Shown here: positions 1 to 64,000 of the stretch, one piece after another
How the letters are laid out: each line of letters opens with the position of its first letter
Numbering within the stretch: the first letter of the stretch is position 1
Assembly (NCBI RefSeq): GCF_000315625.1
Contig: NW_005434637.1
Span: 48,505 to 112,504, forward strand
From: Guillardia theta CCMP2712
Taxonomy: Eukaryota; Protista; Cryptophyta
Reading direction: 5' to 3'
Length of the DNA stretch: 64,000 nt
Notes under the pieces: model-generated
The model's database searches: none
The model's input: only the letters and a program-made list of their open reading frames with translations
Told to the model about the DNA's origin: nothing
Translations under genes and position numbers: made by a program

Positions 1-83
1 CATCGCAAGCCGTTGAAAAGAGCTGTCAAAGTTGTCAAGATGGTCATCTCTTCTTTTTTTTTTGTTAATTTTCAGCCTGTGAG

Positions 84-1037
84 ATGGCGACCATGCCCTT
101 CATGTCCAGGTTCTTCCGGTCGAACGCGATTCTGCATCAGGTGAGGAGGAGACGCGGAGCCTCTCGACTGACCGACCGCCAGGTGTACCAAGACCGCACC
201 ACAGACATGGACTTGTCCGAGACCGACCTGGGAGACCTTCTCTTCAACAACACTGACGGTCGCATGGAGAGCGCACGATCCTATCGCTCTCTACGAGAGA
301 GGATGGGAGGATTCATGAGCTCCGAAGAAGAGCAGGAAACCAGTCAGGATAAGCAGGAGCAGGTAGAACAACAGGGGAAGGAGGAAGACAAACTTCTCTT
401 CTTGCTGTTCAATGTTTCTTTTGTGGTCCTTTGGTTACAAATGTTTCTTTCCTCGGTCCTACTCGGAGTAGAGTCTCAGGCAAGCAGCTGGCTTCTCATC
501 CTCCAATACCTCGCTCCCATCAACTGTGCTCGTCTTTGCCTTTCAGACATCATCCCGTCCCATCAGAAGCTTTTCATCTCGTTTTCGTTGGCATTTCACG
601 TGCTCGTCCTCGAGGTCTCATTTGCTCTGTTATTCCTGGGAGAGCTACAAGAAGGGCAATTGAGTCGAGTCAGCTTGGGCATCATTCTTGTCTGTGTCCT
701 CCTCTCCCACAGATCTCAACAAGATCAGTCTGAGCGCTCTGAACGGCGAGATCAAAGTCAGAATGCCCAGAGCTTGTGGTACATGAGGGTCGGAGCAGCT
801 GCTGCGTTGATATGGCTGCTCTGTCTTATGCTCTCTTGTTACTTCCTTTCAGACCAAAGAACTTGCTCCGCCGACGAGGTGGGAAAGGTAAAATTCAACA
901 TGCAATTCTCGGATATGGCGACGACAAAGGAGGCACAAGAAGTTGTAAACGCAACTCACGCAGCTATGGACCCACCTCATTTTTCGAACACAACAAGCAG
1001 CTCAGATCCTGATAAGACAGATGCATCATGTGAGTGA
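84..1037 (+). CDS. Hypothetical multi-pass membrane protein (probably first exon(s) of a gene continuing to about 2170)
   Basis: 317-aa ORF with about 5 hydrophobic segments (e.g. LLFLLFNVSFVVLWLQMFLSSVLLGV, LFISFSLAFHVLVLEVSFALLFL). The ORF ends at a GTGAGT donor-like site. No family recognised. Confidence 0.5.
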   Translation: MATMPFMSRFFRSNAILHQVRRRRGASRLTDRQVYQDRTTDMDLSETDLGDLLFNNTDGRMESARSYRSLRERMGGFMSSEEEQETSQDKQEQVEQQGKEEDKLLFLLFNVSFVVLWLQMFLSSVLLGVESQASSWLLILQYLAPINCARLCLSDIIPSHQKLFISFSLAFHVLVLEVSFALLFLGELQEGQLSRVSLGIILVCVLLSHRSQQDQSERSERRDQSQNAQSLWYMRVGAAAALIWLLCLMLSCYFLSDQRTCSADEVGKVKFNMQFSDMATTKEAQEVVNATHAAMDPPHFSNTTSSSDPDKTDASCE

Positions 1038-2431
1038 AGCAGAGTACAATCAATTGTCATGTCTGTTTTGAGAAATGATTGCAGCGTCGAAGATCGCAGG
1101 GGATGACATGAAGGATCTCTTTGATATTTACAAGATGAAGGTGAAACCTTCTCATACCCTCAGGGCAGGTAGATGACGCACTTGACAGGAAGCTGAAGTG
1201 ACGAGATTGACCTCTTCCCTCAACGACTCTCTCCAACAGATTGCCAATCTGTCTGATTTCATAACAAGTCTGCAAAGGTAATGACGTTACATCCCTCCCT
1301 TCTGACACCTGCATCAGTGAAAATGCCAACATTAAGATCAAAATGAATGAATTAAGAGAGTGGAATGCGGCCTTGCTGGCTTCTAAACAGCAGTGTGTCG
1401 ACAACAAGCATCTCCGCAAGGAAGAGGAGCTGAGACAAGACTCAACAAGTGAACCTCGTGAAAGCACGAGCGCGCAGGAGTACACAAGTCAAGTTGTAAA
1501 AGGGCCGAGCGATGTGAGACCAAGTGTTCTTCCCTGGCTTGTCTGAAACTGAATGGAGGCGCAGAAGCAAGACAGTCAAAATGGTTTTGCACTCTTGGCG
1601 AGCACTATATTGTTTGTGATGGGGATGATGTGGATCAAGAAGTAATAAACGTCAAGGCAAATAACCTCTATCGTCTACTCGGTTTCTCTCTCTTTCGAAA
1701 GATCACATTGCCGTCTTCGTCTTTGATCTCCAGAAACGACTCGGCAGTGTCGTCATCCTGTGAAAGAAGGTCAGAGCCAGAATGGAATCAGAGAGTCAGG
1801 CCTCTGTCTGAAACAAAGTCTTGTATGGCATGCTGTCACTCCCGGGCGACTGCTCTCCGTTCTCCTCTGTGCCAACACCATGAGAGACATCAGGAGGAAA
1901 TGCTTCTTACCTGTGTTCTTGAATGACGATGATCGAACTTCTTCTAAGCTAGTGAGCAAAGACGTGCTGCTGCTTGCCTCCTGCGAGGTACATCAGTCGT
2001 GAGAGGATGACAATTCTTTTCACACGTGGAGATCCGCGAAAGCTGCCCAGTCGTCTCGCAAATCTCTCTGCAGGGGTTTTAGCAACACAAGACGATCGGA
2101 AAGGGAACTGACGATCTGCGAGCTCGAGCTCATGCTGGTTGAGTTTGCGAGACTTTCCCTAAGGGCAATCTAATCATTTGGACTAGATGAAAGCAAGACA
2201 TCACCTCCGTTTCCTTGACAAGGCTTGCTTCTGTGCTATCTCGTGTTGAGTTTTCTGACAGCAAGAATCTCAGCAAAGGAGCAGGATTCTTTGAACAATC
2301 ACCTTTTCTTTCAGATGCTTGTCAAGCTGTTCTGCCAGCTGACATAATCTCTCTTGTTCGATCTGCACATATCGTTTGCCTTGATCCACCGAAACAACCA
2401 CCTTCACACAGGTCAACCTCAAACAAGCTCC

Positions 2432-3202
2432 TCAGCTTTGCTCTACCCTCATGTCCGGTTTGTGCTGGCACATGTCCTGAGGGAGTTGACCGAGTTGGTT
2501 CTTGATCACGCAGAGCTGCGGGTAATGTCGACAGAGCAACTCAGCGGACTTGACATCTCCGAACTTGATGACAGCATGCAGGCACGTGTCCCCAAGGGCA
2601 TCTTTCACTTTGGGATCAGCGTTGCGACCGCACAAGAGCGACAAGACTTGGTAAGCTCGCGGCGACAAGGCTGCCCAGTGAAACACTGTCCTCCCCCTCT
2701 TATCCCTTGCGCACAGATCGGTTCCATCCTCCACCAGAAACCGTAGAGCTTCCACCGATCCCCTCCAGGCCGCAACCATCGCTGGGGTCCTCCCGGCATC
2801 ATCGGCCTCTGTCAGTCCATGCAGCCTCGAGTATGGCAGCAGACCGCGAGCAGCAGCTTCAACCAAGTCGACTTGGTTGGAAGCGGCGGCATGATGAAGG
2901 CACAGGCAGGTGTGGGTACACCATCGATCCTTCTTGTAGGACACATATGCCTCGTAGCTGCTCCCGTACCCCAGCGGCGTTCCGTCCTCCACATGCGCCA
3001 GTTTCTTGCCGTTGCCCCTCCCCTTCCCTGACTGACCTGCGCCAGAGTTGCCGTCGAGAACGCTGAAGGATCTGCTTGGGGGACGAGACCTGCTGCTCCT
3101 GACATCGATCGCAAAGTCTCCGACAGGCATGGCTTCAGCATCAAGACGCCATGTCCGCTCACTGAGCAAGAAGCAGCGACGAGACGGTGAACAAGGTAGC
3201 AA
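2432..3202 (-). CDS. Ankyrin-repeat protein (spliced; true ends uncertain)
   Basis: Ankyrin motifs GRTPAMVAAWRGSVEALRFLVEDGTDL, GRTVFHWAA and GDTCLHAVIKFG..AELL in the 256-aa ORF. Confidence 0.85.
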   Translation of the reverse strand: MLPCSPSRRCFLLSERTWRLDAEAMPVGDFAIDVRSSRSRPPSRSFSVLDGNSGAGQSGKGRGNGKKLAHVEDGTPLGYGSSYEAYVSYKKDRWCTHTCLCLHHAAASNQVDLVEAAARGLLPYSRLHGLTEADDAGRTPAMVAAWRGSVEALRFLVEDGTDLCARDKRGRTVFHWAALSPRAYQVLSLLCGRNADPKVKDALGDTCLHAVIKFGDVKSAELLCRHYPQLCVIKNQLGQLPQDMCQHKPDMRVEQS

Positions 3203-3398
3203 AGAGCCCGTGTCAGTTATGAGCCTAGAGCAGGCAAGCAGTGAACAAGGAGAGGAGCGAGCAAGAGGAGTTGATACGCCATGGAAAATTCGGGAGGGGA
3301 AGAATGTGGCAGGTTAACCGAAATAACGTCAGGGACCTACTGCTGGTCGGGGAGTTCGAGAGCGTGAGGGAGGGTATGATGATGGGAACGAGCGTGTT

Positions 3399-4080
3399 AT
3401 AAGAGACGTGCTTGATATGATATGTGATGTGCCATAAGAGACGTGCTTGATATGATTGATGTGTTATAAGAGACGTGCTTGATATGATATGTGATGTGAT
3501 ATAAGAGACGTGCTTGATATGATATGTGATGTGATATAAGAGACGTGCTTGATATGATATGTGATGTGATATAAGAGACGTGCTTGATATGATTGATGTG
3601 TTATAAGAGACGTGCTTGATATGATATGTGATGTGATATAAGAGACGTGCTTGATATGATATGTGATGTGATATAAGAGACGTGCTTGATATGATTGATG
3701 TGCCATAAGAGACGTGCTTGATATGATATGTGATGTGATATAAGAGACGTGCTTGATATGATATGTGATGTGATATAAGAGACGTGCTTGATATGATTGA
3801 TGTGATATAAGAGACGTGCTTGATATGATATGTGATGTGCCATAAGAGACGTGCTTGATATGATATGTGATGTGATATAAGAGACGTGCTTGATATGATT
3901 GATGTGTTATAAGAGACGTGCTTGATAGGATATGCGATGTGATATAAGAGACGTGCTTGATATGATATGTGATGTGCCATAAGAGACGTGCTTGATATGA
4001 TTGATGTGATATAAGAGACGTGCTTGATATGATATGTGATGTGATATAAGAGACGTGCTTGATAGGATATGTGATGTGTC
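3399..4080. repeat. Minisatellite, 20 copies of 35/32-bp units with core ATAAGAGACGTGCTTGATA
   Basis: Core starts counted at 3399, 3434, 3466, 3501 ... 4011, 4046. Confidence 0.97.
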
Positions 4081-4480
4081 GGATGAGATGTGTTATCATA
4101 TCCCATGTATCATAGGAGATGTGCATCGTCAGGTTTTACATGTTGTTTTAAGATGTCTATCTGGATAGTTTGAAGGACGAGGCCCAACAAAAGTCCTGAC
4201 ATGTAGATTATTTCCTTCAAAGGCTCCTTTCGACTAAAAAGGCGACAGTTTACAAAGATTAAGAACGACAATGAGTGCGGGGGGATTGAACCATCTGTGG
4301 TGAGCGATGAATGAACATTCTGCATTTTGTCACAATGCATGAACATGTGCTTAGTGTACAATAATTGAACATGCTATTAAAATCTGCAAAAACACTGGGG
4401 CAATCTCAGTCTCAAGTTTCAGATCTGTGGATCAGAATCAGAGTTTCCTTTCAACAATTGTACCACCTGCACCCAATCGG

Positions 4481-7400
4481 TCAGGATATGACTAAACAAC
4501 ATCTAGGCAAGACATGTTCACCAGCAGTCAGCAGCATAATCCTATCTATCGTCTTGGAATAGTTTCCTCGCGATTCAGGTCCAGACGTCATCGGCTTGTG
4601 GAGACATCTCAAGCACGCCCGGTCAAAGATCCTCGCATAGTCCATGTCTTTGTTTCCTGGCTGCAAATCATCGAGAGATTCATAGAAGAACCTTGAGAAG
4701 CTTGTAGCTGTTTCATCATGAACTTTGCCTTTCCAGCAAATCACGTGCTTCACTCCTCGGTCCACCAGCTGCTTTCCCATGCTTTCAGACTGACAGGCGT
4801 TGAGGACAACACACTCCACCGAAGACTTCGACCGCGACCCTCCGGCCTGTACGGCTATCACGTCTACGACCTCTAGAGGCTTCTTGTAGTCAAACTCAGT
4901 CTTGGTTCCTTCTTTCAACCACCAAAAGCCATTCGTCTGATCGCCATGTCCTGAAAGATGGATGATCTTGATATTCCGGATGCTGCAGATACCCATGTAA
5001 CGAACAAAGTTTTCAAAAGTCGGCTGTGGGTAGATGCGAATATCGAACATCGCATTCATGGTTGTGTCCTGCATGATGTTTGCTTCTTCAAAAGGATCGA
5101 TGTTTTCAAGCTCGTCCCTGAGAAGGGTCGTAAGCATATCTTTTCTATCAGTATTACTCTCCTCGTTCAATTTGTTCTCTATTTTCGTCGTGAGAATGGA
5201 AACATTGATATTCCTCTTCACGAAGAAAGCAAGCACGCCCCATTTGTTGGAAACAAGCTGTTCATGCAGAGGTCTAGCACTCGCAACCTCTCTTGCCTCA
5301 TCAAACGTACTCGTCCTACACGAAAGTTTCCAAATTGCCTGATGAGGATCATCAAACACATCGGCAAACACCTGCTGCATCTCGTTGGCATCACAAAAAC
5401 GATCTCTGGGGTCTTTCTTCAAGGCTGTCTTGAGAAAGATGTTCATCGCTGCGCCACAACCAGGGATCTGCTGGAAAGGCTGTCTGCGCACAGCAGTGAA
5501 GAGCTCAAGGACGTCGTGTGAGTAGAAAGGATTTCTTCCTGCCGCCATCTCGTACAGCACAACCCCAGCTGACCAAACGTCCACCCGTGCATCCAGCTGC
5601 GGATCGCCGCGGCACTGCTCGGGGCTGAAGTATTGCCAGGTTCCAACGAACTGACCCGTGCGCGTCAAAGTCTCGTTATAGTCCTGATGCTTGGAAGACC
5701 CAAAGTCGATGAGAACAACTCGGCAGACGTCAGCGTGCGGGAAGGAACACATGATGTTGGAAGGTTTGAGGTCGCGATGAATGATTCCCATTCGATGTAG
5801 AAGAGACAGTCCCTCCAGCATCTGACCGCCGATCGTCTGCACCATCTCCTCACCAAGCTGTCTGCACTCCCCGTCCTCTGAGGTTTGCATGATCTCCTTC
5901 AATGACTGCCCTTCTACAAACTCCATCACAATCGCAAAAGGCTCTACAAGACAGTCAAACATCTTGACAATGTTGGGGTGTTGAAGTTGTTGCAGAGTCT
6001 TCAGATTCTGGTACTCTCTCTCGTCTGGCCTATTGCAGACTTTGACAGCAAACTTTGATTGAGACCCCTCTGCTTGAGCAAGGTAGACAATTCCTTGTCC
6101 TCCCCTTCCTATGAGACCAAGCACATCAAAACCAGGAATCGTCACGTTTGTTGGTTCCTGTCGACTCTGATTGAGATGCCCACCCAGCCGCTTCACAGGA
6201 GGCGAACAATACCTCAAAACCTCGTCCAAGTCGAGATCCTGAAAGCTTCCGGCGGAACTCTTAATCCACAACAACTCGAGCTTTCTCCGGACGTACAATC
6301 GACAAGCGAGTGATTGCAAGAAAGAGTTGACAAAGCAAACAGTTCGCACGAAGGCCCGTCGCCTTGTACTCGTTGACGAGGACACATTGATGCAGATGAG
6401 CTTACTCTCGTCTGCTGGATCACCGACATGCACAACCTCATACATGACTGTGGGGTGAGGGAGCTCGGCGATCCCATAGATCACTCCCTGTGAGCTCAGA
6501 CTGAGGCCTGGAGGTAAAGGATTTTTGTGCAGCTCAAGCTTTCCGTCGACCATGGCTGATAGAGGCTTCACCCGCCATCCCGGCAGCATGCTTGTGGCAT
6601 ACAAGTACAAGTCACTGATGTCAGTCGTCCTCATCCAGCCTTCTTCTGCAGCACCCCAGCTGACTTCCAGGTCAAGCTCCTGCACTTCTGATCCACTCGA
6701 CGTGATTCTCATGCGCCCGAGCGTCGGACGACATTTTGACGCAGGACAGTGTGCGACCGTTAAGACGAGCTGATCAGAGATCAGCAGCTCGTGCCGAAGC
6801 GAACTCATCACAGCTTGACAGGCCACCAGACACGGGGCGATACAAACCTCGTCTTCGAACCTGATTGAGAACGTTTCAGGCTCAACCGCCAAGATGTCAG
6901 GGATGTCGGGTAGCCTCATGTTCTTGCCGTAACTCGCACCTCTGATGTGCGCATACTTGATGGAGCTGAAAGGCAGAGCAAGCTCGCCGAGAAGTTCCGA
7001 CACCGTCAGAAACAGGCGGGTGCGAATGTGCTGCTGCCCGTTGGCGTGTAGGAAGATAGCGTCACAGACGGCTGGCAAGGAGGTGAGAATGGCACGAGGG
7101 CTCAAACTTCCTCGAATAGTCCCGGACGAGGCATCGAGCTGAAGGTCCCCGGGAAGCTGCGAGAGGACGAGGAACGATCCTGTGAGGTTGGCAGTCGCGA
7201 TCCCATCCTGCACTTGCCCCACAAAGGTCCTCAAGTGAGTGGCAGAATTACAGACAGATACTTGAGACTCAAGCAGGTCTAACCTCATATACCGGAAGAC
7301 ATCTCGGACGTTTGACTTTCGTCCTTCCCCTGGCGTCTGTTGAGAGATTTGAATCCTCGCGGAATGGTGAACATCTTCTCGGAGCATCAGCGCAGGGAGG

Positions 7401-10400
7401 GAAGGAGAGCGACTTGGCATGATGCGTCTGCTCCCACTGCCCAAACTCGATGGCGAGATTCGCATCCTCAGAAAGCAGGAGCAAGAACCAAACTCGTTGT
7501 GTGCACGGACGCGGATCTCAAACTCGCCGTCTTGGAGCGGAAACCCGTAGAGACAGCCACTCTCTTCGTCAATGAAGAGGCCAGGGGGCAACGCAGTCTC
7601 AGCTGAGAACCTTGGCAGCGGATAACCACAAGCATCTAGCCTTGCCATCGCTTGCACATGAGTCTTCGTCTTAACTGTTTCTGTTCCCAGCACTTGAAAC
7701 GTTGGGTGCGGTTGCTCGTCGATTATGTCAACTGAGAGATCGCTGGTCAGAACCCCGTCCTCGGCGACCTTGACAGCTGTGTAACGGTATCCAAGGCACT
7801 TGACCGAGATTGATCCGTACATGCTGCTCTGAAACGATTCAAACCATCGCCAAACAACAAACGCTAGACCAGCAACCAGAGCAATGTTGAATGGTCCAAA
7901 CAAGTAATATTCAGATACAGGATATAATCCGATGTAATCACATACAACGATGGCAGAAGGTATGATGGGTGTCAACAGGTATAGCAGGAAACGCATGTGA
8001 CCATTAGGAAGTTTCCCACCAGAAACGTCTGATAGCCGCGAAGAATACTCGATGATGTCGGTAGACGCATCCTTAATCTTCAAAGTTCGCTCGACGAGCT
8101 TTCGACGGCCGGAAGTTCCCTTCTTATGTGGAGGTCTAGTTGAATGCCGCACGTAAGAACCCAGCTGCGCCGGGGCTCGATTCACAAACTTATGACCATG
8201 AGGGTGACGTGACATTCGACGGCATTCGAACTCATAGTAACATTGCATGCAGAGCATCGGAGAACATCTTCCCTTGCGAATGCAAGTCTCGCAGATCATA
8301 AATTCAGTGCTTTGCTCCATACACCACGAACATTGTACATTGCCGGAGATGTCGCATTGCTTGAAGAGCTGTGCCTCGTTCATAAGGATGTACCCGTCGA
8401 TATTCTCGTAAGTAAGATTGGAAGGCGAACGGGGAAGAGGATCGATGAACACTCTGACTGATGTCATAGCGATGCCAAGAGGATTGACAGCTGCGATAAG
8501 AACTGTAACAAAGCTCTCTTCTTTCTTGCACAACTTACACGATGCTTGAAAGATCAGATCGCCGGTCTTTGCGTCGAGGGAAACGTACGGCAACGACTGG
8601 GAACTTCTTCCAAGGAGGAAGATGGGAGCCGGATAGACATCTCCTTCACTTGACTCAACTTGCAAGACGATTGTTTCTGTCATCCCTTGAAATAGAAAGA
8701 CGTTATTGCATCGAATCCCATTCCGCACGTAGCGGAAGCGACCTGGACGTGTTCCTGCTGTTGTTGGACTCAATACAGACAGGTCTATTCTTGACTCAGA
8801 GTGTTTGCGCCACTCACTTGCAGTCCAGCAGACTTGACATGATTTGTCTCCTGAGCAAACACAACACTGAAACTTCTCCATCTCTGCCATGATCATGAAA
8901 AAACAGATGACGGCAATAAATGGCAAACCAATTAAGTTCAGACGAATTATCAGCACCAGGATTGCATCTGTTTTGTTCCAATAAGGCAGCGAGTGATAAT
9001 AGCCCAACGACATGATAAAGAGCATGACTAAAACGATTAAGATGATCAAAGGATACTGCATGTGCTTGGCAGTGTTGTCGGACAACAGAACTCTCCTCAA
9101 ACCAAAAATTACAGACCTGCCTGAGAATTCAGACCACGGAACAAACGGTTTCACCTTGAAATTCCCTCCGTCATGCACTCGTTTGAAATATCGTCCGCAG
9201 ACAAGACTCCATGGAAGATTATTCCTTTCACCACATGTCGAACATGCTGCTCGCTGTCCTGCATTTGAGCACTTCAACATCACAACATCCTTCACGCAAA
9301 TGCTTTCCAAAGTCCCGTCGTGACGAACGTGTCGCTGAGTTCTCTCTACTATACGTTCCTTGTAACATGAAATGCAGAGTGACATTCCACAAGAATTGCA
9401 TCTCATCCTTCCACTCCCGTCAGGAATCATCCAAACAGAGGGAAACAGGCGCATCGAGATGAATAACAAAAGACCCACCATGAATGGCAGAGCAAACACA
9501 ATTCGAAGAAGGAGGCTTTCTTCTCTAACTCCACATCGCATTAAGTTCTGTTCACACACGGCCTCTCCACGTTCCATGGATTTTCTGCAAGAATTCAGCT
9601 TGTTACAAAGTGCCGATCGCCGTCCATTACAGTAAAACAATGAATATGAATGAGAAAACCCATCTTTGCACCTCAAAGAACAAGTTTTCATCTCGGCGTC
9701 TCCATACCCATGGACGACATTCGGTCCAAAATATTTATCGATGTCGGGACACCGGCGACAGAAAGAAGTAGTCGAGTAACACGTGAGATCTTCTTGTAGT
9801 TGTAGCACATCAGATGATGTGTAAGAGCACACGAAGGGTAGGGAGGTGTGATTGCAATCAGACGAGAAGTATGAGCCTGAATAAGGTCGCAAGGAAGTGC
9901 AACCCGGTTCTAAACCACTCAAGTCACTCAGAGTTGAGAGTGAAGACCCGTCAGACCAGCTCACTCGATTGGTTTCTGTCTGAGCCCCTTGGGCCTCAAC
10001 GCGCAATCCAATCCAAACATCCTTCACGTCGCGAGCCAACTCATTTATGCGGGACACTTCACTGACATGCCGAATCGAGGCAAGATGCCCGCCCTGCCCG
10101 ACGCAAAATGATTCAGCTTCCATCCAAGATCGTTGCGACAGGTGCAATGAGAACCTTCGGTAGACTTGTCTTGGAGCTTGTGGGGAAGCTGAAGGATCAG
10201 CCAGGCAGACACTGCCTGCATCGTGTCGTAGATAGCATCTCCTAGCAGAGGGACTGAAACAAAATGCATCTCGATTGTTACTTCTCGCGGATGAAAGGCA
10301 CATACTTACGAGGGATTTCTCGCCCAACTCAGTATCAAAATATTCAGTTTGCAGATCTATTGAGTTTGGCTGCAGACAACTGAAATTACGTTCAATCTTT

Positions 10401-11224
10401 GGACTCAAATAACTTCCTTCTGGACACTTGCAGTAGTCAAGACCATCCTTTGTAGTTTTCCCGTCATTGCAGTACAGGCAAGCGCTACTGTACTTCACGT
10501 AGAGAAGAGACGGTTGCGCGCTCTCTGAAGGTTGAGGCTCCCAAAACCTACTGACAACACGTTTGGAGAGGCAAGTTGTGCTGTACATGCATGTCCGTCT
10601 TAAGTTGACATCTGAAAACACACTGAAGCAGCGGCAGGTCTTTTCAGCATTGCATGTGTCCACACAATCTTGCAAATTTCCTCGGTAGGGAGTAGCAAAT
10701 GCAGCAGCATTTTTGTCTAGAACTGTATGGTCCATAACTACATAACCAAACAATGTCGTAGTGTTTACATGACCTTCACACCTTCCTGTCTCGTCGATGC
10801 TTATCAGCTCTTCGCACTTCTTAGAATCTCGTGTCGATTCGAACATCTTATTTGCGCACTGACACGACTTGGTACTGCTCTTCCTGCTCCACACACCTGT
10901 GCTCACAAGCGAGACGTTTGCACACGCCCTGATGCACGTCTGCTGGATTGTGGGGATGGAGTTGTCGACTTCAACATCCATGGTCGGGTACCAGCAAGAG
11001 CTGTAGCTTGAAGGCCCGCAGGTGAGACAAGGATTGCAACCTCCCTTCACTTCGTCGAATCCAGGTAGGCACAACCATGTACATGTCAGGGAAAACGACG
11101 AGTTTCCCTCCCAGAAAGCATTGGACGGAAGTTGTGAACAGTTTGTTTCACTCGCTGCAATGATGTAATGGCTCAGCGTCACGAGAATGCAGAAAATGAC
11201 AGGCTCCTTGTGATTAACCATCAT
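4481..11224 (-). CDS. Receptor-like protein: signal peptide, Cys-rich/PAN-like and C-type lectin ectodomain, 5 TM, He_PIG-like repeats, Zn finger, IQ-like motif, Ser/Thr kinase, CHAT caspase-like domain
   Basis: Single ORF of about 2250 aa with first ATG at 11224. CTL: SWMEAESFCVGQGGHLASI..WIGL..WSDGS..LPFVC. Kinase: GRGGQG, AVK, HRDLKPSN, DFG, GTWQYFSPEQ, DVWSAG. CHAT: IIHLSGHG and VVLNACQS. He_PIG-like: LPPGLFIDEESGCLYGFP. Confidence 0.9.
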   Translation of the reverse strand: MMVNHKEPVIFCILVTLSHYIIAASETNCSQLPSNAFWEGNSSFSLTCTWLCLPGFDEVKGGCNPCLTCGPSSYSSCWYPTMDVEVDNSIPTIQQTCIRACANVSLVSTGVWSRKSSTKSCQCANKMFESTRDSKKCEELISIDETGRCEGHVNTTTLFGYVVMDHTVLDKNAAAFATPYRGNLQDCVDTCNAEKTCRCFSVFSDVNLRRTCMYSTTCLSKRVVSRFWEPQPSESAQPSLLYVKYSSACLYCNDGKTTKDGLDYCKCPEGSYLSPKIERNFSCLQPNSIDLQTEYFDTELGEKSLVSMCLSSARSNNRDAFCFSPSARRCYLRHDAGSVCLADPSASPQAPRQVYRRFSLHLSQRSWMEAESFCVGQGGHLASIRHVSEVSRINELARDVKDVWIGLRVEAQGAQTETNRVSWSDGSSLSTLSDLSGLEPGCTSLRPYSGSYFSSDCNHTSLPFVCSYTSSDVLQLQEDLTCYSTTSFCRRCPDIDKYFGPNVVHGYGDAEMKTCSLRCKDGFSHSYSLFYCNGRRSALCNKLNSCRKSMERGEAVCEQNLMRCGVREESLLLRIVFALPFMVGLLLFISMRLFPSVWMIPDGSGRMRCNSCGMSLCISCYKERIVERTQRHVRHDGTLESICVKDVVMLKCSNAGQRAACSTCGERNNLPWSLVCGRYFKRVHDGGNFKVKPFVPWSEFSGRSVIFGLRRVLLSDNTAKHMQYPLIILIVLVMLFIMSLGYYHSLPYWNKTDAILVLIIRLNLIGLPFIAVICFFMIMAEMEKFQCCVCSGDKSCQVCWTASEWRKHSESRIDLSVLSPTTAGTRPGRFRYVRNGIRCNNVFLFQGMTETIVLQVESSEGDVYPAPIFLLGRSSQSLPYVSLDAKTGDLIFQASCKLCKKEESFVTVLIAAVNPLGIAMTSVRVFIDPLPRSPSNLTYENIDGYILMNEAQLFKQCDISGNVQCSWCMEQSTEFMICETCIRKGRCSPMLCMQCYYEFECRRMSRHPHGHKFVNRAPAQLGSYVRHSTRPPHKKGTSGRRKLVERTLKIKDASTDIIEYSSRLSDVSGGKLPNGHMRFLLYLLTPIIPSAIVVCDYIGLYPVSEYYLFGPFNIALVAGLAFVVWRWFESFQSSMYGSISVKCLGYRYTAVKVAEDGVLTSDLSVDIIDEQPHPTFQVLGTETVKTKTHVQAMARLDACGYPLPRFSAETALPPGLFIDEESGCLYGFPLQDGEFEIRVRAHNEFGSCSCFLRMRISPSSLGSGSRRIMPSRSPSLPALMLREDVHHSARIQISQQTPGEGRKSNVRDVFRYMRLDLLESQVSVCNSATHLRTFVGQVQDGIATANLTGSFLVLSQLPGDLQLDASSGTIRGSLSPRAILTSLPAVCDAIFLHANGQQHIRTRLFLTVSELLGELALPFSSIKYAHIRGASYGKNMRLPDIPDILAVEPETFSIRFEDEVCIAPCLVACQAVMSSLRHELLISDQLVLTVAHCPASKCRPTLGRMRITSSGSEVQELDLEVSWGAAEEGWMRTTDISDLYLYATSMLPGWRVKPLSAMVDGKLELHKNPLPPGLSLSSQGVIYGIAELPHPTVMYEVVHVGDPADESKLICINVSSSTSTRRRAFVRTVCFVNSFLQSLACRLYVRRKLELLWIKSSAGSFQDLDLDEVLRYCSPPVKRLGGHLNQSRQEPTNVTIPGFDVLGLIGRGGQGIVYLAQAEGSQSKFAVKVCNRPDEREYQNLKTLQQLQHPNIVKMFDCLVEPFAIVMEFVEGQSLKEIMQTSEDGECRQLGEEMVQTIGGQMLEGLSLLHRMGIIHRDLKPSNIMCSFPHADVCRVVLIDFGSSKHQDYNETLTRTGQFVGTWQYFSPEQCRGDPQLDARVDVWSAGVVLYEMAAGRNPFYSHDVLELFTAVRRQPFQQIPGCGAAMNIFLKTALKKDPRDRFCDANEMQQVFADVFDDPHQAIWKLSCRTSTFDEAREVASARPLHEQLVSNKWGVLAFFVKRNINVSILTTKIENKLNEESNTDRKDMLTTLLRDELENIDPFEEANIMQDTTMNAMFDIRIYPQPTFENFVRYMGICSIRNIKIIHLSGHGDQTNGFWWLKEGTKTEFDYKKPLEVVDVIAVQAGGSRSKSSVECVVLNACQSESMGKQLVDRGVKHVICWKGKVHDETATSFSRFFYESLDDLQPGNKDMDYARIFDRACLRCLHKPMTSGPESRGNYSKTIDRIMLLTAGEHVLPRCCLVIS

Positions 11225-11403
11225 GGTTTCACTAGCTACATCGCTCACTCGAATTGGTAGTTATTCTTTCGAGCATCTCACGAAAAGACTGGGACAACAC
11301 AACTGTATGGATAGCAAGGAAGAAAACTTGCAGAAAGGCAGGATCGAAGGGAGAGCTAAGGTTAAGTAAGGGAAGAGGGAGAAGAAGAAGAAGAATGGGG
11401 GCA

Positions 11404-11618
11404 GGAGGAGGAGGGGGAGGAGGAGGAGGAGGAGAAGGAGGAGGAGGAGGAGGAGGAGGAGGAGGAGGAGGAGGAGGAGGAGGAGGAGGAGGAGGAGGAN
11501 NNNNNNNNNNNNNNNNNNNNNNNNNNNNNNNNNNNNNNNNNNNNNNNNNNNNNNNNNNNNNNNNNNNNNNNNNNNNNNNNNNNNNNNNNNNNNNNNNNNT
11601 ATCGCTCTGCTGCTCTTC

Positions 11619-11695
<77 letters not shown>

Positions 11696-11710
11696 TCCTG
11701 CTCCTGCTCC
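11404..11710. repeat. (GGA)n and (CCTGCT)n microsatellites flanking a 100-N assembly gap (11500-11599)
   Basis: Directly visible. Confidence 0.95.
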
Positions 11711-11895
11711 TCCTCATCCTGCTCCTGCTCCTTCTCCTCTCCCTGTTCCACCTCTGCTCTCATCTCTATCCTCCTCCAAATCTACATGACAATATTCTGC
11801 TCCACACCCCATCTCTCTTCCATCCCCTAACTTCTCCAACTCCCTACTCGATCTCACAGCAAGCACGCACACTCTCCAGCTTGTTGTTTGCACAG

Positions 11896-12869
11896 CCCTC
11901 AAAGTTGTTGTCGGGCAATCTTTATACTATCCTCACTGAAGGCTTGTTACACCAGTGTGCAGTCTATTGACCACTCACCTTTTAACTGTATCAGTCGCCG
12001 CTGTCCTAAAGGTGAAGCATTTCGGCTTTGTGTTTAGACTTCTCTCACTCTCTACCACTTACCTTCTTAACGCAGCTTATCTCCGACTGAGAGGTGGCAC
12101 TGATGGGGTTTCTGGATTCGAGCCCAACCCCTCACCTTCGATACCGTGAGCCCGTCAAGTTTTGAGTGGGAACGATGTTTGATCAGCGGCTTTGATTGAT
12201 GGCAGATCGTACACTTCTCCTGCGTCTCAGCAAGTTGATTGGGACACGCCGTCAGGTATCGTGTGCCCTTGAGGCAAGCACACTGATCTCAAAACAGCGC
12301 AATCCTACAACATCCCACCAGCACCAGTTGCAGAGATGGATCCTCCTCCTGCTTTCAGGTCTTTATACATGTAGATGAGGCTGGCACATATCTGTTTCCT
12401 TTTCTCGTCCCCTTCAAACTCTGTCTGACTGGCACCTACAATCGCAGCAGTCCACCCAAAGCACCCGTTCCGAGTTTCTCCCCTCCTGTGGCAGCTCCTT
12501 CCTTCTCAGCCCCTCCAGCTCCTGCCCCAGCTCCTACTCAATCATCAGGTCTGTCTTTCTGTGAGCATCAGGCAGTCTTCTGCTCATCTTCTTCTTGCCA
12601 AAGTGTCTTGGGATGAGACGTCGGTGAGCGGATTCCGTCGCTTCATAGATGTAAGCATTTGCATGAATACCCTACTTGATGATGTTGGCGTTGAGTATGG
12701 CATCCTTGACAAGCATTGTTGCTGCCTTGTAACCATTGGGTGTCAGATGTTTGGCTGGCAAAACATCAGCCCCTTTCTGTACTTTGCCATGGGCGCCTTC
12801 TGGGCTTCCATTATGGCGATTTGGCACAACACAAGTAAGATGCTGATGTTTCATGACCTTGCCTGCTAG
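11896..12869 (+). CDS. Spliced hypothetical protein with LRLRGG motif and C-terminal hydrophobic segment
   Basis: A GT..AG intron joins ..ISRRCPK to AYLRLRGG. Pro/Ser-rich middle. Last exon contains ISPFLYFAMGAFWASIMAIW. Start not located. Confidence 0.35.
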
Positions 12870-15425
12870 TGACTCGTGAACAGCTCCAGATGAAGATCTT
12901 GATATGAAAGCTGTCTGATCAAACCTTTGATTGATGAGAACCGTGGAGCATGTGAAGGGATCATATGCTTGTGTGGTGTTGCATTTCAGATCATCTCTTT
13001 GCTGAGCTATGCTGATGCTCCGTGTCAACGGCTTTTTGGACATTTCAAAGAATCAAACCTCAAGCTGGTGTAACGTTCATGGTTACGTAGTTGACACAGA
13101 TTGAGACTTGATATATTCAAAATACACTCATATGTTCATCTTGTGTCGACATGCTTTGAAGGTTTTCCCTGCTCACTGTGACGATGAGAGGGAGATAGAT
13201 TGATTGGACAAGGATCGACTTGGAACAAGGTTTCTCATGGATCCCACCTGCTTCAAGTCAGCTTCATGCATGAAAGGAAGAAGAAGTTACCCCTCTCATC
13301 TTGAACAAGAGCCTCCATGTAGGCAGCGCTTTCTTGTATGACTCTTTCTCTCTCAAATGTCGTGCCTCCTGCTCCACCGGTTCAAGTCGGCCAAAATTTT
13401 CAGAAGGAAAGGGTAAAGGTCAAGAAAGTAGAAAGGGGGCCAAGGAGTGAAGCACTGAATCTTGAAAGGAACCTCAATCTTCTGCTTCTCCATATGCTCG
13501 GCGTACTTTTCCTGTTTGCAGCACATCAGCTTCAGAGCTACTTGGGTCAAAGAAGCACTGACTTGAAATGTCGAGCTGATCACAGAGATCGGCAAAGCAA
13601 CCATAACAACCCCAGCAACGCACGCCATGCTGAGAGGAAGAGTTAGCAATACATGGAGTTTGTTGCAAACTATCTTCACCTCCCAAACAATCTTCCAGTG
13701 TCAGTGACAGGAGTCATGTCCCCGTAACCGATAGTGCAGAGGGTTATGACAGCCCACCACATACTGCAGGCGAGATGAGCTTCAAAAGTATCCCCTCCTC
13801 TCCCTATAGCTCACCTGTGAGGGATCGACAGAAATGGCTCTCCGTATGGATTCGCAGCATTGTCCTCTGCGAGAATGTTTCATGCATAGAAGGCAAAACT
13901 AAGGGATGTACCAGCATAAAAAACAATTGCTGCAAACAAGATGACCAATATGATGAAGCAAAAAAGGGCCTTTCGAAGCACATCCTCAGTTTCATGAACA
14001 CGACAGATCCAAGCATTGGACCTGGCTAAGTTCATTCCTTGCTGCAATGGCTGTCTTGCCGAGAACCTGATGATAGGAATCAAAGATGTGCAAACATAGA
14101 AAGTTTTTGAGGATTACTTGAAGCCCGTCTGAGTGCCTTGCAAGCTTGAAGACTCGGAGAATCCTCAGCACTGCATCGATCCAGTATCAGGCGGACAACT
14201 GTGAGAGTTTGCATGCAAAACCTTTCAAGACCTTTGATGCTTCTGCTGCTGGGAAAATCAAGGTGATCCAGGTTGGAAGGATGGACAAGAGATCGATTAT
14301 GTTCAGTGGGCGAAACACGAACTTCCTCTTGTTCTGGTTCACTAAGAGCCGTGAGAGATACTCAAAAGTGAAGGCTGAGACGAAACCGACGTCCACAAAC
14401 TCGAAGGTTGACTGCAGCTGGTCGTTCTTTGCCAACTGCGGAAGAGTCTCGACGCACAAGACCACCACAGACGCCACGACCAGGATCAAGGACGTCATCG
14501 AGATGAACCAGGCAAGAGTGCTCGACTTGGGCTCTTCCAGCAACGCATACAAAGTTGCCCGGAACCCAGCAGAAGGTCTTCCATCTTCCTCGCTGTTGAA
14601 AGATTGTCGGTACAGGGCCAAGAATCCATCCAAACCCGGGATGGGCGGATCTGCCTCGTGCATCTTGAAGTACAAGAGCTCATTCTGCCAGACTTCTGAA
14701 GCAATGTGAGGAGGTTTGACTGGAATGAAACCATCGCGGTAGGAGTTGACGATCTCGACAGCAGCAAACGGATGCCGATCAAGAAATATGAAACCTTTGC
14801 GGAATAGATCGTGATTGGGATTCCTGATCATATCTGAAAGCAATGTTCCCGGATAGCGACGCAGGTACTTCTCATACGTTATGCATACCATCCCCCCGCT
14901 GTTGATGCAAATCTTCCTCCCTAATCCTCCGTTCGCCATCATCTTTCGCGCCACCTCCGAGATCATAGTATCCCAATTCTCTTTCGCTCGAAGTTCCTTT
15001 TGAAGTTGCGCGTGGGCCGCAGGATCAGATTCAGCTGCCTGGTCTGTTCGCATTCCACGATGCCTTTCAGCTCTGTGGGCTGAATGGCTATCGACATGTT
15101 CATAATGACTCATCGGCGCTCCCCACACCAGCGTCTTCTCATAAGAAGAGGTGGTCGAGCAACTTGCCTCACTCGCTCCGTGACTTGACATGCGAGCGAA
15201 AGACTCAACGTCACTGACGTGCACATCTTTTGCTGAAAGGGAGATGGCCTGCGGGAATCCCATGCTGTTTGGATCCTCCGTCGAATCTATCGCGGGGACT
15301 GTTGGCAAAAAGCGCCGGAGGGAGCCGCTTGATTGCCATCCATGGTCGATCAGCTGCTGGAATGTTTCATTCTTCGGTGCTCCTGCTCCCTCAGGAGGAT
15401 CACTCGATTCTCTTTGGTCTGTCAT
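12870..15425 (-). CDS. Voltage-gated K+ channel (6TM Kv) with N-terminal T1/BTB tetramerisation domain; multi-exon, 3' end approximate
   Basis: T1: [34 protein letters not shown]1-S3 lie in ORF 14187-15425. S4 [22 protein letters not shown] (about 14117-14240, spliced). Pore [17 protein letters not shown] (about 13710-13760). S6 [17 protein letters not shown]. Confidence 0.93.
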
Positions 15426-16011
15426 TTCTCCCTTGCTATTCGCTCTGCGACGAGCGTCAGCTTCAAAATAACGTGAATAGAAACCAAGTCAGATCGGGTG
15501 AAGTTGATGCCATTGCCAAGATAGAATCGGAAATGAATTTGTACACAATCAAGAATTATGATATGCATTGCTGACTCGACAAGCACATGGAGCTAAAACT
15601 GCAGAACCAAATTCAAACACGCAGCAGAGGAGGACGCAGGGGTGGATAAGGAGAAGCAGTGATGAATGACATGGAGAAGGAAGAAGAGACAAGATGCATG
15701 ACATGGAGAGGGAAGAAGAGACAAGAAACAAGAAGAGCAGAAACAGATGAAACAGACAGCGAGAGGATGGAGATTCAAGCGGCAAGTTGCGGGGGCAGCA
15801 GCACAGCGTTGAGCATCACGACTAGTCGGTGGTTGCATTTTGGGGACCCCGTTGCTGACCCCGTTGGGTTTTGAGGGGACCAGTGAGGGGACGAGGGTTC
15901 TAGGTCAGTTGGGGGATGGGGGACGCGAGTGTGGGATCGGGGAGGTTACGTGGTGATGTGTGCAGAAGCGCAATGAAGGGAAGAAGGAGTGAGAAGAAGG
16001 AGGGAGGGAGA

Positions 16012-16284
<273 letters not shown>

Positions 16285-16529
16285 GGGATCGGGAGATGGA
16301 GAGGGGAAGAGGATCAGGCAGGGAGAGATGGACAGGAGGCAATGAAGTTCTCTCAAACTATTATGCATTGACTCTTTTCAAACAGAACAATTATTTTACA
16401 TGCAATGAATCAGAATATCCATAATTCTTCTATCCACCCGAGCCATATCAAGTGAGTGTGAATTGTGGGATGTGCAAATTTCCTGATCATATACTTATTC
16501 TCTGTCGATTGCATTTGGATCCTACAGTC

Positions 16530-17882
16530 GGCGTCATGGCGATATTCACATCGAAGTGCATCGCAGTGATCGTATGATGCACAAAAAGATAAATCCAGAG
16601 GAAGAGAGAAGAGCGATGATTGTACAACATTCGCTCCCGTGTAAACCACCTGACTAGATTCATACAGATCTTCTTCACGCTGTTCACCCTCATGATTTTT
16701 GCGCAATTGATGCTTGTATATTGGAAGAAAAGGCATTATCGAAGCTATCAGCAGGTTCAAGTTGCGATGTACAAAGTTGAGACAAACATTCTCACCCATC
16801 TTTGTATACGCAGGTTACTTTGTTAGGATTATGGTTGATTCCGTAAGTGCACCTTGTTGCTATCTGCGATCATTTAAACCTTTCACAGCTTCCTCTTTGC
16901 CTCTTCTCTGCATTTTTGGAAACTCTTGACGTACATCTCTTTCTTCGTCGCTCTTCGAAATTTTAACATGTCTTCAGTTGTTGGGCTATTTGGACACTAT
17001 CGTCAGCATATATCATGTGTGCTTTGAGGCAACAGCTTAGAGTCAGGGTTTTGATTTCTGCTCTATCAAGGTACAAAGCTACAAGGCGACCGATTCCTGA
17101 TCGAACACCTCGGCTTGTTTATTCGTATTTCTATTATGCTTTCAAGGTGAGATGTTTCTAAAGTTTTCTACCCTCACCGAACACAGCTCTGCTACTCCTC
17201 GGGTGTTGTGGGATATTTGCTCATCTTATCGGAGTTCCTCCAAGTGAAATATGCTCCCTCTCAACTCCTCAACCACTCATGCTCCTTCGTACCGCAGATT
17301 CCAGCGATTTTCGGGGTGGAAGTGCAGGTGGTGTATGTGGGGGGCATGTTGTTTTTCTTCGGGCTTTACTTCGGAGTGCTGTCCCGAGACTGCTCGGAGA
17401 TGTGCACCGACCGGATGGCTGCCAGCATGGGGTACGGCAGGAAGGGCAGCATGCCCTCCCGGGGTTACGACCCCACCGTCTGTCTGCTATGCGGAGATGC
17501 GCTCAACTACAACTGGGCTCTGATGAACTCGTCGATCCAGGTGGAGTACGAGGAACTGTTCTGATAGGACTGAGAGTGTCAACAGAGCCAGAGGATCAAC
17601 GCGACAGAAACGGCTGAGAGGACTGTCAATCTGAGTTGTGGACACTCCTTTCATGATTTCTGCATTCGAGGATGGACTATCATTGGCAAGAAAGATATCT
17701 GCCCGTTCTGCAGCGAGAAAGTCTCACTTCGAGCCATGTTTCGAAATCCATGGGAAACCCAAAACTTGATGTGGGCGAACCTACTGGATGCAGTCCGATA
17801 TCTCATCGTATGGAACCCGGTGATTGTTGGTATGACTCAACTGTCATTGTACGAGCTCGGCTACCTTGAAAATCCAAAATAG
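16530..17882 (+). CDS. RNF121: RNF121/RNF175-like membrane RING-H2 E3 ubiquitin ligase; multi-exon, 5' end uncertain
   Basis: Exons FAQLMLVYWKKRHYRSYQ; LFFFGLYFGVLSRDCSEMCTDRMA..CLLCG; LSCGHSFHDFCIRGWTIIGKKDICPFCSEKV..NPWE..LLDAVRYLIVWNP. TAG at 17880-17882. Confidence 0.9.
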
Positions 17883-18014
17883 AAAATCAAAGAATAATAT
17901 CATATTGTTTTTGTCCCAATTTTGAGCATATATTTCTTGTTTGTAATGGACTGTGTGGTCTTAATAGTAAAATTCGGATACAATAATATACATCACACCT
18001 TGTTTGAGCTCACT

Positions 18015-19616
18015 TCACCCAACAAACCAGGACCTCAGGTTGTAACCCAACAATATCAAAGGCAGGCAGTAGACGAGGAACTTGATTGTCGACAATGAAT
18101 TTGAACTACTCGTGCAATCGCCTCTCTTGTATCTAGTGTTGTAGGCGCAATCCCAGCTAGCATCGTGCGTCAACACCTCAAGATTTCAAAGGTCGGAGCT
18201 GACCTCTGGTATGCGAAGGTCGAAGCAGCAGCTTTAGGGTCACAAGTGTAGCCAGCCAACACCTCCGCTTCCGTCAGGCATCTGCCATCCAACTCAGCAC
18301 ATCCTCGCCCTCTGCAAGATCGCCGTCCTCACGTGTCACAGCGAGACCCAACTTTGGTGAAGTCAGATAATTTGATCTGCCCAGGCTCAAACTCGAAGTA
18401 CCTGCGATAGTCCATTCAGCATATGACCGTTAAAGAAGGATTGAAGCATCACCGCCCATCCACAAAGCCTTGGAGTCGGCGAGAAGGACCTCTAACAATC
18501 CGTTGCAACATGCTTTCCAAGTACATCGCTCTCTATTACAGCGTAAGAGTGTGATCTAACCAACCACAGCTTTACCCTTGTTGCTGAGATTGCTACCGAA
18601 TAATTCTGCATGGGGTATGTCCCATTTTGACATGCAGCCTTCGAAAAGCAGTTACAACTGAAACTTGTGAATGGGGATTTGATGACCAACCTGCACCACT
18701 TGACCACGGGAGTCAAGCACAGGATTTCCGAACTTGTCGAGGAGAGTAACATTTGAACCCTGCCCTCATTCAGCTTGATCCCATGAGATTCTTTCCCACG
18801 CACCTCTTGGCAACCGTTTGGTTTTGAACATTTCGAATACATGTTTTGACAAGTCCTGTAACATATCTGGAGAAATTCATACAGGTCGTGGACACATCTT
18901 GGGAAGAAATACGCACAGATCTATGGAAAAAGTCAAATTACAAACACATCTTTCTTGAAATTTTGATTGTCTTTCGGTACCACATTAATTATTGCGTCAT
19001 TGCATCCCTCCAAGTCGCTGCTCTTATAGCCAGTTATGGCAAGCACTTGTTCTGTACACCTTGTTATCACATCTCTCTAACCAGCGAAAGGTTGCAGCAT
19101 TACTCTCTGCTTCAAGGAAGGCAGCTTGCGCATCTGAGCAGGACGATAACTGGAAAAGAGACAAACAAATCAGATGGTGACGAGGTGGTTCGCAGCTGAG
19201 AGTACCACACTACAGGACGACTTGGACCGATAGCTGAATCGTCCTTTGCACAGACACGAATCGAGACTTGGACACTTTGAGGTATGAGACAGCAGTACAT
19301 GCGGGGACCAAACTCACCGAACTTTGGTTTGATATGCTGCATCCCGGACCAAAACAATCAGCCTGCTTACACCAGGATGACGACCAGTCTACGTTCTTGC
19401 CTGGCAAGTTTTTCAATACGATAGTGAAGATTGGAGCCAATAGCTGGACTCACAGCAGAAGTATGTCTTTGCTTGTCCTTTGGGCAATGGATCAACGCTG
19501 GTTTGGCAGGTCACTTGTTGGGAAGTTGCCTGTGTTGTTTGTCCGCGAATGGGTCTCGGAAGAGCGCAGAGAATGAAGAACAAACATATCTTGCAGTCAC
19601 GAGGCATTACCCGCAT
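18015..19616 (-). CDS. Cys-rich secreted or cell-surface hypothetical protein; multi-exon
   Basis: Signal-like N-terminus (CKICLFFILCALPRPIRG), several Cys-rich exons, and a hydrophobic C-terminus (IKFLVYCLPLILLGYNLRSWFVG*) preceded by SSS, which is GPI-like. Confidence 0.45.
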
Positions 19617-20630
19617 CGCTGTTTCTGAATCTCTTCTGCTGTCTATTGCCGGGACCGTGACTAGGGAGCAGGAACTTGGAGTCGGGAGCCTCACTGAGTC
19701 AGGAGGAACGGCTCAGTCAGTCAGCCAGTCAGTCAGTCAGTCGGCCGTCGGGGGTCTCAACAGCTTCTACTGTCTTTCTCCACCTCAGCCTCAACTGATC
19801 CATTGCGGCGATGACGGGTCTCCCCTGGGTGCTGCATCGAACGCCTGACCTACTGGTTTTCACTTTACTCAAAGTTAAGTTAAACTACTGGTACTTCAGT
19901 TACTACCGTACAGCCACGGTTTCACCGGCACGGTGAACTGAGTTCCCGGCCCGGCGGGCCGAACGGTCCGATCGGAAGGCAAGTTGAGAGACGCCGGTCA
20001 GGCCGCCTGAGACTGGGCAATCATCAATTTCCAATCAACAAATTTTATAATAGGAATAATAGGATTACCGCCGTACACTGACAGGCGTCAAGTTCATGAC
20101 GCCGGCCCGACTCCGGCCGCCGGGGCGAAAGCCTGAAAGATCCTGCCAGGGCCGGAAACTTCGTTTACAACTCGTGACCGTCGGATCACATGCCCGCTGA
20201 CTCCGAGACTCGGACAATCGGATCTGGCCGTGCGTCATGCCATGGCCGCGCACCCAGTCACTGACTGAGTACACCGGTCCGACCGGTCACTGAGTCAAGC
20301 CTGACGGTCGGGCCGGCCCACGGTGAGGCTGACTCTGTGAGAGTATCGAGACCCCGTATCATCTACCACGAAATGATTACTCAATAATACTCCCCCATTT
20401 TCACTACCTACCCTGGCATATTGTTGCTATCTCTTGAAATTTCACCCCATTTAGAACCACCGACTACCCCCGTGTTTCTCTCTACCCCTCACACTTTGTG
20501 CACGACCTACCCCTGTACACTCAATACTGTCATTTCGGGATCTATGTCGCCCTGCACATCGTTGCTTCTTCATGGTCATTGTTGTAGTCATCATGGTCAT
20601 CGATGGTCATGAACAAGATTGTGAAAACGA

Positions 20631-20678
20631 TTATGAACATGCTTATGAACATGATTATGAACATGCTTATGAACATGA
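20631..20678. repeat. 12-bp tandem repeat TTATGAACATG(C/A) x4
   Basis: Directly visible. Confidence 0.85.
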
Positions 20679-21120
20679 TAATATGATTACGAATATGATT
20701 GTACTTGGCGCATCGGCAACGTGATGCTGATTGACTTTTCCACCATTCATTCCCGTAGATATATGATTCCCAATTTTGAATTATCATTCTTTCATCATTC
20801 ATCTCTCTCCAATGCAAAAGTGAAATATACTTGTTCCTCAAGTTTTTTCTTGAATGCACATCAATTGAACCTCCACACGTTGACATTCCTTCTAGTGTGA
20901 CCAGTGGAATTGTGATTTAGAAACACTGCTCTTGCCCTTCATACTGGATGGATCAATGTTGCTCCTGTTGCCCTACTTGTTCATCCTACCTGTGCGTCTG
21001 ATGGTATTTCTGTTGTCTTCTGGTGAGTTTGGTAAACGGGGAGCAATTTCAGAAGGATCTATTGTGATGCCACTGACTTGTCGTTGACAGACTTGTGTTG
21101 AGTTCATTGCTCGGGCAACC

Positions 21121-23055
21121 ATGCCCTTGTTCGCATGGACGGCGTCGGCGGCAGCAACTGAGTTTGTAGATGAGACTGGAACAGGATTTTCTGAGCTGGG
21201 AGGTGACAAGACAGGTGACACATGGTTGACATCATTTTCGAGGCGCTTCTCTCAGCTTGTCAATGGGCATTTTCGGAGTCACCCAGATCCTCATAAGTCA
21301 GATAGGATGAGGATTGCGACTGACTTACTAGAAGAAAATGTCGGTGATGTCAAGATATCAGAATGGCAAGCAACCATGATATTGTTCAAGAGCTCGTTCG
21401 GAATTGGCATGTTGAGTCTACCCTACGCGTTTTCAAAGTCGGGCATGGTTCCAGGGATGATTGCAATCTGCATCATCGCCAAAATTACCAATTTCTCTAC
21501 TAAGCTTCTGGTCTGGAACAAGAGAAAATTGCAGAGTGGAACCAACAGCGTGCTTGGGATCCCAGACATCGCCTACCTGTGCTGGGGTTGGCCTGGCCTG
21601 GCGGTCGCAAGCGCTGTCATCATCTGTTGTCAGGTGGGAAACTGCATCGCGTACACTATCTTCCTCGCTCTCACCACCTCCTCGCTGCTGGAGGAGTCAA
21701 GTGCTGGCTTTGGCATCCTGCAGGAGAGCGAATCACCTTTCATCCCCCTCGCACTGTGCTGGGCGGTGCTTTTCTCTTTCCTGGTGCAGATGAAGGAGCT
21801 CAAGACTTATGCTCCTCTTTTATTCACAGCACAGATAGCTCACATCACAGCCGTTATCACAATCATCTTTTACGGCCTTTTACATGATCACGTGTGCGGG
21901 GAGGTAGAAGTGAAAGTATTCTGCAGCGTCAGAGTTGGAACGCATTGGGAGACGTTTCCAATCTTCCTGGGGATTGCAGTCTTTGCTGTAGAGGGCATTC
22001 CCATGGTTCTAGCGATCGAAAATTCAATGGCAACCCCAGAACGGTTTGAGACTGCATTCGATAGAGCACAGATTTGTCTAGTTTCTTGCTTCCTGGCATT
22101 CGGCGTGATGGGATATTGGCTTTATGGTGATAACACGAAGAGTGTGATTGTTTTGAACGTGTTGGGAACAACCGGGCTCATGGTAAAGGCGCTGCTCTGC
22201 CTGGTCATATCTCTGTCTTACCCCCTCCAATTCATGCCAGCTGGGGAAGTGTTGAAGGCTATCTCGGAGAGCTCTATCTCGAGGAGCATTTACGACGCCG
22301 TTACCCTACGCTACTTCCACGACATGTCGTATCTGGAGTGGAAAGAAAAGTTCTGGATGGTCTTGAAGGTTTGCGCTGTCCTTGGCGGTGCCTGGGTTGC
22401 TATTATTTTCCCCCATTTTGGTCACTTCCTTTCCATATTGGGCTCCATAACGTTTTCTCTCATCACCTTCTTCCTCCCTCCTCTGTTCTACTTGCAGACC
22501 TTCCACTGGCAAGTCAGCAATCGCATGTTGGCAGCTTGTCTGCTTACCTCATGCTTTGGTGTCGCTGTCACATGCGTCGGCCTCTGGAGCAACCTGCTGG
22601 CAACAAGTCACCTGCAGGGGATCGAGCATTCTCCTCCAAACCCGACAAGTCCCGAATTCCAGCAGGCACGGAAAGTCTACAAGGTTGCAGAAGGACAGAT
22701 AGCTCGACAAATCCCCAAGGATATGAAGCATGCATTGATCAAGTACGCCAAGCAAGCTGGGAACAAAGCCATCAAGCACATGATTGAGGACCATGATATC
22801 TCAGGAACAGTCAAGCAGAAGATGGTTTCGAACAAGTCGATGGCGCATGCTGAGGCGGAGCCTCCTTCAGGCACTGCCAACAACTCGGAAGAAGCTGGAG
22901 TCCAACCTGCTCATGCGCTGCACATGGCGCAAGAGGCCCATGCACCTCCCAGGATCATCAACTTTCCATCTCACAGCAGCAACGGCAGCACGAAGGAGAC
23001 GGAAGAGACCGGCGGCCAGCGAGTGGTCTATCGTCCGATTGGGTTGAAGCATTAG
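21121..23055 (+). CDS. AAAP/Aa_trans family amino-acid transporter (SLC36/AVT3-like)
   Basis: LFKSSFGIGMLSLPYAFSKSG, FPIFLGIAVFAVEGIPMVLAIENSM and SYPLQFMP motifs; about 11 TM segments; 644-aa ORF. Confidence 0.93.
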   Translation: MPLFAWTASAAATEFVDETGTGFSELGGDKTGDTWLTSFSRRFSQLVNGHFRSHPDPHKSDRMRIATDLLEENVGDVKISEWQATMILFKSSFGIGMLSLPYAFSKSGMVPGMIAICIIAKITNFSTKLLVWNKRKLQSGTNSVLGIPDIAYLCWGWPGLAVASAVIICCQVGNCIAYTIFLALTTSSLLEESSAGFGILQESESPFIPLALCWAVLFSFLVQMKELKTYAPLLFTAQIAHITAVITIIFYGLLHDHVCGEVEVKVFCSVRVGTHWETFPIFLGIAVFAVEGIPMVLAIENSMATPERFETAFDRAQICLVSCFLAFGVMGYWLYGDNTKSVIVLNVLGTTGLMVKALLCLVISLSYPLQFMPAGEVLKAISESSISRSIYDAVTLRYFHDMSYLEWKEKFWMVLKVCAVLGGAWVAIIFPHFGHFLSILGSITFSLITFFLPPLFYLQTFHWQVSNRMLAACLLTSCFGVAVTCVGLWSNLLATSHLQGIEHSPPNPTSPEFQQARKVYKVAEGQIARQIPKDMKHALIKYAKQAGNKAIKHMIEDHDISGTVKQKMVSNKSMAHAEAEPPSGTANNSEEAGVQPAHALHMAQEAHAPPRIINFPSHSSNGSTKETEETGGQRVVYRPIGLKH

Positions 23056-23111
23056 GAAATTCTTCTGTAAAGCGAAAAATGCAAACAGACAGGCCAAAGA
23101 AACTTTAATAT

Positions 23112-23887
23112 CTATGACTGTGGAGGATTAAAGTTCGAACAGAACCACGACTTGTTTTGGATGCTCTTGCAGTTCCCCTTGATTCTTTCAATTATTCCAT
23201 TGATCACATCCTCGCCCTCCTTCACGTTTCCGAGGAGCTTGCTGGCAGCAAACGACTCGATTTTCTCTCCTATACCAAACCAAGACCCTTTGGCAGGAGC
23301 TGCTGCGAGCAAGCAAAGTAAGAAGAGACAAGTGGCATGCAGATTAACCGAGAATACGGTCACCTTCCGTTGTTGTTTCTGCTGCATGCCTCGGAAACGC
23401 CTCAGCGCTTACATTGATGGTGTAAGCTGTTTGAAAGAAGCTCTCTCGGCTTGAGTGGTACTTGGACAGGCTGGAGCAACCAAGGATGCTGGTAAAGTTG
23501 ATGTTCGATGTCTTGACATCCATCGATCTCTTCTTCGCGTCCACAACAACCTCTTCCAGCAGATATAAAGGCCTGGGTGGATGCAGGTAGTGAGCCACTC
23601 TGACAATACAACCGAAGCATTACTTGGATCCAAAAAAAGGTCTTATATACGACGGCAGTTTCCCTTCCATCGTGAGCAACCTGATACTGCACAGTCGCCC
23701 ATGGCCGTCAATCTTTCGAGATAGCACCTGCACAGATATGTTTCAACAGAATTGGTCTATACTTGCGCAGTATGATAACCTCGACACTCTTTACAAACTT
23801 GTGATTTTCATACTTGTCCCACAGAGCAGTGCTGACAAGCTCGAAGGGATGGAAATACAAGCCATGGTGTTCCAAGGTTCGTGGCAT
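23112..23887 (-). CDS. PRELI/MSF1 (Ups1/Ups2-like) mitochondrial lipid-transfer protein; multi-exon
   Basis: Exons MPRTLEHHGLYFHPFELVSTALWDKY..VKSVEV / VLSRKIDGHGRLCSIRLL..LP / YLLEEVVVDAKKRSMDVKTSNINF / GEKIESFAASKLLGNVKEGEDVINGIIERI follow the PRELI consensus. Confidence 0.8.
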
Positions 23888-24040
23888 GAGGTCAAGAACG
23901 GCTGAAGGAAGACAAGAGAAGCAAGGAGAGGAAACGAGGGAGCAAGGTTTCGTTTTAAGTTTTACACACACATAAAAAGAACTTATGTGAGCTCACATAA
24001 AAAGAGACTTCCTTGATTCAGGAAGGACCACCCTAAGGGT

Positions 24041-24112
24041 CGCCGCGTCTGGGAATTGAACCCAGGTCTCCCGCGTGACAGGCGGGGATACTGACCACTA
24101 TACTAACACGGC
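24041..24112 (-). tRNA. trnD-GTC: tRNA-Asp (anticodon GTC)
   Basis: Reverse complement GCCGTGTTAGTATAGTGGTCAGTATCCCCGCCTGTCACGCGGGAGACCTGGGTTCAATTCCCAGACGCGGCG: 72 nt, paired 7-bp acceptor stem, A and B boxes, CTGTCAC anticodon loop. Confidence 0.97.
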
Positions 24113-24461
24113 AGTCAGAAGCGCAGGTTGTTGCGCTCGCCTTGCACGTGTGCAGGGCCCTAATCATTATATACTAGACCCCGACTGCACAACGCACGAT
24201 CATCGGTGTGAGTGTCACTGCGGTGCCAGCGCCCACGTCACACTGCCCGACCAGGCCGGCCCGGGGTGCGACGGCCGGGCCACACGGGGGTCCGTACTAC
24301 CGTACGGCCGCGGCGCCGGGCAGACTCTCACTCACTGCGGCCTGCCCGTGCCACCGCCGGGCACGTGACTGACCGAATCCGAGTTGGGGACCAGCGACGG
24401 CGGCGCGGGAGTCAATCATGGTTGTCAACTTCAGCGCAAAAGGGTCCCAGGGAGACTCACA

Positions 24462-24532
24462 TGGGGGTATGGGTACGGTACGGTACTGTACGGTAGGGTA
24501 CGGTACGGTAGGGTACGGTATGGTACGGTACG
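24462..24532. repeat. (GGTAC/GGTAG)n pentamer tandem repeat
   Basis: ggtacggtacggtactgtacggtagggtacggtacggtagggtacggta... Confidence 0.85.
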
Positions 24533-25329
24533 GCGGGATATAGAGGGTGGTATCTTCGGAACCTCCGGGCCTCCGCGCGTCGGACTAAGTGGTAGTAAAA
24601 AAAAGAATTGGTCAAAAATTTGTTTCACGTGCTTTAGAGGTCACGAAAAGCATCGTTTTCCCATAAGCTATCTTGATAGGGGTCTAACTGCCGAGTGATA
24701 TGAGTGGGTAGGGTGGTCAATGTACCTCATGAGCACCCCTTCTCTGAATGGTATATAGACGGGTAGAGAATTCAAAGTTTCAAATTAGCAAACCCGTCAG
24801 CACGTGAGCACAAGACCGTAACGTCTTTATCTCAGGTGGTAGGGTAGCGGTAATTGGAGGGGTAGGGTAGAGTGGGAGGCTTTTGGAGAATGATGGGGTA
24901 GGCTTACACCCGTTCATCTCTCGAGCCAATAGGGGGTAGTGGTCCTATCCAGAAAGTGGATTTCTAGCAAATGGGGGTGGTGTAGTTGTGTAGATCATTG
25001 GGGGTAGGGTTCACGTGGTCAGAAAGGGGTACGGATAAGGGCGAACCAGGCGAGGAGAGTAGGTTGAGGACATTGTTGGCTTGCAGGGAGGCAGGGAGGA
25101 ACATAGCGGTTTGATGCAGTGCCGTACATGATGTCCTTGATGATATATGAGTTCTATATTATTTGATACGATCAAAGCATTGAGAATGTGATCGACAAGC
25201 GTGTAGATGAGAAAATATTCGAGTGAAGATGTTCCAATCTGCCATACACACGCTCCTCCACATAAGAAACCTGCCTAGCACTGAAATTTTCTCCTACCAC
25301 CATCGATCTCTTTCTCACCATTCTGGCAG

Positions 25330-28158
25330 ATGCAACAACATCTTGGGCTTCGATTTGGGTTGCTACTTTCTGTGTGCATGCAGATGGTCTCAGCATCTGA
25401 GACACTAGGGATTCTAGATCAAATCAAAAAGGCTGGCGGTGAAAGAGATGCTACCTTGATGATTTACATTCCCGCCGGATTTGCGATCTTGTTCTCTGTG
25501 TATCTCTTCTTCCGCGTCAAGGCAGTATCTATCCTCAAGACGGAGGGAGCATCGGCTGCATCCTTCGAAGAGCTGAAAAACTGTTACGAGACCATCCAAG
25601 CTGGAGCCAAGGCGTTCCTTTGGGCTGAGTACCAAGTGTGCACTATCTTCGTGATCCTGTTTGCGGTGCTTGTTTTTATCCTCACTTCGCGTATCCCCAC
25701 CTTGTCTGCGACGGGAGACTCGTACGAATGGAAGTGGAAGATTGGAGGGCTGACCTGCGCTTCTTTCCTGGTCGGAGCCTTCACTTCCATCCTGTCCGGA
25801 TATATCGGCATGATGGTTGCAGTGTTTGCAAATGGCAGAACCACAGTTGCTGCTCTCGCCGACGGAGGAGCTGGCTGGACAGCAGCCTTCAACGTTGCCT
25901 TCCGCTCGGGAGCGATCATGGGCTTTTCCAACTGTGGTCTGGCTCTCATCATTCTATACGGTCTGTGCCAGATCTACCGCGACGTGTTCACAGACATCAT
26001 CGATGGCAAGAGGTACATCCAGTACACTCAGCTCTTCGAGTGCGTGTCTGGCTTCGGTCTCGGTGGGTCGGCGATCGCCTTGTTCGGAAGGGTAGGAGGA
26101 GGAATCTTCACCAAGGCTGCCGATGTCGGAGCGGACCTCTCTGGGAAAGTGATCGGGTTGGGAGATGGCAAGAAGCTCGACGAAGATTCTCCGTACAACC
26201 CTGCGGTCATTGCTGACAACGTCGGTGACAACGTCGGTGATGTTGCGGGAATGGGAAGCGACTTGTTTGGCTCTCTCGGAGAAGCTTCCTGTGCTGCGAT
26301 GCTGCTGGGTGCAGCAATCGGAGAGATCAGCACGGCTGGATGGTCAGCGCTCATGTATCCGCTCTACATCTCCACCATCGGAATCTGCGCATGTCTTGTG
26401 ATGCACTTCGTCGCTACTGATATCTGGCCTGTGCGATGCGAAACGGACATCGAGAAGGTCCTCAAGATTCAGCTGCTGGGAACTGCTATAATCATGTCTG
26501 GCATCATGTACCCTGTAACCGACGGCTTCCTGCCTAACAGTATGACCATCGACGGCGTCACTCGTCTTGTCACTTCGGACAATGTCTACGGTTGCGTGTT
26601 GTTCGGCATCTGGGCTGGCACTATCATCGGCTTCATCACCGAGTACTTCACCTCGCACACCTACAAGCCTACTCGCGATGTAGCCAAGGCTTGCGAGACT
26701 GGAGCAGCCACCAACATCATCTATGGCATCGCTCTCGGGTACCTCTCCTCTATCATCCCCGTCGGCCTCATCGCAGGAGCCGTATACTTCTGCTTGAAGA
26801 CCACTGGCTTGTATGGCGTAGCTTGCGGTGCTCTTGGCATGCTCTCGACCCTCGCAACGTGCCTCACCATCGACGTGTATGGTCCCATCTCTGACAACGC
26901 GGGAGGCATCGCTGAGATGGCCGAGTTCCCCCCCAACGTGCGCGACAAGACTGATGCTCTTGATGCTGCCGGAAACACGACGGCAGCCATTGGCAAGGGC
27001 TTCGCCATCGGGTCTGCGGCCCTTGTGTCCGTCTCCTTGACCGGCGCATTTGTTGCTCGATGCTCCTTCTCCATGTCGGCAGCCAGCAAGCTCAACGAGC
27101 ATGGGGTCAACCTCATGTCTGCCGTCGTCTTCGCTTTCCTCATCTTCGGTGCGAACATCCCGTACTGGTTCTCAGCTCTTACCATGAAATCTGTCGGAGA
27201 AGCCGCAAACTCGATGGTGCGGGAGGTGGCGAGGCAGTGGGCGGAGATCCCTGGGCTAAAAGACACAGCTTCGCTCGACTTTGACACGCGTGCTGAGAAA
27301 CGTGCAGCTGGAGAGAAGCTGGCGACGCCCGACTACCAGAGGTGCATCGCCATTGCCACAAACGCCTCGCTGAAGGAGATGATTGCTCCTGCTGCCCTGG
27401 TCGTCCTCTCCCCCATCATCGTCGGCTCTCTCTTCGGAGTAGAGGCGGTGGTGGGTCTTTTGGCGGGCGCCATGTCCTCGTCTGTGCAGCTTGCTATTTC
27501 CATGTCCAACACAGGAGGAGCATGGGACAACGCAAAGAAGTTCACGGAGAAGGGAGGACTGAACGGATGGTTCATGTTCAGAGATGGATCCAACGTCAAT
27601 GAGGATGAGTTCAAGAGGAAAGCTGCCGACTACAACGGAGACGAGGTTCTAGTCGTGCCTGATGCGGCCAGGGGAAGCTACTTTCCTCCAAGCATCCCTC
27701 CTTCCGTTGTGGCAGCCCCGATGCCGGGCATGGCGATGATGGGAGCCCCGGCCATGAGCGCGCAGTACATCATGCCGATGACTTCGATCCCTGATGGGCA
27801 GATGCACGTCGTGATGGGAACTGCGTTCGGAGGGGAGGAGAAGCCTCAAAGGCCCTTCAAGGACTGGCTGAACGAGCTCTCCAAGACCGACCCGGCCAGG
27901 CACAAGCGCATCATGCAGGGCGACGAAGGCGTGAGGACGGTAGACGGCAGGACCGTTGTCTATGCAGGCAAGAAATCCAACGTGCATGCTGCTGCGGTTG
28001 TGGGCGACACGGTGGGAGATCCTTTCAAGGACACGTCAGGACCAGCTCTCAACATCGTGATGAAGCTGATGGCTATCATCTCGGTTGTCTTTGCTGACTT
28101 CTTCATGAGCATCAACCATGGCAATGGAGCCTCGCATGCAGGCAATCTGATCTATTAA
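25330..28158 (+). CDS. Membrane-bound H+-translocating pyrophosphatase (V-PPase/AVP1-like, K+-dependent type)
   Basis: Motifs GGGIFTKAADVGADLSGK, DNVGDNVGD, GPISDNAGGIAEM, GNTTAAIGKGFAIGS (Ala at the K+-dependence site), GGAWDNAKK and GDTVGDPFKDTSGP; N-terminal signal-like peptide. Confidence 0.97.
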   Translation: MQQHLGLRFGLLLSVCMQMVSASETLGILDQIKKAGGERDATLMIYIPAGFAILFSVYLFFRVKAVSILKTEGASAASFEELKNCYETIQAGAKAFLWAEYQVCTIFVILFAVLVFILTSRIPTLSATGDSYEWKWKIGGLTCASFLVGAFTSILSGYIGMMVAVFANGRTTVAALADGGAGWTAAFNVAFRSGAIMGFSNCGLALIILYGLCQIYRDVFTDIIDGKRYIQYTQLFECVSGFGLGGSAIALFGRVGGGIFTKAADVGADLSGKVIGLGDGKKLDEDSPYNPAVIADNVGDNVGDVAGMGSDLFGSLGEASCAAMLLGAAIGEISTAGWSALMYPLYISTIGICACLVMHFVATDIWPVRCETDIEKVLKIQLLGTAIIMSGIMYPVTDGFLPNSMTIDGVTRLVTSDNVYGCVLFGIWAGTIIGFITEYFTSHTYKPTRDVAKACETGAATNIIYGIALGYLSSIIPVGLIAGAVYFCLKTTGLYGVACGALGMLSTLATCLTIDVYGPISDNAGGIAEMAEFPPNVRDKTDALDAAGNTTAAIGKGFAIGSAALVSVSLTGAFVARCSFSMSAASKLNEHGVNLMSAVVFAFLIFGANIPYWFSALTMKSVGEAANSMVREVARQWAEIPGLKDTASLDFDTRAEKRAAGEKLATPDYQRCIAIATNASLKEMIAPAALVVLSPIIVGSLFGVEAVVGLLAGAMSSSVQLAISMSNTGGAWDNAKKFTEKGGLNGWFMFRDGSNVNEDEFKRKAADYNGDEVLVVPDAARGSYFPPSIPPSVVAAPMPGMAMMGAPAMSAQYIMPMTSIPDGQMHVVMGTAFGGEEKPQRPFKDWLNELSKTDPARHKRIMQGDEGVRTVDGRTVVYAGKKSNVHAAAVVGDTVGDPFKDTSGPALNIVMKLMAIISVVFADFFMSINHGNGASHAGNLIY

Positions 28159-28296
28159 TTGATAATACGTTGATGAATCTTATGAATTAAAATGATTGAA
28201 AGATAAAGTTATCAAAATCTTATCACCATGTCATGTTATGTTCAGGGCTTCTGGTCATGTGTTTGAACATTTCAATTCAGCCAAGTTGACATGATG

Positions 28297-29652
28297 TCAT
28301 CCTGTTGGGTCAAAGTCATTCGTGCCTGAACTCGCTGAGATCACACACACCTCAAGGGAGACAAGCTTAACATTCTCTGTCGTTTCTTGATTTGCCTGCA
28401 AAAACAAAGTCAAATTGCGCGGTCAGCATACTGATCGTCCGAGTACCTCCGATGCAAGTCTCAGCCAAATCCTCTGAAAATGATCTTTCATGAAGCATTG
28501 AGCAAGGTGTCGTGCCTGCAGTGACGTCATCACGTGCGATTGTTTGCGGCTTCTCACCTGAACTTCAGACTCTTCGACGTTGGTGACTGACGAGCACATC
28601 TCCTTGACAAAGATCTCACAAAGCTTCGCCACCACCATCGGAGTCTCTGCCGCGACCATCTGGCGTTGTGACGCTTCAGTGCTGACTCATCCACTATTTA
28701 CAAGCGATACCGAAACTCCTTCGTACTTCTTGATGTGTCGCTTGATGCCAGCAAGAGGAAGTTTGGTGGCCGAGTTGGTAGAGAGGATTGTATCTGACAG
28801 CACTTTCACATAAATCAAGGCTCAAAAACACAGCGCATACCGCACACTTGGTACTCATCGATGAGAAAGTTCATGTCCTGGTAGGTCGCAATTTGAGATC
28901 ATCTCGTCATCTCGGAACAACAGGTCACCTGCAGCTCGTTGGAGGAAGGCCAGGAACTTGTACTAGTGCTCGAGCAGAGGCTTGAGGTGGAGCTGATGCT
29001 CAGCGCCCGAGCTCGCCTCTTGTCTTGCGGAGTCACTGGCAGTCCCGTGTTGGTGATCTTTGACAGTGACAGGTATCACTTTGAAAGAAATACCTTGACA
29101 GACTTGTGTGTGTGTCCTGTTATCAGGATTGCTGTCGCTTTCATAGCTTGCATCCTCAATCTGAACGGAAAGTTCCGTGGCAGCAGGTTCAAAGACCTAT
29201 ACCGGCGTTACCTTGAACATTTCAGCAACGGTTGGATGTCACCGGACAGGTGTTGGCAGCTTCCACTGTCTTCAACGTATCGACGAGATGCTCAGAACCA
29301 TCGTATTCTACATCTCCGTCAAGTCACTTGAAAACCCAATAACAAAATTAACACACACCGAATTCCGACGAGAACATTTCTTGCAGAACGAATCTGTTCC
29401 ATTGTGGCAAGCTGTTTGAAAACATCAACATCAGCATGATTCTGATCTTGAAATGTTTGAAATTCACCCGCAGTCTGCTGACTCTGACAGACAAACTTGC
29501 TCCTCGACATTAGGTTTCTGATGCAAGGGTTGAAGACATTCGTTGTCAAAATGCTCAAATTCCAAATCATGGTGGCCAAAAATTATCTCATCGCTGATGG
29601 AGCAAACAGCGTCGTTGTCAATGTCTTGATGATCCAGGAACAATGATGCCAT
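28297..29652 (-). CDS. NF-YC/HAP5-like histone-fold protein with long N-terminal extension; multi-exon
   Basis: KLPLAGIKRHIKKYEGVS / MVAAETPMVVAKLCEIFVKEM (about 28600-28770) matches the NF-YC consensus LPLARIKKIMK..MISAEAP..FAKACE.F. Outer exons approximate. Confidence 0.7.
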
Positions 29653-30328
29653 CGTTTGCTGCGCAAGAAAAGCATCAAAAAGTATGATAATCCCATGTCA
29701 AGCTTTATCTTTTGATATCCTATCGCATCAACTATTTCATTTTAGATCACCATGTCTGATAAGTTCCTTATGTTTTCCCCTCATATCGCTTTATCATGTC
29801 TCGTATATCATCTATCTCTTCGTTATGCTCTATGTTCATCGCTGTCCTGTTCTCATCTGCTTTCTAGGTACCTAGTTTGTAATTCTTGTTTTCCTAGTAG
29901 GGTCTGACCGCTCACAACTACTCACAACCCTACCCACCTGGTCTCCGGCCCTCTTCAGACACTGAAAAGGGGGGGTGTCAAGGGGTTCAGAGCGGTCAGA
30001 AATGCAAATGATGGGTCGCATCTGGGGCCTGCTACCTGTTACCCCCTACACAAGACTGTAAAGTACCCCTACCTCATACAACTAATTGCTGTAATAAGAG
30101 TACCCAGCATATTCCACTCATAACAAGGGGCCCGTAGTAGTATACAACTTAGTCGCGGGAGTAGTAGTGGTTGAGTCTCAGTGGAACCGGGGGAACGGCG
30201 GCCCGGCCGCCGCCGTCGGCCCCGGATCGGACGGTCGCCGGTTCCACTGCACTGCGGCAGCGAGTTGCCCGGGCGGACAGGTCTGGAAGCCGGGAAGAGG
30301 AAAGGCTCTGCCGCGACTGATATACTGA

Positions 30329-31487
30329 GGGGAGACTAACGCAGACCAAATTCAATTTCATTCTGGTACTAATTTTAAGTCAACTTGCGCTCGAGGTCGA
30401 AAAAGCAAATTGAAATCCAACTAAAAGTTCATTATATTTGAATTTCAAACGATGCGTTTGCAATTTCCGAATTTCGTCGCCCCTCCCTGCCATGGAAGGC
30501 GGGACGGGCATGTCGCTGGTGGATAACATACCCATCAATGATGGGTCGGATGATTATGAATTTACCTGCAGTGATGGAGAAGAAAGCATTTCCGAATCGT
30601 CCAGTGACGCAACTGAGATCTTAGGTCCACCGCTGAAGAAGAGACATCTTCGGAAAGGGAACAGGATCGGCAACTGGACGAAGAGGAATATGAGCAGGAA
30701 GAGGCTTGATTGGTACGAGTTTCAAAGAACTTTGAGTGACTATCAATTTCGTATATTCTATCGAATGTCTCGCACTGCATTCTAACATCTTTTGTCTCTC
30801 ATTCGTAATGATATTACTGGCAAAGAGGAACATGGAAGGAGGGGCAGTCCACATGGGTGTATCACGGCGGAGTTGAAACTGTCCATGATAATCAGATGGC
30901 TGGCAGGTGGCTCATATTTAAATATTCATCACTTCCATTGAGTCTCTGATTGTGCGGAAGAATGAAGTACTTGTGGCCATCTCGAATTGTGACCGTCCCT
31001 TGCGCATCAGATATCCTGATTTGAAGGACACAAATGCTTTGCAAAGCATCGCCACAGGCTTCAAGATGAAATCTTCTCGTGGCGTTTTTGATAGATGCAT
31101 CGGTGCCATTGATGGAGTACTGATTAAACTGCATTGTATCAAAGGAATGGAGTCGTACAGAGCTGCACGTTATTTCACTCGCAAGGGATACTATGCATTG
31201 AGAACCGTCGATTCCTTTGGTATGGTATACACAACCCGATTAGTACACATGATAGACTTGCTTTCTGCAAAGGAAAACTGGAGGATCTCAACCTCCTCCG
31301 TCCTTCTGTGCGTCGGTAGCTGGCGCCTTGGCAGCATCTTCTTGTAACGCGAAGAAAATGAGGGTAAAATTGGATATTGGATGTTATATTTAGCACTCAG
31401 AATACAAATATTTATGTTTCAAACCGTTTCACGTAACGAATTATTTCAAGATTTGCGAAATTGAATTTGGTCTGCGTTAGTCTCCCC
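30329..31487 (+). mobile_element. Non-autonomous PIF/Harbinger DNA transposon (1159 bp)
   Basis: Perfect 31-bp TIRs GGGGAGACTAACGCAGACCAAATTCAATTTC (30329-30359 and 31457-31487), flanked on both sides by TGA (30326-28 and 31488-90); internal transposase remnant. Confidence 0.95.
30492..31347 (+). pseudogene. Disrupted Harbinger/HARBI1-type (DDE_Tnp_4) transposase
   Basis: FRIFYRMSRTAF*HLLSLI, ELKLSMIIRWLAGGSY, then a frameshift to CIGAIDG..YFTRKGYYAL. In-frame stop at 30783; the C-terminal catalytic half is missing. Confidence 0.9.
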
Positions 31488-31509
31488 TGAGTGGTATACG
31501 AGATTCACA

Positions 31510-34500
31510 CATGTACACCTCCTCTTGTTGACCTTGATCACAAATAGCCTGCTCGTTGGCAAAAGACGCCTCTGCGCTCTACTTGCTTTTAAATGCAGAA
31601 AGTCATAGCAGTCTCAGACTTTCGGAGACGCGGCTTGTGACACCTGTCTGGCGCGGAGCCTGAGGAAGACAAGGGGGCTGAGTTACGTGGTGATCAGTTC
31701 AAAGTCCAATCCTCAGACTCATAGTAATTGTTCGCTTTGGTAAATCAGTGTCAAGTTTCTTCGCAATCGCAAGGCCGCACCTTGAAGAAGGGTTTCCAAC
31801 ATGTTGCACATCTCATGATACGTTAGCTTTCCTCCCCACCTGTTCGTTTGTGTCATCACTAGCGCCAAGTTGAGCATCCAAGTGACCTGAACTGCTTTCC
31901 ATCTGGACTCAAAGTCGGATCAGTCGCAGACGGTCTGCTGATCTCAGCTCCAGAGAAATCAACTGGGATGTACTGACGATACAGACAAGAGTGAGACAAG
32001 AAATCATGTCCGCCTCAGCTCTTACTTCTTCTCTGTTGTTCAAAAACTTCTTTAGCTCCTCTTTGAGATTCAAACCCTGCGCATCATCCGAATCAAGGCG
32101 ATCACCTTGTAGTTTCTGAACCTACCTGCCCAGCTCGATTGAACAGCGCTCTCTTGTATTTCTCGATACAGCTCCTCATGTAAAGAAGTTTTGCATATGG
32201 CAGCCCAGCCTGCCACCCGCGTCATCACTGGAAGCACGTCGAAGTGCTTTAGGATCGATGACCTGACCCTCGCTCATGTCCGGAGGTAGTTGCGTGACAA
32301 ACACAATCTTGTGGAGCTGATTCAACATCTGCCCAGTCATCAATCTTCCTTTTCCTCTCTTGCTCTCTCCTGTCCTGTCCTGTCTTGTCCTGTCCTCTCT
32401 CCCCCTCACCTGACTTGCGGGATCAATCTCCTTCACGTTGGCTGCTGGCACTGCATCCCTTCACGTCAGGGTACGAGTCAGCATCTCTTTCCTGCTTCAC
32501 CGCGCAAGCTTGAGGACACGCCAGGCCGGGAGGTTTTTCCTGCAGCATGGCAACATCAGTTTCGACCCTGCAGCTCTGTGAAAGCATTCTGCAATCTGTA
32601 ACAGAGGAATGGACCAGTCCAAAGGCCTCTGCTGACAGTCGCAATCTACCTTGTCCTGAGACTCTAGGAGTGATCGCTATGTACAAGGAGAGCAGATATC
32701 CTCACGATGTTTTCGCCACCTCATCTCTTACCTGGCGTCTGCGGTAGGTGTCGCGGGTTTGCACCTGCAGGACATGGCGGCAGCGGGAAGGGAAGTCATG
32801 AGCAGAGAGCCAAGAACGAGGAGAGGCGATACCTGGGGTGTTAGGAAGATTTGCACTTGGCGTGTGCGGGATGATGGGGCCACGGCGGACAGGAGAGGAT
32901 CGTCTGCCAGGGGAAGTGCCGCCGAAGAAAATACTTGCACCTCGTGTTGTTGACTCACGCTGTGAGAAGATGTCGATGTTGGCTTGAAAACAATCTTGCA
33001 GAATAGTTCTTCTACCTGACTTTTGAGCAGCGCTTCATATCTCTCCTTGTCAATCTGAAGATCATACTTCATTACTAAATTCCACAAGATTGATAGGATT
33101 TCACGACCATCAACGATTGAACTTGTGTCTCCAGTTGCATATTCCTTGTGTAAAGCTCATCGGTTCTTTCCATGCAATCTCTGCAAGGAAACAATCAAGA
33201 CTTGTTGCAGTATCAAGGTTTGTAACTTCCTTCTTGTCATACGGTCGTTTCTGTCCCAACAATTAATCTGCATCATGATCTGCAAGCCTTCATCAGCAAA
33301 CCATGGAAGACACAGACAACCATACCTCGATGATGTCTGGACGAGCTGCTGTGTCTGGATTCATCATCGTTTTTACGAGCTGCGCCAAATCATCACAACT
33401 TCAGAAAGGCGAACAACGTCATCACCTCCTTGAGTTCGTCAGAGTATTCCTTCGTCGGGTCATTGATTGGTTCAAACCGTCCTTCCACTATGTTTGCCGC
33501 AGTCTGAATATTATGCAAGAATCATTAAATTCACATAAGATGAGCTGGGGATGACCTGTAAAGGATTGTTCTCCGAGAAAGGAGCTTTCAAGCATATCAT
33601 CTTTGTGAATCAGCAAGTCAGATAATCTTCTAGGTATCCCATCACACGACGATTGGTTGACAGTTCACCTGATACAGAATGACACCCAGTGACCAGATAT
33701 CCGCCTTCTCCGTGTACGGTCTCCTGCAAGTCTGCAACTTCACAAGAGCCAACGATTTTGTTTTGTCTGCAGGCAGAGCAAATTGACGAGCAACAAGTAG
33801 CACAAGCACATCGCAAGGAACAAGCAGCAGAAGAAACGGTATGGGACCTCTCGATGATCTCAGGGCAGGAGTAGGTGAGGGTTCCGACCACAGAGGACAT
33901 GACGCTGATCTCCGTGTGTTTTTGACTGTCGGCAATGTCAGACTCCGAACATTACATCAAGCGCAATTTTCACAAATCCTCTCACACAAGAGAGGCACAT
34001 TCTCAACGAGTAAAAGCATCGTTCAGATGACAGAATGCTGTTTACCGAGCCAGGCCGAAGTCGACCAATATCGGTCGTTGTCTTGACAACTACAAACTCC
34101 ATTACTGTTCTCACAATCAACAGCCAAAAGACGACTTGAGTGAGCGAATCGACTTCTGTGGTGAGAAGGATATTGGATGGTGTCAGGTCTCTGCGGGTAT
34201 TGGTGAGATTAAGGCAAAGAAATTTCGGCTACCTGTGTGTAATGTTCTTCTTCTTGTGGATGTAGTAGAGCCCATGACATATCTTGCAATGTAAAGATTA
34301 ATCGAATACAAGAAATAGAAAGACGGGCAAGGTATGTCAGGCAGGTGATAAGACAATGCTGTGTAACGAGACAACAGCGCTGAGGGATGATGTCCATAGA
34401 GTGTGAATGCGCTAGGAAAGCCGAGCCAAAAACACAACAAGGTAGATACGGCAAGTTCGATCAAGAGCAACACTTGAACATGATTCAAAGGACCATTACA

Positions 34501-37183
34501 ACGACCATCATGTTGAAAACAAACGAACAAGACCAAACCAATGGTGTGATTGCTGACGAGTGCAAAATCACTGAACATAATGGTTCTCACCTGTATGAGC
34601 AAGTCTCTGATATTCCTCTCTGGAATTCTTTGATTCTTCCCCGAATGACTGTAACAAGTGAGTTTGAAGATGTCACAATCGTTTACATTCAGCGCTCGAG
34701 CCGTCAAGTTCACCTGTTAATTAGCTCCATCAAACTTGATCCTTCCTGTTTGACTATCAGAGACATCAGTACACAATCTAAGTCCCATCACCACTAGTTC
34801 CATCACAATGTACAGCCCTCGATCACTTCCACTGATCGATCTGTCCGTGAACGAGTCGACGTACTTGAAAATTGTCACATGCTCTGATGCATCTTAAAGA
34901 GCGTTACCTTGACGATGTTGGGATGACTCATCTGCTGCAAGAGCGACACCTCTCTGTGCGTGTCCTGTGACGTCATCACCTCCTCAATCACCACTACCTT
35001 CTCCTCCTCGTTTTTCTCTTCCCACTGCTTCCTCCCCTGTCCCTCACTCCTCCCCTCCTTCATGTCCCCTCCTCTACCCTATCCTCCCATTTCTTCTCCT
35101 CCTCCCTCTACTTCCTCTCTGCGCATGTCGCCATGATCTGATCTGCTGTCTCTCACTTTCTCGAGTTGGACATCAGCGTCGATGGGGATTTCCTTGAGCG
35201 CGTAGTAGACTGGTCCGTCTGCTCCTCCTCCTCCTGCCAGCCTAGCTCGCCAGATGGTTCCGAAAGCTCCTTTTCCTGTAAGGATAGGTAGTGAAGAGTA
35301 CAGTGAATGACAACGACCAGAGCAAGGCAGGAGAGGGCAGGAGAGAGCAGTGGAGGAGCGATGGCAAGGAGGAGGCAGGAGGAGCGTACCGATTGAGTCA
35401 CCCACGAGCAAGTAGTCTCTTATCCTCTTGTCGCTCTCCATGTCCGACCGCATCTCGCCGATGGCCTGAAGAGCAGGAGGTGAGCTGAGCAGGGAGAAAG
35501 AGCTTGCGTGCCTTTCGCATGCTCTCTAGCTTGTCGTCAGGAAGATCGAAGAGGACACGAGCAAGTTTGCTGTGGAGAGAGATCACGGAAGGAAGGCGAG
35601 GAGGGAGGAAGGGAGGGGCAGGAAAAGAGGAGGTGAGGGGGGAAGGGGTTGGGAGTGAGAGAAGTGAAGGAGTCGAATTCTGTCACCGGCACTTCTCCAG
35701 GTCCCGCTGGTATTGTCCAATCTCGATGAACCTCTCAAAGATCGACTGCAGAGATCCAGCGGTCAAGCAGAAAACAGGCAGACGAACGTTGGGAAGGATA
35801 CAGGAGCAAAGATTCTCCGGAAACTTCGTCGATTCCGCTCCAGCGAGAACAAAAATCGCAGAGCCTGCAAGCAGGAGGTCGGGCGACTTGACAGAGCCAG
35901 GAAATCAAAGAAAGCAAAGGAGGAGGAGGGGGAGGAGGCCGGGGGGGGAGGGGGGGCACCTTGACTGCGTGGGCAGCGACCGCGAGGACTTGCGTCTCAT
36001 GCATCGGGTCTGAAGCTCGTGTTCCATCCTCTCCCGCAGGAACCTTCTTTGCATTCTCGCACTCCATGAGAAGAACTTTGGTGAGGATGAAAATTCCGTT
36101 GGACTGTCGAATGTGACAAGAGTTCTCATCATCGAACGCCAGCTCACTGAGGAGCGAGCATCCAGCGATCAAAATGTCGTCCCTCCCCACCATCTTGCTC
36201 TGAAAGTCTCCCACCCGTCCGAGAATGTTCAGAACTATGTTGATCCCTCCCAACAGTCTGATCTGCCTCACAGAATCTTGCGTCACCGTCCGCTCAAGCA
36301 AGCGGAGGCCATACAGAAGAATGCTGTCCTCAGAGCTCTGAACCATACTGAGGAATATGCGGATCGACTCGAGGTTCACCAGGGTGATCTTGTTCTCCTC
36401 GATCTGGCAGAGGTTGTACAGGATGTCCGCAACCAGCTCGCGGTATTCCATCTTCATCTTGTCCGAGTCCAGCAGCTCGAGCAGCTTCTGCCCTGCAGTC
36501 AGCCCGTCGCCGGTGGGAAGGAGAAGGATCCCCTGGATGTCCTGAGAGAGGATGGCCGTGCTTCGGCTCAGCTTCTGCAGCGCCATCAGCACGCTCTGCA
36601 GCAGGAACCTCTCAGCTGTGGACAAGAGGTAGCACATGGTCTTGCGGCACTGGATGATCCAGTCCGCCTCCAGCTTGCTCAACATGCTGGCGATGTGCGT
36701 CAATGGCGGGAGGCTCTGAGCTACTGACGCCTGATCGAGCAGCTCGCTGTAGTGCTTGTTCCCTTCCTCTTCAAAGATAGCAACGAGCTCCTCCCCTCCT
36801 CCTCTCATCAAGAATCGTCTCTGAAGAGCTTTATCTCGAGTCAGGATCCGAATGCTCTGCATTACCACCAATCTGTGATTGCCTGACGGCAGCTGTTGCC
36901 ATCTCCCCTCCAGGAATCTCATCTCCAGCAGATGCTGTAGCAGCTGTAAGAAGACGCTATCTTGGGTGCACGGACGTCTGAGAACACCTGCCATGTCAGG
37001 GTTCGAGCTTCGCACTCCCAGGAGGCTACTGAAGTCATACACGCTGTTGTAGTGAGTAATGAACATGTCCAACATCTTCGTTTCTTCCTCCACATTCTCG
37101 TTGATCATATCCAACGCGTCGCCGTTCTCTTGTATCACACGAACGATCCTGGACATGAACTCCCTGTGACTCTCGGGCTCCAT
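31510..37183 (-). CDS. NEK10: NEK10-like kinase (ARM repeats, Ser/Thr kinase, C-terminal tail); multi-exon, ends approximate
   Basis: ARM-like 482-aa exon (QIRLLGGINIVLNIL, HIRQSNGIFILTKVLL). Kinase exons GKGAFGTIWRAR, YALKEI, HPNIVK, SVVGTLTYSCPEI and PYTEKADIWSLGVILYQ, typical of NEK10. Confidence 0.82.
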
Positions 37184-38286
37184 GGCGAGCTTTGATCAGG
37201 GAGAAGGTAGTAAGAGAGTCCAACGAGCGCGAGGGAGGTAGTGAATGGAAGGAAGAAAGGAGGGAGAAGAACAGTAGTAGGAGAGAAGGAGGAGAGGGAG
37301 GGAGGAGAGGGAGGGAGGAGAGGGAGGAGAGGGAGGGAGGAGAGGGAGGGAGGAGAGGGAGGGAGGAGAGGGAGGGAGGAGAGGGAGGATCAGCTCGTCA
37401 TGACGACGACATCGCCTCTTCTTCTCTTCCCTTCATCTTCCTCCGCCTTAGCGACATGTTTCCGGATCAGGTTGAGCGGAAGATGGGTGAGCCAAAATAA
37501 CTAAACCGCAAATGATGGGTGACCACACGCAGTGTTTACTGATCCTAGCAGCACCGTGTCACACAGACAGTGAGGAAATCAGAGGGACGCAGATAGCAGT
37601 GCGCAGATAGCAAGATGCAGAGGACGAACAAGAGGAGGAGAGAGCAGGAGGGACGTGGGGCAGGAGGGAGGGGAGGGAGGAGAGAAGAGCAGGAGGGACG
37701 TGGGGGCAGGAGGGAGGGGAGGGAGGAGAGAAGAGCAGGAGGGACGCGGGGCAGGAGGGAGGGGAGGGAGGAGGGAAGTGGAGGGGGGAGGAGGAGTCCA
37801 AGGGAAGGGAGAGGCAGGAGGCGATGGTGTATGGGATGGGATGAAGTAGGAGAGATGGTACATGTAGAGAACGAAAAGGCAGGGGAGGGAGGCTACGTAG
37901 ATGATACGGTATGAGGAGGACTGTGCTAGGTTGAGATAAGGGTAAATGAGGGGGTGAAGTCATGAAAGGAGGCGAGGTGGTTTGGGCATGACCATGATGT
38001 TGCTAGTATGTCAATTGCACTATACTGCTTGATTTGATGTGAAACTGTGACGAGGACAAAAAGATGAGAGGTTTTACTGTGCTAGCCCCAGCAGGTAGCT
38101 GGTTGTATGCGACTGTTCCAACCTTGAAGCCCAGCACCAACTGATGACGCACAAGATCCTCGAGTTCATCCGCCAAGTTCAAGTTGCCATCAGTCAGCCA
38201 TCCCTTCTGCGTTACTTCGATCCAGACCCCGTTGATCCTTCAGTGCCGGGCGGCGAACCTGAGCATGTCGAATGTGAGAGACTCTG

Positions 38287-41530
<3,244 letters not shown>

Positions 41531-41618
41531 TGAATTACATGACTGAATATAGCGAAACCTGCTGCTCGTGTCGATTCCCCTCCTCCTCAGTGCCTTGATT
41601 CTCTTGTCTACCCATCGC

Positions 41619-43964
41619 TCATCCTCCTATCTTGATCATTGGCCTGTTCTTGCTCGATGCCAGTTCATGCATGTCCCCCTGCCGTGCCATTTCAACCACC
41701 TCTTCCCTCCTCCCTCAAAAAATGCTCACGTTGCCGCCATGTTTCGCTGCTTTCCTCCAAACCGCAGCGTGAATGACGTCGAGAAGCTGCTCACGAGCAT
41801 TAGGGGCAGGTAGTGAGAGGAGGAGACGAAGAGGAGAGGAGGGTAGAATGAAGGATACAAAGGAGGGAGGAAGAAAGGAGAAGCGAATGGTAGGGAAGGT
41901 CAAACGACGAGGAGGAGGGATGGAACAGGAAAGGAGGCTCCATACCTGATCATCGCCGTCGCCGCTGCGCATGCGATCCCTTAAAGAAACTTCCTCGTTG
42001 CCAAAGAGACAAACTTTGATGCTGCAAAGAATGATCAAATAGCGACAAGGGAACAAGGAGCGAGCAAAGGTACAGTACAGAGGTAGAGAGAAGGGGAACG
42101 AGGAGGGAAGAAGTAGAAGGGTGAAGGAGGAGGGGGATGAAGACGAGGAGGAGGAGGAGGAGGAGGAGGAGGAGGAGGAGGAGGAGGAGGAGGAGGAGGA
42201 GGAGGAGGAACCACCTCCGTCTGCAGTAATTCNNNNNNNNNNNNNNNNNNNNNNNNNNNNNNNNNNNNNNNNNNNNNNNNNNNNNNNNNNNNNNNNNNNN
42301 NNNNNNNNNNNNNNNNNNNNNNNNNNNNNNNNGTATCTGGAGGAGGAGGAACCAACCTCCCGTCTGCAGTAATTCTTAGACGGTTGCAGGAACCGCAGAA
42401 ATGTTGCGACATCGAGGTAATGAAGCCTACACTTCCCTGCCACCATCGGTCAGTCCAAGTCATACACGCACCCCTCCTTGCTCAATGCCTCCTGACTTCA
42501 CCTCTTCTCCTTCAATCTTCCAGGCCTTCGAGGTGTCGTTCGCCTGTGGGCGCGTGAGTTCAAGGCAGAGTTGAAACTTTGCAGGTGGGAGAAAAGGAGA
42601 CGAGAGGAGACAACGATGAAGCAACGGGGATGAGAGCCGACCCAGAGGAGCACGAAGACGTTGCAAGAGTGAGGGAAAGAGGGAAAGAAAAGCATTCATC
42701 TACTTTGTCTTCGTCTCTTCTGCGATGAAATGACGGAAAACGTTTCTTGATCACATCGAGCATTTCCATGTAGCTGACAAACTTGAAAAGGATCACGAAA
42801 ACAAAAAGCTCTGCAGCTGGTTACCTTGTTGTCGCTCCAGCGATTACCATCAAATGGCATATACTCAATGAATCGTACATTCAGTTTCTTTTTCTACATC
42901 AAAAAATCAACAAACAAAAACCTTGTGCTCGATTTTACCATTGCAAACTCGACGAAGGGGATAATTTCGTCATCGTTCACGCCCCGCATCATTACACAAT
43001 TCACTTGTTTGAAATGCATCAGAACATACCACGTGCGGAACTAGTCAAGCTTACCTTTGACACTTCTCAACCTTCCTTGAGCCTTCATATTGGCAGCTTG
43101 TTCTATACATTCCAACACTCTTGAAAAACCCCTTGACAACCATCTTAACTCAGCACGCGTCTTCATGGAAAGACAATCACCTTCTCCTCGTGATCAGCTC
43201 AAACTTCGGTTCTATCAGCGTGTCAAGACTGATATTCACAGCATCCAATCCCCCCTGCATGAATGAAGGGAAGTAAGAAGTGAAGAGCAGGAAAACGTCT
43301 CTTTGCCTCAGCTAGCTCCAACAAGTGTCTTCCTAGAGTAATCCCGTTGGATGTCATACCCAACGTCTCCAATCCCCTCTCCTTCAAGCTCCCCAGCCGA
43401 GCCACCACATCCACAATGTCTTTTCTCACCTTGGCAGAGATTCAGTCGACAAAGACACAACATGCAACCTTTCCTCACCATCGGCTCCCCTCCCGTGAGT
43501 CGAATCTTGGATACACCTTCTCTGACAAACAGAGACGCAAGTCTGTAGATCTCCTCACTCGTCAGGAGCTTCTCAGACGGAGACAACTGGACTCCTTCCT
43601 CCGGCATGCAATATTTGCACCGCAAGTTGCAGCGCTCTGTTAGAGAGATGCGAAGGTAATCATGAAACCGCCCGAAGCTGTCTGTCAGAGGAGAAGTCGA
43701 TGGACTTTCCGCCCTTGAGCTGACTTGCACGTTCATCATTGTTTCAGAGCAGTCCGCTTGCTGCATCTGCTTCGAAGAATGCTTGTGTGTGGTGGAGTAT
43801 CGCCTTGGGTGGGCTGACTCTTGGAGCAACGAGCAATAGTGACTTGGCTTCCTGATCCCTCCATTGTGATTAAATAACGTGATATCTTGCCTTCGTCTCT
43901 TAGCAGCTGACTCAGCAGCTAGTCGAAGCCTCCACAAGCGCCGACAAGAAGCCGGAAACAACAT
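41619..43964 (-). CDS. MOCS1: GTP 3',8-cyclase, molybdenum cofactor biosynthesis (MoaA/CNX2/MOCS1A); multi-exon
   Basis: [74 protein letters not shown] and terminal NRPMIKIGG* (stop 41619-41621). The N-terminal extension is consistent with mitochondrial targeting. Confidence 0.96.
42233..42332. other. Assembly gap (100 N) with duplicated flanks
   Basis: A near-identical GAGGAGGAACC..CCGTCTGCAGTAATTC sequence lies on both sides of the gap. Confidence 0.9.
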
Positions 43965-44199
43965 CTGTGAAGAAAGAAATCACTCAGTGTTGTCGACGAC
44001 GTTGATGGTGATTATGTCGGGGATGACAATTTTGGGGATGACAACCGGCTACAAAGAAGACGACACGACGACTACAATGAAGACGATAACGGATGGGTGA
44101 ATGGATGGATGGATGGATGTTGTTACTGTCGTTGTCGTGGCAGTGATGATGGTGCAGGCAAAGCAAGATTTGAGGTGATGTTGGGCAAGTGGAGGAGGA

Positions 44200-44565
44200 T
44201 CAGGAGCAGGAGGAGTAGGAGCAGGAGCAGGAGCAGAAGGAGCAGGAGAAGGAGCAGGAGGAGGAGGAGGAGAGGGAGCAGGACGAGCAGGACGAGCAGG
44301 AGCAGGAGAAGGAGCAGGAGGAGGAGCAGCAGGAGCAGCAGGAGCAGGAGAAGGAGCAGGAGCAGGAGAAGGAGCAGGAGCAGGAGAAGGAGCAGGAGAA
44401 GATTCAGGAGGAGCAGGAACAGGAACAGGAGCAGGGAACAGGAGCAGGAACAGGAGCAGGAACAGGAGCAGGAGAAGGAGCAGGAGAAGGAGGAGAAGGA
44501 GCAGGAGGAGGAGGAGCAGGAGGAGGAGCAGGAGCAGGAGCAGGAGCGGGAGCAGGAGGAGGAGA
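44200..44565. repeat. Degenerate (GGAGCA/GGAGAA/GGAACA)n hexamer repeat
   Basis: Directly visible. Confidence 0.92.
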
Positions 44566-46519
44566 TTGAGATGAGGTGGGGGTGGGTTGGGTGGGAGGGA
44601 TGGAGGGATGGAGGGCAAGAGGAGCAGGAGGACTCGGGACGGAATGGTGGAGATGATGGGGAGATCAAAGAGAACATGTAGGTAGGGTATCTGGGTGAGG
44701 GGGGTACTGAAATTGTATTTTGGCAGGGTAGGGTGGTACACATCTGGTGAAGACAATAGGTGGGTACAGGGTAAATCTCCACGTTTACCCACATCTGTCA
44801 AGTCTCAAGTACCGGTAGCTGATTGACCAGGTTGGGAGCATGCAACAGGTGGATAAAATCAAGGGGTACACGATGAAGGGGGTGTATTAAAGCGCAAAGA
44901 CGAAAGTAATTGGGGGTAGGGACCTTAGTTGAGGGGTAGGTCTCGAATATTATCCCGACACATACCTTGAAGGAAGCTCCTCCCGTCTCCCTCCCCTCCC
45001 TCCCCTCCCTCCCCTCCCTCCCGTCTCCCTCCCCTCCCCCCCCTCCCTCCCCTCCCTCCCCTCCCTCCCCTTCCTCCTCTTACAGCAGCAGCATTGATCG
45101 TTCAATGATGGCTGGACCAACTTGATCGAAGTCGTGGAGTTGAGCCGAACCAAACAGTCGAAGCGTTGAATGAATGCTTCCATTACCTCGCTCACTGTTC
45201 CTACACTTCTCCGGCTTGCTCTGCCGCCTCCCTGCCGCCTCCCTCCCTCTCGAGCTCCTCGCTCACAGCCCTCCTCGGGAGAGAAGAGGAGGGCTGTGAG
45301 CGAGAATCCTCGTCCTTGCTCATGAGCATCTTGTCCTGATGCAGGTCGCCACCGGCCTAGAGCTGCCCGAAGAGGCCAGGGCAGGCATCCATGACTCTCC
45401 GGGGAGGAGGGCCGCAACCGTGCGAGAGGTCGGCCAGGTTGACTTCTCCTCTCCCTCGCGAGAGGAGAAGACAGGGGTGCTGTCAGCGAGGAGAGGAGAG
45501 GAGACAGCGCCAGGTACAGCGAGGGAGTGACAGCGAGGAAGAGGAAGGAAGGGAGAGGGACACATGGTATACGATGCGCGATGGAGAAAGAGGAAGAAGC
45601 TCAAGAGGGAGAGGATAGAGTGATGCAAGGCGGTAGTCCATCAGTCTGAGCCATGGTGTGGGGTCACTCCTTGAACCCGATCCCCACGATCCGAAGATGG
45701 TTTGCAGCCATGACTTCATGTTCTGCACCTTCAGGGTGCTGGACATGGATAAGTTCGAGCAGATCATCCAGTGCATGCAGAGCCACTCGGCCGACCGTTG
45801 GTCCCCGAGTGCAGGTCCATCGTGCAGAACATCTCCGTGACCGTACACCCAAGGGCGAAGTAGGCCATGCTCCTTGTCTATCGGACGGTGTCGAACGGTC
45901 CGACTTTCGATACTCAGCCCGGGCTACTCACGGGCCTGCGGGATGATTGTCCGACTGATGAGTTTACTCAAAGTTAAGTTAAAAATCAGTACGAGGACAA
46001 TCAGGAGAGTCGAGGAGGCTTGACCCTGACACTGTCGCACAGGCCAAACGGCGAGACTCGAGAAGAGAAAAGACAGCGAGAACCAAACCTACTAGTCATC
46101 CTGCCGACTGCTGTCCCCCAAACTTAACTGATACCTTCACTTGACTGATGAGTCACCAGTGTCGTGGTCCCGGGTGCCTCTATAGAGGACTAACTGAGTT
46201 GAACTCGGAAACTGATCGCCGGATTGTCAAGGCCGCTATAACCGCCACTGTAACTGTTTGTTGAAGGAATGTCATGAAAGGCAACCCAGAAACATGAGTG
46301 GTGGAAGAGAAGGAGAAGGAGAAGGAGAGAGAGAAGAAGAAGAAGAAGAAGAATAGTAGGAGACGAAACAGCTAGTTGAAGCAAGTGATTGTGCGGAGAG
46401 TGTTCTGAATAAAAGATCATGACAGGCCTGACAAGTGGGCCCGACCGGAACTGACGAAATGAATCTCACAGGGAGGGTCTGCAGATGATGAGGAATTCAG
46501 CATGACTTATTGAACATCG

Positions 46520-49500
46520 ATGGATATCACTGAAGTAATTTCAAGGTTGAAGGTACACGCATGAGGTGTGCTCTTCGACGTGTTGACCAACTCCTTGCGT
46601 GTGCTGTGCAGGTGCGAGCGCTGGGGTACACGAGAGCTGGAGAAGGAGACGTTGTTCACTCCAATGGATGGGTGCAATCTCGCGATCAAAGCTTGCCAGC
46701 GTCCTCCAAGTGTTTGTCTCCGACCTTCATCTTCTCTGTCACGTTCGTGCAAAGGACGGGGGAGGAGAGCGGAGAGGTAGTGATCAAGAAAGCTCGTGAG
46801 GTATGTTCTATCTACTGCCGTAGGTGAGGATGTTGACTCTTTGTAGGATTTTGAGAGTCTTCATCAACTGCTAGAGGAGGGGTGTACGGATGAAGCAGCG
46901 AGATTGTCCCTGCCTCATCTCCCTGGAAAAAAGTTCTTCAGCGCTAACTCTCACGGGTGTAGCAAAGGGTTTCTTATCTTGTGTCTGATTGAGGAGCAGG
47001 CATCTCAACAAGCGTCTTGTTCGCTACTTCGGTTACATCCATTCTTTGCTCTCCTCTGACCATGCTAAGAAGTAACCTCTCCATCACCTTACTTGGAACA
47101 TGCTGACAGCCATGCGCTCTGCCAGGAGCAAACACCTGTTAGCTTTCCTTATCGATGAGAGGTTTCGTGATCTTGACTCATCGGCAAAAGATTCTCGAAA
47201 GTTGGAAGCCCTCATAGAAGAAACATTCTTGCAGCAGAGCCAGCGACGAGATCTCATGTCGGAACAAGAACCGCAACTTGAAAGCTCCCAACCAGTGCGG
47301 GCCGTGCAAGCCAAGTTCCTCCAAAGCGCAACCCTCCCTGCTGGGGCTCTCAGAAAGAGCCCGACCGTGAGCGGAGCGTCCGACTTGATCAGAGGAGAGA
47401 CTGAATCTGCAAAGGATGAAGAGATCAGACTGTTGAAATCCAAGATCGCTGCTCTTGAGAAGAACCAGACTGCTTGGATTCATTGCCTTCAGCAGTTCTT
47501 GTTCGCTACGATTTTCGACAGCTCAAGGCAAGAGGAGCAGAGGCAGAGGTGCGGCTCTTCTCTACTGAGACAGGGAAGGAGGTCTCACGTGATGGAGTCA
47601 GGTTGGAGGAGAAGCTTCGTCAGGCCATCAAAAAGAACAAGGACGGAAAGGTGCGCCATGATCTCCTTTCCCACACCATGACTGGAGTGTTCCAGGTCTC
47701 AAAGGCCAAAATCCTTCGGCTCAAATTTCCCAGCGACTGGAAGCTTGTACCCGAGCTAACTCTGACGGAAGTCAGAGGCGGAAGCAGCACTTGCTATCTT
47801 AGGTGGGAGCCCCGGCAGGTGGAACTGAGGATGTTTGCCCTCAGTAGTGCTGACTTGCTTTCTCGTGAGGTCACTTGCGACGTTGAGTTGACGGGGAGGC
47901 GTCTGGGAATGTCCTTTCAGTGCAACGTCTCGATCAGTGTGGGGGTACATGGAGAGCTGCAAGCTTCCTTCCTCAACGATACTCATTCCTGCCTCATCGT
48001 TCGCTTCCTCCGCGACCCCAAGGTTGACGTATACACCTCGGGCACACAAGTGAGCTGGGCAAATGTCCCCATGCCGATCAGAGACGCGGTGGACGCAGAG
48101 ATAAGAAGACATGTGGAGAACATCTTGAGGAAGGCGTTGAACCCTCCTGCTACCCTGAGCTTCCAGCTGTCTCCCAGCGAAGATTCTGCTGCCCCCCCAC
48201 GTCATGTCGAGACGAATTCTCCTGCAGCTACAAGAGCAGGGAGTGATTTGCGCAAGCAGAGACAAGACGAGGGTGCGTCATGTGTGATGCCTGCAAGTTC
48301 ACCTGTAAGAGCAGCAGCAGGAGGCGAAGGCGGGAGGGGAGCGACTAGCACCATCACGGAGGGCAGCATCGGGTTGACTGTAGGGCGAGTAGACGAGGGG
48401 GCTCCTCTTCAAATCCTGTCGGTGGCCAAGGGAAGCGCTGCGGCCAAGTCGATGCTGATCCATGTGATATCGCGAGGAGGGCGGTGGAGAGGCGGGCAAA
48501 GAAGTAGAACAAGGAGGAGGTAGCAAAAGAAAGGCGGCAAAAAGGCGAGAGAGATTAGACGAGGAAGCAGGAGGAAGGGACGAGGGAGGTGGAGGATGTT
48601 TGCATGTTTCTGATGTATAGTGAGCAGAAATTCGATGAGCTCGTGGAGATCGGCACACAGCAGGTGTCCGACGCTCGTCTTGAAGTCGTTGCAGATCTCT
48701 TGAGATGGCCAGCAGGGCTGGATCGGAGCGCGAGAATGATCCAGGTGAGGAAGGGACGGTAGTTCGTGCTCTGAGCTGATCTCTTCCAGCTCACCTTGAG
48801 GAGGCAAAGAGCTCTCGCCTATGCCAACATCGAACAGCTGCGACCGGACGAGGACAACCCGAGCGAAGAGTCCTCAGGAGGAGGGAGCGATTGGCAAGAG
48901 AAGCCCTCGAGCGTGCGACGTCAGAGCAGCGGCAAGAGGGAGAGCAAGGCGAGCAAGAAGGAAGAATCACATCGGTTGCCTGCTAACGAGCTGATCGAGT
49001 TTGAATCCCTGGGGATGACGGTGGAGATTGGAGCTCTGGACGGTGTCACGAGGATCCGAAAGTTTAAGTACGGAGGGCCGGCGGAGCAGAGCGAGCTCCT
49101 GCTGATCGGCGACGAAGTCGTTATGATCGATCGACAGAAAGTCCCGGGCAACATCTCAGCGGCCGCCACACGGCTGAGGAGGATGGCGGAGATGATCGCT
49201 GGGTCCAAGAGGCTGGTGGAGGTCACGGTGAGGCGAAAGGGGGCATGGGGGGGGAGCGAGACAGTTGCGAATGTGAATCTCCTGAGGTGAACAACACCCT
49301 CTTGCTAGCTCTTCGTTGTTGGAGCTGATTGTGATTTCTAGCTGTCCGAACGAGTCTTCATCAGAGGGATCCGACTACGTGCTCTTGCTGCGTCCCTCTA
49401 CCTCCTCCATCTCACCTACTGCATGCAGGTGTTTGTCGACTCCGGCGATTCGGCCGATGAGGATGCGAAGAGAAGGTCTGAAGAGATTCGACGGAGAAAC

Positions 49501-49540
49501 GTGGCCAGGCAGAGTCAGCAGCAACTTTACAGGCACCTGA
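46520..49540 (+). CDS. PX-like, SMP/TULIP-like and two PDZ domain protein; multi-exon
   Basis: PX-like: FIFSVTF..VIKKAREDFESLHQLL..LPHLPGKKFF..SKHLLAFL. SMP-like: GELQASF..IVRFLRDPKVDV..MPIRDAVDAEIRRHVENIL..P. PDZ: SIGLTV..LQILSVAKGSAAAKS and SLGMTV..GGPAEQSELLLIGDEVVMID. Confidence 0.65.
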
Positions 49541-50275
49541 CGGGAAGGAATTTCATCAACGAGCTCTCAGGGATGGTTACAGAAGCTATAGAGAGCTTGT
49601 GAGGCCTTAAACTGGTAGATACCGAGTACCGTAGGCTGAGCTTGAATGCTTAAGGCTGATCACTCATGACAAAGTGAAGTCTGGTCATCCGTCATGTCGG
49701 TCCTCCCAACTTGGCAACCCGGGTGGTCAAACGCTCCGAGGCTCATTCACTGACTCCGGGCTTTTAAAAATCATTGTCGAGCCTCGGAGGAGGCTTGCCC
49801 CTGACGGTCCATGCCAGTGGCATGGCCCATGCCACTGGCATGCCACTGGACTGCGGGCCGCAGTCCCCGAGTCCGGCGAGATCACACTCGGCGCGGCAAC
49901 GACCGGACTGCCTGGCACCGGGCCGGCCTGCCGGACTCCACCGTACTCGATCTCTTCTTTACTCAAAGTTAAGTCAAAACTTGAATCAGTACGAGGGCAA
50001 TCCTGAGGAGAGGCAAGAAGCCTCAAGTTTTCAAAGTTAAGTCAAAACTTGTCGAACACTGTTAGGCCGGGCCGCTGCTGTACGGTCCGGGCCTAAAACA
50101 AATGGCAGCGAAGGAGAGGAAGGCTTTGAGCTGACGAAAGATCCTGGACCGGATGCGTTTGCCACCTGAGACGTTCCATCACTCGCGGGCCCTGAAGCCG
50201 GATCAGTTTATGAAACCAATAGATAACGGTTGGCGATATCCGTTACGTGCTGGCCCTACCCGGAAATAGCTTTCA

Positions 50276-52811
50276 TGGCGGCGGAGGCGTTTGGCCGCGC
50301 GACCATGTCGATAGGACGCGCGTCTCTCTCTGGCATGCAGGGTACAGGGGGGTCAGCGGTTTTGCAGGATGAGCTGGCAATGGTGGGCATCGTGCTTGAG
50401 GTGCGCGAGGTCATGTGCTGCTGCTGAGATGATGGCTGACCGAAATGCTGGGTAGGGATCCAAGATCATGAGGGTCGTGGCAGGGAGTCCAGCGCATCTG
50501 GCCTGCCGAGACGATGTGAGGATCGAGGCAGGGGATGCTGTGATAGCGGTTGATGGGATGCCGGTGAGGGAGCATGCATGCCGGTTTTCCGAGATGCTGA
50601 GAGTGTTTCCCTCCAGGTCGACGATCGTACTGCACCTCGTGCTCTGAGTCAAAACAAATTCCCAGGAACTATGGTGAGTGACAGATAACGTGGAGGAAAG
50701 CTTGCAAGCTCATCAGTCCTCATCCTGTAGGTGGAAGTTACCATCGAGAAAAGATCAAGAATCAACAGCGGGAGTACATACGATTTTCTCGGCATGGAAA
50801 GAAAGCGCAACCAAGAGCGGGTCAAGTTTGATGTGAGGACCTGATAAATGTTGACATCGAGCCATGACTGACTGAGGTGTGTCAGTTGACAAGGCAGAGC
50901 GCTGATAGCCTTGAGTTGCAACGGAAGATGTCTGAGTTAGCAGACCACTGCCTTGGTGAGCGGCAAGATCAGGTCGATTTGCATCGTCAGCTAAAGGAGC
51001 TTTCCGAGCTTCTGGTGGCTCACAATGTAGCAAAGGAAGCGTGGGTCACCAATCACATCTTGAGCAAGGACGAGGCCCTCAAGTTCCCCGACCATTACCT
51101 TGGTGCGAATGCTGAGAAGTCTCGCGAAATGTTGCGCACGACGGATGAGATCAAACATTTGAAGAAGGAGCTTGAAAGTGTTCGAGCAAGCGAAAGAAAG
51201 ACTAAAGCAGAGCTGATTGAAGCAAAATTGGTCTTGAAACATTCGGAATCGGAGACCATGCAGCTGCTGCAGCAATCGAACGTTGAACTTGAACAGTGCT
51301 ACAAGAAGTTGCAAAAAGAAAGTGAACGGGCAGATTTACATGAGAAACGAGCAGAGCAGGCCCTGCACAAGCTGCGAACAGAGCAGGGCATTAATGAGGA
51401 TCTGCGAGCTGAGATCGCCAAGCAGCTACAAGTCACGACGACGTTGGAACAAAGTGGTTCAGAGAACCTCGAGAAAGCGGCGCGAAAGATAAATCACGTC
51501 GAGGAAGACCTGCTCTCTGCCCATCGAGAGATCAAGATGCTCCAGGAGAGTGAAAGTATCCTGATGAAACGAGTCAATGCTCTCCAAAACCTGAGACTGA
51601 ACGATGTTGCTGCCGAAGAGACTGCGCGACAGGTATCGCATTCCTTGCACCGCTGCTTGTGGATTGATCATTTGATCAGCTCAAGGCATGGTCCGATGAA
51701 ATCTTATTCTTAAGAAGGACCAAAGACCAGATCGAAGAAGAGAGACGGTCAGGTACCTTGTCTTCGTTTTCTTGCTCATGACAATCGGTACAAGAATTTT
51801 GAGGGAGCAGCTCTACGACAAGAAGGAGGAGATCATGGAGCTCAAGAAGCAAGAATGCAACAAGGTGCTGTGAATTTTGACTTTCCGCTTATGCTCACAC
51901 TGCTCTGCGTTGCTCTTGCTCTCTCAAGACCAACTTCGAAACACTGCAAAGGAAGATCAAAGAAAAAGAAAGCATCATTGCTACCCAAGCAGCTGAAAAA
52001 GTGCAGTGCGAGTTAACAAAGATGAAACGCTAACAATGATTTTGTAGAATGCTCTTGAGAACGAATTGATGATGTGCAAACAGAATCAGACAGCCACGAG
52101 TGACATTCATCAGGGAGGGCACCGATCTTGGCACCATCTCCTGTTCTACAATGAAACTTCCGAAGATTTATCAAGTTTGATCGTTTCGGTGAAATCACGC
52201 TCTTTTTGACCTGAGACTATGGCCACTTCTTATTACCTTTCTGCAGATGTCATTTTGTCTTTTACTTGCATTTGTTGTCAACGCTACTCCATGGGAGAGT
52301 CTCAAAATTCTCCAAGAACTCCTTGGTGAGAAACACCAAGGAATCGAGTTCTATACGAGTTGGATAACATGTATGCAGTTGCCATATCTAGCATTCTCTT
52401 CATTCTTTTCGCCACTCTCTCGCTCTTCAAATTCATTCTTCTGCTTGTAAGATTCTTCAAAGGCTCGTCAAGTGCCCGCAAGGAGTGAGTCGCAGCCTCG
52501 CAATGGCGACTGGGAACTGAATTGCCGGCAGGCGACTACCTGAAGTGACTCCGCTCCTGTCAAACGATCAGGGTGCTCATGTCCAGTATCAGACGATAGA
52601 GCCGCAGAGGGAGTGCGGCATGGAGGAAGGAAGAGCGACAGCATGCCGTAGCGGTGCAATAGAGAGCACGAGGGGCACATCCCTTGGCTACTCCGACACT
52701 CAGCGCTACTCGGGTGAGTCCTGGAGACGAGAGTCGACGAGGTCACGAGAGGACCGATTGGCGGCATTGGAAGGAACACTGAAGGGGCGCCGGGAGTTGT
52801 TGCTGGCTTGA
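50276..52811 (+). CDS. PDZ plus long coiled-coil protein; multi-exon
   Basis: MVGIVLE / KIMRVVAGSPAHLA..IEAGDAVIAVDG PDZ motif; heptad-rich 278-aa exon 50877-51713. Confidence 0.65.
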
Positions 52812-52875
52812 TATGTGTTGAGGGATGGATGAACGTTTATTCTTTCTCACCTGCACCTGCCGCCATTCAATAGCC

Positions 52876-52950
52876 TCAATAGCCTTCGCGTCAATAGCCT
52901 TCGCGTCAATAGCCTTCGCGTCAATAGCCTTCGCGTCAATAGCCTTCGCG
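52876..52950. repeat. 15-bp tandem repeat TCAATAGCCTTCGCG x5, abutting a stop codon
   Basis: Five perfect copies plus a partial copy at 52867, immediately 3' of the minus-strand gene ending at 52951. Confidence 0.95.
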
Positions 52951-53728
52951 TCACCCGCAGATGCGAGGCCATTCCTCTTGCCCGATGCCCGGACGAAACT
53001 CATCGCGGAAGTCATGCCATATCACAAAGTCGGTCAGCCAGCGCCCGTCCGGAGCTCGCTTCAGCTCCCAGCCAAGCTTGGCAAGCATCCCTGACCAGGC
53101 TTGTCCCGCAGCCGTGCAGGAGTCGAGCTGTACCTCGAGGAAGACGCGGTCTTCATCGATGAAGTAGGCGTCTGAGGGAAAGCTGTGCTCATAGTCGCAC
53201 ATGAGCAGGTGAAACTGAGATGATGGGTTCCGAAACACCCCGGAGAGCGCCGACGCAGACGCCGTTCCCACCATCCACCGCAGCTGCAGCTTGAAGCGAT
53301 CGGTCGACATCTTGAGCAGCATGGAGGCGCCGGTATCCGCCAGCGGATGATCATTATGCCTGAGCGCATCGAGGATGTGCGTGATAGATTCCTGGGGAGA
53401 GAGCGCGCTCGGAGGCATCGCTACATGGTGAGCTTCAACTTGCCTGATCCGATTCCTTAGCTCGTCATTCCACCCGCTGTCCCCTGTCCTATGGATCATT
53501 TCAGATCGTGACATAACTCGAAGATGCCGTCTGCAGCGATGATGTTGCTCGTTCTCTCCTAACCAAGTTGTCTTCTTCCTGAACTGCGCAAGTGAAACGC
53601 TGTATCCTGAACTGAAAAGATCAGGCATGTGAAAACAAAGCGAATATCAGTGCTTACCATTCGACTTTGAGTTCATAATCGTCAGGACTATCATTGCAAT
53701 CCATCTCCACGCCCTTGATATACTCCAT
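52951..53728 (-). CDS. Hypothetical protein resembling algal/cyanobacterial LSP..DAL..ND.P..D.G family proteins
   Basis: 225-aa ORF with PPSALSPQESITHILDALRHNDHPLADTG and WELKRAPDGRWLTD; probable short upstream exon ending at a GTAAG donor near 53657. Confidence 0.55.
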
Positions 53729-54379
53729 ACGTGACTTTTTGGTCTCGTCTTTGTCTCTGACCCATTCGCCTCTACCATGTTGCTCTTGCACCGTCGTGTG
53801 CAGATTCCGTCCAGCCCTGTTCGAAACTCTGGAATTTGCCTTTCCTCTCTCTCTTCTCCTCTCTTCTTCTCTCTTCTTCTCTCTCCTTCACTTCATTGCA
53901 TCACTCCGCCTCGTTTCGCCTGCGCCCCATGTTGCGGAATCACCCCGAAGGGGTACCCCCTACCCTTACTTCTGTGGTGAAATTACCCCACCCCCATCCA
54001 TCACTAACTAGGGGTTTTAATTTACCGCTCAATCGAAGCACCGGTGGTATCGTATTTCACTTTTTGTTTTATCACCCGTACCTGAGAAACAAATTTCTCA
54101 GTTCGCAAGGAGGTTCTTCCTGTACCCCCTGACTTATCACCCCTCTTAATTACTACCCTACCCCCTCAAATTCGAGTGTCCCCAACATCGGGGTCCTACC
54201 CCTTTAGACTTATGGGATCGCAATAACAAGTTCGTTATGGCAACAAAGTTGGCCAGGAGGCGAGAAGGAGGAGCGAGCGAGAGGAGAAAGAAGGCGAAGA
54301 GATGTATTGGTATGAAGAAGATCAGAGACGTGTAGAAAGGAAGAGCTCTAGGAGGAGAGGTTGCTCTTGCTCTAGTCTT

Positions 54380-57300
54380 ATTTAATGTCTGATGTTGGAG
54401 CAAACCCATCTTACCTGGTCCCTGGTTCTCGCACAAGGTTGCATCAACTGACCATTCTTCGTTCCAGGGAACCATGATTGGAGTACCAGTCTGCTATTGA
54501 AGGAGCATGGTCGATCCAACAGTCTGAAATATTCATGTGAAGCTGACATTCTTTCGGGACCATTCCATCGCATTACAAACGATGAATTTGAATCACAAGT
54601 CTTGATGACTTAACACTTCTCTCAACATTCTCCTGGTTCTGTCTTGTGGATAATGAAAAAAATCGTCATACTTCTATTCGTTGGTTCAATAAGCGCTAAC
54701 CCAATCAGCGATGGGTTTGTGGACATGGTGGGAAAAAAGCAGCATTTCTCACGACTACTCGTTGACTTGTGCCTGGTTGCAGTTCACAGACCCGATTTTG
54801 GGTGAGATTACATCTCATTGCGGTTTCAATCAATCGACAGGACCACAACCATTCCTGCATGCTCTGATTGGTGATCTCGTATTGTTGTTTAAGTCGGGCT
54901 TTGACAATGCCTATGCAAGATGGCCAAATTTTTCCATATGTGAACTCATGTTATGTACTGAAGCCCAATGGTTTGTGTTTGACTTGTTCGATCTCATTGA
55001 GATGTTGAATTTTCCTTCTCCGATGGGCAGGGATGCCCGACTGTGATGTAATCGAGGTGAGCAGTGAGTGCTGTCATGGCTGGCTTGACTTGAGGTGGCA
55101 GGGAGAATGTTCGCCGTCCTCGTCATCCTGTCGTTATGTCTACTTGATCGAGTCTCTCCTCGTCTTCGGCCTTGTGAGTTTCCCCAGTTGCTTACCGCAT
55201 GCACCCCTCCTAACTCCCCTTAAGGTCTGGGTGGTTATCTTGAGCGTGGGGTCGTGCTTCTACTGTCTGTTTGGATCAAGGGTTTGTAAAGGTGTTCTCT
55301 CGTGCTTCTTGCTTGCGCTTAACAAGGCTTGTAACTCGCTGCATGGAAATCGATAGGAATGGAAGATTACTCGTATGAGCTAAGTTCGAACAATGTCGAG
55401 ACGTCCGCTGGTGGCCGCCGTTTGATGTCGCATACCATCCTTGCGCTTTCAACTCTCATCGCTCTCATTTCACTCTTCGGATTGGTTTTTGTTTACGGGG
55501 GATTTTCTGACCTTTTTTCATTTCTCAAGGTGAGAGATTCACTATCAGAGTTTTGATGATCTTGATTGCTGTGATCAAAATGATGCCTCCCGTTGTTTTG
55601 GTTGAAACTGTGTGCTGGGGCAAAATTACATGACGATCTTTGCGCCAACGATATTATGACAACATTCTTGTTCATGGCAGGGAGTTCAGTCGGCTACGAA
55701 CCTTCCTCAAACATTCTCTTCAAGAGCGGAGATGTCAATTTCGACATGCACGATGGAAAGAAGCATCTTCCTATTGAACAAGAACGACTTGCTCGATGAC
55801 GGCAGCGGGCGGATTGGCGAGCATCATCGACTGAAAAATCTGGTGAACATGACGATGGAGGCAGGGAGAGATCTGCAGAAGGTGATGTAAACTCCCTGTG
55901 GATGGTCGTTTGACAAGAGACTAGATGATTGTTGAGCTGCAAGTTCTTGTCGAGGGATGTTCCAAAGGAGCACAGGACTGCTTTCCGTAAGATTTTACAA
56001 TGTGCTGGTGTCGACGGCTGACTCGCTATTGCTATTGATTCTTCCTTGCAAAACAATAGCAACATGACAGACTTGTACAAAACCAACCTGTGTACATTCA
56101 CAACACAGAATCCTCTAGGGGAACATGACGTGGGCGTCCCAAGTACGCTGTTAAACGCGCATGAAAACCCGGCATGCCGAGATCTCCTCAACGGGTCGCT
56201 GATCGCATGCCCTTGCTGTCGAGTTTGTAAAGATCTCCTGAGTGCTGTTGACAACCTGATCGTAATTTCTCTCGACACCTCCGAGGTGAAGGTGACGGGA
56301 GTTGCGCAGGACTCAATGCCGGACCAAGAAGATCTTGACTTCCTCAACATCACTTACCCCCCAGAGCAAGTCAGTCTCTACCATCTGTTCCAGCTTGCTT
56401 CGACTGACGTCACGTGCGCAGATTGCAGATGCGGCCAGGACTTACTTTGATCAATACAGGTGAAGTAGAATGTTTTTTCTCTGCTCGCTCGCATCGCTCA
56501 CTGTCATCCTTGCAACTTTGCAGATCAACGATTCAGTCAGTGCACGAGTCTCTCCTTCCTGTCAATCTTTCCGTTGAGAATGCGAGCGCGACTTTGAAAG
56601 CCTATGACACACAAGTAAAACAGCCGTGATTCGAGGCGACAAGACATGCTGATACTGATTCTGTAGGTTATCATGCTCGACATATTGTTTTGGTTTCCAG
56701 CTATCGTTGCTACTTTTTTCATCATCGTCGTCGAGACATGTCGCAAGAACGCTCAAAGCTCAACGTTGGAATGGACAACTATCCAGGGCGACATGATCAG
56801 CGAGCTGGAACAGGAGGAGGAAGACAACAAGTCTCCTGGCCTCCTCCTTCATCGCCTCCTAGCAGGCAGCGAGCGGAAACTTCTTTGGATCGCCTTTGGG
56901 ATGGGACTTGCATCTACCGTTCTCCTTACCGGTGAAGTTGAAACCTCGTCCTGCCTCCCGTCTCCTCTCTCTCCTTCTTGTTCTCCGTCTCCCCCTCTGG
57001 GTTGTGTTCTCTCGCTCATATTTCGTCGCTGAGCAGCCCCGTCTTTCGCCATGCTCTCCATTGCGACACTTCCTCTCAACGACTTGTACGATCGAAGTTT
57101 CTCTTGCTCATTCTCCTCTCCTCTCCTCTCCTTTTCTCTTCTCCTCTGTTTCCTCTCCTCCTTTTTCCTTTCCTTTCTTCTCCTCTGCTTTGCTTTGCTC
57201 TGCTCTCCTCGCTTTGTTTGCATGGTTTTGCTTCAGTCCATTGCCATGGCTCATTTCGCCTCAAGGTGTACCATCATCCCAACCACGGGAGGTAGCGCTT

Positions 57301-59200
57301 CTGCCTTGCTTGCTTTGCTCGATATGGGAGGTTCTTTGCATCAGACGATGAGGTGAGATGATGGAGATGTGAAGGAGGAAGAGGAGAGGGAGGAATGGGG
57401 TTAAGAAACAGATCATGGATGAGTTGTCGATAGAATAATGATGACTTTCAACAGAAGACTTGTCTTGGCACATTCCAAATCCAATTTGAAAGGAGACGAT
57501 AAAAGATCTGCAGCAAGCAAATTTGTCGAAGATTGCCTCATCTTTCCAGATGGCAAAGTGAGTGACGGGCATCAACAGATTTGAGTCTCATCTTTGACAT
57601 TGCTTGCACTCTTTCACATAGAAACAATCTCAATCTCAACATGCTGATGTTGTTTCTTCTAGTTGTGGAGTGTTTGGGGAACTTCTACAGCAGAATTTGA
57701 GTCGAGGATGAACTTGAGGAATTCTTCGGATACCCTGACCCCTCTCGATCTGTACAGGTGTAATACCGTAGTCTCCGTGTATATGTTTTGAAAGATTTTC
57801 TTTCAGGCTTCTTGGCACTGATCGATACAAGATTGCAGAATATCTTCACCACATCATATCACAGCTCAACGTCAAGAACTATTCTTTCGGTGCAGGTAGT
57901 TCAACAAGCCTTTCCTCATCTCAACCCTTCCCTCTCCCTCTCCCTCTCCCTCTCCCTCTCCCTCTTCCTCTTCCTCTTCCTCTTCCTCTTCCTCTTCCTC
58001 TTCCTCTTCTTCTTCCTCTTCTTCTTCCTCTTCCTCTTCCTCTTCCTCTTTCCTCTTGCTTCCACACCTTCAGTCTGCATTTCCATCACACTCTCCTTTC
58101 CGTCGTCACTCTCCATCTCACTATGACCCAGGGCCCTGTCCTTCTGGCAGCTTCCCTGCATGCCCGTCAGACATGTCAATGTACACAAGGTGAGCAATTT
58201 CTTCAAGTTGAGACAAGTCCTGACGTCATAACAGACAGCTCACATTTGTTTACAAGTCTCTCTTTGAAACTTCTTCTCATCTTCTTCTGGTCTCCAATCA
58301 GCTCATTGTACTTCCCTTGCTGTTGTTGCCGGCTATGCTGAAATTTCCTTGAAGAATGTTTCGGAGGAGACGAAGAGCAACATTTCGAGGTGTGATGTTG
58401 GCATTGTTTCTCTTTCACCAGTCTTACTTTGTTTGTCCTCCTCTCACACCTCTACTATCCCTCCTCTCTTGCATTGCACTTCCTTGCCTCGACTTCTCTG
58501 TTTGTCTCATTCTTTTCTTCAGTTTGATGCTCATCGCCGACGAATCGACAATGAGGATGCGGCAGTCCCTTTTAGAAGCAGGTCTTCCCATCCCCCTGCT
58601 CCCTCTTCTATTTTCTCCTCCTCCATCCATCTCCCCCCCTCCCTCCCCCCCTCCCTCCCTTCATTCTGCAAGCCCGCTTTTCATTCATCTCTTTGACCTC
58701 TCCCTCCTGCTCGTGTCTCACTTCGAATCTCAGGCTCTTGTGACATTGTGAATGAATACTACGAGGGCGTCAGGAGGTGAGAAGGAGAGGAGAGGAGAGG
58801 AGAGCAGAGGAGAGGAGAGGAGAGGAGAGGAGAGGAGAGCAGAGCAGAGCAGAGCAGAGGAGAGCAGAGGAGAGCAGAGCAGAGCAGAGCAGAGCAGAGC
58901 AGAGGAGAGGAGAGCAGAGCAGAGCAGAGGAGAGCAGAGCAGAGGAGAGGAGAGGAGAGGAGAGCAGAGCAGAGGAGAGGAGAGAGCATTTGTAACTTTC
59001 CAAGTTCTTTTCGTTTGAGCGCTTCACTTTCAGACCCTTATGTCAAGGAGTTGTCAACGATATCAAGGCAACTTGGGGCTCCTTCCTTCTCTCAACGGTA
59101 CCTCTTGTGCTCGCCAACAGACTTGCGTTGAGCTCTCACCAGGTTCTCTGGGCATTCCTCCTCCTCTCCCTCTGTGTCAAAACTTCCAACCCTCGGTGAG
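54380..59200 (+). CDS. Hypothetical multi-exon membrane protein (structure unresolved; may be more than one gene)
   Basis: Series of short + strand exons with TM segments (TILALSTLIALISLFGLVFVYGG, ILFWFPAIVATFFIIVV, LLWIAFGMGLASTVLL) and a Cys-rich exon 56046-56450. Confidence 0.4.
57925..58052. repeat. (CTCTCC)n/(CTCTTC)n intronic microsatellite
   Basis: Directly visible. Confidence 0.9.
58783..58986. repeat. (GAGAG/CAGAG)n pentamer repeat
   Basis: Directly visible. Confidence 0.95.
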
Positions 59201-59518
59201 CTGCTAACTCCTCTTCCTCCTCTACTTTCTCCCTCTGCCATCCTCTGCTTCCTCCCCTTCCTGGTTCTCTGCTCCCTTCCACTTGCTTTCCTCCCCTTTC
59301 TCTTCCTGCTCTCTGTACCTCTCCTACTGTCCTACCTCTCTACTCTCCTTTTTCCTCCCCCGCCCCCCCCTCCTTCTCCTCTCTGCTTCGATATGTTCAT
59401 GGTTATTTTCCTCATGGACAACGCCTACGGAGGATACGTGCTCGTGGTGGTGGAGGAGGAGGAGGAGGAGACATGAGGAGAAGAGCGGGAGGCAGGACAT
59501 GTGATGTTATAAGTCTAT

Positions 59519-62297
59519 CATGAACGAGAAGAGATCGGACAGAAGCTGGGGTCCTCCAGCTCTCTCGCTCCTCCTAGAAGTACAGGACAAGGCTAGAGGA
59601 CTCACTCCGTCGAGTTGCTTGCCTCGCCCTGCGCGCTCGCGCTCGTCGGGTCATCGTTCATGTCGCTGGAGGGCAGGGCGTGAGTGGGGAGAACAAACGA
59701 GAGAAGTGAACTAAGGAAAGATGGAGGGAGGGGAGAAGTGAACTAACGAACGATGGAGGGAGGGGAGAAGTGAACTAACGAACGATGGAGGGAGGGGAGA
59801 AGTGAACTAAGGAAAGATGGAGGGAGGGGAGAAGTGAACTAAGGAAAGGTGGAGGGAGGGGAGAAGTGAACTAACGAACGATGGAGGGAGGGGAGAAGTG
59901 AACTAACGAACGATGGAGGGAGGGGAGAAGTGAACTAAGGAAAGGTGGAGGGAGGGAGAGAAGGAGATGAGATGATTGCGATGAGGAGGAGGAGGAGGAG
60001 GAGGAGGAGCAAACGAAGGGCTCACTTGCGGATGAACCAAGACTCCTGGGACATCTCGTGATACCTGCACATGGGTAAGAGAGCGTAACCCAGAACGAGA
60101 TAGGGGAGAAGAAGTTGGGGGTGGGGGGTGGGGTGGGGGCGGAGCTCACTTGTAGGCGAAGTAGACGAAGACGAGGAAGAGGAGGATGAAGAGAACGATG
60201 GTTGGGATCCATTCTTTCGCCTTCTCCTTCGTCGTGTAGCCGTTCAGCCATCGCAGCCCCTCCTTCGCTTCCGCATGCCCAGCGTCTGCCGCCTTCTTCC
60301 ACCATTCTCGCGCCTTGTCGAGGTTCTTCTCCACTCCCAACCCCTGCGCGTAAAGATCCCCGAGGTGATTCATGGCGTCTCTCACGTTTCCTTCTTCTGC
60401 AGCTCTCCGCCACCTACGGCATCGTTACCTTTCTCCTCTCCTCTCCTCTCCTCTTGGTCTTCTCTCCTCTCCACTTCAACTTCATCCCTTCCCTATCTTC
60501 CTCCCTCCCTTCTCTTCTCTGTCCTCTTCTCATTTTCTCCTCCTCGCGCACCAGTAAGCCGCTTTCTTGTAGTCTGGCTCAGCCCCCGTGTGAACGTGAT
60601 CGTGTTTTCCACCCTTGAAGTAGCATCTGCAGCTCCTTGAGACGGAAATGGCGCAGATGAGGAGGAGGCGACAGAGATGAGGAGGAAGGAGGAGGAAAAA
60701 GCACAGGGACAAGCATGAAGGAATTACGGTGGAGGAGAAGGAGCAGGAGCATGTGGACGTGGAGGAGGACGAGGAGGAGGAGATGGTGGGAGGGGCCAGC
60801 ACCTGCCAAGCGCGTGCATGGCCCTGTACTTGCACTGTGGCTCATCGTCGGAGGCTCCTCGGATGCAGTAGAGGTACCATTGGATCGCCATCTCGTGATC
60901 GCAAGCACATCCATGTCCCATCTCATGGCACTGACCCGTCGTCAGCGCAGCGTCTGAGTCCCCGAGCTTGCAAGCCCGCACGCTCCACTCGTAGGCAGAG
61001 GGATAGTCCTGCTCCACTCCGATCCCGTTGTAGAAGAATCGAGCGATGTTGGCTGTGAACGCAAAACGTCAGCTACCCATTCTCCTCCTCCTCTTCCTCC
61101 TCCTCCTCCTCATTTATCATACTGCCTTCCTCCTTCCTTCGATCAAGTACCGGCCGAGGTAGCATGGCCGTTGGAGGCGGCGGCGAGGAAGCACTGGGCT
61201 GCAGCTCCGAGGTTTTGAGGGACGCCTTCGCCCTTGAAGAAATGAACTCCGCGAGCATGCAGCTGGTCCACCGACACAAACCCGTTGCTCTCTGCCAGCC
61301 TGTACCACTTGGCCGCCTCCTCCTTGCTGCTCTTGACGCCCATCCCGTTCTCGTAGCACTTGCCCAGCAGGTGCATCGAGTTGCCATCACCCTGATGCGC
61401 AGCTCGCTTGAGGTAGTCGACTGCCTTTTCCGGGTTTCTCGCCATGATCCCCTCGATGCCCTCCATGTACAACTTCCCCAGCACCGCCTGCGCGTCAGGG
61501 TCGTTGAGATCCGCTGCCTTCACCCACAGCTCGTGAGCTCTCTTCCGGTCCTGCGTCACTCCCTCCGAGCCAAAGAAGAGCATCTTCGCCAGGTTCCTCA
61601 TCGCCTTGGGATGGCCTGGCGACACAGCAAACAGCGTCAGCACCTAGCCTCTCCCTCCTCCTCCCACTTGCTTCTTTCACCCCTTGACCTCCTCCTTGCC
61701 CATGCCCTCTCCTTTCTGTCTCGTTCCTCTCCTCCTCCACCTGCTTCTGTCGCCTTTTCAAACCACTCGGCTGCTTGTGGATGATTCTGCGTGACGCCTT
61801 CCCCAGCATAGAACGCCCAGCCAACGCTATAGAGAGCGGCGGGGTGACCCTTCTCCGCCGCCTTCATGAACAACTCGAAGGACTTAGGAGCAAGTGTTAG
61901 AGCTGACATAGACAGGAAGGAGGGTGAGGAAGGGAGACATAGAGGAAGGGACGAACATCGGTACGTTGAAGGGAGGGAAGGAACGAGGAGCAAGGGGGAA
62001 GGATGGATAGATGTCAGAAGCTGAGCAAGAAGAAAGAAGGGCAGATGAAGGGAAGAAGACAGCACGGAGGAGGAGAGCAGATGCAAAAGGCCCTCAGCAT
62101 CCCCCCAAGAAAGTGAGCTTGCGGCGAGTTACCCTGGGAAGGTCCTTCTCGACGCCTTCAGTGCCGTCGTAGTAGATGTCACCGAGATCGTTCTGAGCAT
62201 TCGTATCCCCCGCTTCTGCTGCCTTCAACAGCTTCTCCACCTTCTTGCTGACTTGCCCAGCGATCTTCTCCGGCGACTTTCCACTTTGACCGGCCAT
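59519..62297 (-). CDS. Sel1-like repeat protein with a near-C-terminal TM helix; multi-exon
   Basis: Repeats AQNDLGDIYYDG, ALYSVGWAFYAGEGV, AQAVLGKLYMEG, SMHLLGKCYENGMGV and AMNHLGDLYAQGLGV; TM WIPTIVLFILLFLVFVYFAY. 3' end approximate. Confidence 0.9.
59701..59956. repeat. 32-bp minisatellite x8 in an intron of the Sel1 gene
   Basis: Unit GAGAAGTGAACTAA(C/G)GAA(C/A)G(A/G)TGGAGGGAGGG. Confidence 0.93.
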
Positions 62298-64000
62298 CTA
62301 GTTGCAGCCAACGAGTCAATGCGAGCAGATGTGTAAGATCAAGACGTGAGATCAGCAATGATATGAAATTCTGGCTTAAATTACAAATCAAATCAACCAT
62401 GCAATCTCAGATTGATATGGTTAATCTACCATGTCTGCGTCAGAGAGCATTGAAACATACAAGCTGCTGTTCACTCCGTTTGCACACTTTTCACGACTTC
62501 TCTCCGCACAAGGTTTACACCAACTTATCTCTCCTCATATTTCTTTTATGATTCGAAACTCTGCTAGTTGTCATCGCAACCGTGCAGTTACTTCATATCT
62601 CTGACGAATCGAAACTATTTTGTTCAAGTTATCAAAGAAAGGAGTTCAGAACTTCGATCTCGCTCCCTCAGCATTCATGCCATATTCGTCCTTTCATTCT
62701 CTGGTACTTCTGCAATGTATGATCCTGCTCCTAACCCTGCTCCTGCTCCTGCTCCTGCTGCTCCTGCTCCTGCGCCTCCTGCACCATCTTCGCTCCACTT
62801 ATTTCCCTCATTTTCTTGCTTGGAGGCCGCTCGATCACCCAAGCATCATCCACCCCACCCCTGTCTATCTCCCTCGAACCTACCCCTAGCTTTCCCTGAC
62901 GCTTGTAGTAGGGACCATCAGTCCACCCTAGTAAACCGTAATTCCTAGATCTGTTATCCAGGGGTAGTGCAACACCCACCCTATGCTTCTGATCAAATTG
63001 AGGAATACCACCCCTCATGACACTAATAACTCTTTCCATCCTTTCACCACCCCTACTTGATTCATCCTGTACCCCCATTGAGATTACCCCACCCCTATTT
63101 TCACAACCTTTCAATGGTACCCGTGATCTAGCAGTCTACAGATTTAGTACCTACCCTTTTGTCACGGTTATCATGGAAAAAGTACCCTCCCTGGTCTGGA
63201 TTTACATACCCCTACCTCCTCATTATTTCCACCACCAACTTGTTCAGAAAATCGTTTCTAGCACCCACCCCCAGAACTGTCGCCACAAAATTGTAGATTT
63301 CGAGTAATCTCTGAAATCCTCTTGGAATATTTCAAACTTCCCTGAAATATTTCGGGAAGCGTTATAAATTTAGGAACCAAACTCCAAGTCTTCAAACTAT
63401 CGAACTTAGCAACTTCAAACTCAACAAACGTGGGTCCGAACTTGCAAACTTCGCAGTCAGGATCATGTGATATGGCAGGAGCAGAAAGGGCAGGGGAAGG
63501 GAGGAGAGAGGAGGGCAGGGGAGAACGACCAGGATCGATAATTGATGCACAGGGAGGAGCCAGAAGATGAATGTGGTATGAGTTGAGCCGGTCAGATAGA
63601 GGAAGCGGAGTTTGCCCAAGGGGTGAATGTGCGAGGCGGTGGAAGAGGAAGCTGCTCATGTAAGAAGTAACATTGGACATTATGTTCTAAGTTAGGAATG
63701 ACTTGTGGTGAACTGGTAGCCAGATGACCTTGTTGTTTCAGTCTTCCTTCATAGCAGAAATCTGGCATTCGTCGTTGTCGTCGGATTGATCGAGCATGGA
63801 GGAGCCAGAGGAACTGAAGGAGGATGAGACAACAGGAGCGTTGAAGATCGTCCGTAGGAAAGTGCAAAAAACGGATGCAAGTGCCACAGAAGCTCGTGCC
63901 ATCAGAAAAGGTTGGTGCTATTTAGTGCACTCCCTGCCCGTTGAAGGCTGGTCGGCTCCAAACTTTCCGAGTGTTTCCTCATTGCCACCCCCCCCCCCCT

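Follow-up and report, generated by a model that had tools for sequence, protein, structure and literature searches.

Gene structure and transcription

The sequence analyzed here (the window) is a 64,000-nucleotide stretch of Guillardia theta CCMP2712 DNA (contig NW_005434637.1, positions 48,505 to 112,504). Its minus strand, on which all features described below lie, carries a single open frame of 2,255 codons at positions 4481 to 11248, with the first ATG at 11224. The spliced coding sequence (11224..4522 plus 4466..4438) translates into a product of 2243 amino acids with one terminal stop. Coding exon 1 (4522..11224; open frame and contigs of run X1) encodes aa 1 to 2234 and the first base of the following codon, and is separated by a 55-nt, phase 1, GT..AG intron (4467..4521) from the coding part of exon 2 (4438..4466), which encodes (G)GTIVERKL and the stop codon TGA at 4438-4440. 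The intron was identified from a joint (4463->4519, "cut +3") in an X1 contig of depth 24, with its boundaries taken from the sequence. Because the in-frame stop codon of the open frame (4481-4483) sits within this intron, splicing alters the protein in its last few residues only, giving the C terminus ...LLTAGGTIVERKL.

Overlapping X1 contigs span the entire interval from 4200 to 10199 with a sequence equal to that of the window and no joint other than the intron; the longest contig noted (5637 nt) runs from 5762 to about 1.2 kb past 10199. The DNA run X11 reads straight through the intron, whereas X1 carries the GT..AG splice on the gene strand, which indicates that X1 contains RNA of this gene (its RNA nature follows from the splice and not from its record). 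In run X15, which is recorded as RNA and of which about 6% was read as raw reads, almost no reads fell in the open frame, which may mean that the gene is expressed weakly or only under certain conditions. Coverage is continuous and free of introns from the lectin-like domain through the kinase to CHAT, and the initial reading of one open frame is borne out by a single transcription unit. A 6.7-kb open frame in DNA of roughly 48% GC is not possible by chance. The algal origin proposed from the sequence also stands, since the C19 contig carries a paralogue that matches GUITHDRAFT_136222 of G. theta CCMP2712. This locus of the cryptophyte Guillardia theta is a genuine nuclear gene that is transcribed, and we are highly confident in the architecture and expression as described here.

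Membrane topology and ectodomain

The product of about 2243 aa looks like a multipass membrane protein of receptor-like appearance. A Kyte-Doolittle hydropathy scan predicted five membrane helices and a signal peptide at about aa 1 to 24 (11153..11224; hydrophobic core aa 9 to 27), the N terminus of the C7 paralogue being more clearly signal peptide-like. Predicted helix 1 (aa 571 to 593; 9446..9514; peak 2.61) has a counterpart in the C186 paralogue, and is followed by helices 2 and 3 (aa 722 to 742 and 755 to 780; 8885..9061; peaks 2.46 and 2.58) and by helices 4 and 5 (aa 1077 to 1095 and 1107 to 1125; 7850..7996; peaks 1.87 and 1.80), at whose position the C186 paralogue shows a paired hydropathy peak. 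Loop 1 (aa 594 to 721; 9062..9445), cytosolic by its inferred sidedness, contains CxxC pairs at aa 609, 617, and 661 and is possibly zinc ribbon-like; its B-box, IBR, and zinc-ribbon matches in the Pfam scan were subthreshold only. Loop 2 (aa 781 to 1076; 7997..8884), read from the sequence, had no Pfam match; by eye, it resembles the He_PIG signature and holds a zinc finger-like motif (CxxC-x9-CxxC-x10-CxxC...HxxxH). The odd number of helices predicted by this simple scan (5 in the protein, 5 in the C186 paralogue, and 3 in the relative P0001) would place the kinase and CHAT domains across the membrane from the ectodomain, with the lectin-like domain predicted outside and both enzymes inside the cell.

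After helix 5, a region with Ig-like He_PIG repeats (aa 1126 to 1690; 6155..7849) leads up to the kinase; it is predicted to be cytosolic and is common to P0001, to P0231 of Baffinella, and to the C19 paralogue. Pfam scored it above the cutoff in the whole protein (aa 1209 to 1246; 35.9 bits) and at 41.6 bits, over three stretches, when the region was scanned alone. He_PIG Ig-like domains are usually extracellular, and the hydropathy topology puts these in the cytosol.

The ectodomain begins with Cys-rich modules (aa 25 to 345; 10190..11152) whose cysteines are invariant across five family members. The PAN-like module that had been read in this stretch gained no Pfam match (E <= 10), whereas a language-model feature search gave lead-level support, with the nearest named Atlas clusters all PAN (score, 0.85); an AF2 model of the ectodomain was too low in confidence for use (pLDDT 35.6). 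The C-type lectin-like domain (aa 364 to 467; 9824..10135) was confirmed by Pfam Lectin_C at 35.5 to 39.5 bits (cutoff, 22.6) and keeps WIGL as well as the pair of C-terminal cysteines. The canonical calcium- and sugar-binding motifs, EPN/QPD and WND, are absent from this domain in the sequence and in the paralogue alignment; the corresponding sites read EPG and SSD, with RSG at the first site in the paralogues, and the proposed sensing of glycans is thus unsupported. Where these motifs are missing, many C-type lectin-like domains recognize ligands other than sugars. The sole outside match to the ectodomain in database searches was a fish PLA2R-like protein. As the lectin domain is wholly missing from P0001 and from the C19 paralogue, it is an accessory module of the family.

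Kinase and CHAT protease domains

The Ser/Thr protein kinase domain (aa 1701 to 1944; 5393..6124) scored 162.6 bits against Pfam Pkinase, and every catalytic motif is present (GRGGQG at 1706, AVK with Lys1728, HRD at 1816, DFG at 1840, SPE at 1867, and DVWSAG at 1882), in agreement with its initial description as complete. Its best database matches, about 33% identical, were Ser/Thr kinases of bacterial type. Relative to the C186 paralogue, the kinase is the most conserved part of the protein (68% identity), followed by CHAT (59%), with 29 to 43% elsewhere, which fits both domains being working enzymes.

The C-terminal region (aa 1993 to 2234; 4523..5248) comprises a caspase-like CHAT domain of clan CD with N-terminal helices. 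Pfam CHAT matched aa 2067 to 2186 above its cutoff of 24, scoring 27.2 bits when the whole protein was scanned and 31.8 bits for the tail by itself, and the AF2 model of the region reached a pLDDT of 83 and a pTM of 0.82. Foldseek placed SAVED-CHAT of Haliangium ochraceum (a type III-B CRISPR/CBASS hybrid; PDB 8tl0) at the top (E = 1.4e-10), with caspases next, and the VIA structure comparison gave the same closest solved structure (Z 19.4, rmsd 2.6 Å, 188 residues), with clan CD peptidases ranking next (Z 10 to 12.5). The two proteins share the HxxGHG and LNAC motifs at an identity of only about 16 to 19%, and the CHAT family profile matched 8tl0 (E = 4e-20). In that alignment GHG falls on H375 and NAC on C422, two residues whose mutation abolishes SAVED-CHAT activity (bioRxiv 10.1101/2023.06.23.546230). 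The predicted catalytic residues are His2093, the second His of HLSGHG (4946..4948), and Cys2144 of LNAC (4793..4795); the IIHLSGHG and VVLNACQS motifs and both codons are exactly where they had first been read, and the assignment to the CHAT proteases agrees with a model of caspase/hemoglobinase fold whose nearest characterized relative is SAVED-CHAT. This dyad is kept in 40 of 41 aligned family members and in all G. theta paralogues. By sequence and fold, the kinase and CHAT domains both look intact.

Family and bacterial relatives

The genome of G. theta encodes two full-length collinear paralogues, a further member that lacks the kinase, and another of LRR-Roc-COR-kinase-CHAT composition, and the outside relatives P0001 and, from Baffinella, P0231 show the same order of parts. 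None of the three paralogue loci has a conserved neighbor gene that points to a substrate. Among the 150 best representatives of this short CHAT type, 16 carry the kinase-CHAT cassette and 8 are Roc-COR-CHAT proteins; its eukaryotic relatives have Roc-COR partners and, in one scanned case, TIR. The catalytic core has at least 542 bacterial relatives. In seven of ten sampled, the fusion partner is a STAND-type or AAA ATPase (nSTAND1, NA-iREase1 with WD40, and AAA_35), Roc-COR, or SIR2_2; one carries pentapeptide repeats, and two had no partner domain detected.

Proposed function and alternatives

The best explanation as a whole, in which we place middling confidence, is a clustering-activated receptor that carries a kinase and a CHAT protease. 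A ligand, not necessarily a sugar, would bind the ectodomain and cluster the receptors, and the cytosolic kinases could then phosphorylate one another or the adjoining CHAT domain. CHAT would be activated by induced proximity, as in caspases and the SAVED-CHAT filament, and may make limited cuts in its own receptor or in other substrates. That both enzymes are active and signal through clustering seems to us an evenly balanced proposition. In bacteria the short CHAT type occurs within NLR-like STAND and Roc-COR proteins, and in eukaryotes it is joined to Roc-COR, TIR, or kinase domains. By association with these partners, an output in defense or cell fate is the likeliest reading; the narrower output of defense or cell death can be suggested only tentatively.

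Other readings assign different roles to the same parts. A nonimmune sensor or adhesion receptor (for cell-cell contact, mating, substrate, or environment), in which CHAT mainly cuts its own chain and thereby releases or silences a kinase fragment, as in regulated receptor proteolysis, is somewhat unlikely. PAN-like, lectin-like, and Ig-like domains are typical adhesion modules, the long cytosolic stretch from the last helix to the kinase could hold cleavage sites, no link ties the gene to infection, and runs of ordinary culture type show expression; the CHAT relatives, however, have as fusion partners STAND-type ATPases, Roc-COR, SIR2, and TIR, which are hallmarks of conflict or immune systems and not of adhesion. 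We consider it clearly improbable that the protein is a glycan pattern recognition receptor, whose lectin would bind microbial or viral sugars and elicit phosphorylation and caspase-like death, e.g., through cleavage of a pore former. Such a receptor would accord with the Lectin_C score, the activation of gasdermins by fungal CHAT proteases (PMC12881547), the work of CHAT proteases in bacterial defense (bioRxiv 10.1101/2023.06.23.546230), and the joining of C-type lectin sensors to CHAT, TIR, or kinase in bacterial conflict systems (PMC10907252), but the sugar-binding motifs are absent, their sites are not conserved among paralogues, and two relatives (P0001 and the C19 paralogue) dispense with the lectin domain. 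A gasdermin search of the genome, in which the controls also failed, gave no match.

One of the enzymes might be noncatalytic, with the CHAT fold serving oligomerization only or the kinase acting as a pseudokinase-like regulator; caspase-like and kinase-like scaffolds are common, and c-FLIP and Raptor were among the fold matches of CHAT. The intact kinase motifs, the near-universal His/Cys dyad, and the conservation of these two domains above all others make this quite improbable. It is scarcely credible that the protein is an artefact, i.e., a chance or misassembled open frame, a pseudogene, or distinct genes mistaken for a single one. X11 contigs of depth about 3 carry 1-nt deletions at 4279 and 9634, and the protein was not returned by protein database searches, which may reflect masking or a different gene model; the length of the open frame, the identity of the transcript contigs to the window across it without other joints, the two collinear paralogues, and the outside relatives P0001 and P0231 all argue against an artefact.

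Comparison with known systems

A literature search found no paper describing a lectin-kinase-CHAT membrane protein, in line with the initial statement that no characterized protein has this architecture, and a lectin-like ectodomain, kinase, and CHAT in one giant membrane protein represent an uncharacterized design. SAVED-CHAT is activated by sensor-driven oligomerization (bioRxiv 10.1101/2023.06.23.546230), and a kinase (PCk) is encoded in the same operon; unlike the G. theta protein, SAVED-CHAT is soluble and bacterial, its SAVED sensor binds cyclic tri-AMP, and its chain contains no kinase, membrane part, or ectodomain. Bacterial conflict-system proteins of the NLR-like and ROCO kinds with CHAT effectors (CHAT-nSTAND1/NACHT, CHAT-AAA_35, EAD11-Roc-COR-CHAT, and CHAT-SIR2) share the same short CHAT subtype, at 27 to 37% identity over the catalytic core, and the logic of sensor-effector fusion, but they are switched by a STAND or Roc NTPase and not by a membrane receptor. 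The protease type of this receptor-like algal protein occurs elsewhere in bacterial immune-like proteins. Combinations of the C-type lectin fold, kinase, TIR, and CHAT have already been proposed as bacterial conflict systems, including DGR-diversified lectin sensors that are C-terminal and hypermutated (PMC10907252); these systems are neither eukaryotic nor polytopic, and their functions are mostly predicted.

Among eukaryotes, plant lectin receptor-like kinases (including C-type LecRLK) and animal C-type lectin receptors similarly connect a lectin-type ectodomain to Ser/Thr kinase signaling, but they are single pass and lack a protease, whereas five helices are predicted for the G. theta protein, which also carries CHAT and, on the predicted cytosolic side, Ig-like repeats. 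Fungal CHAT/S8 protease sensors that regulate gasdermins (PMC12881547) combine a caspase-like CHAT with sensor repeats, and sometimes kinase-like domains, in regulated cell death; these are cytosolic proteins whose genes cluster with one for a gasdermin, a neighbor not conserved at the G. theta paralogue loci. Craspase TPR-CHAT (Csx29), separase, metacaspases, and caspases of clan CD have the same fold and His-Cys order (Z 8 to 12) but differ in family and regulators, and the metacaspases of phytoplankton are small soluble enzymes (PMC3734836).

Gene structure and transcription

The receptor-like gene lies on the minus strand at positions 4481 to 11248 as one open frame of 2,255 codons, which exceeds every other in the window by a wide margin; residues are counted here from the first ATG, at 11224. 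A Pfam scan of the whole protein found four families above their curated cutoffs (Lectin_C, He_PIG, Pkinase, and CHAT). Four public sequencing runs were compared with window positions 4200 to 10199. Overlapping contigs of run X1 (2014; transcriptome-like, 44 Mb of contigs) are identical to the window over this entire interval, and one X1 contig of 5,637 nt extends from 5762 to about 1.2 kb past 10199, beyond the start codon. A stretch of 55 nt (4521..4467, minus strand) that starts with GT, ends with AG, and contains the stop codon of the ORF is missing from one X1 contig, whereas the DNA run X11 reads straight through 4467 to 4521. X1 therefore represents spliced RNA of this gene, with a coding sequence of 11224..4522 joined to 4466..4438 (minus strand) and a product of 2,243 amino acids. 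The spliced protein terminates in ...LLTAGGTIVERKL and the unspliced ORF in ...LLTAGEHVLPRCCLVIS.

Because the 55-nt gap is the sole joint in the X1 contigs over 4200 to 10199, the lectin-like, kinase, and CHAT domains occupy one continuously covered, intron-free stretch, which, being assembled from overlapping contigs, falls short of strict proof for one single RNA molecule. The single frame and the continuous X1 coverage agree with the initial annotation, which had placed all three domains in one ORF. Runs deposited under a second species name yielded patchy, low-depth pieces along the ORF, and a raw RNA run (X15), of which about 6% was read, yielded almost no reads within it; expression of the gene may be low or conditional. 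Low-depth contigs of X11 (2011) lack one base at 4279 and one at 9634, the second of which would break the ORF. Since the X1 transcript contig (depth 42) has the window sequence, these gaps are probably read errors.

Read-through of the intron at 4467 to 4521 would give a C terminus (AGEHVLP..) that is a closer fit than the spliced end to the tail motif conserved in the family, G-D/E-x-x-P. A second isoform that retains the intron and ends in ...EHVLPRCCLVIS may exist, and a minor form of this kind would be hidden in Logan contigs.

Kinase and CHAT domains

The Pkinase match (162.6 bits) spans residues 1701 to 1944, and every catalytic motif was found by reading the sequence (GRGGQG, AVK with Lys1728, HRDLKPSN, DFG, SPE, and DVWSAG), in keeping with the complete Ser/Thr kinase predicted in the initial annotation. 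The nearest database matches of this domain are bacterial-type kinases. The CHAT match (PF12770) spans residues 2067 to 2186 and scored 27.2 bits in the whole protein, 31.8 bits with the tail alone, and 31.3 bits in a genome-wide scan, against a cutoff of 24. A search with the last 298 residues against 1.84 billion representatives recovered 451 relatives, 93 of them at an E value of ≤1e-10. In a 41-sequence alignment, Glu2047, Gly2092, and Cys2163 are invariant and His2093, Cys2144, Asn2142, and Asp2170 are nearly so; the putative dyad His2093/Cys2144 is kept in 40 of the 41 sequences. The initial annotation had read the motifs IIHLSGHG and VVLNACQS as a CHAT protease dyad, with the His codon at 4946 to 4948 and the Cys codon at 4793 to 4795, and both motifs and coordinates proved exact.

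AlphaFold2, supplied with the same alignment, predicted a caspase/hemoglobinase fold for the tail (pLDDT, 83; pTM, 0.82); this model was built on the unspliced ORF end, and its last short strand is absent from the spliced protein. Structure comparison ranked the CHAT domain of 8tl0, the SAVED-CHAT filament of Haliangium ochraceum, first (VIA Z 19.4; root mean square deviation, 2.6 Å over 188 residues; Foldseek E value, 1.4e-10). C11 peptidases, legumain, caspases, metacaspases, DdvA, Csx29, and separase follow at Z 8 to 12.5, with the first four of these at Z 10 to 12.5. In the model, strand 136-143 is followed by His2093 and strand 189-193 by Cys2144. Searched by itself as one sequence, the tail matched nothing among the PDB sequences, and 8tl0 was reached only by the family profile (E value, 4e-20). 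The GHG and NAC motifs align with 8tl0 chain residues 355 and 402, which a constant offset of 20 converts to H375 and C422, the two residues whose double mutation abolishes SAVED-CHAT activity (bioRxiv 10.1101/2023.06.23.546230). The alignment to H375/C422 and the conservation among relatives both favor the predicted dyad. A homodimer prediction with two tails scored 0.00 and gave no answer, neither for nor against self-association. By analogy with metacaspases, we speculate that the acidic residues Glu2047 and Asp2170 might favor a basic residue before the cut.

Ectodomain and membrane topology

The Lectin_C match at residues 364 to 467 scored 35.5 to 39.5 bits (cutoff, 22.6), and the WIGL motif and terminal Cys pair of a C-type lectin-like domain are visible in all three paralogues. 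The sugar-binding motifs EPN/QPD and WND are absent: the window protein has EPG and SSD, and RSG occupies the first site in both other paralogues. Canonical sugar binding is thus not supported, which weakens the extracellular glycan sensing put forward in the initial annotation; sugar binding by another mode is conceivable. The N-terminal Cys-rich modules had no Pfam matches at an E value of ≤10. A language-model feature search with residues 140 to 345 returned only PAN clusters as the nearest named Atlas clusters, a lead with a score of 0.85 that lies below the trust level of 0.9. The AlphaFold2 model of residues 1 to 570 from a five-sequence alignment (pLDDT, 35.6) was too low in confidence for a test of a PAN or lectin fold, and a protein search with residues 20 to 570 found one match, a fish PLA2R-like protein, in the lectin part only.

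A Kyte-Doolittle scan predicted five membrane helices, at residues 571 to 593, 722 to 742, 755 to 780, 1077 to 1095, and 1107 to 1125. It also predicted a signal-peptide-like start; at the level of hydropathy, both predictions agree with the signal peptide and transmembrane helices of the initial annotation. The same five helices are predicted in the paralogue on contig C186, and three are predicted in the metagenomic relative P0001. An odd number of helices would place the kinase and CHAT domains on the other side of the membrane from the ectodomain. Zinc-finger-like CxxC pairs occur in both of the larger loops and fit a cytosolic location; against Pfam, the loops (residues 594 to 721 and 781 to 1076) gave sub-threshold zinc-finger-type matches or none. 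He_PIG was found at residues 1209 to 1246 in the whole-protein scan and in three stretches when residues 1126 to 1690 were scanned alone. Under this topology, these Ig-like repeats would be cytosolic, which is unusual.

Related proteins in G. theta

A profile of this CHAT subtype identified five members, including the window gene, in the G. theta genome (87.1 Mb, 669 contigs), in which the window belongs to contig C37. The paralogue on C186 is full length and collinear (2,157 amino acids) and is 42.6% identical to the window protein overall, with identities of 68% in the kinase, 59% in CHAT, and 29 to 43% elsewhere. The C7 paralogue is also collinear, in three in-frame blocks over most of the protein, with a 270-nt stretch left out and one short break. 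The C19 member (GUITHDRAFT_136222, XP_005836017.1; G000:C19:300431-305068, L016:2432-7069; 1,546 amino acids) lacks the kinase and combines a Cys-rich N terminus, predicted membrane helices, He_PIG, and CHAT. The C23 member (G000:C23:173624-181099; L015:1125-8600, minus strand) is an open frame of 2,492 amino acids in the order LRR, Roc, COR-A, and Ser/Thr kinase; its tail is of CHAT type and keeps the His/Cys dyad intact. By its sequence, it is an LRRK/ROCO-like protein with a caspase-like protease end. The general Pfam CHAT profile found four more loci (C21, C8, C79, and C55), which match the CHAT model more fully. Comparison of the 10-kb flanks of the three collinear paralogues by tblastx revealed no common gene as a substrate candidate. 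A search of the genome for gasdermin (PF04598) gave no matches and is uninformative, as the control genomes were also silent.

Relatives outside G. theta

The intronless marine metagenome sequence P0001 (1,809 amino acids) shares with the window protein the order of Cys-rich ectodomain, helices, He_PIG, kinase, and CHAT, and lacks the lectin domain. P0231, from the cryptophyte Baffinella frigidus, has He_PIG, kinase, and CHAT in the same order. In a survey of the best 150 representatives of this CHAT type that included local phmmer searches with the window's own domains, a kinase was placed directly upstream of CHAT in 16, Roc-COR was present in 8, and Roc-COR-TIR-CHAT in 1, most of the others being short fragments. 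The metagenomic sequences P0130 and P0271 (JGI, NCBI) have the order Roc, COR, TIR, and CHAT, with the same CHAT subtype as the window protein. By their sequences, they look like environmental eukaryotes carrying an immune-like combination.

Patterns of the catalytic core, taken from an eight-row alignment, recovered at least 542 bacterial relatives from one-per-species genomes, chiefly filamentous cyanobacteria, Saprospiraceae, Moduliflexus, and Thiomargarita, with identities of 27 to 37% in the best 80 loci. Ten of these were scanned with Pfam. Three carry CHAT-AAA_35, two have no detected partner domain, and the others carry CHAT-nSTAND1/NACHT, CHAT with NA-iREase1 and WD40, CHAT-SIR2_2, Pentapeptide-CHAT, and EAD11-Roc-COR-CHAT. 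The last of these, from a Lewinella metagenome-assembled genome (L049), is a bacterial counterpart of the C23 member. Such CHAT architectures figure in discussions of NLR-like conflict systems in multicellular bacteria.

Functional interpretation and novelty

Little is understood of regulated cell death and immunity in phytoplankton, where research has centered on metacaspases. In the window protein, a single polypeptide carries a predicted extracellular recognition module together with a kinase and a caspase-like protease, and its CHAT domain is most closely related to effector domains found in NLR-like and ROCO proteins of bacteria. An origin as a bacterial contaminant or as an artifact of gene fusion was rejected in view of the spliced transcript, the eukaryotic neighbors (BTB-Kv channel, ankyrin, and H+-PPase), and the paralogues. 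A plant-type lectin receptor-like kinase is a single-pass type I protein with an RLK/Pelle kinase, whereas the window protein has five predicted helices and a CHAT domain. NLR-like/STAND or ROCO proteins are built around a central NTPase switch, and no NTPase domain was found by Pfam in the window protein, in contrast to the C23 member with its Roc-COR.

Beyond the established architecture, expression, and integrity of both catalytic centers, a sequence of events can be proposed that is modeled on receptor kinases, caspases, and SAVED-CHAT. Ligand-driven clustering of the receptor would activate the kinase, the CHAT protease would then be activated by proximity, and it would cut the receptor or other substrates. 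The partner domains of this CHAT type, and these only, suggest a defense or cell-fate output. A further reading, which we consider unlikely, is that cryptophytes, and probably other marine protists known from metagenomes only, possess one-protein innate-immune receptors in which a surface ectodomain (lectin-like and PAN-like) or a cytosolic LRR-Roc-COR sensor is fused directly to an executioner cassette of kinase and CHAT that stems from NLR-like conflict systems of bacteria, such that recognition of a pathogen or grazer would lead to caspase-like proteolysis and cell death without adaptors. If true, a single-celled alga would possess a membrane-anchored counterpart to inflammasome-like logic.

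As kinds of protein, lectin receptor kinases and CHAT proteases are each already known. Fusions of kinase-like domains with proteases have already been mentioned in fungi, where gasdermin-controlling CHAT proteases are joined to repeats or kinase-like domains (PMC12881547), and combinations of lectin, kinase, and CHAT have been mentioned in bacteria, where CHAT-TIR and kinase proteins with C-type-lectin-fold sensors occur in a conflict setting (PMC10907252). Our literature search found no Guillardia or cryptophyte paper with a CHAT domain and no description of the architecture of the window protein, in line with its presumed novelty in the initial annotation. It likewise found no account of a eukaryotic polytopic membrane receptor that unites a lectin-like ectodomain with kinase and CHAT domains that are both of active type, or of a recurrent kinase-CHAT cassette in protists. 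If both enzymes work, the protein would connect surface sensing to caspase-like proteolysis in a single-celled alga in a way open to direct testing, would be an example of bacterial conflict-system parts rewired in eukaryotes, and would offer a compact system for mutual regulation between a kinase and a protease of clan CD. The kinase-less C19 member, the ROCO-kinase-CHAT protein on C23, and the environmental TIR-bearing relatives would permit natural domain-swap comparisons.

Genomic neighborhood

The ORF just downstream (3225 to 4106, minus strand) has a weak whole-protein Pfam match to Terminase_5 (E value, 2.4e-7) in which no single stretch passes, and it may contain repeated short HTH-like motifs. 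An X1 contig runs from 4394 down to about 4035, so that the transcript of this neighbor may begin right beside the 3′ end of the receptor gene. Adjoining it is an ankyrin-repeat ORF (2432 to 3202, minus strand). On the other side lie an exon with BTB_2 and Ion_trans of a Kv-type channel (14187 to 15425, minus strand), an Aa_trans amino-acid transporter (21121 to 23055, plus strand), a tRNA-Asp (GTC) gene (24038 to 24113, minus strand), and an H+-pyrophosphatase ORF of 942 amino acids (25330 to 28158, plus strand). Judged by sequence, the ankyrin-repeat, channel, transporter, and pyrophosphatase neighbors are eukaryotic in kind. Farther along, positions 36000 to 52000 show a strong strand asymmetry, with a GC skew of +0.18 to +0.23 and down to −0.23 and an AT skew of up to ±0.2. 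The skewed blocks, which differ from the rest of the window, have a GC content of 55 to 57% and alternate at 36 to 38 kb, 40 to 42 kb, and 44 to 52 kb.
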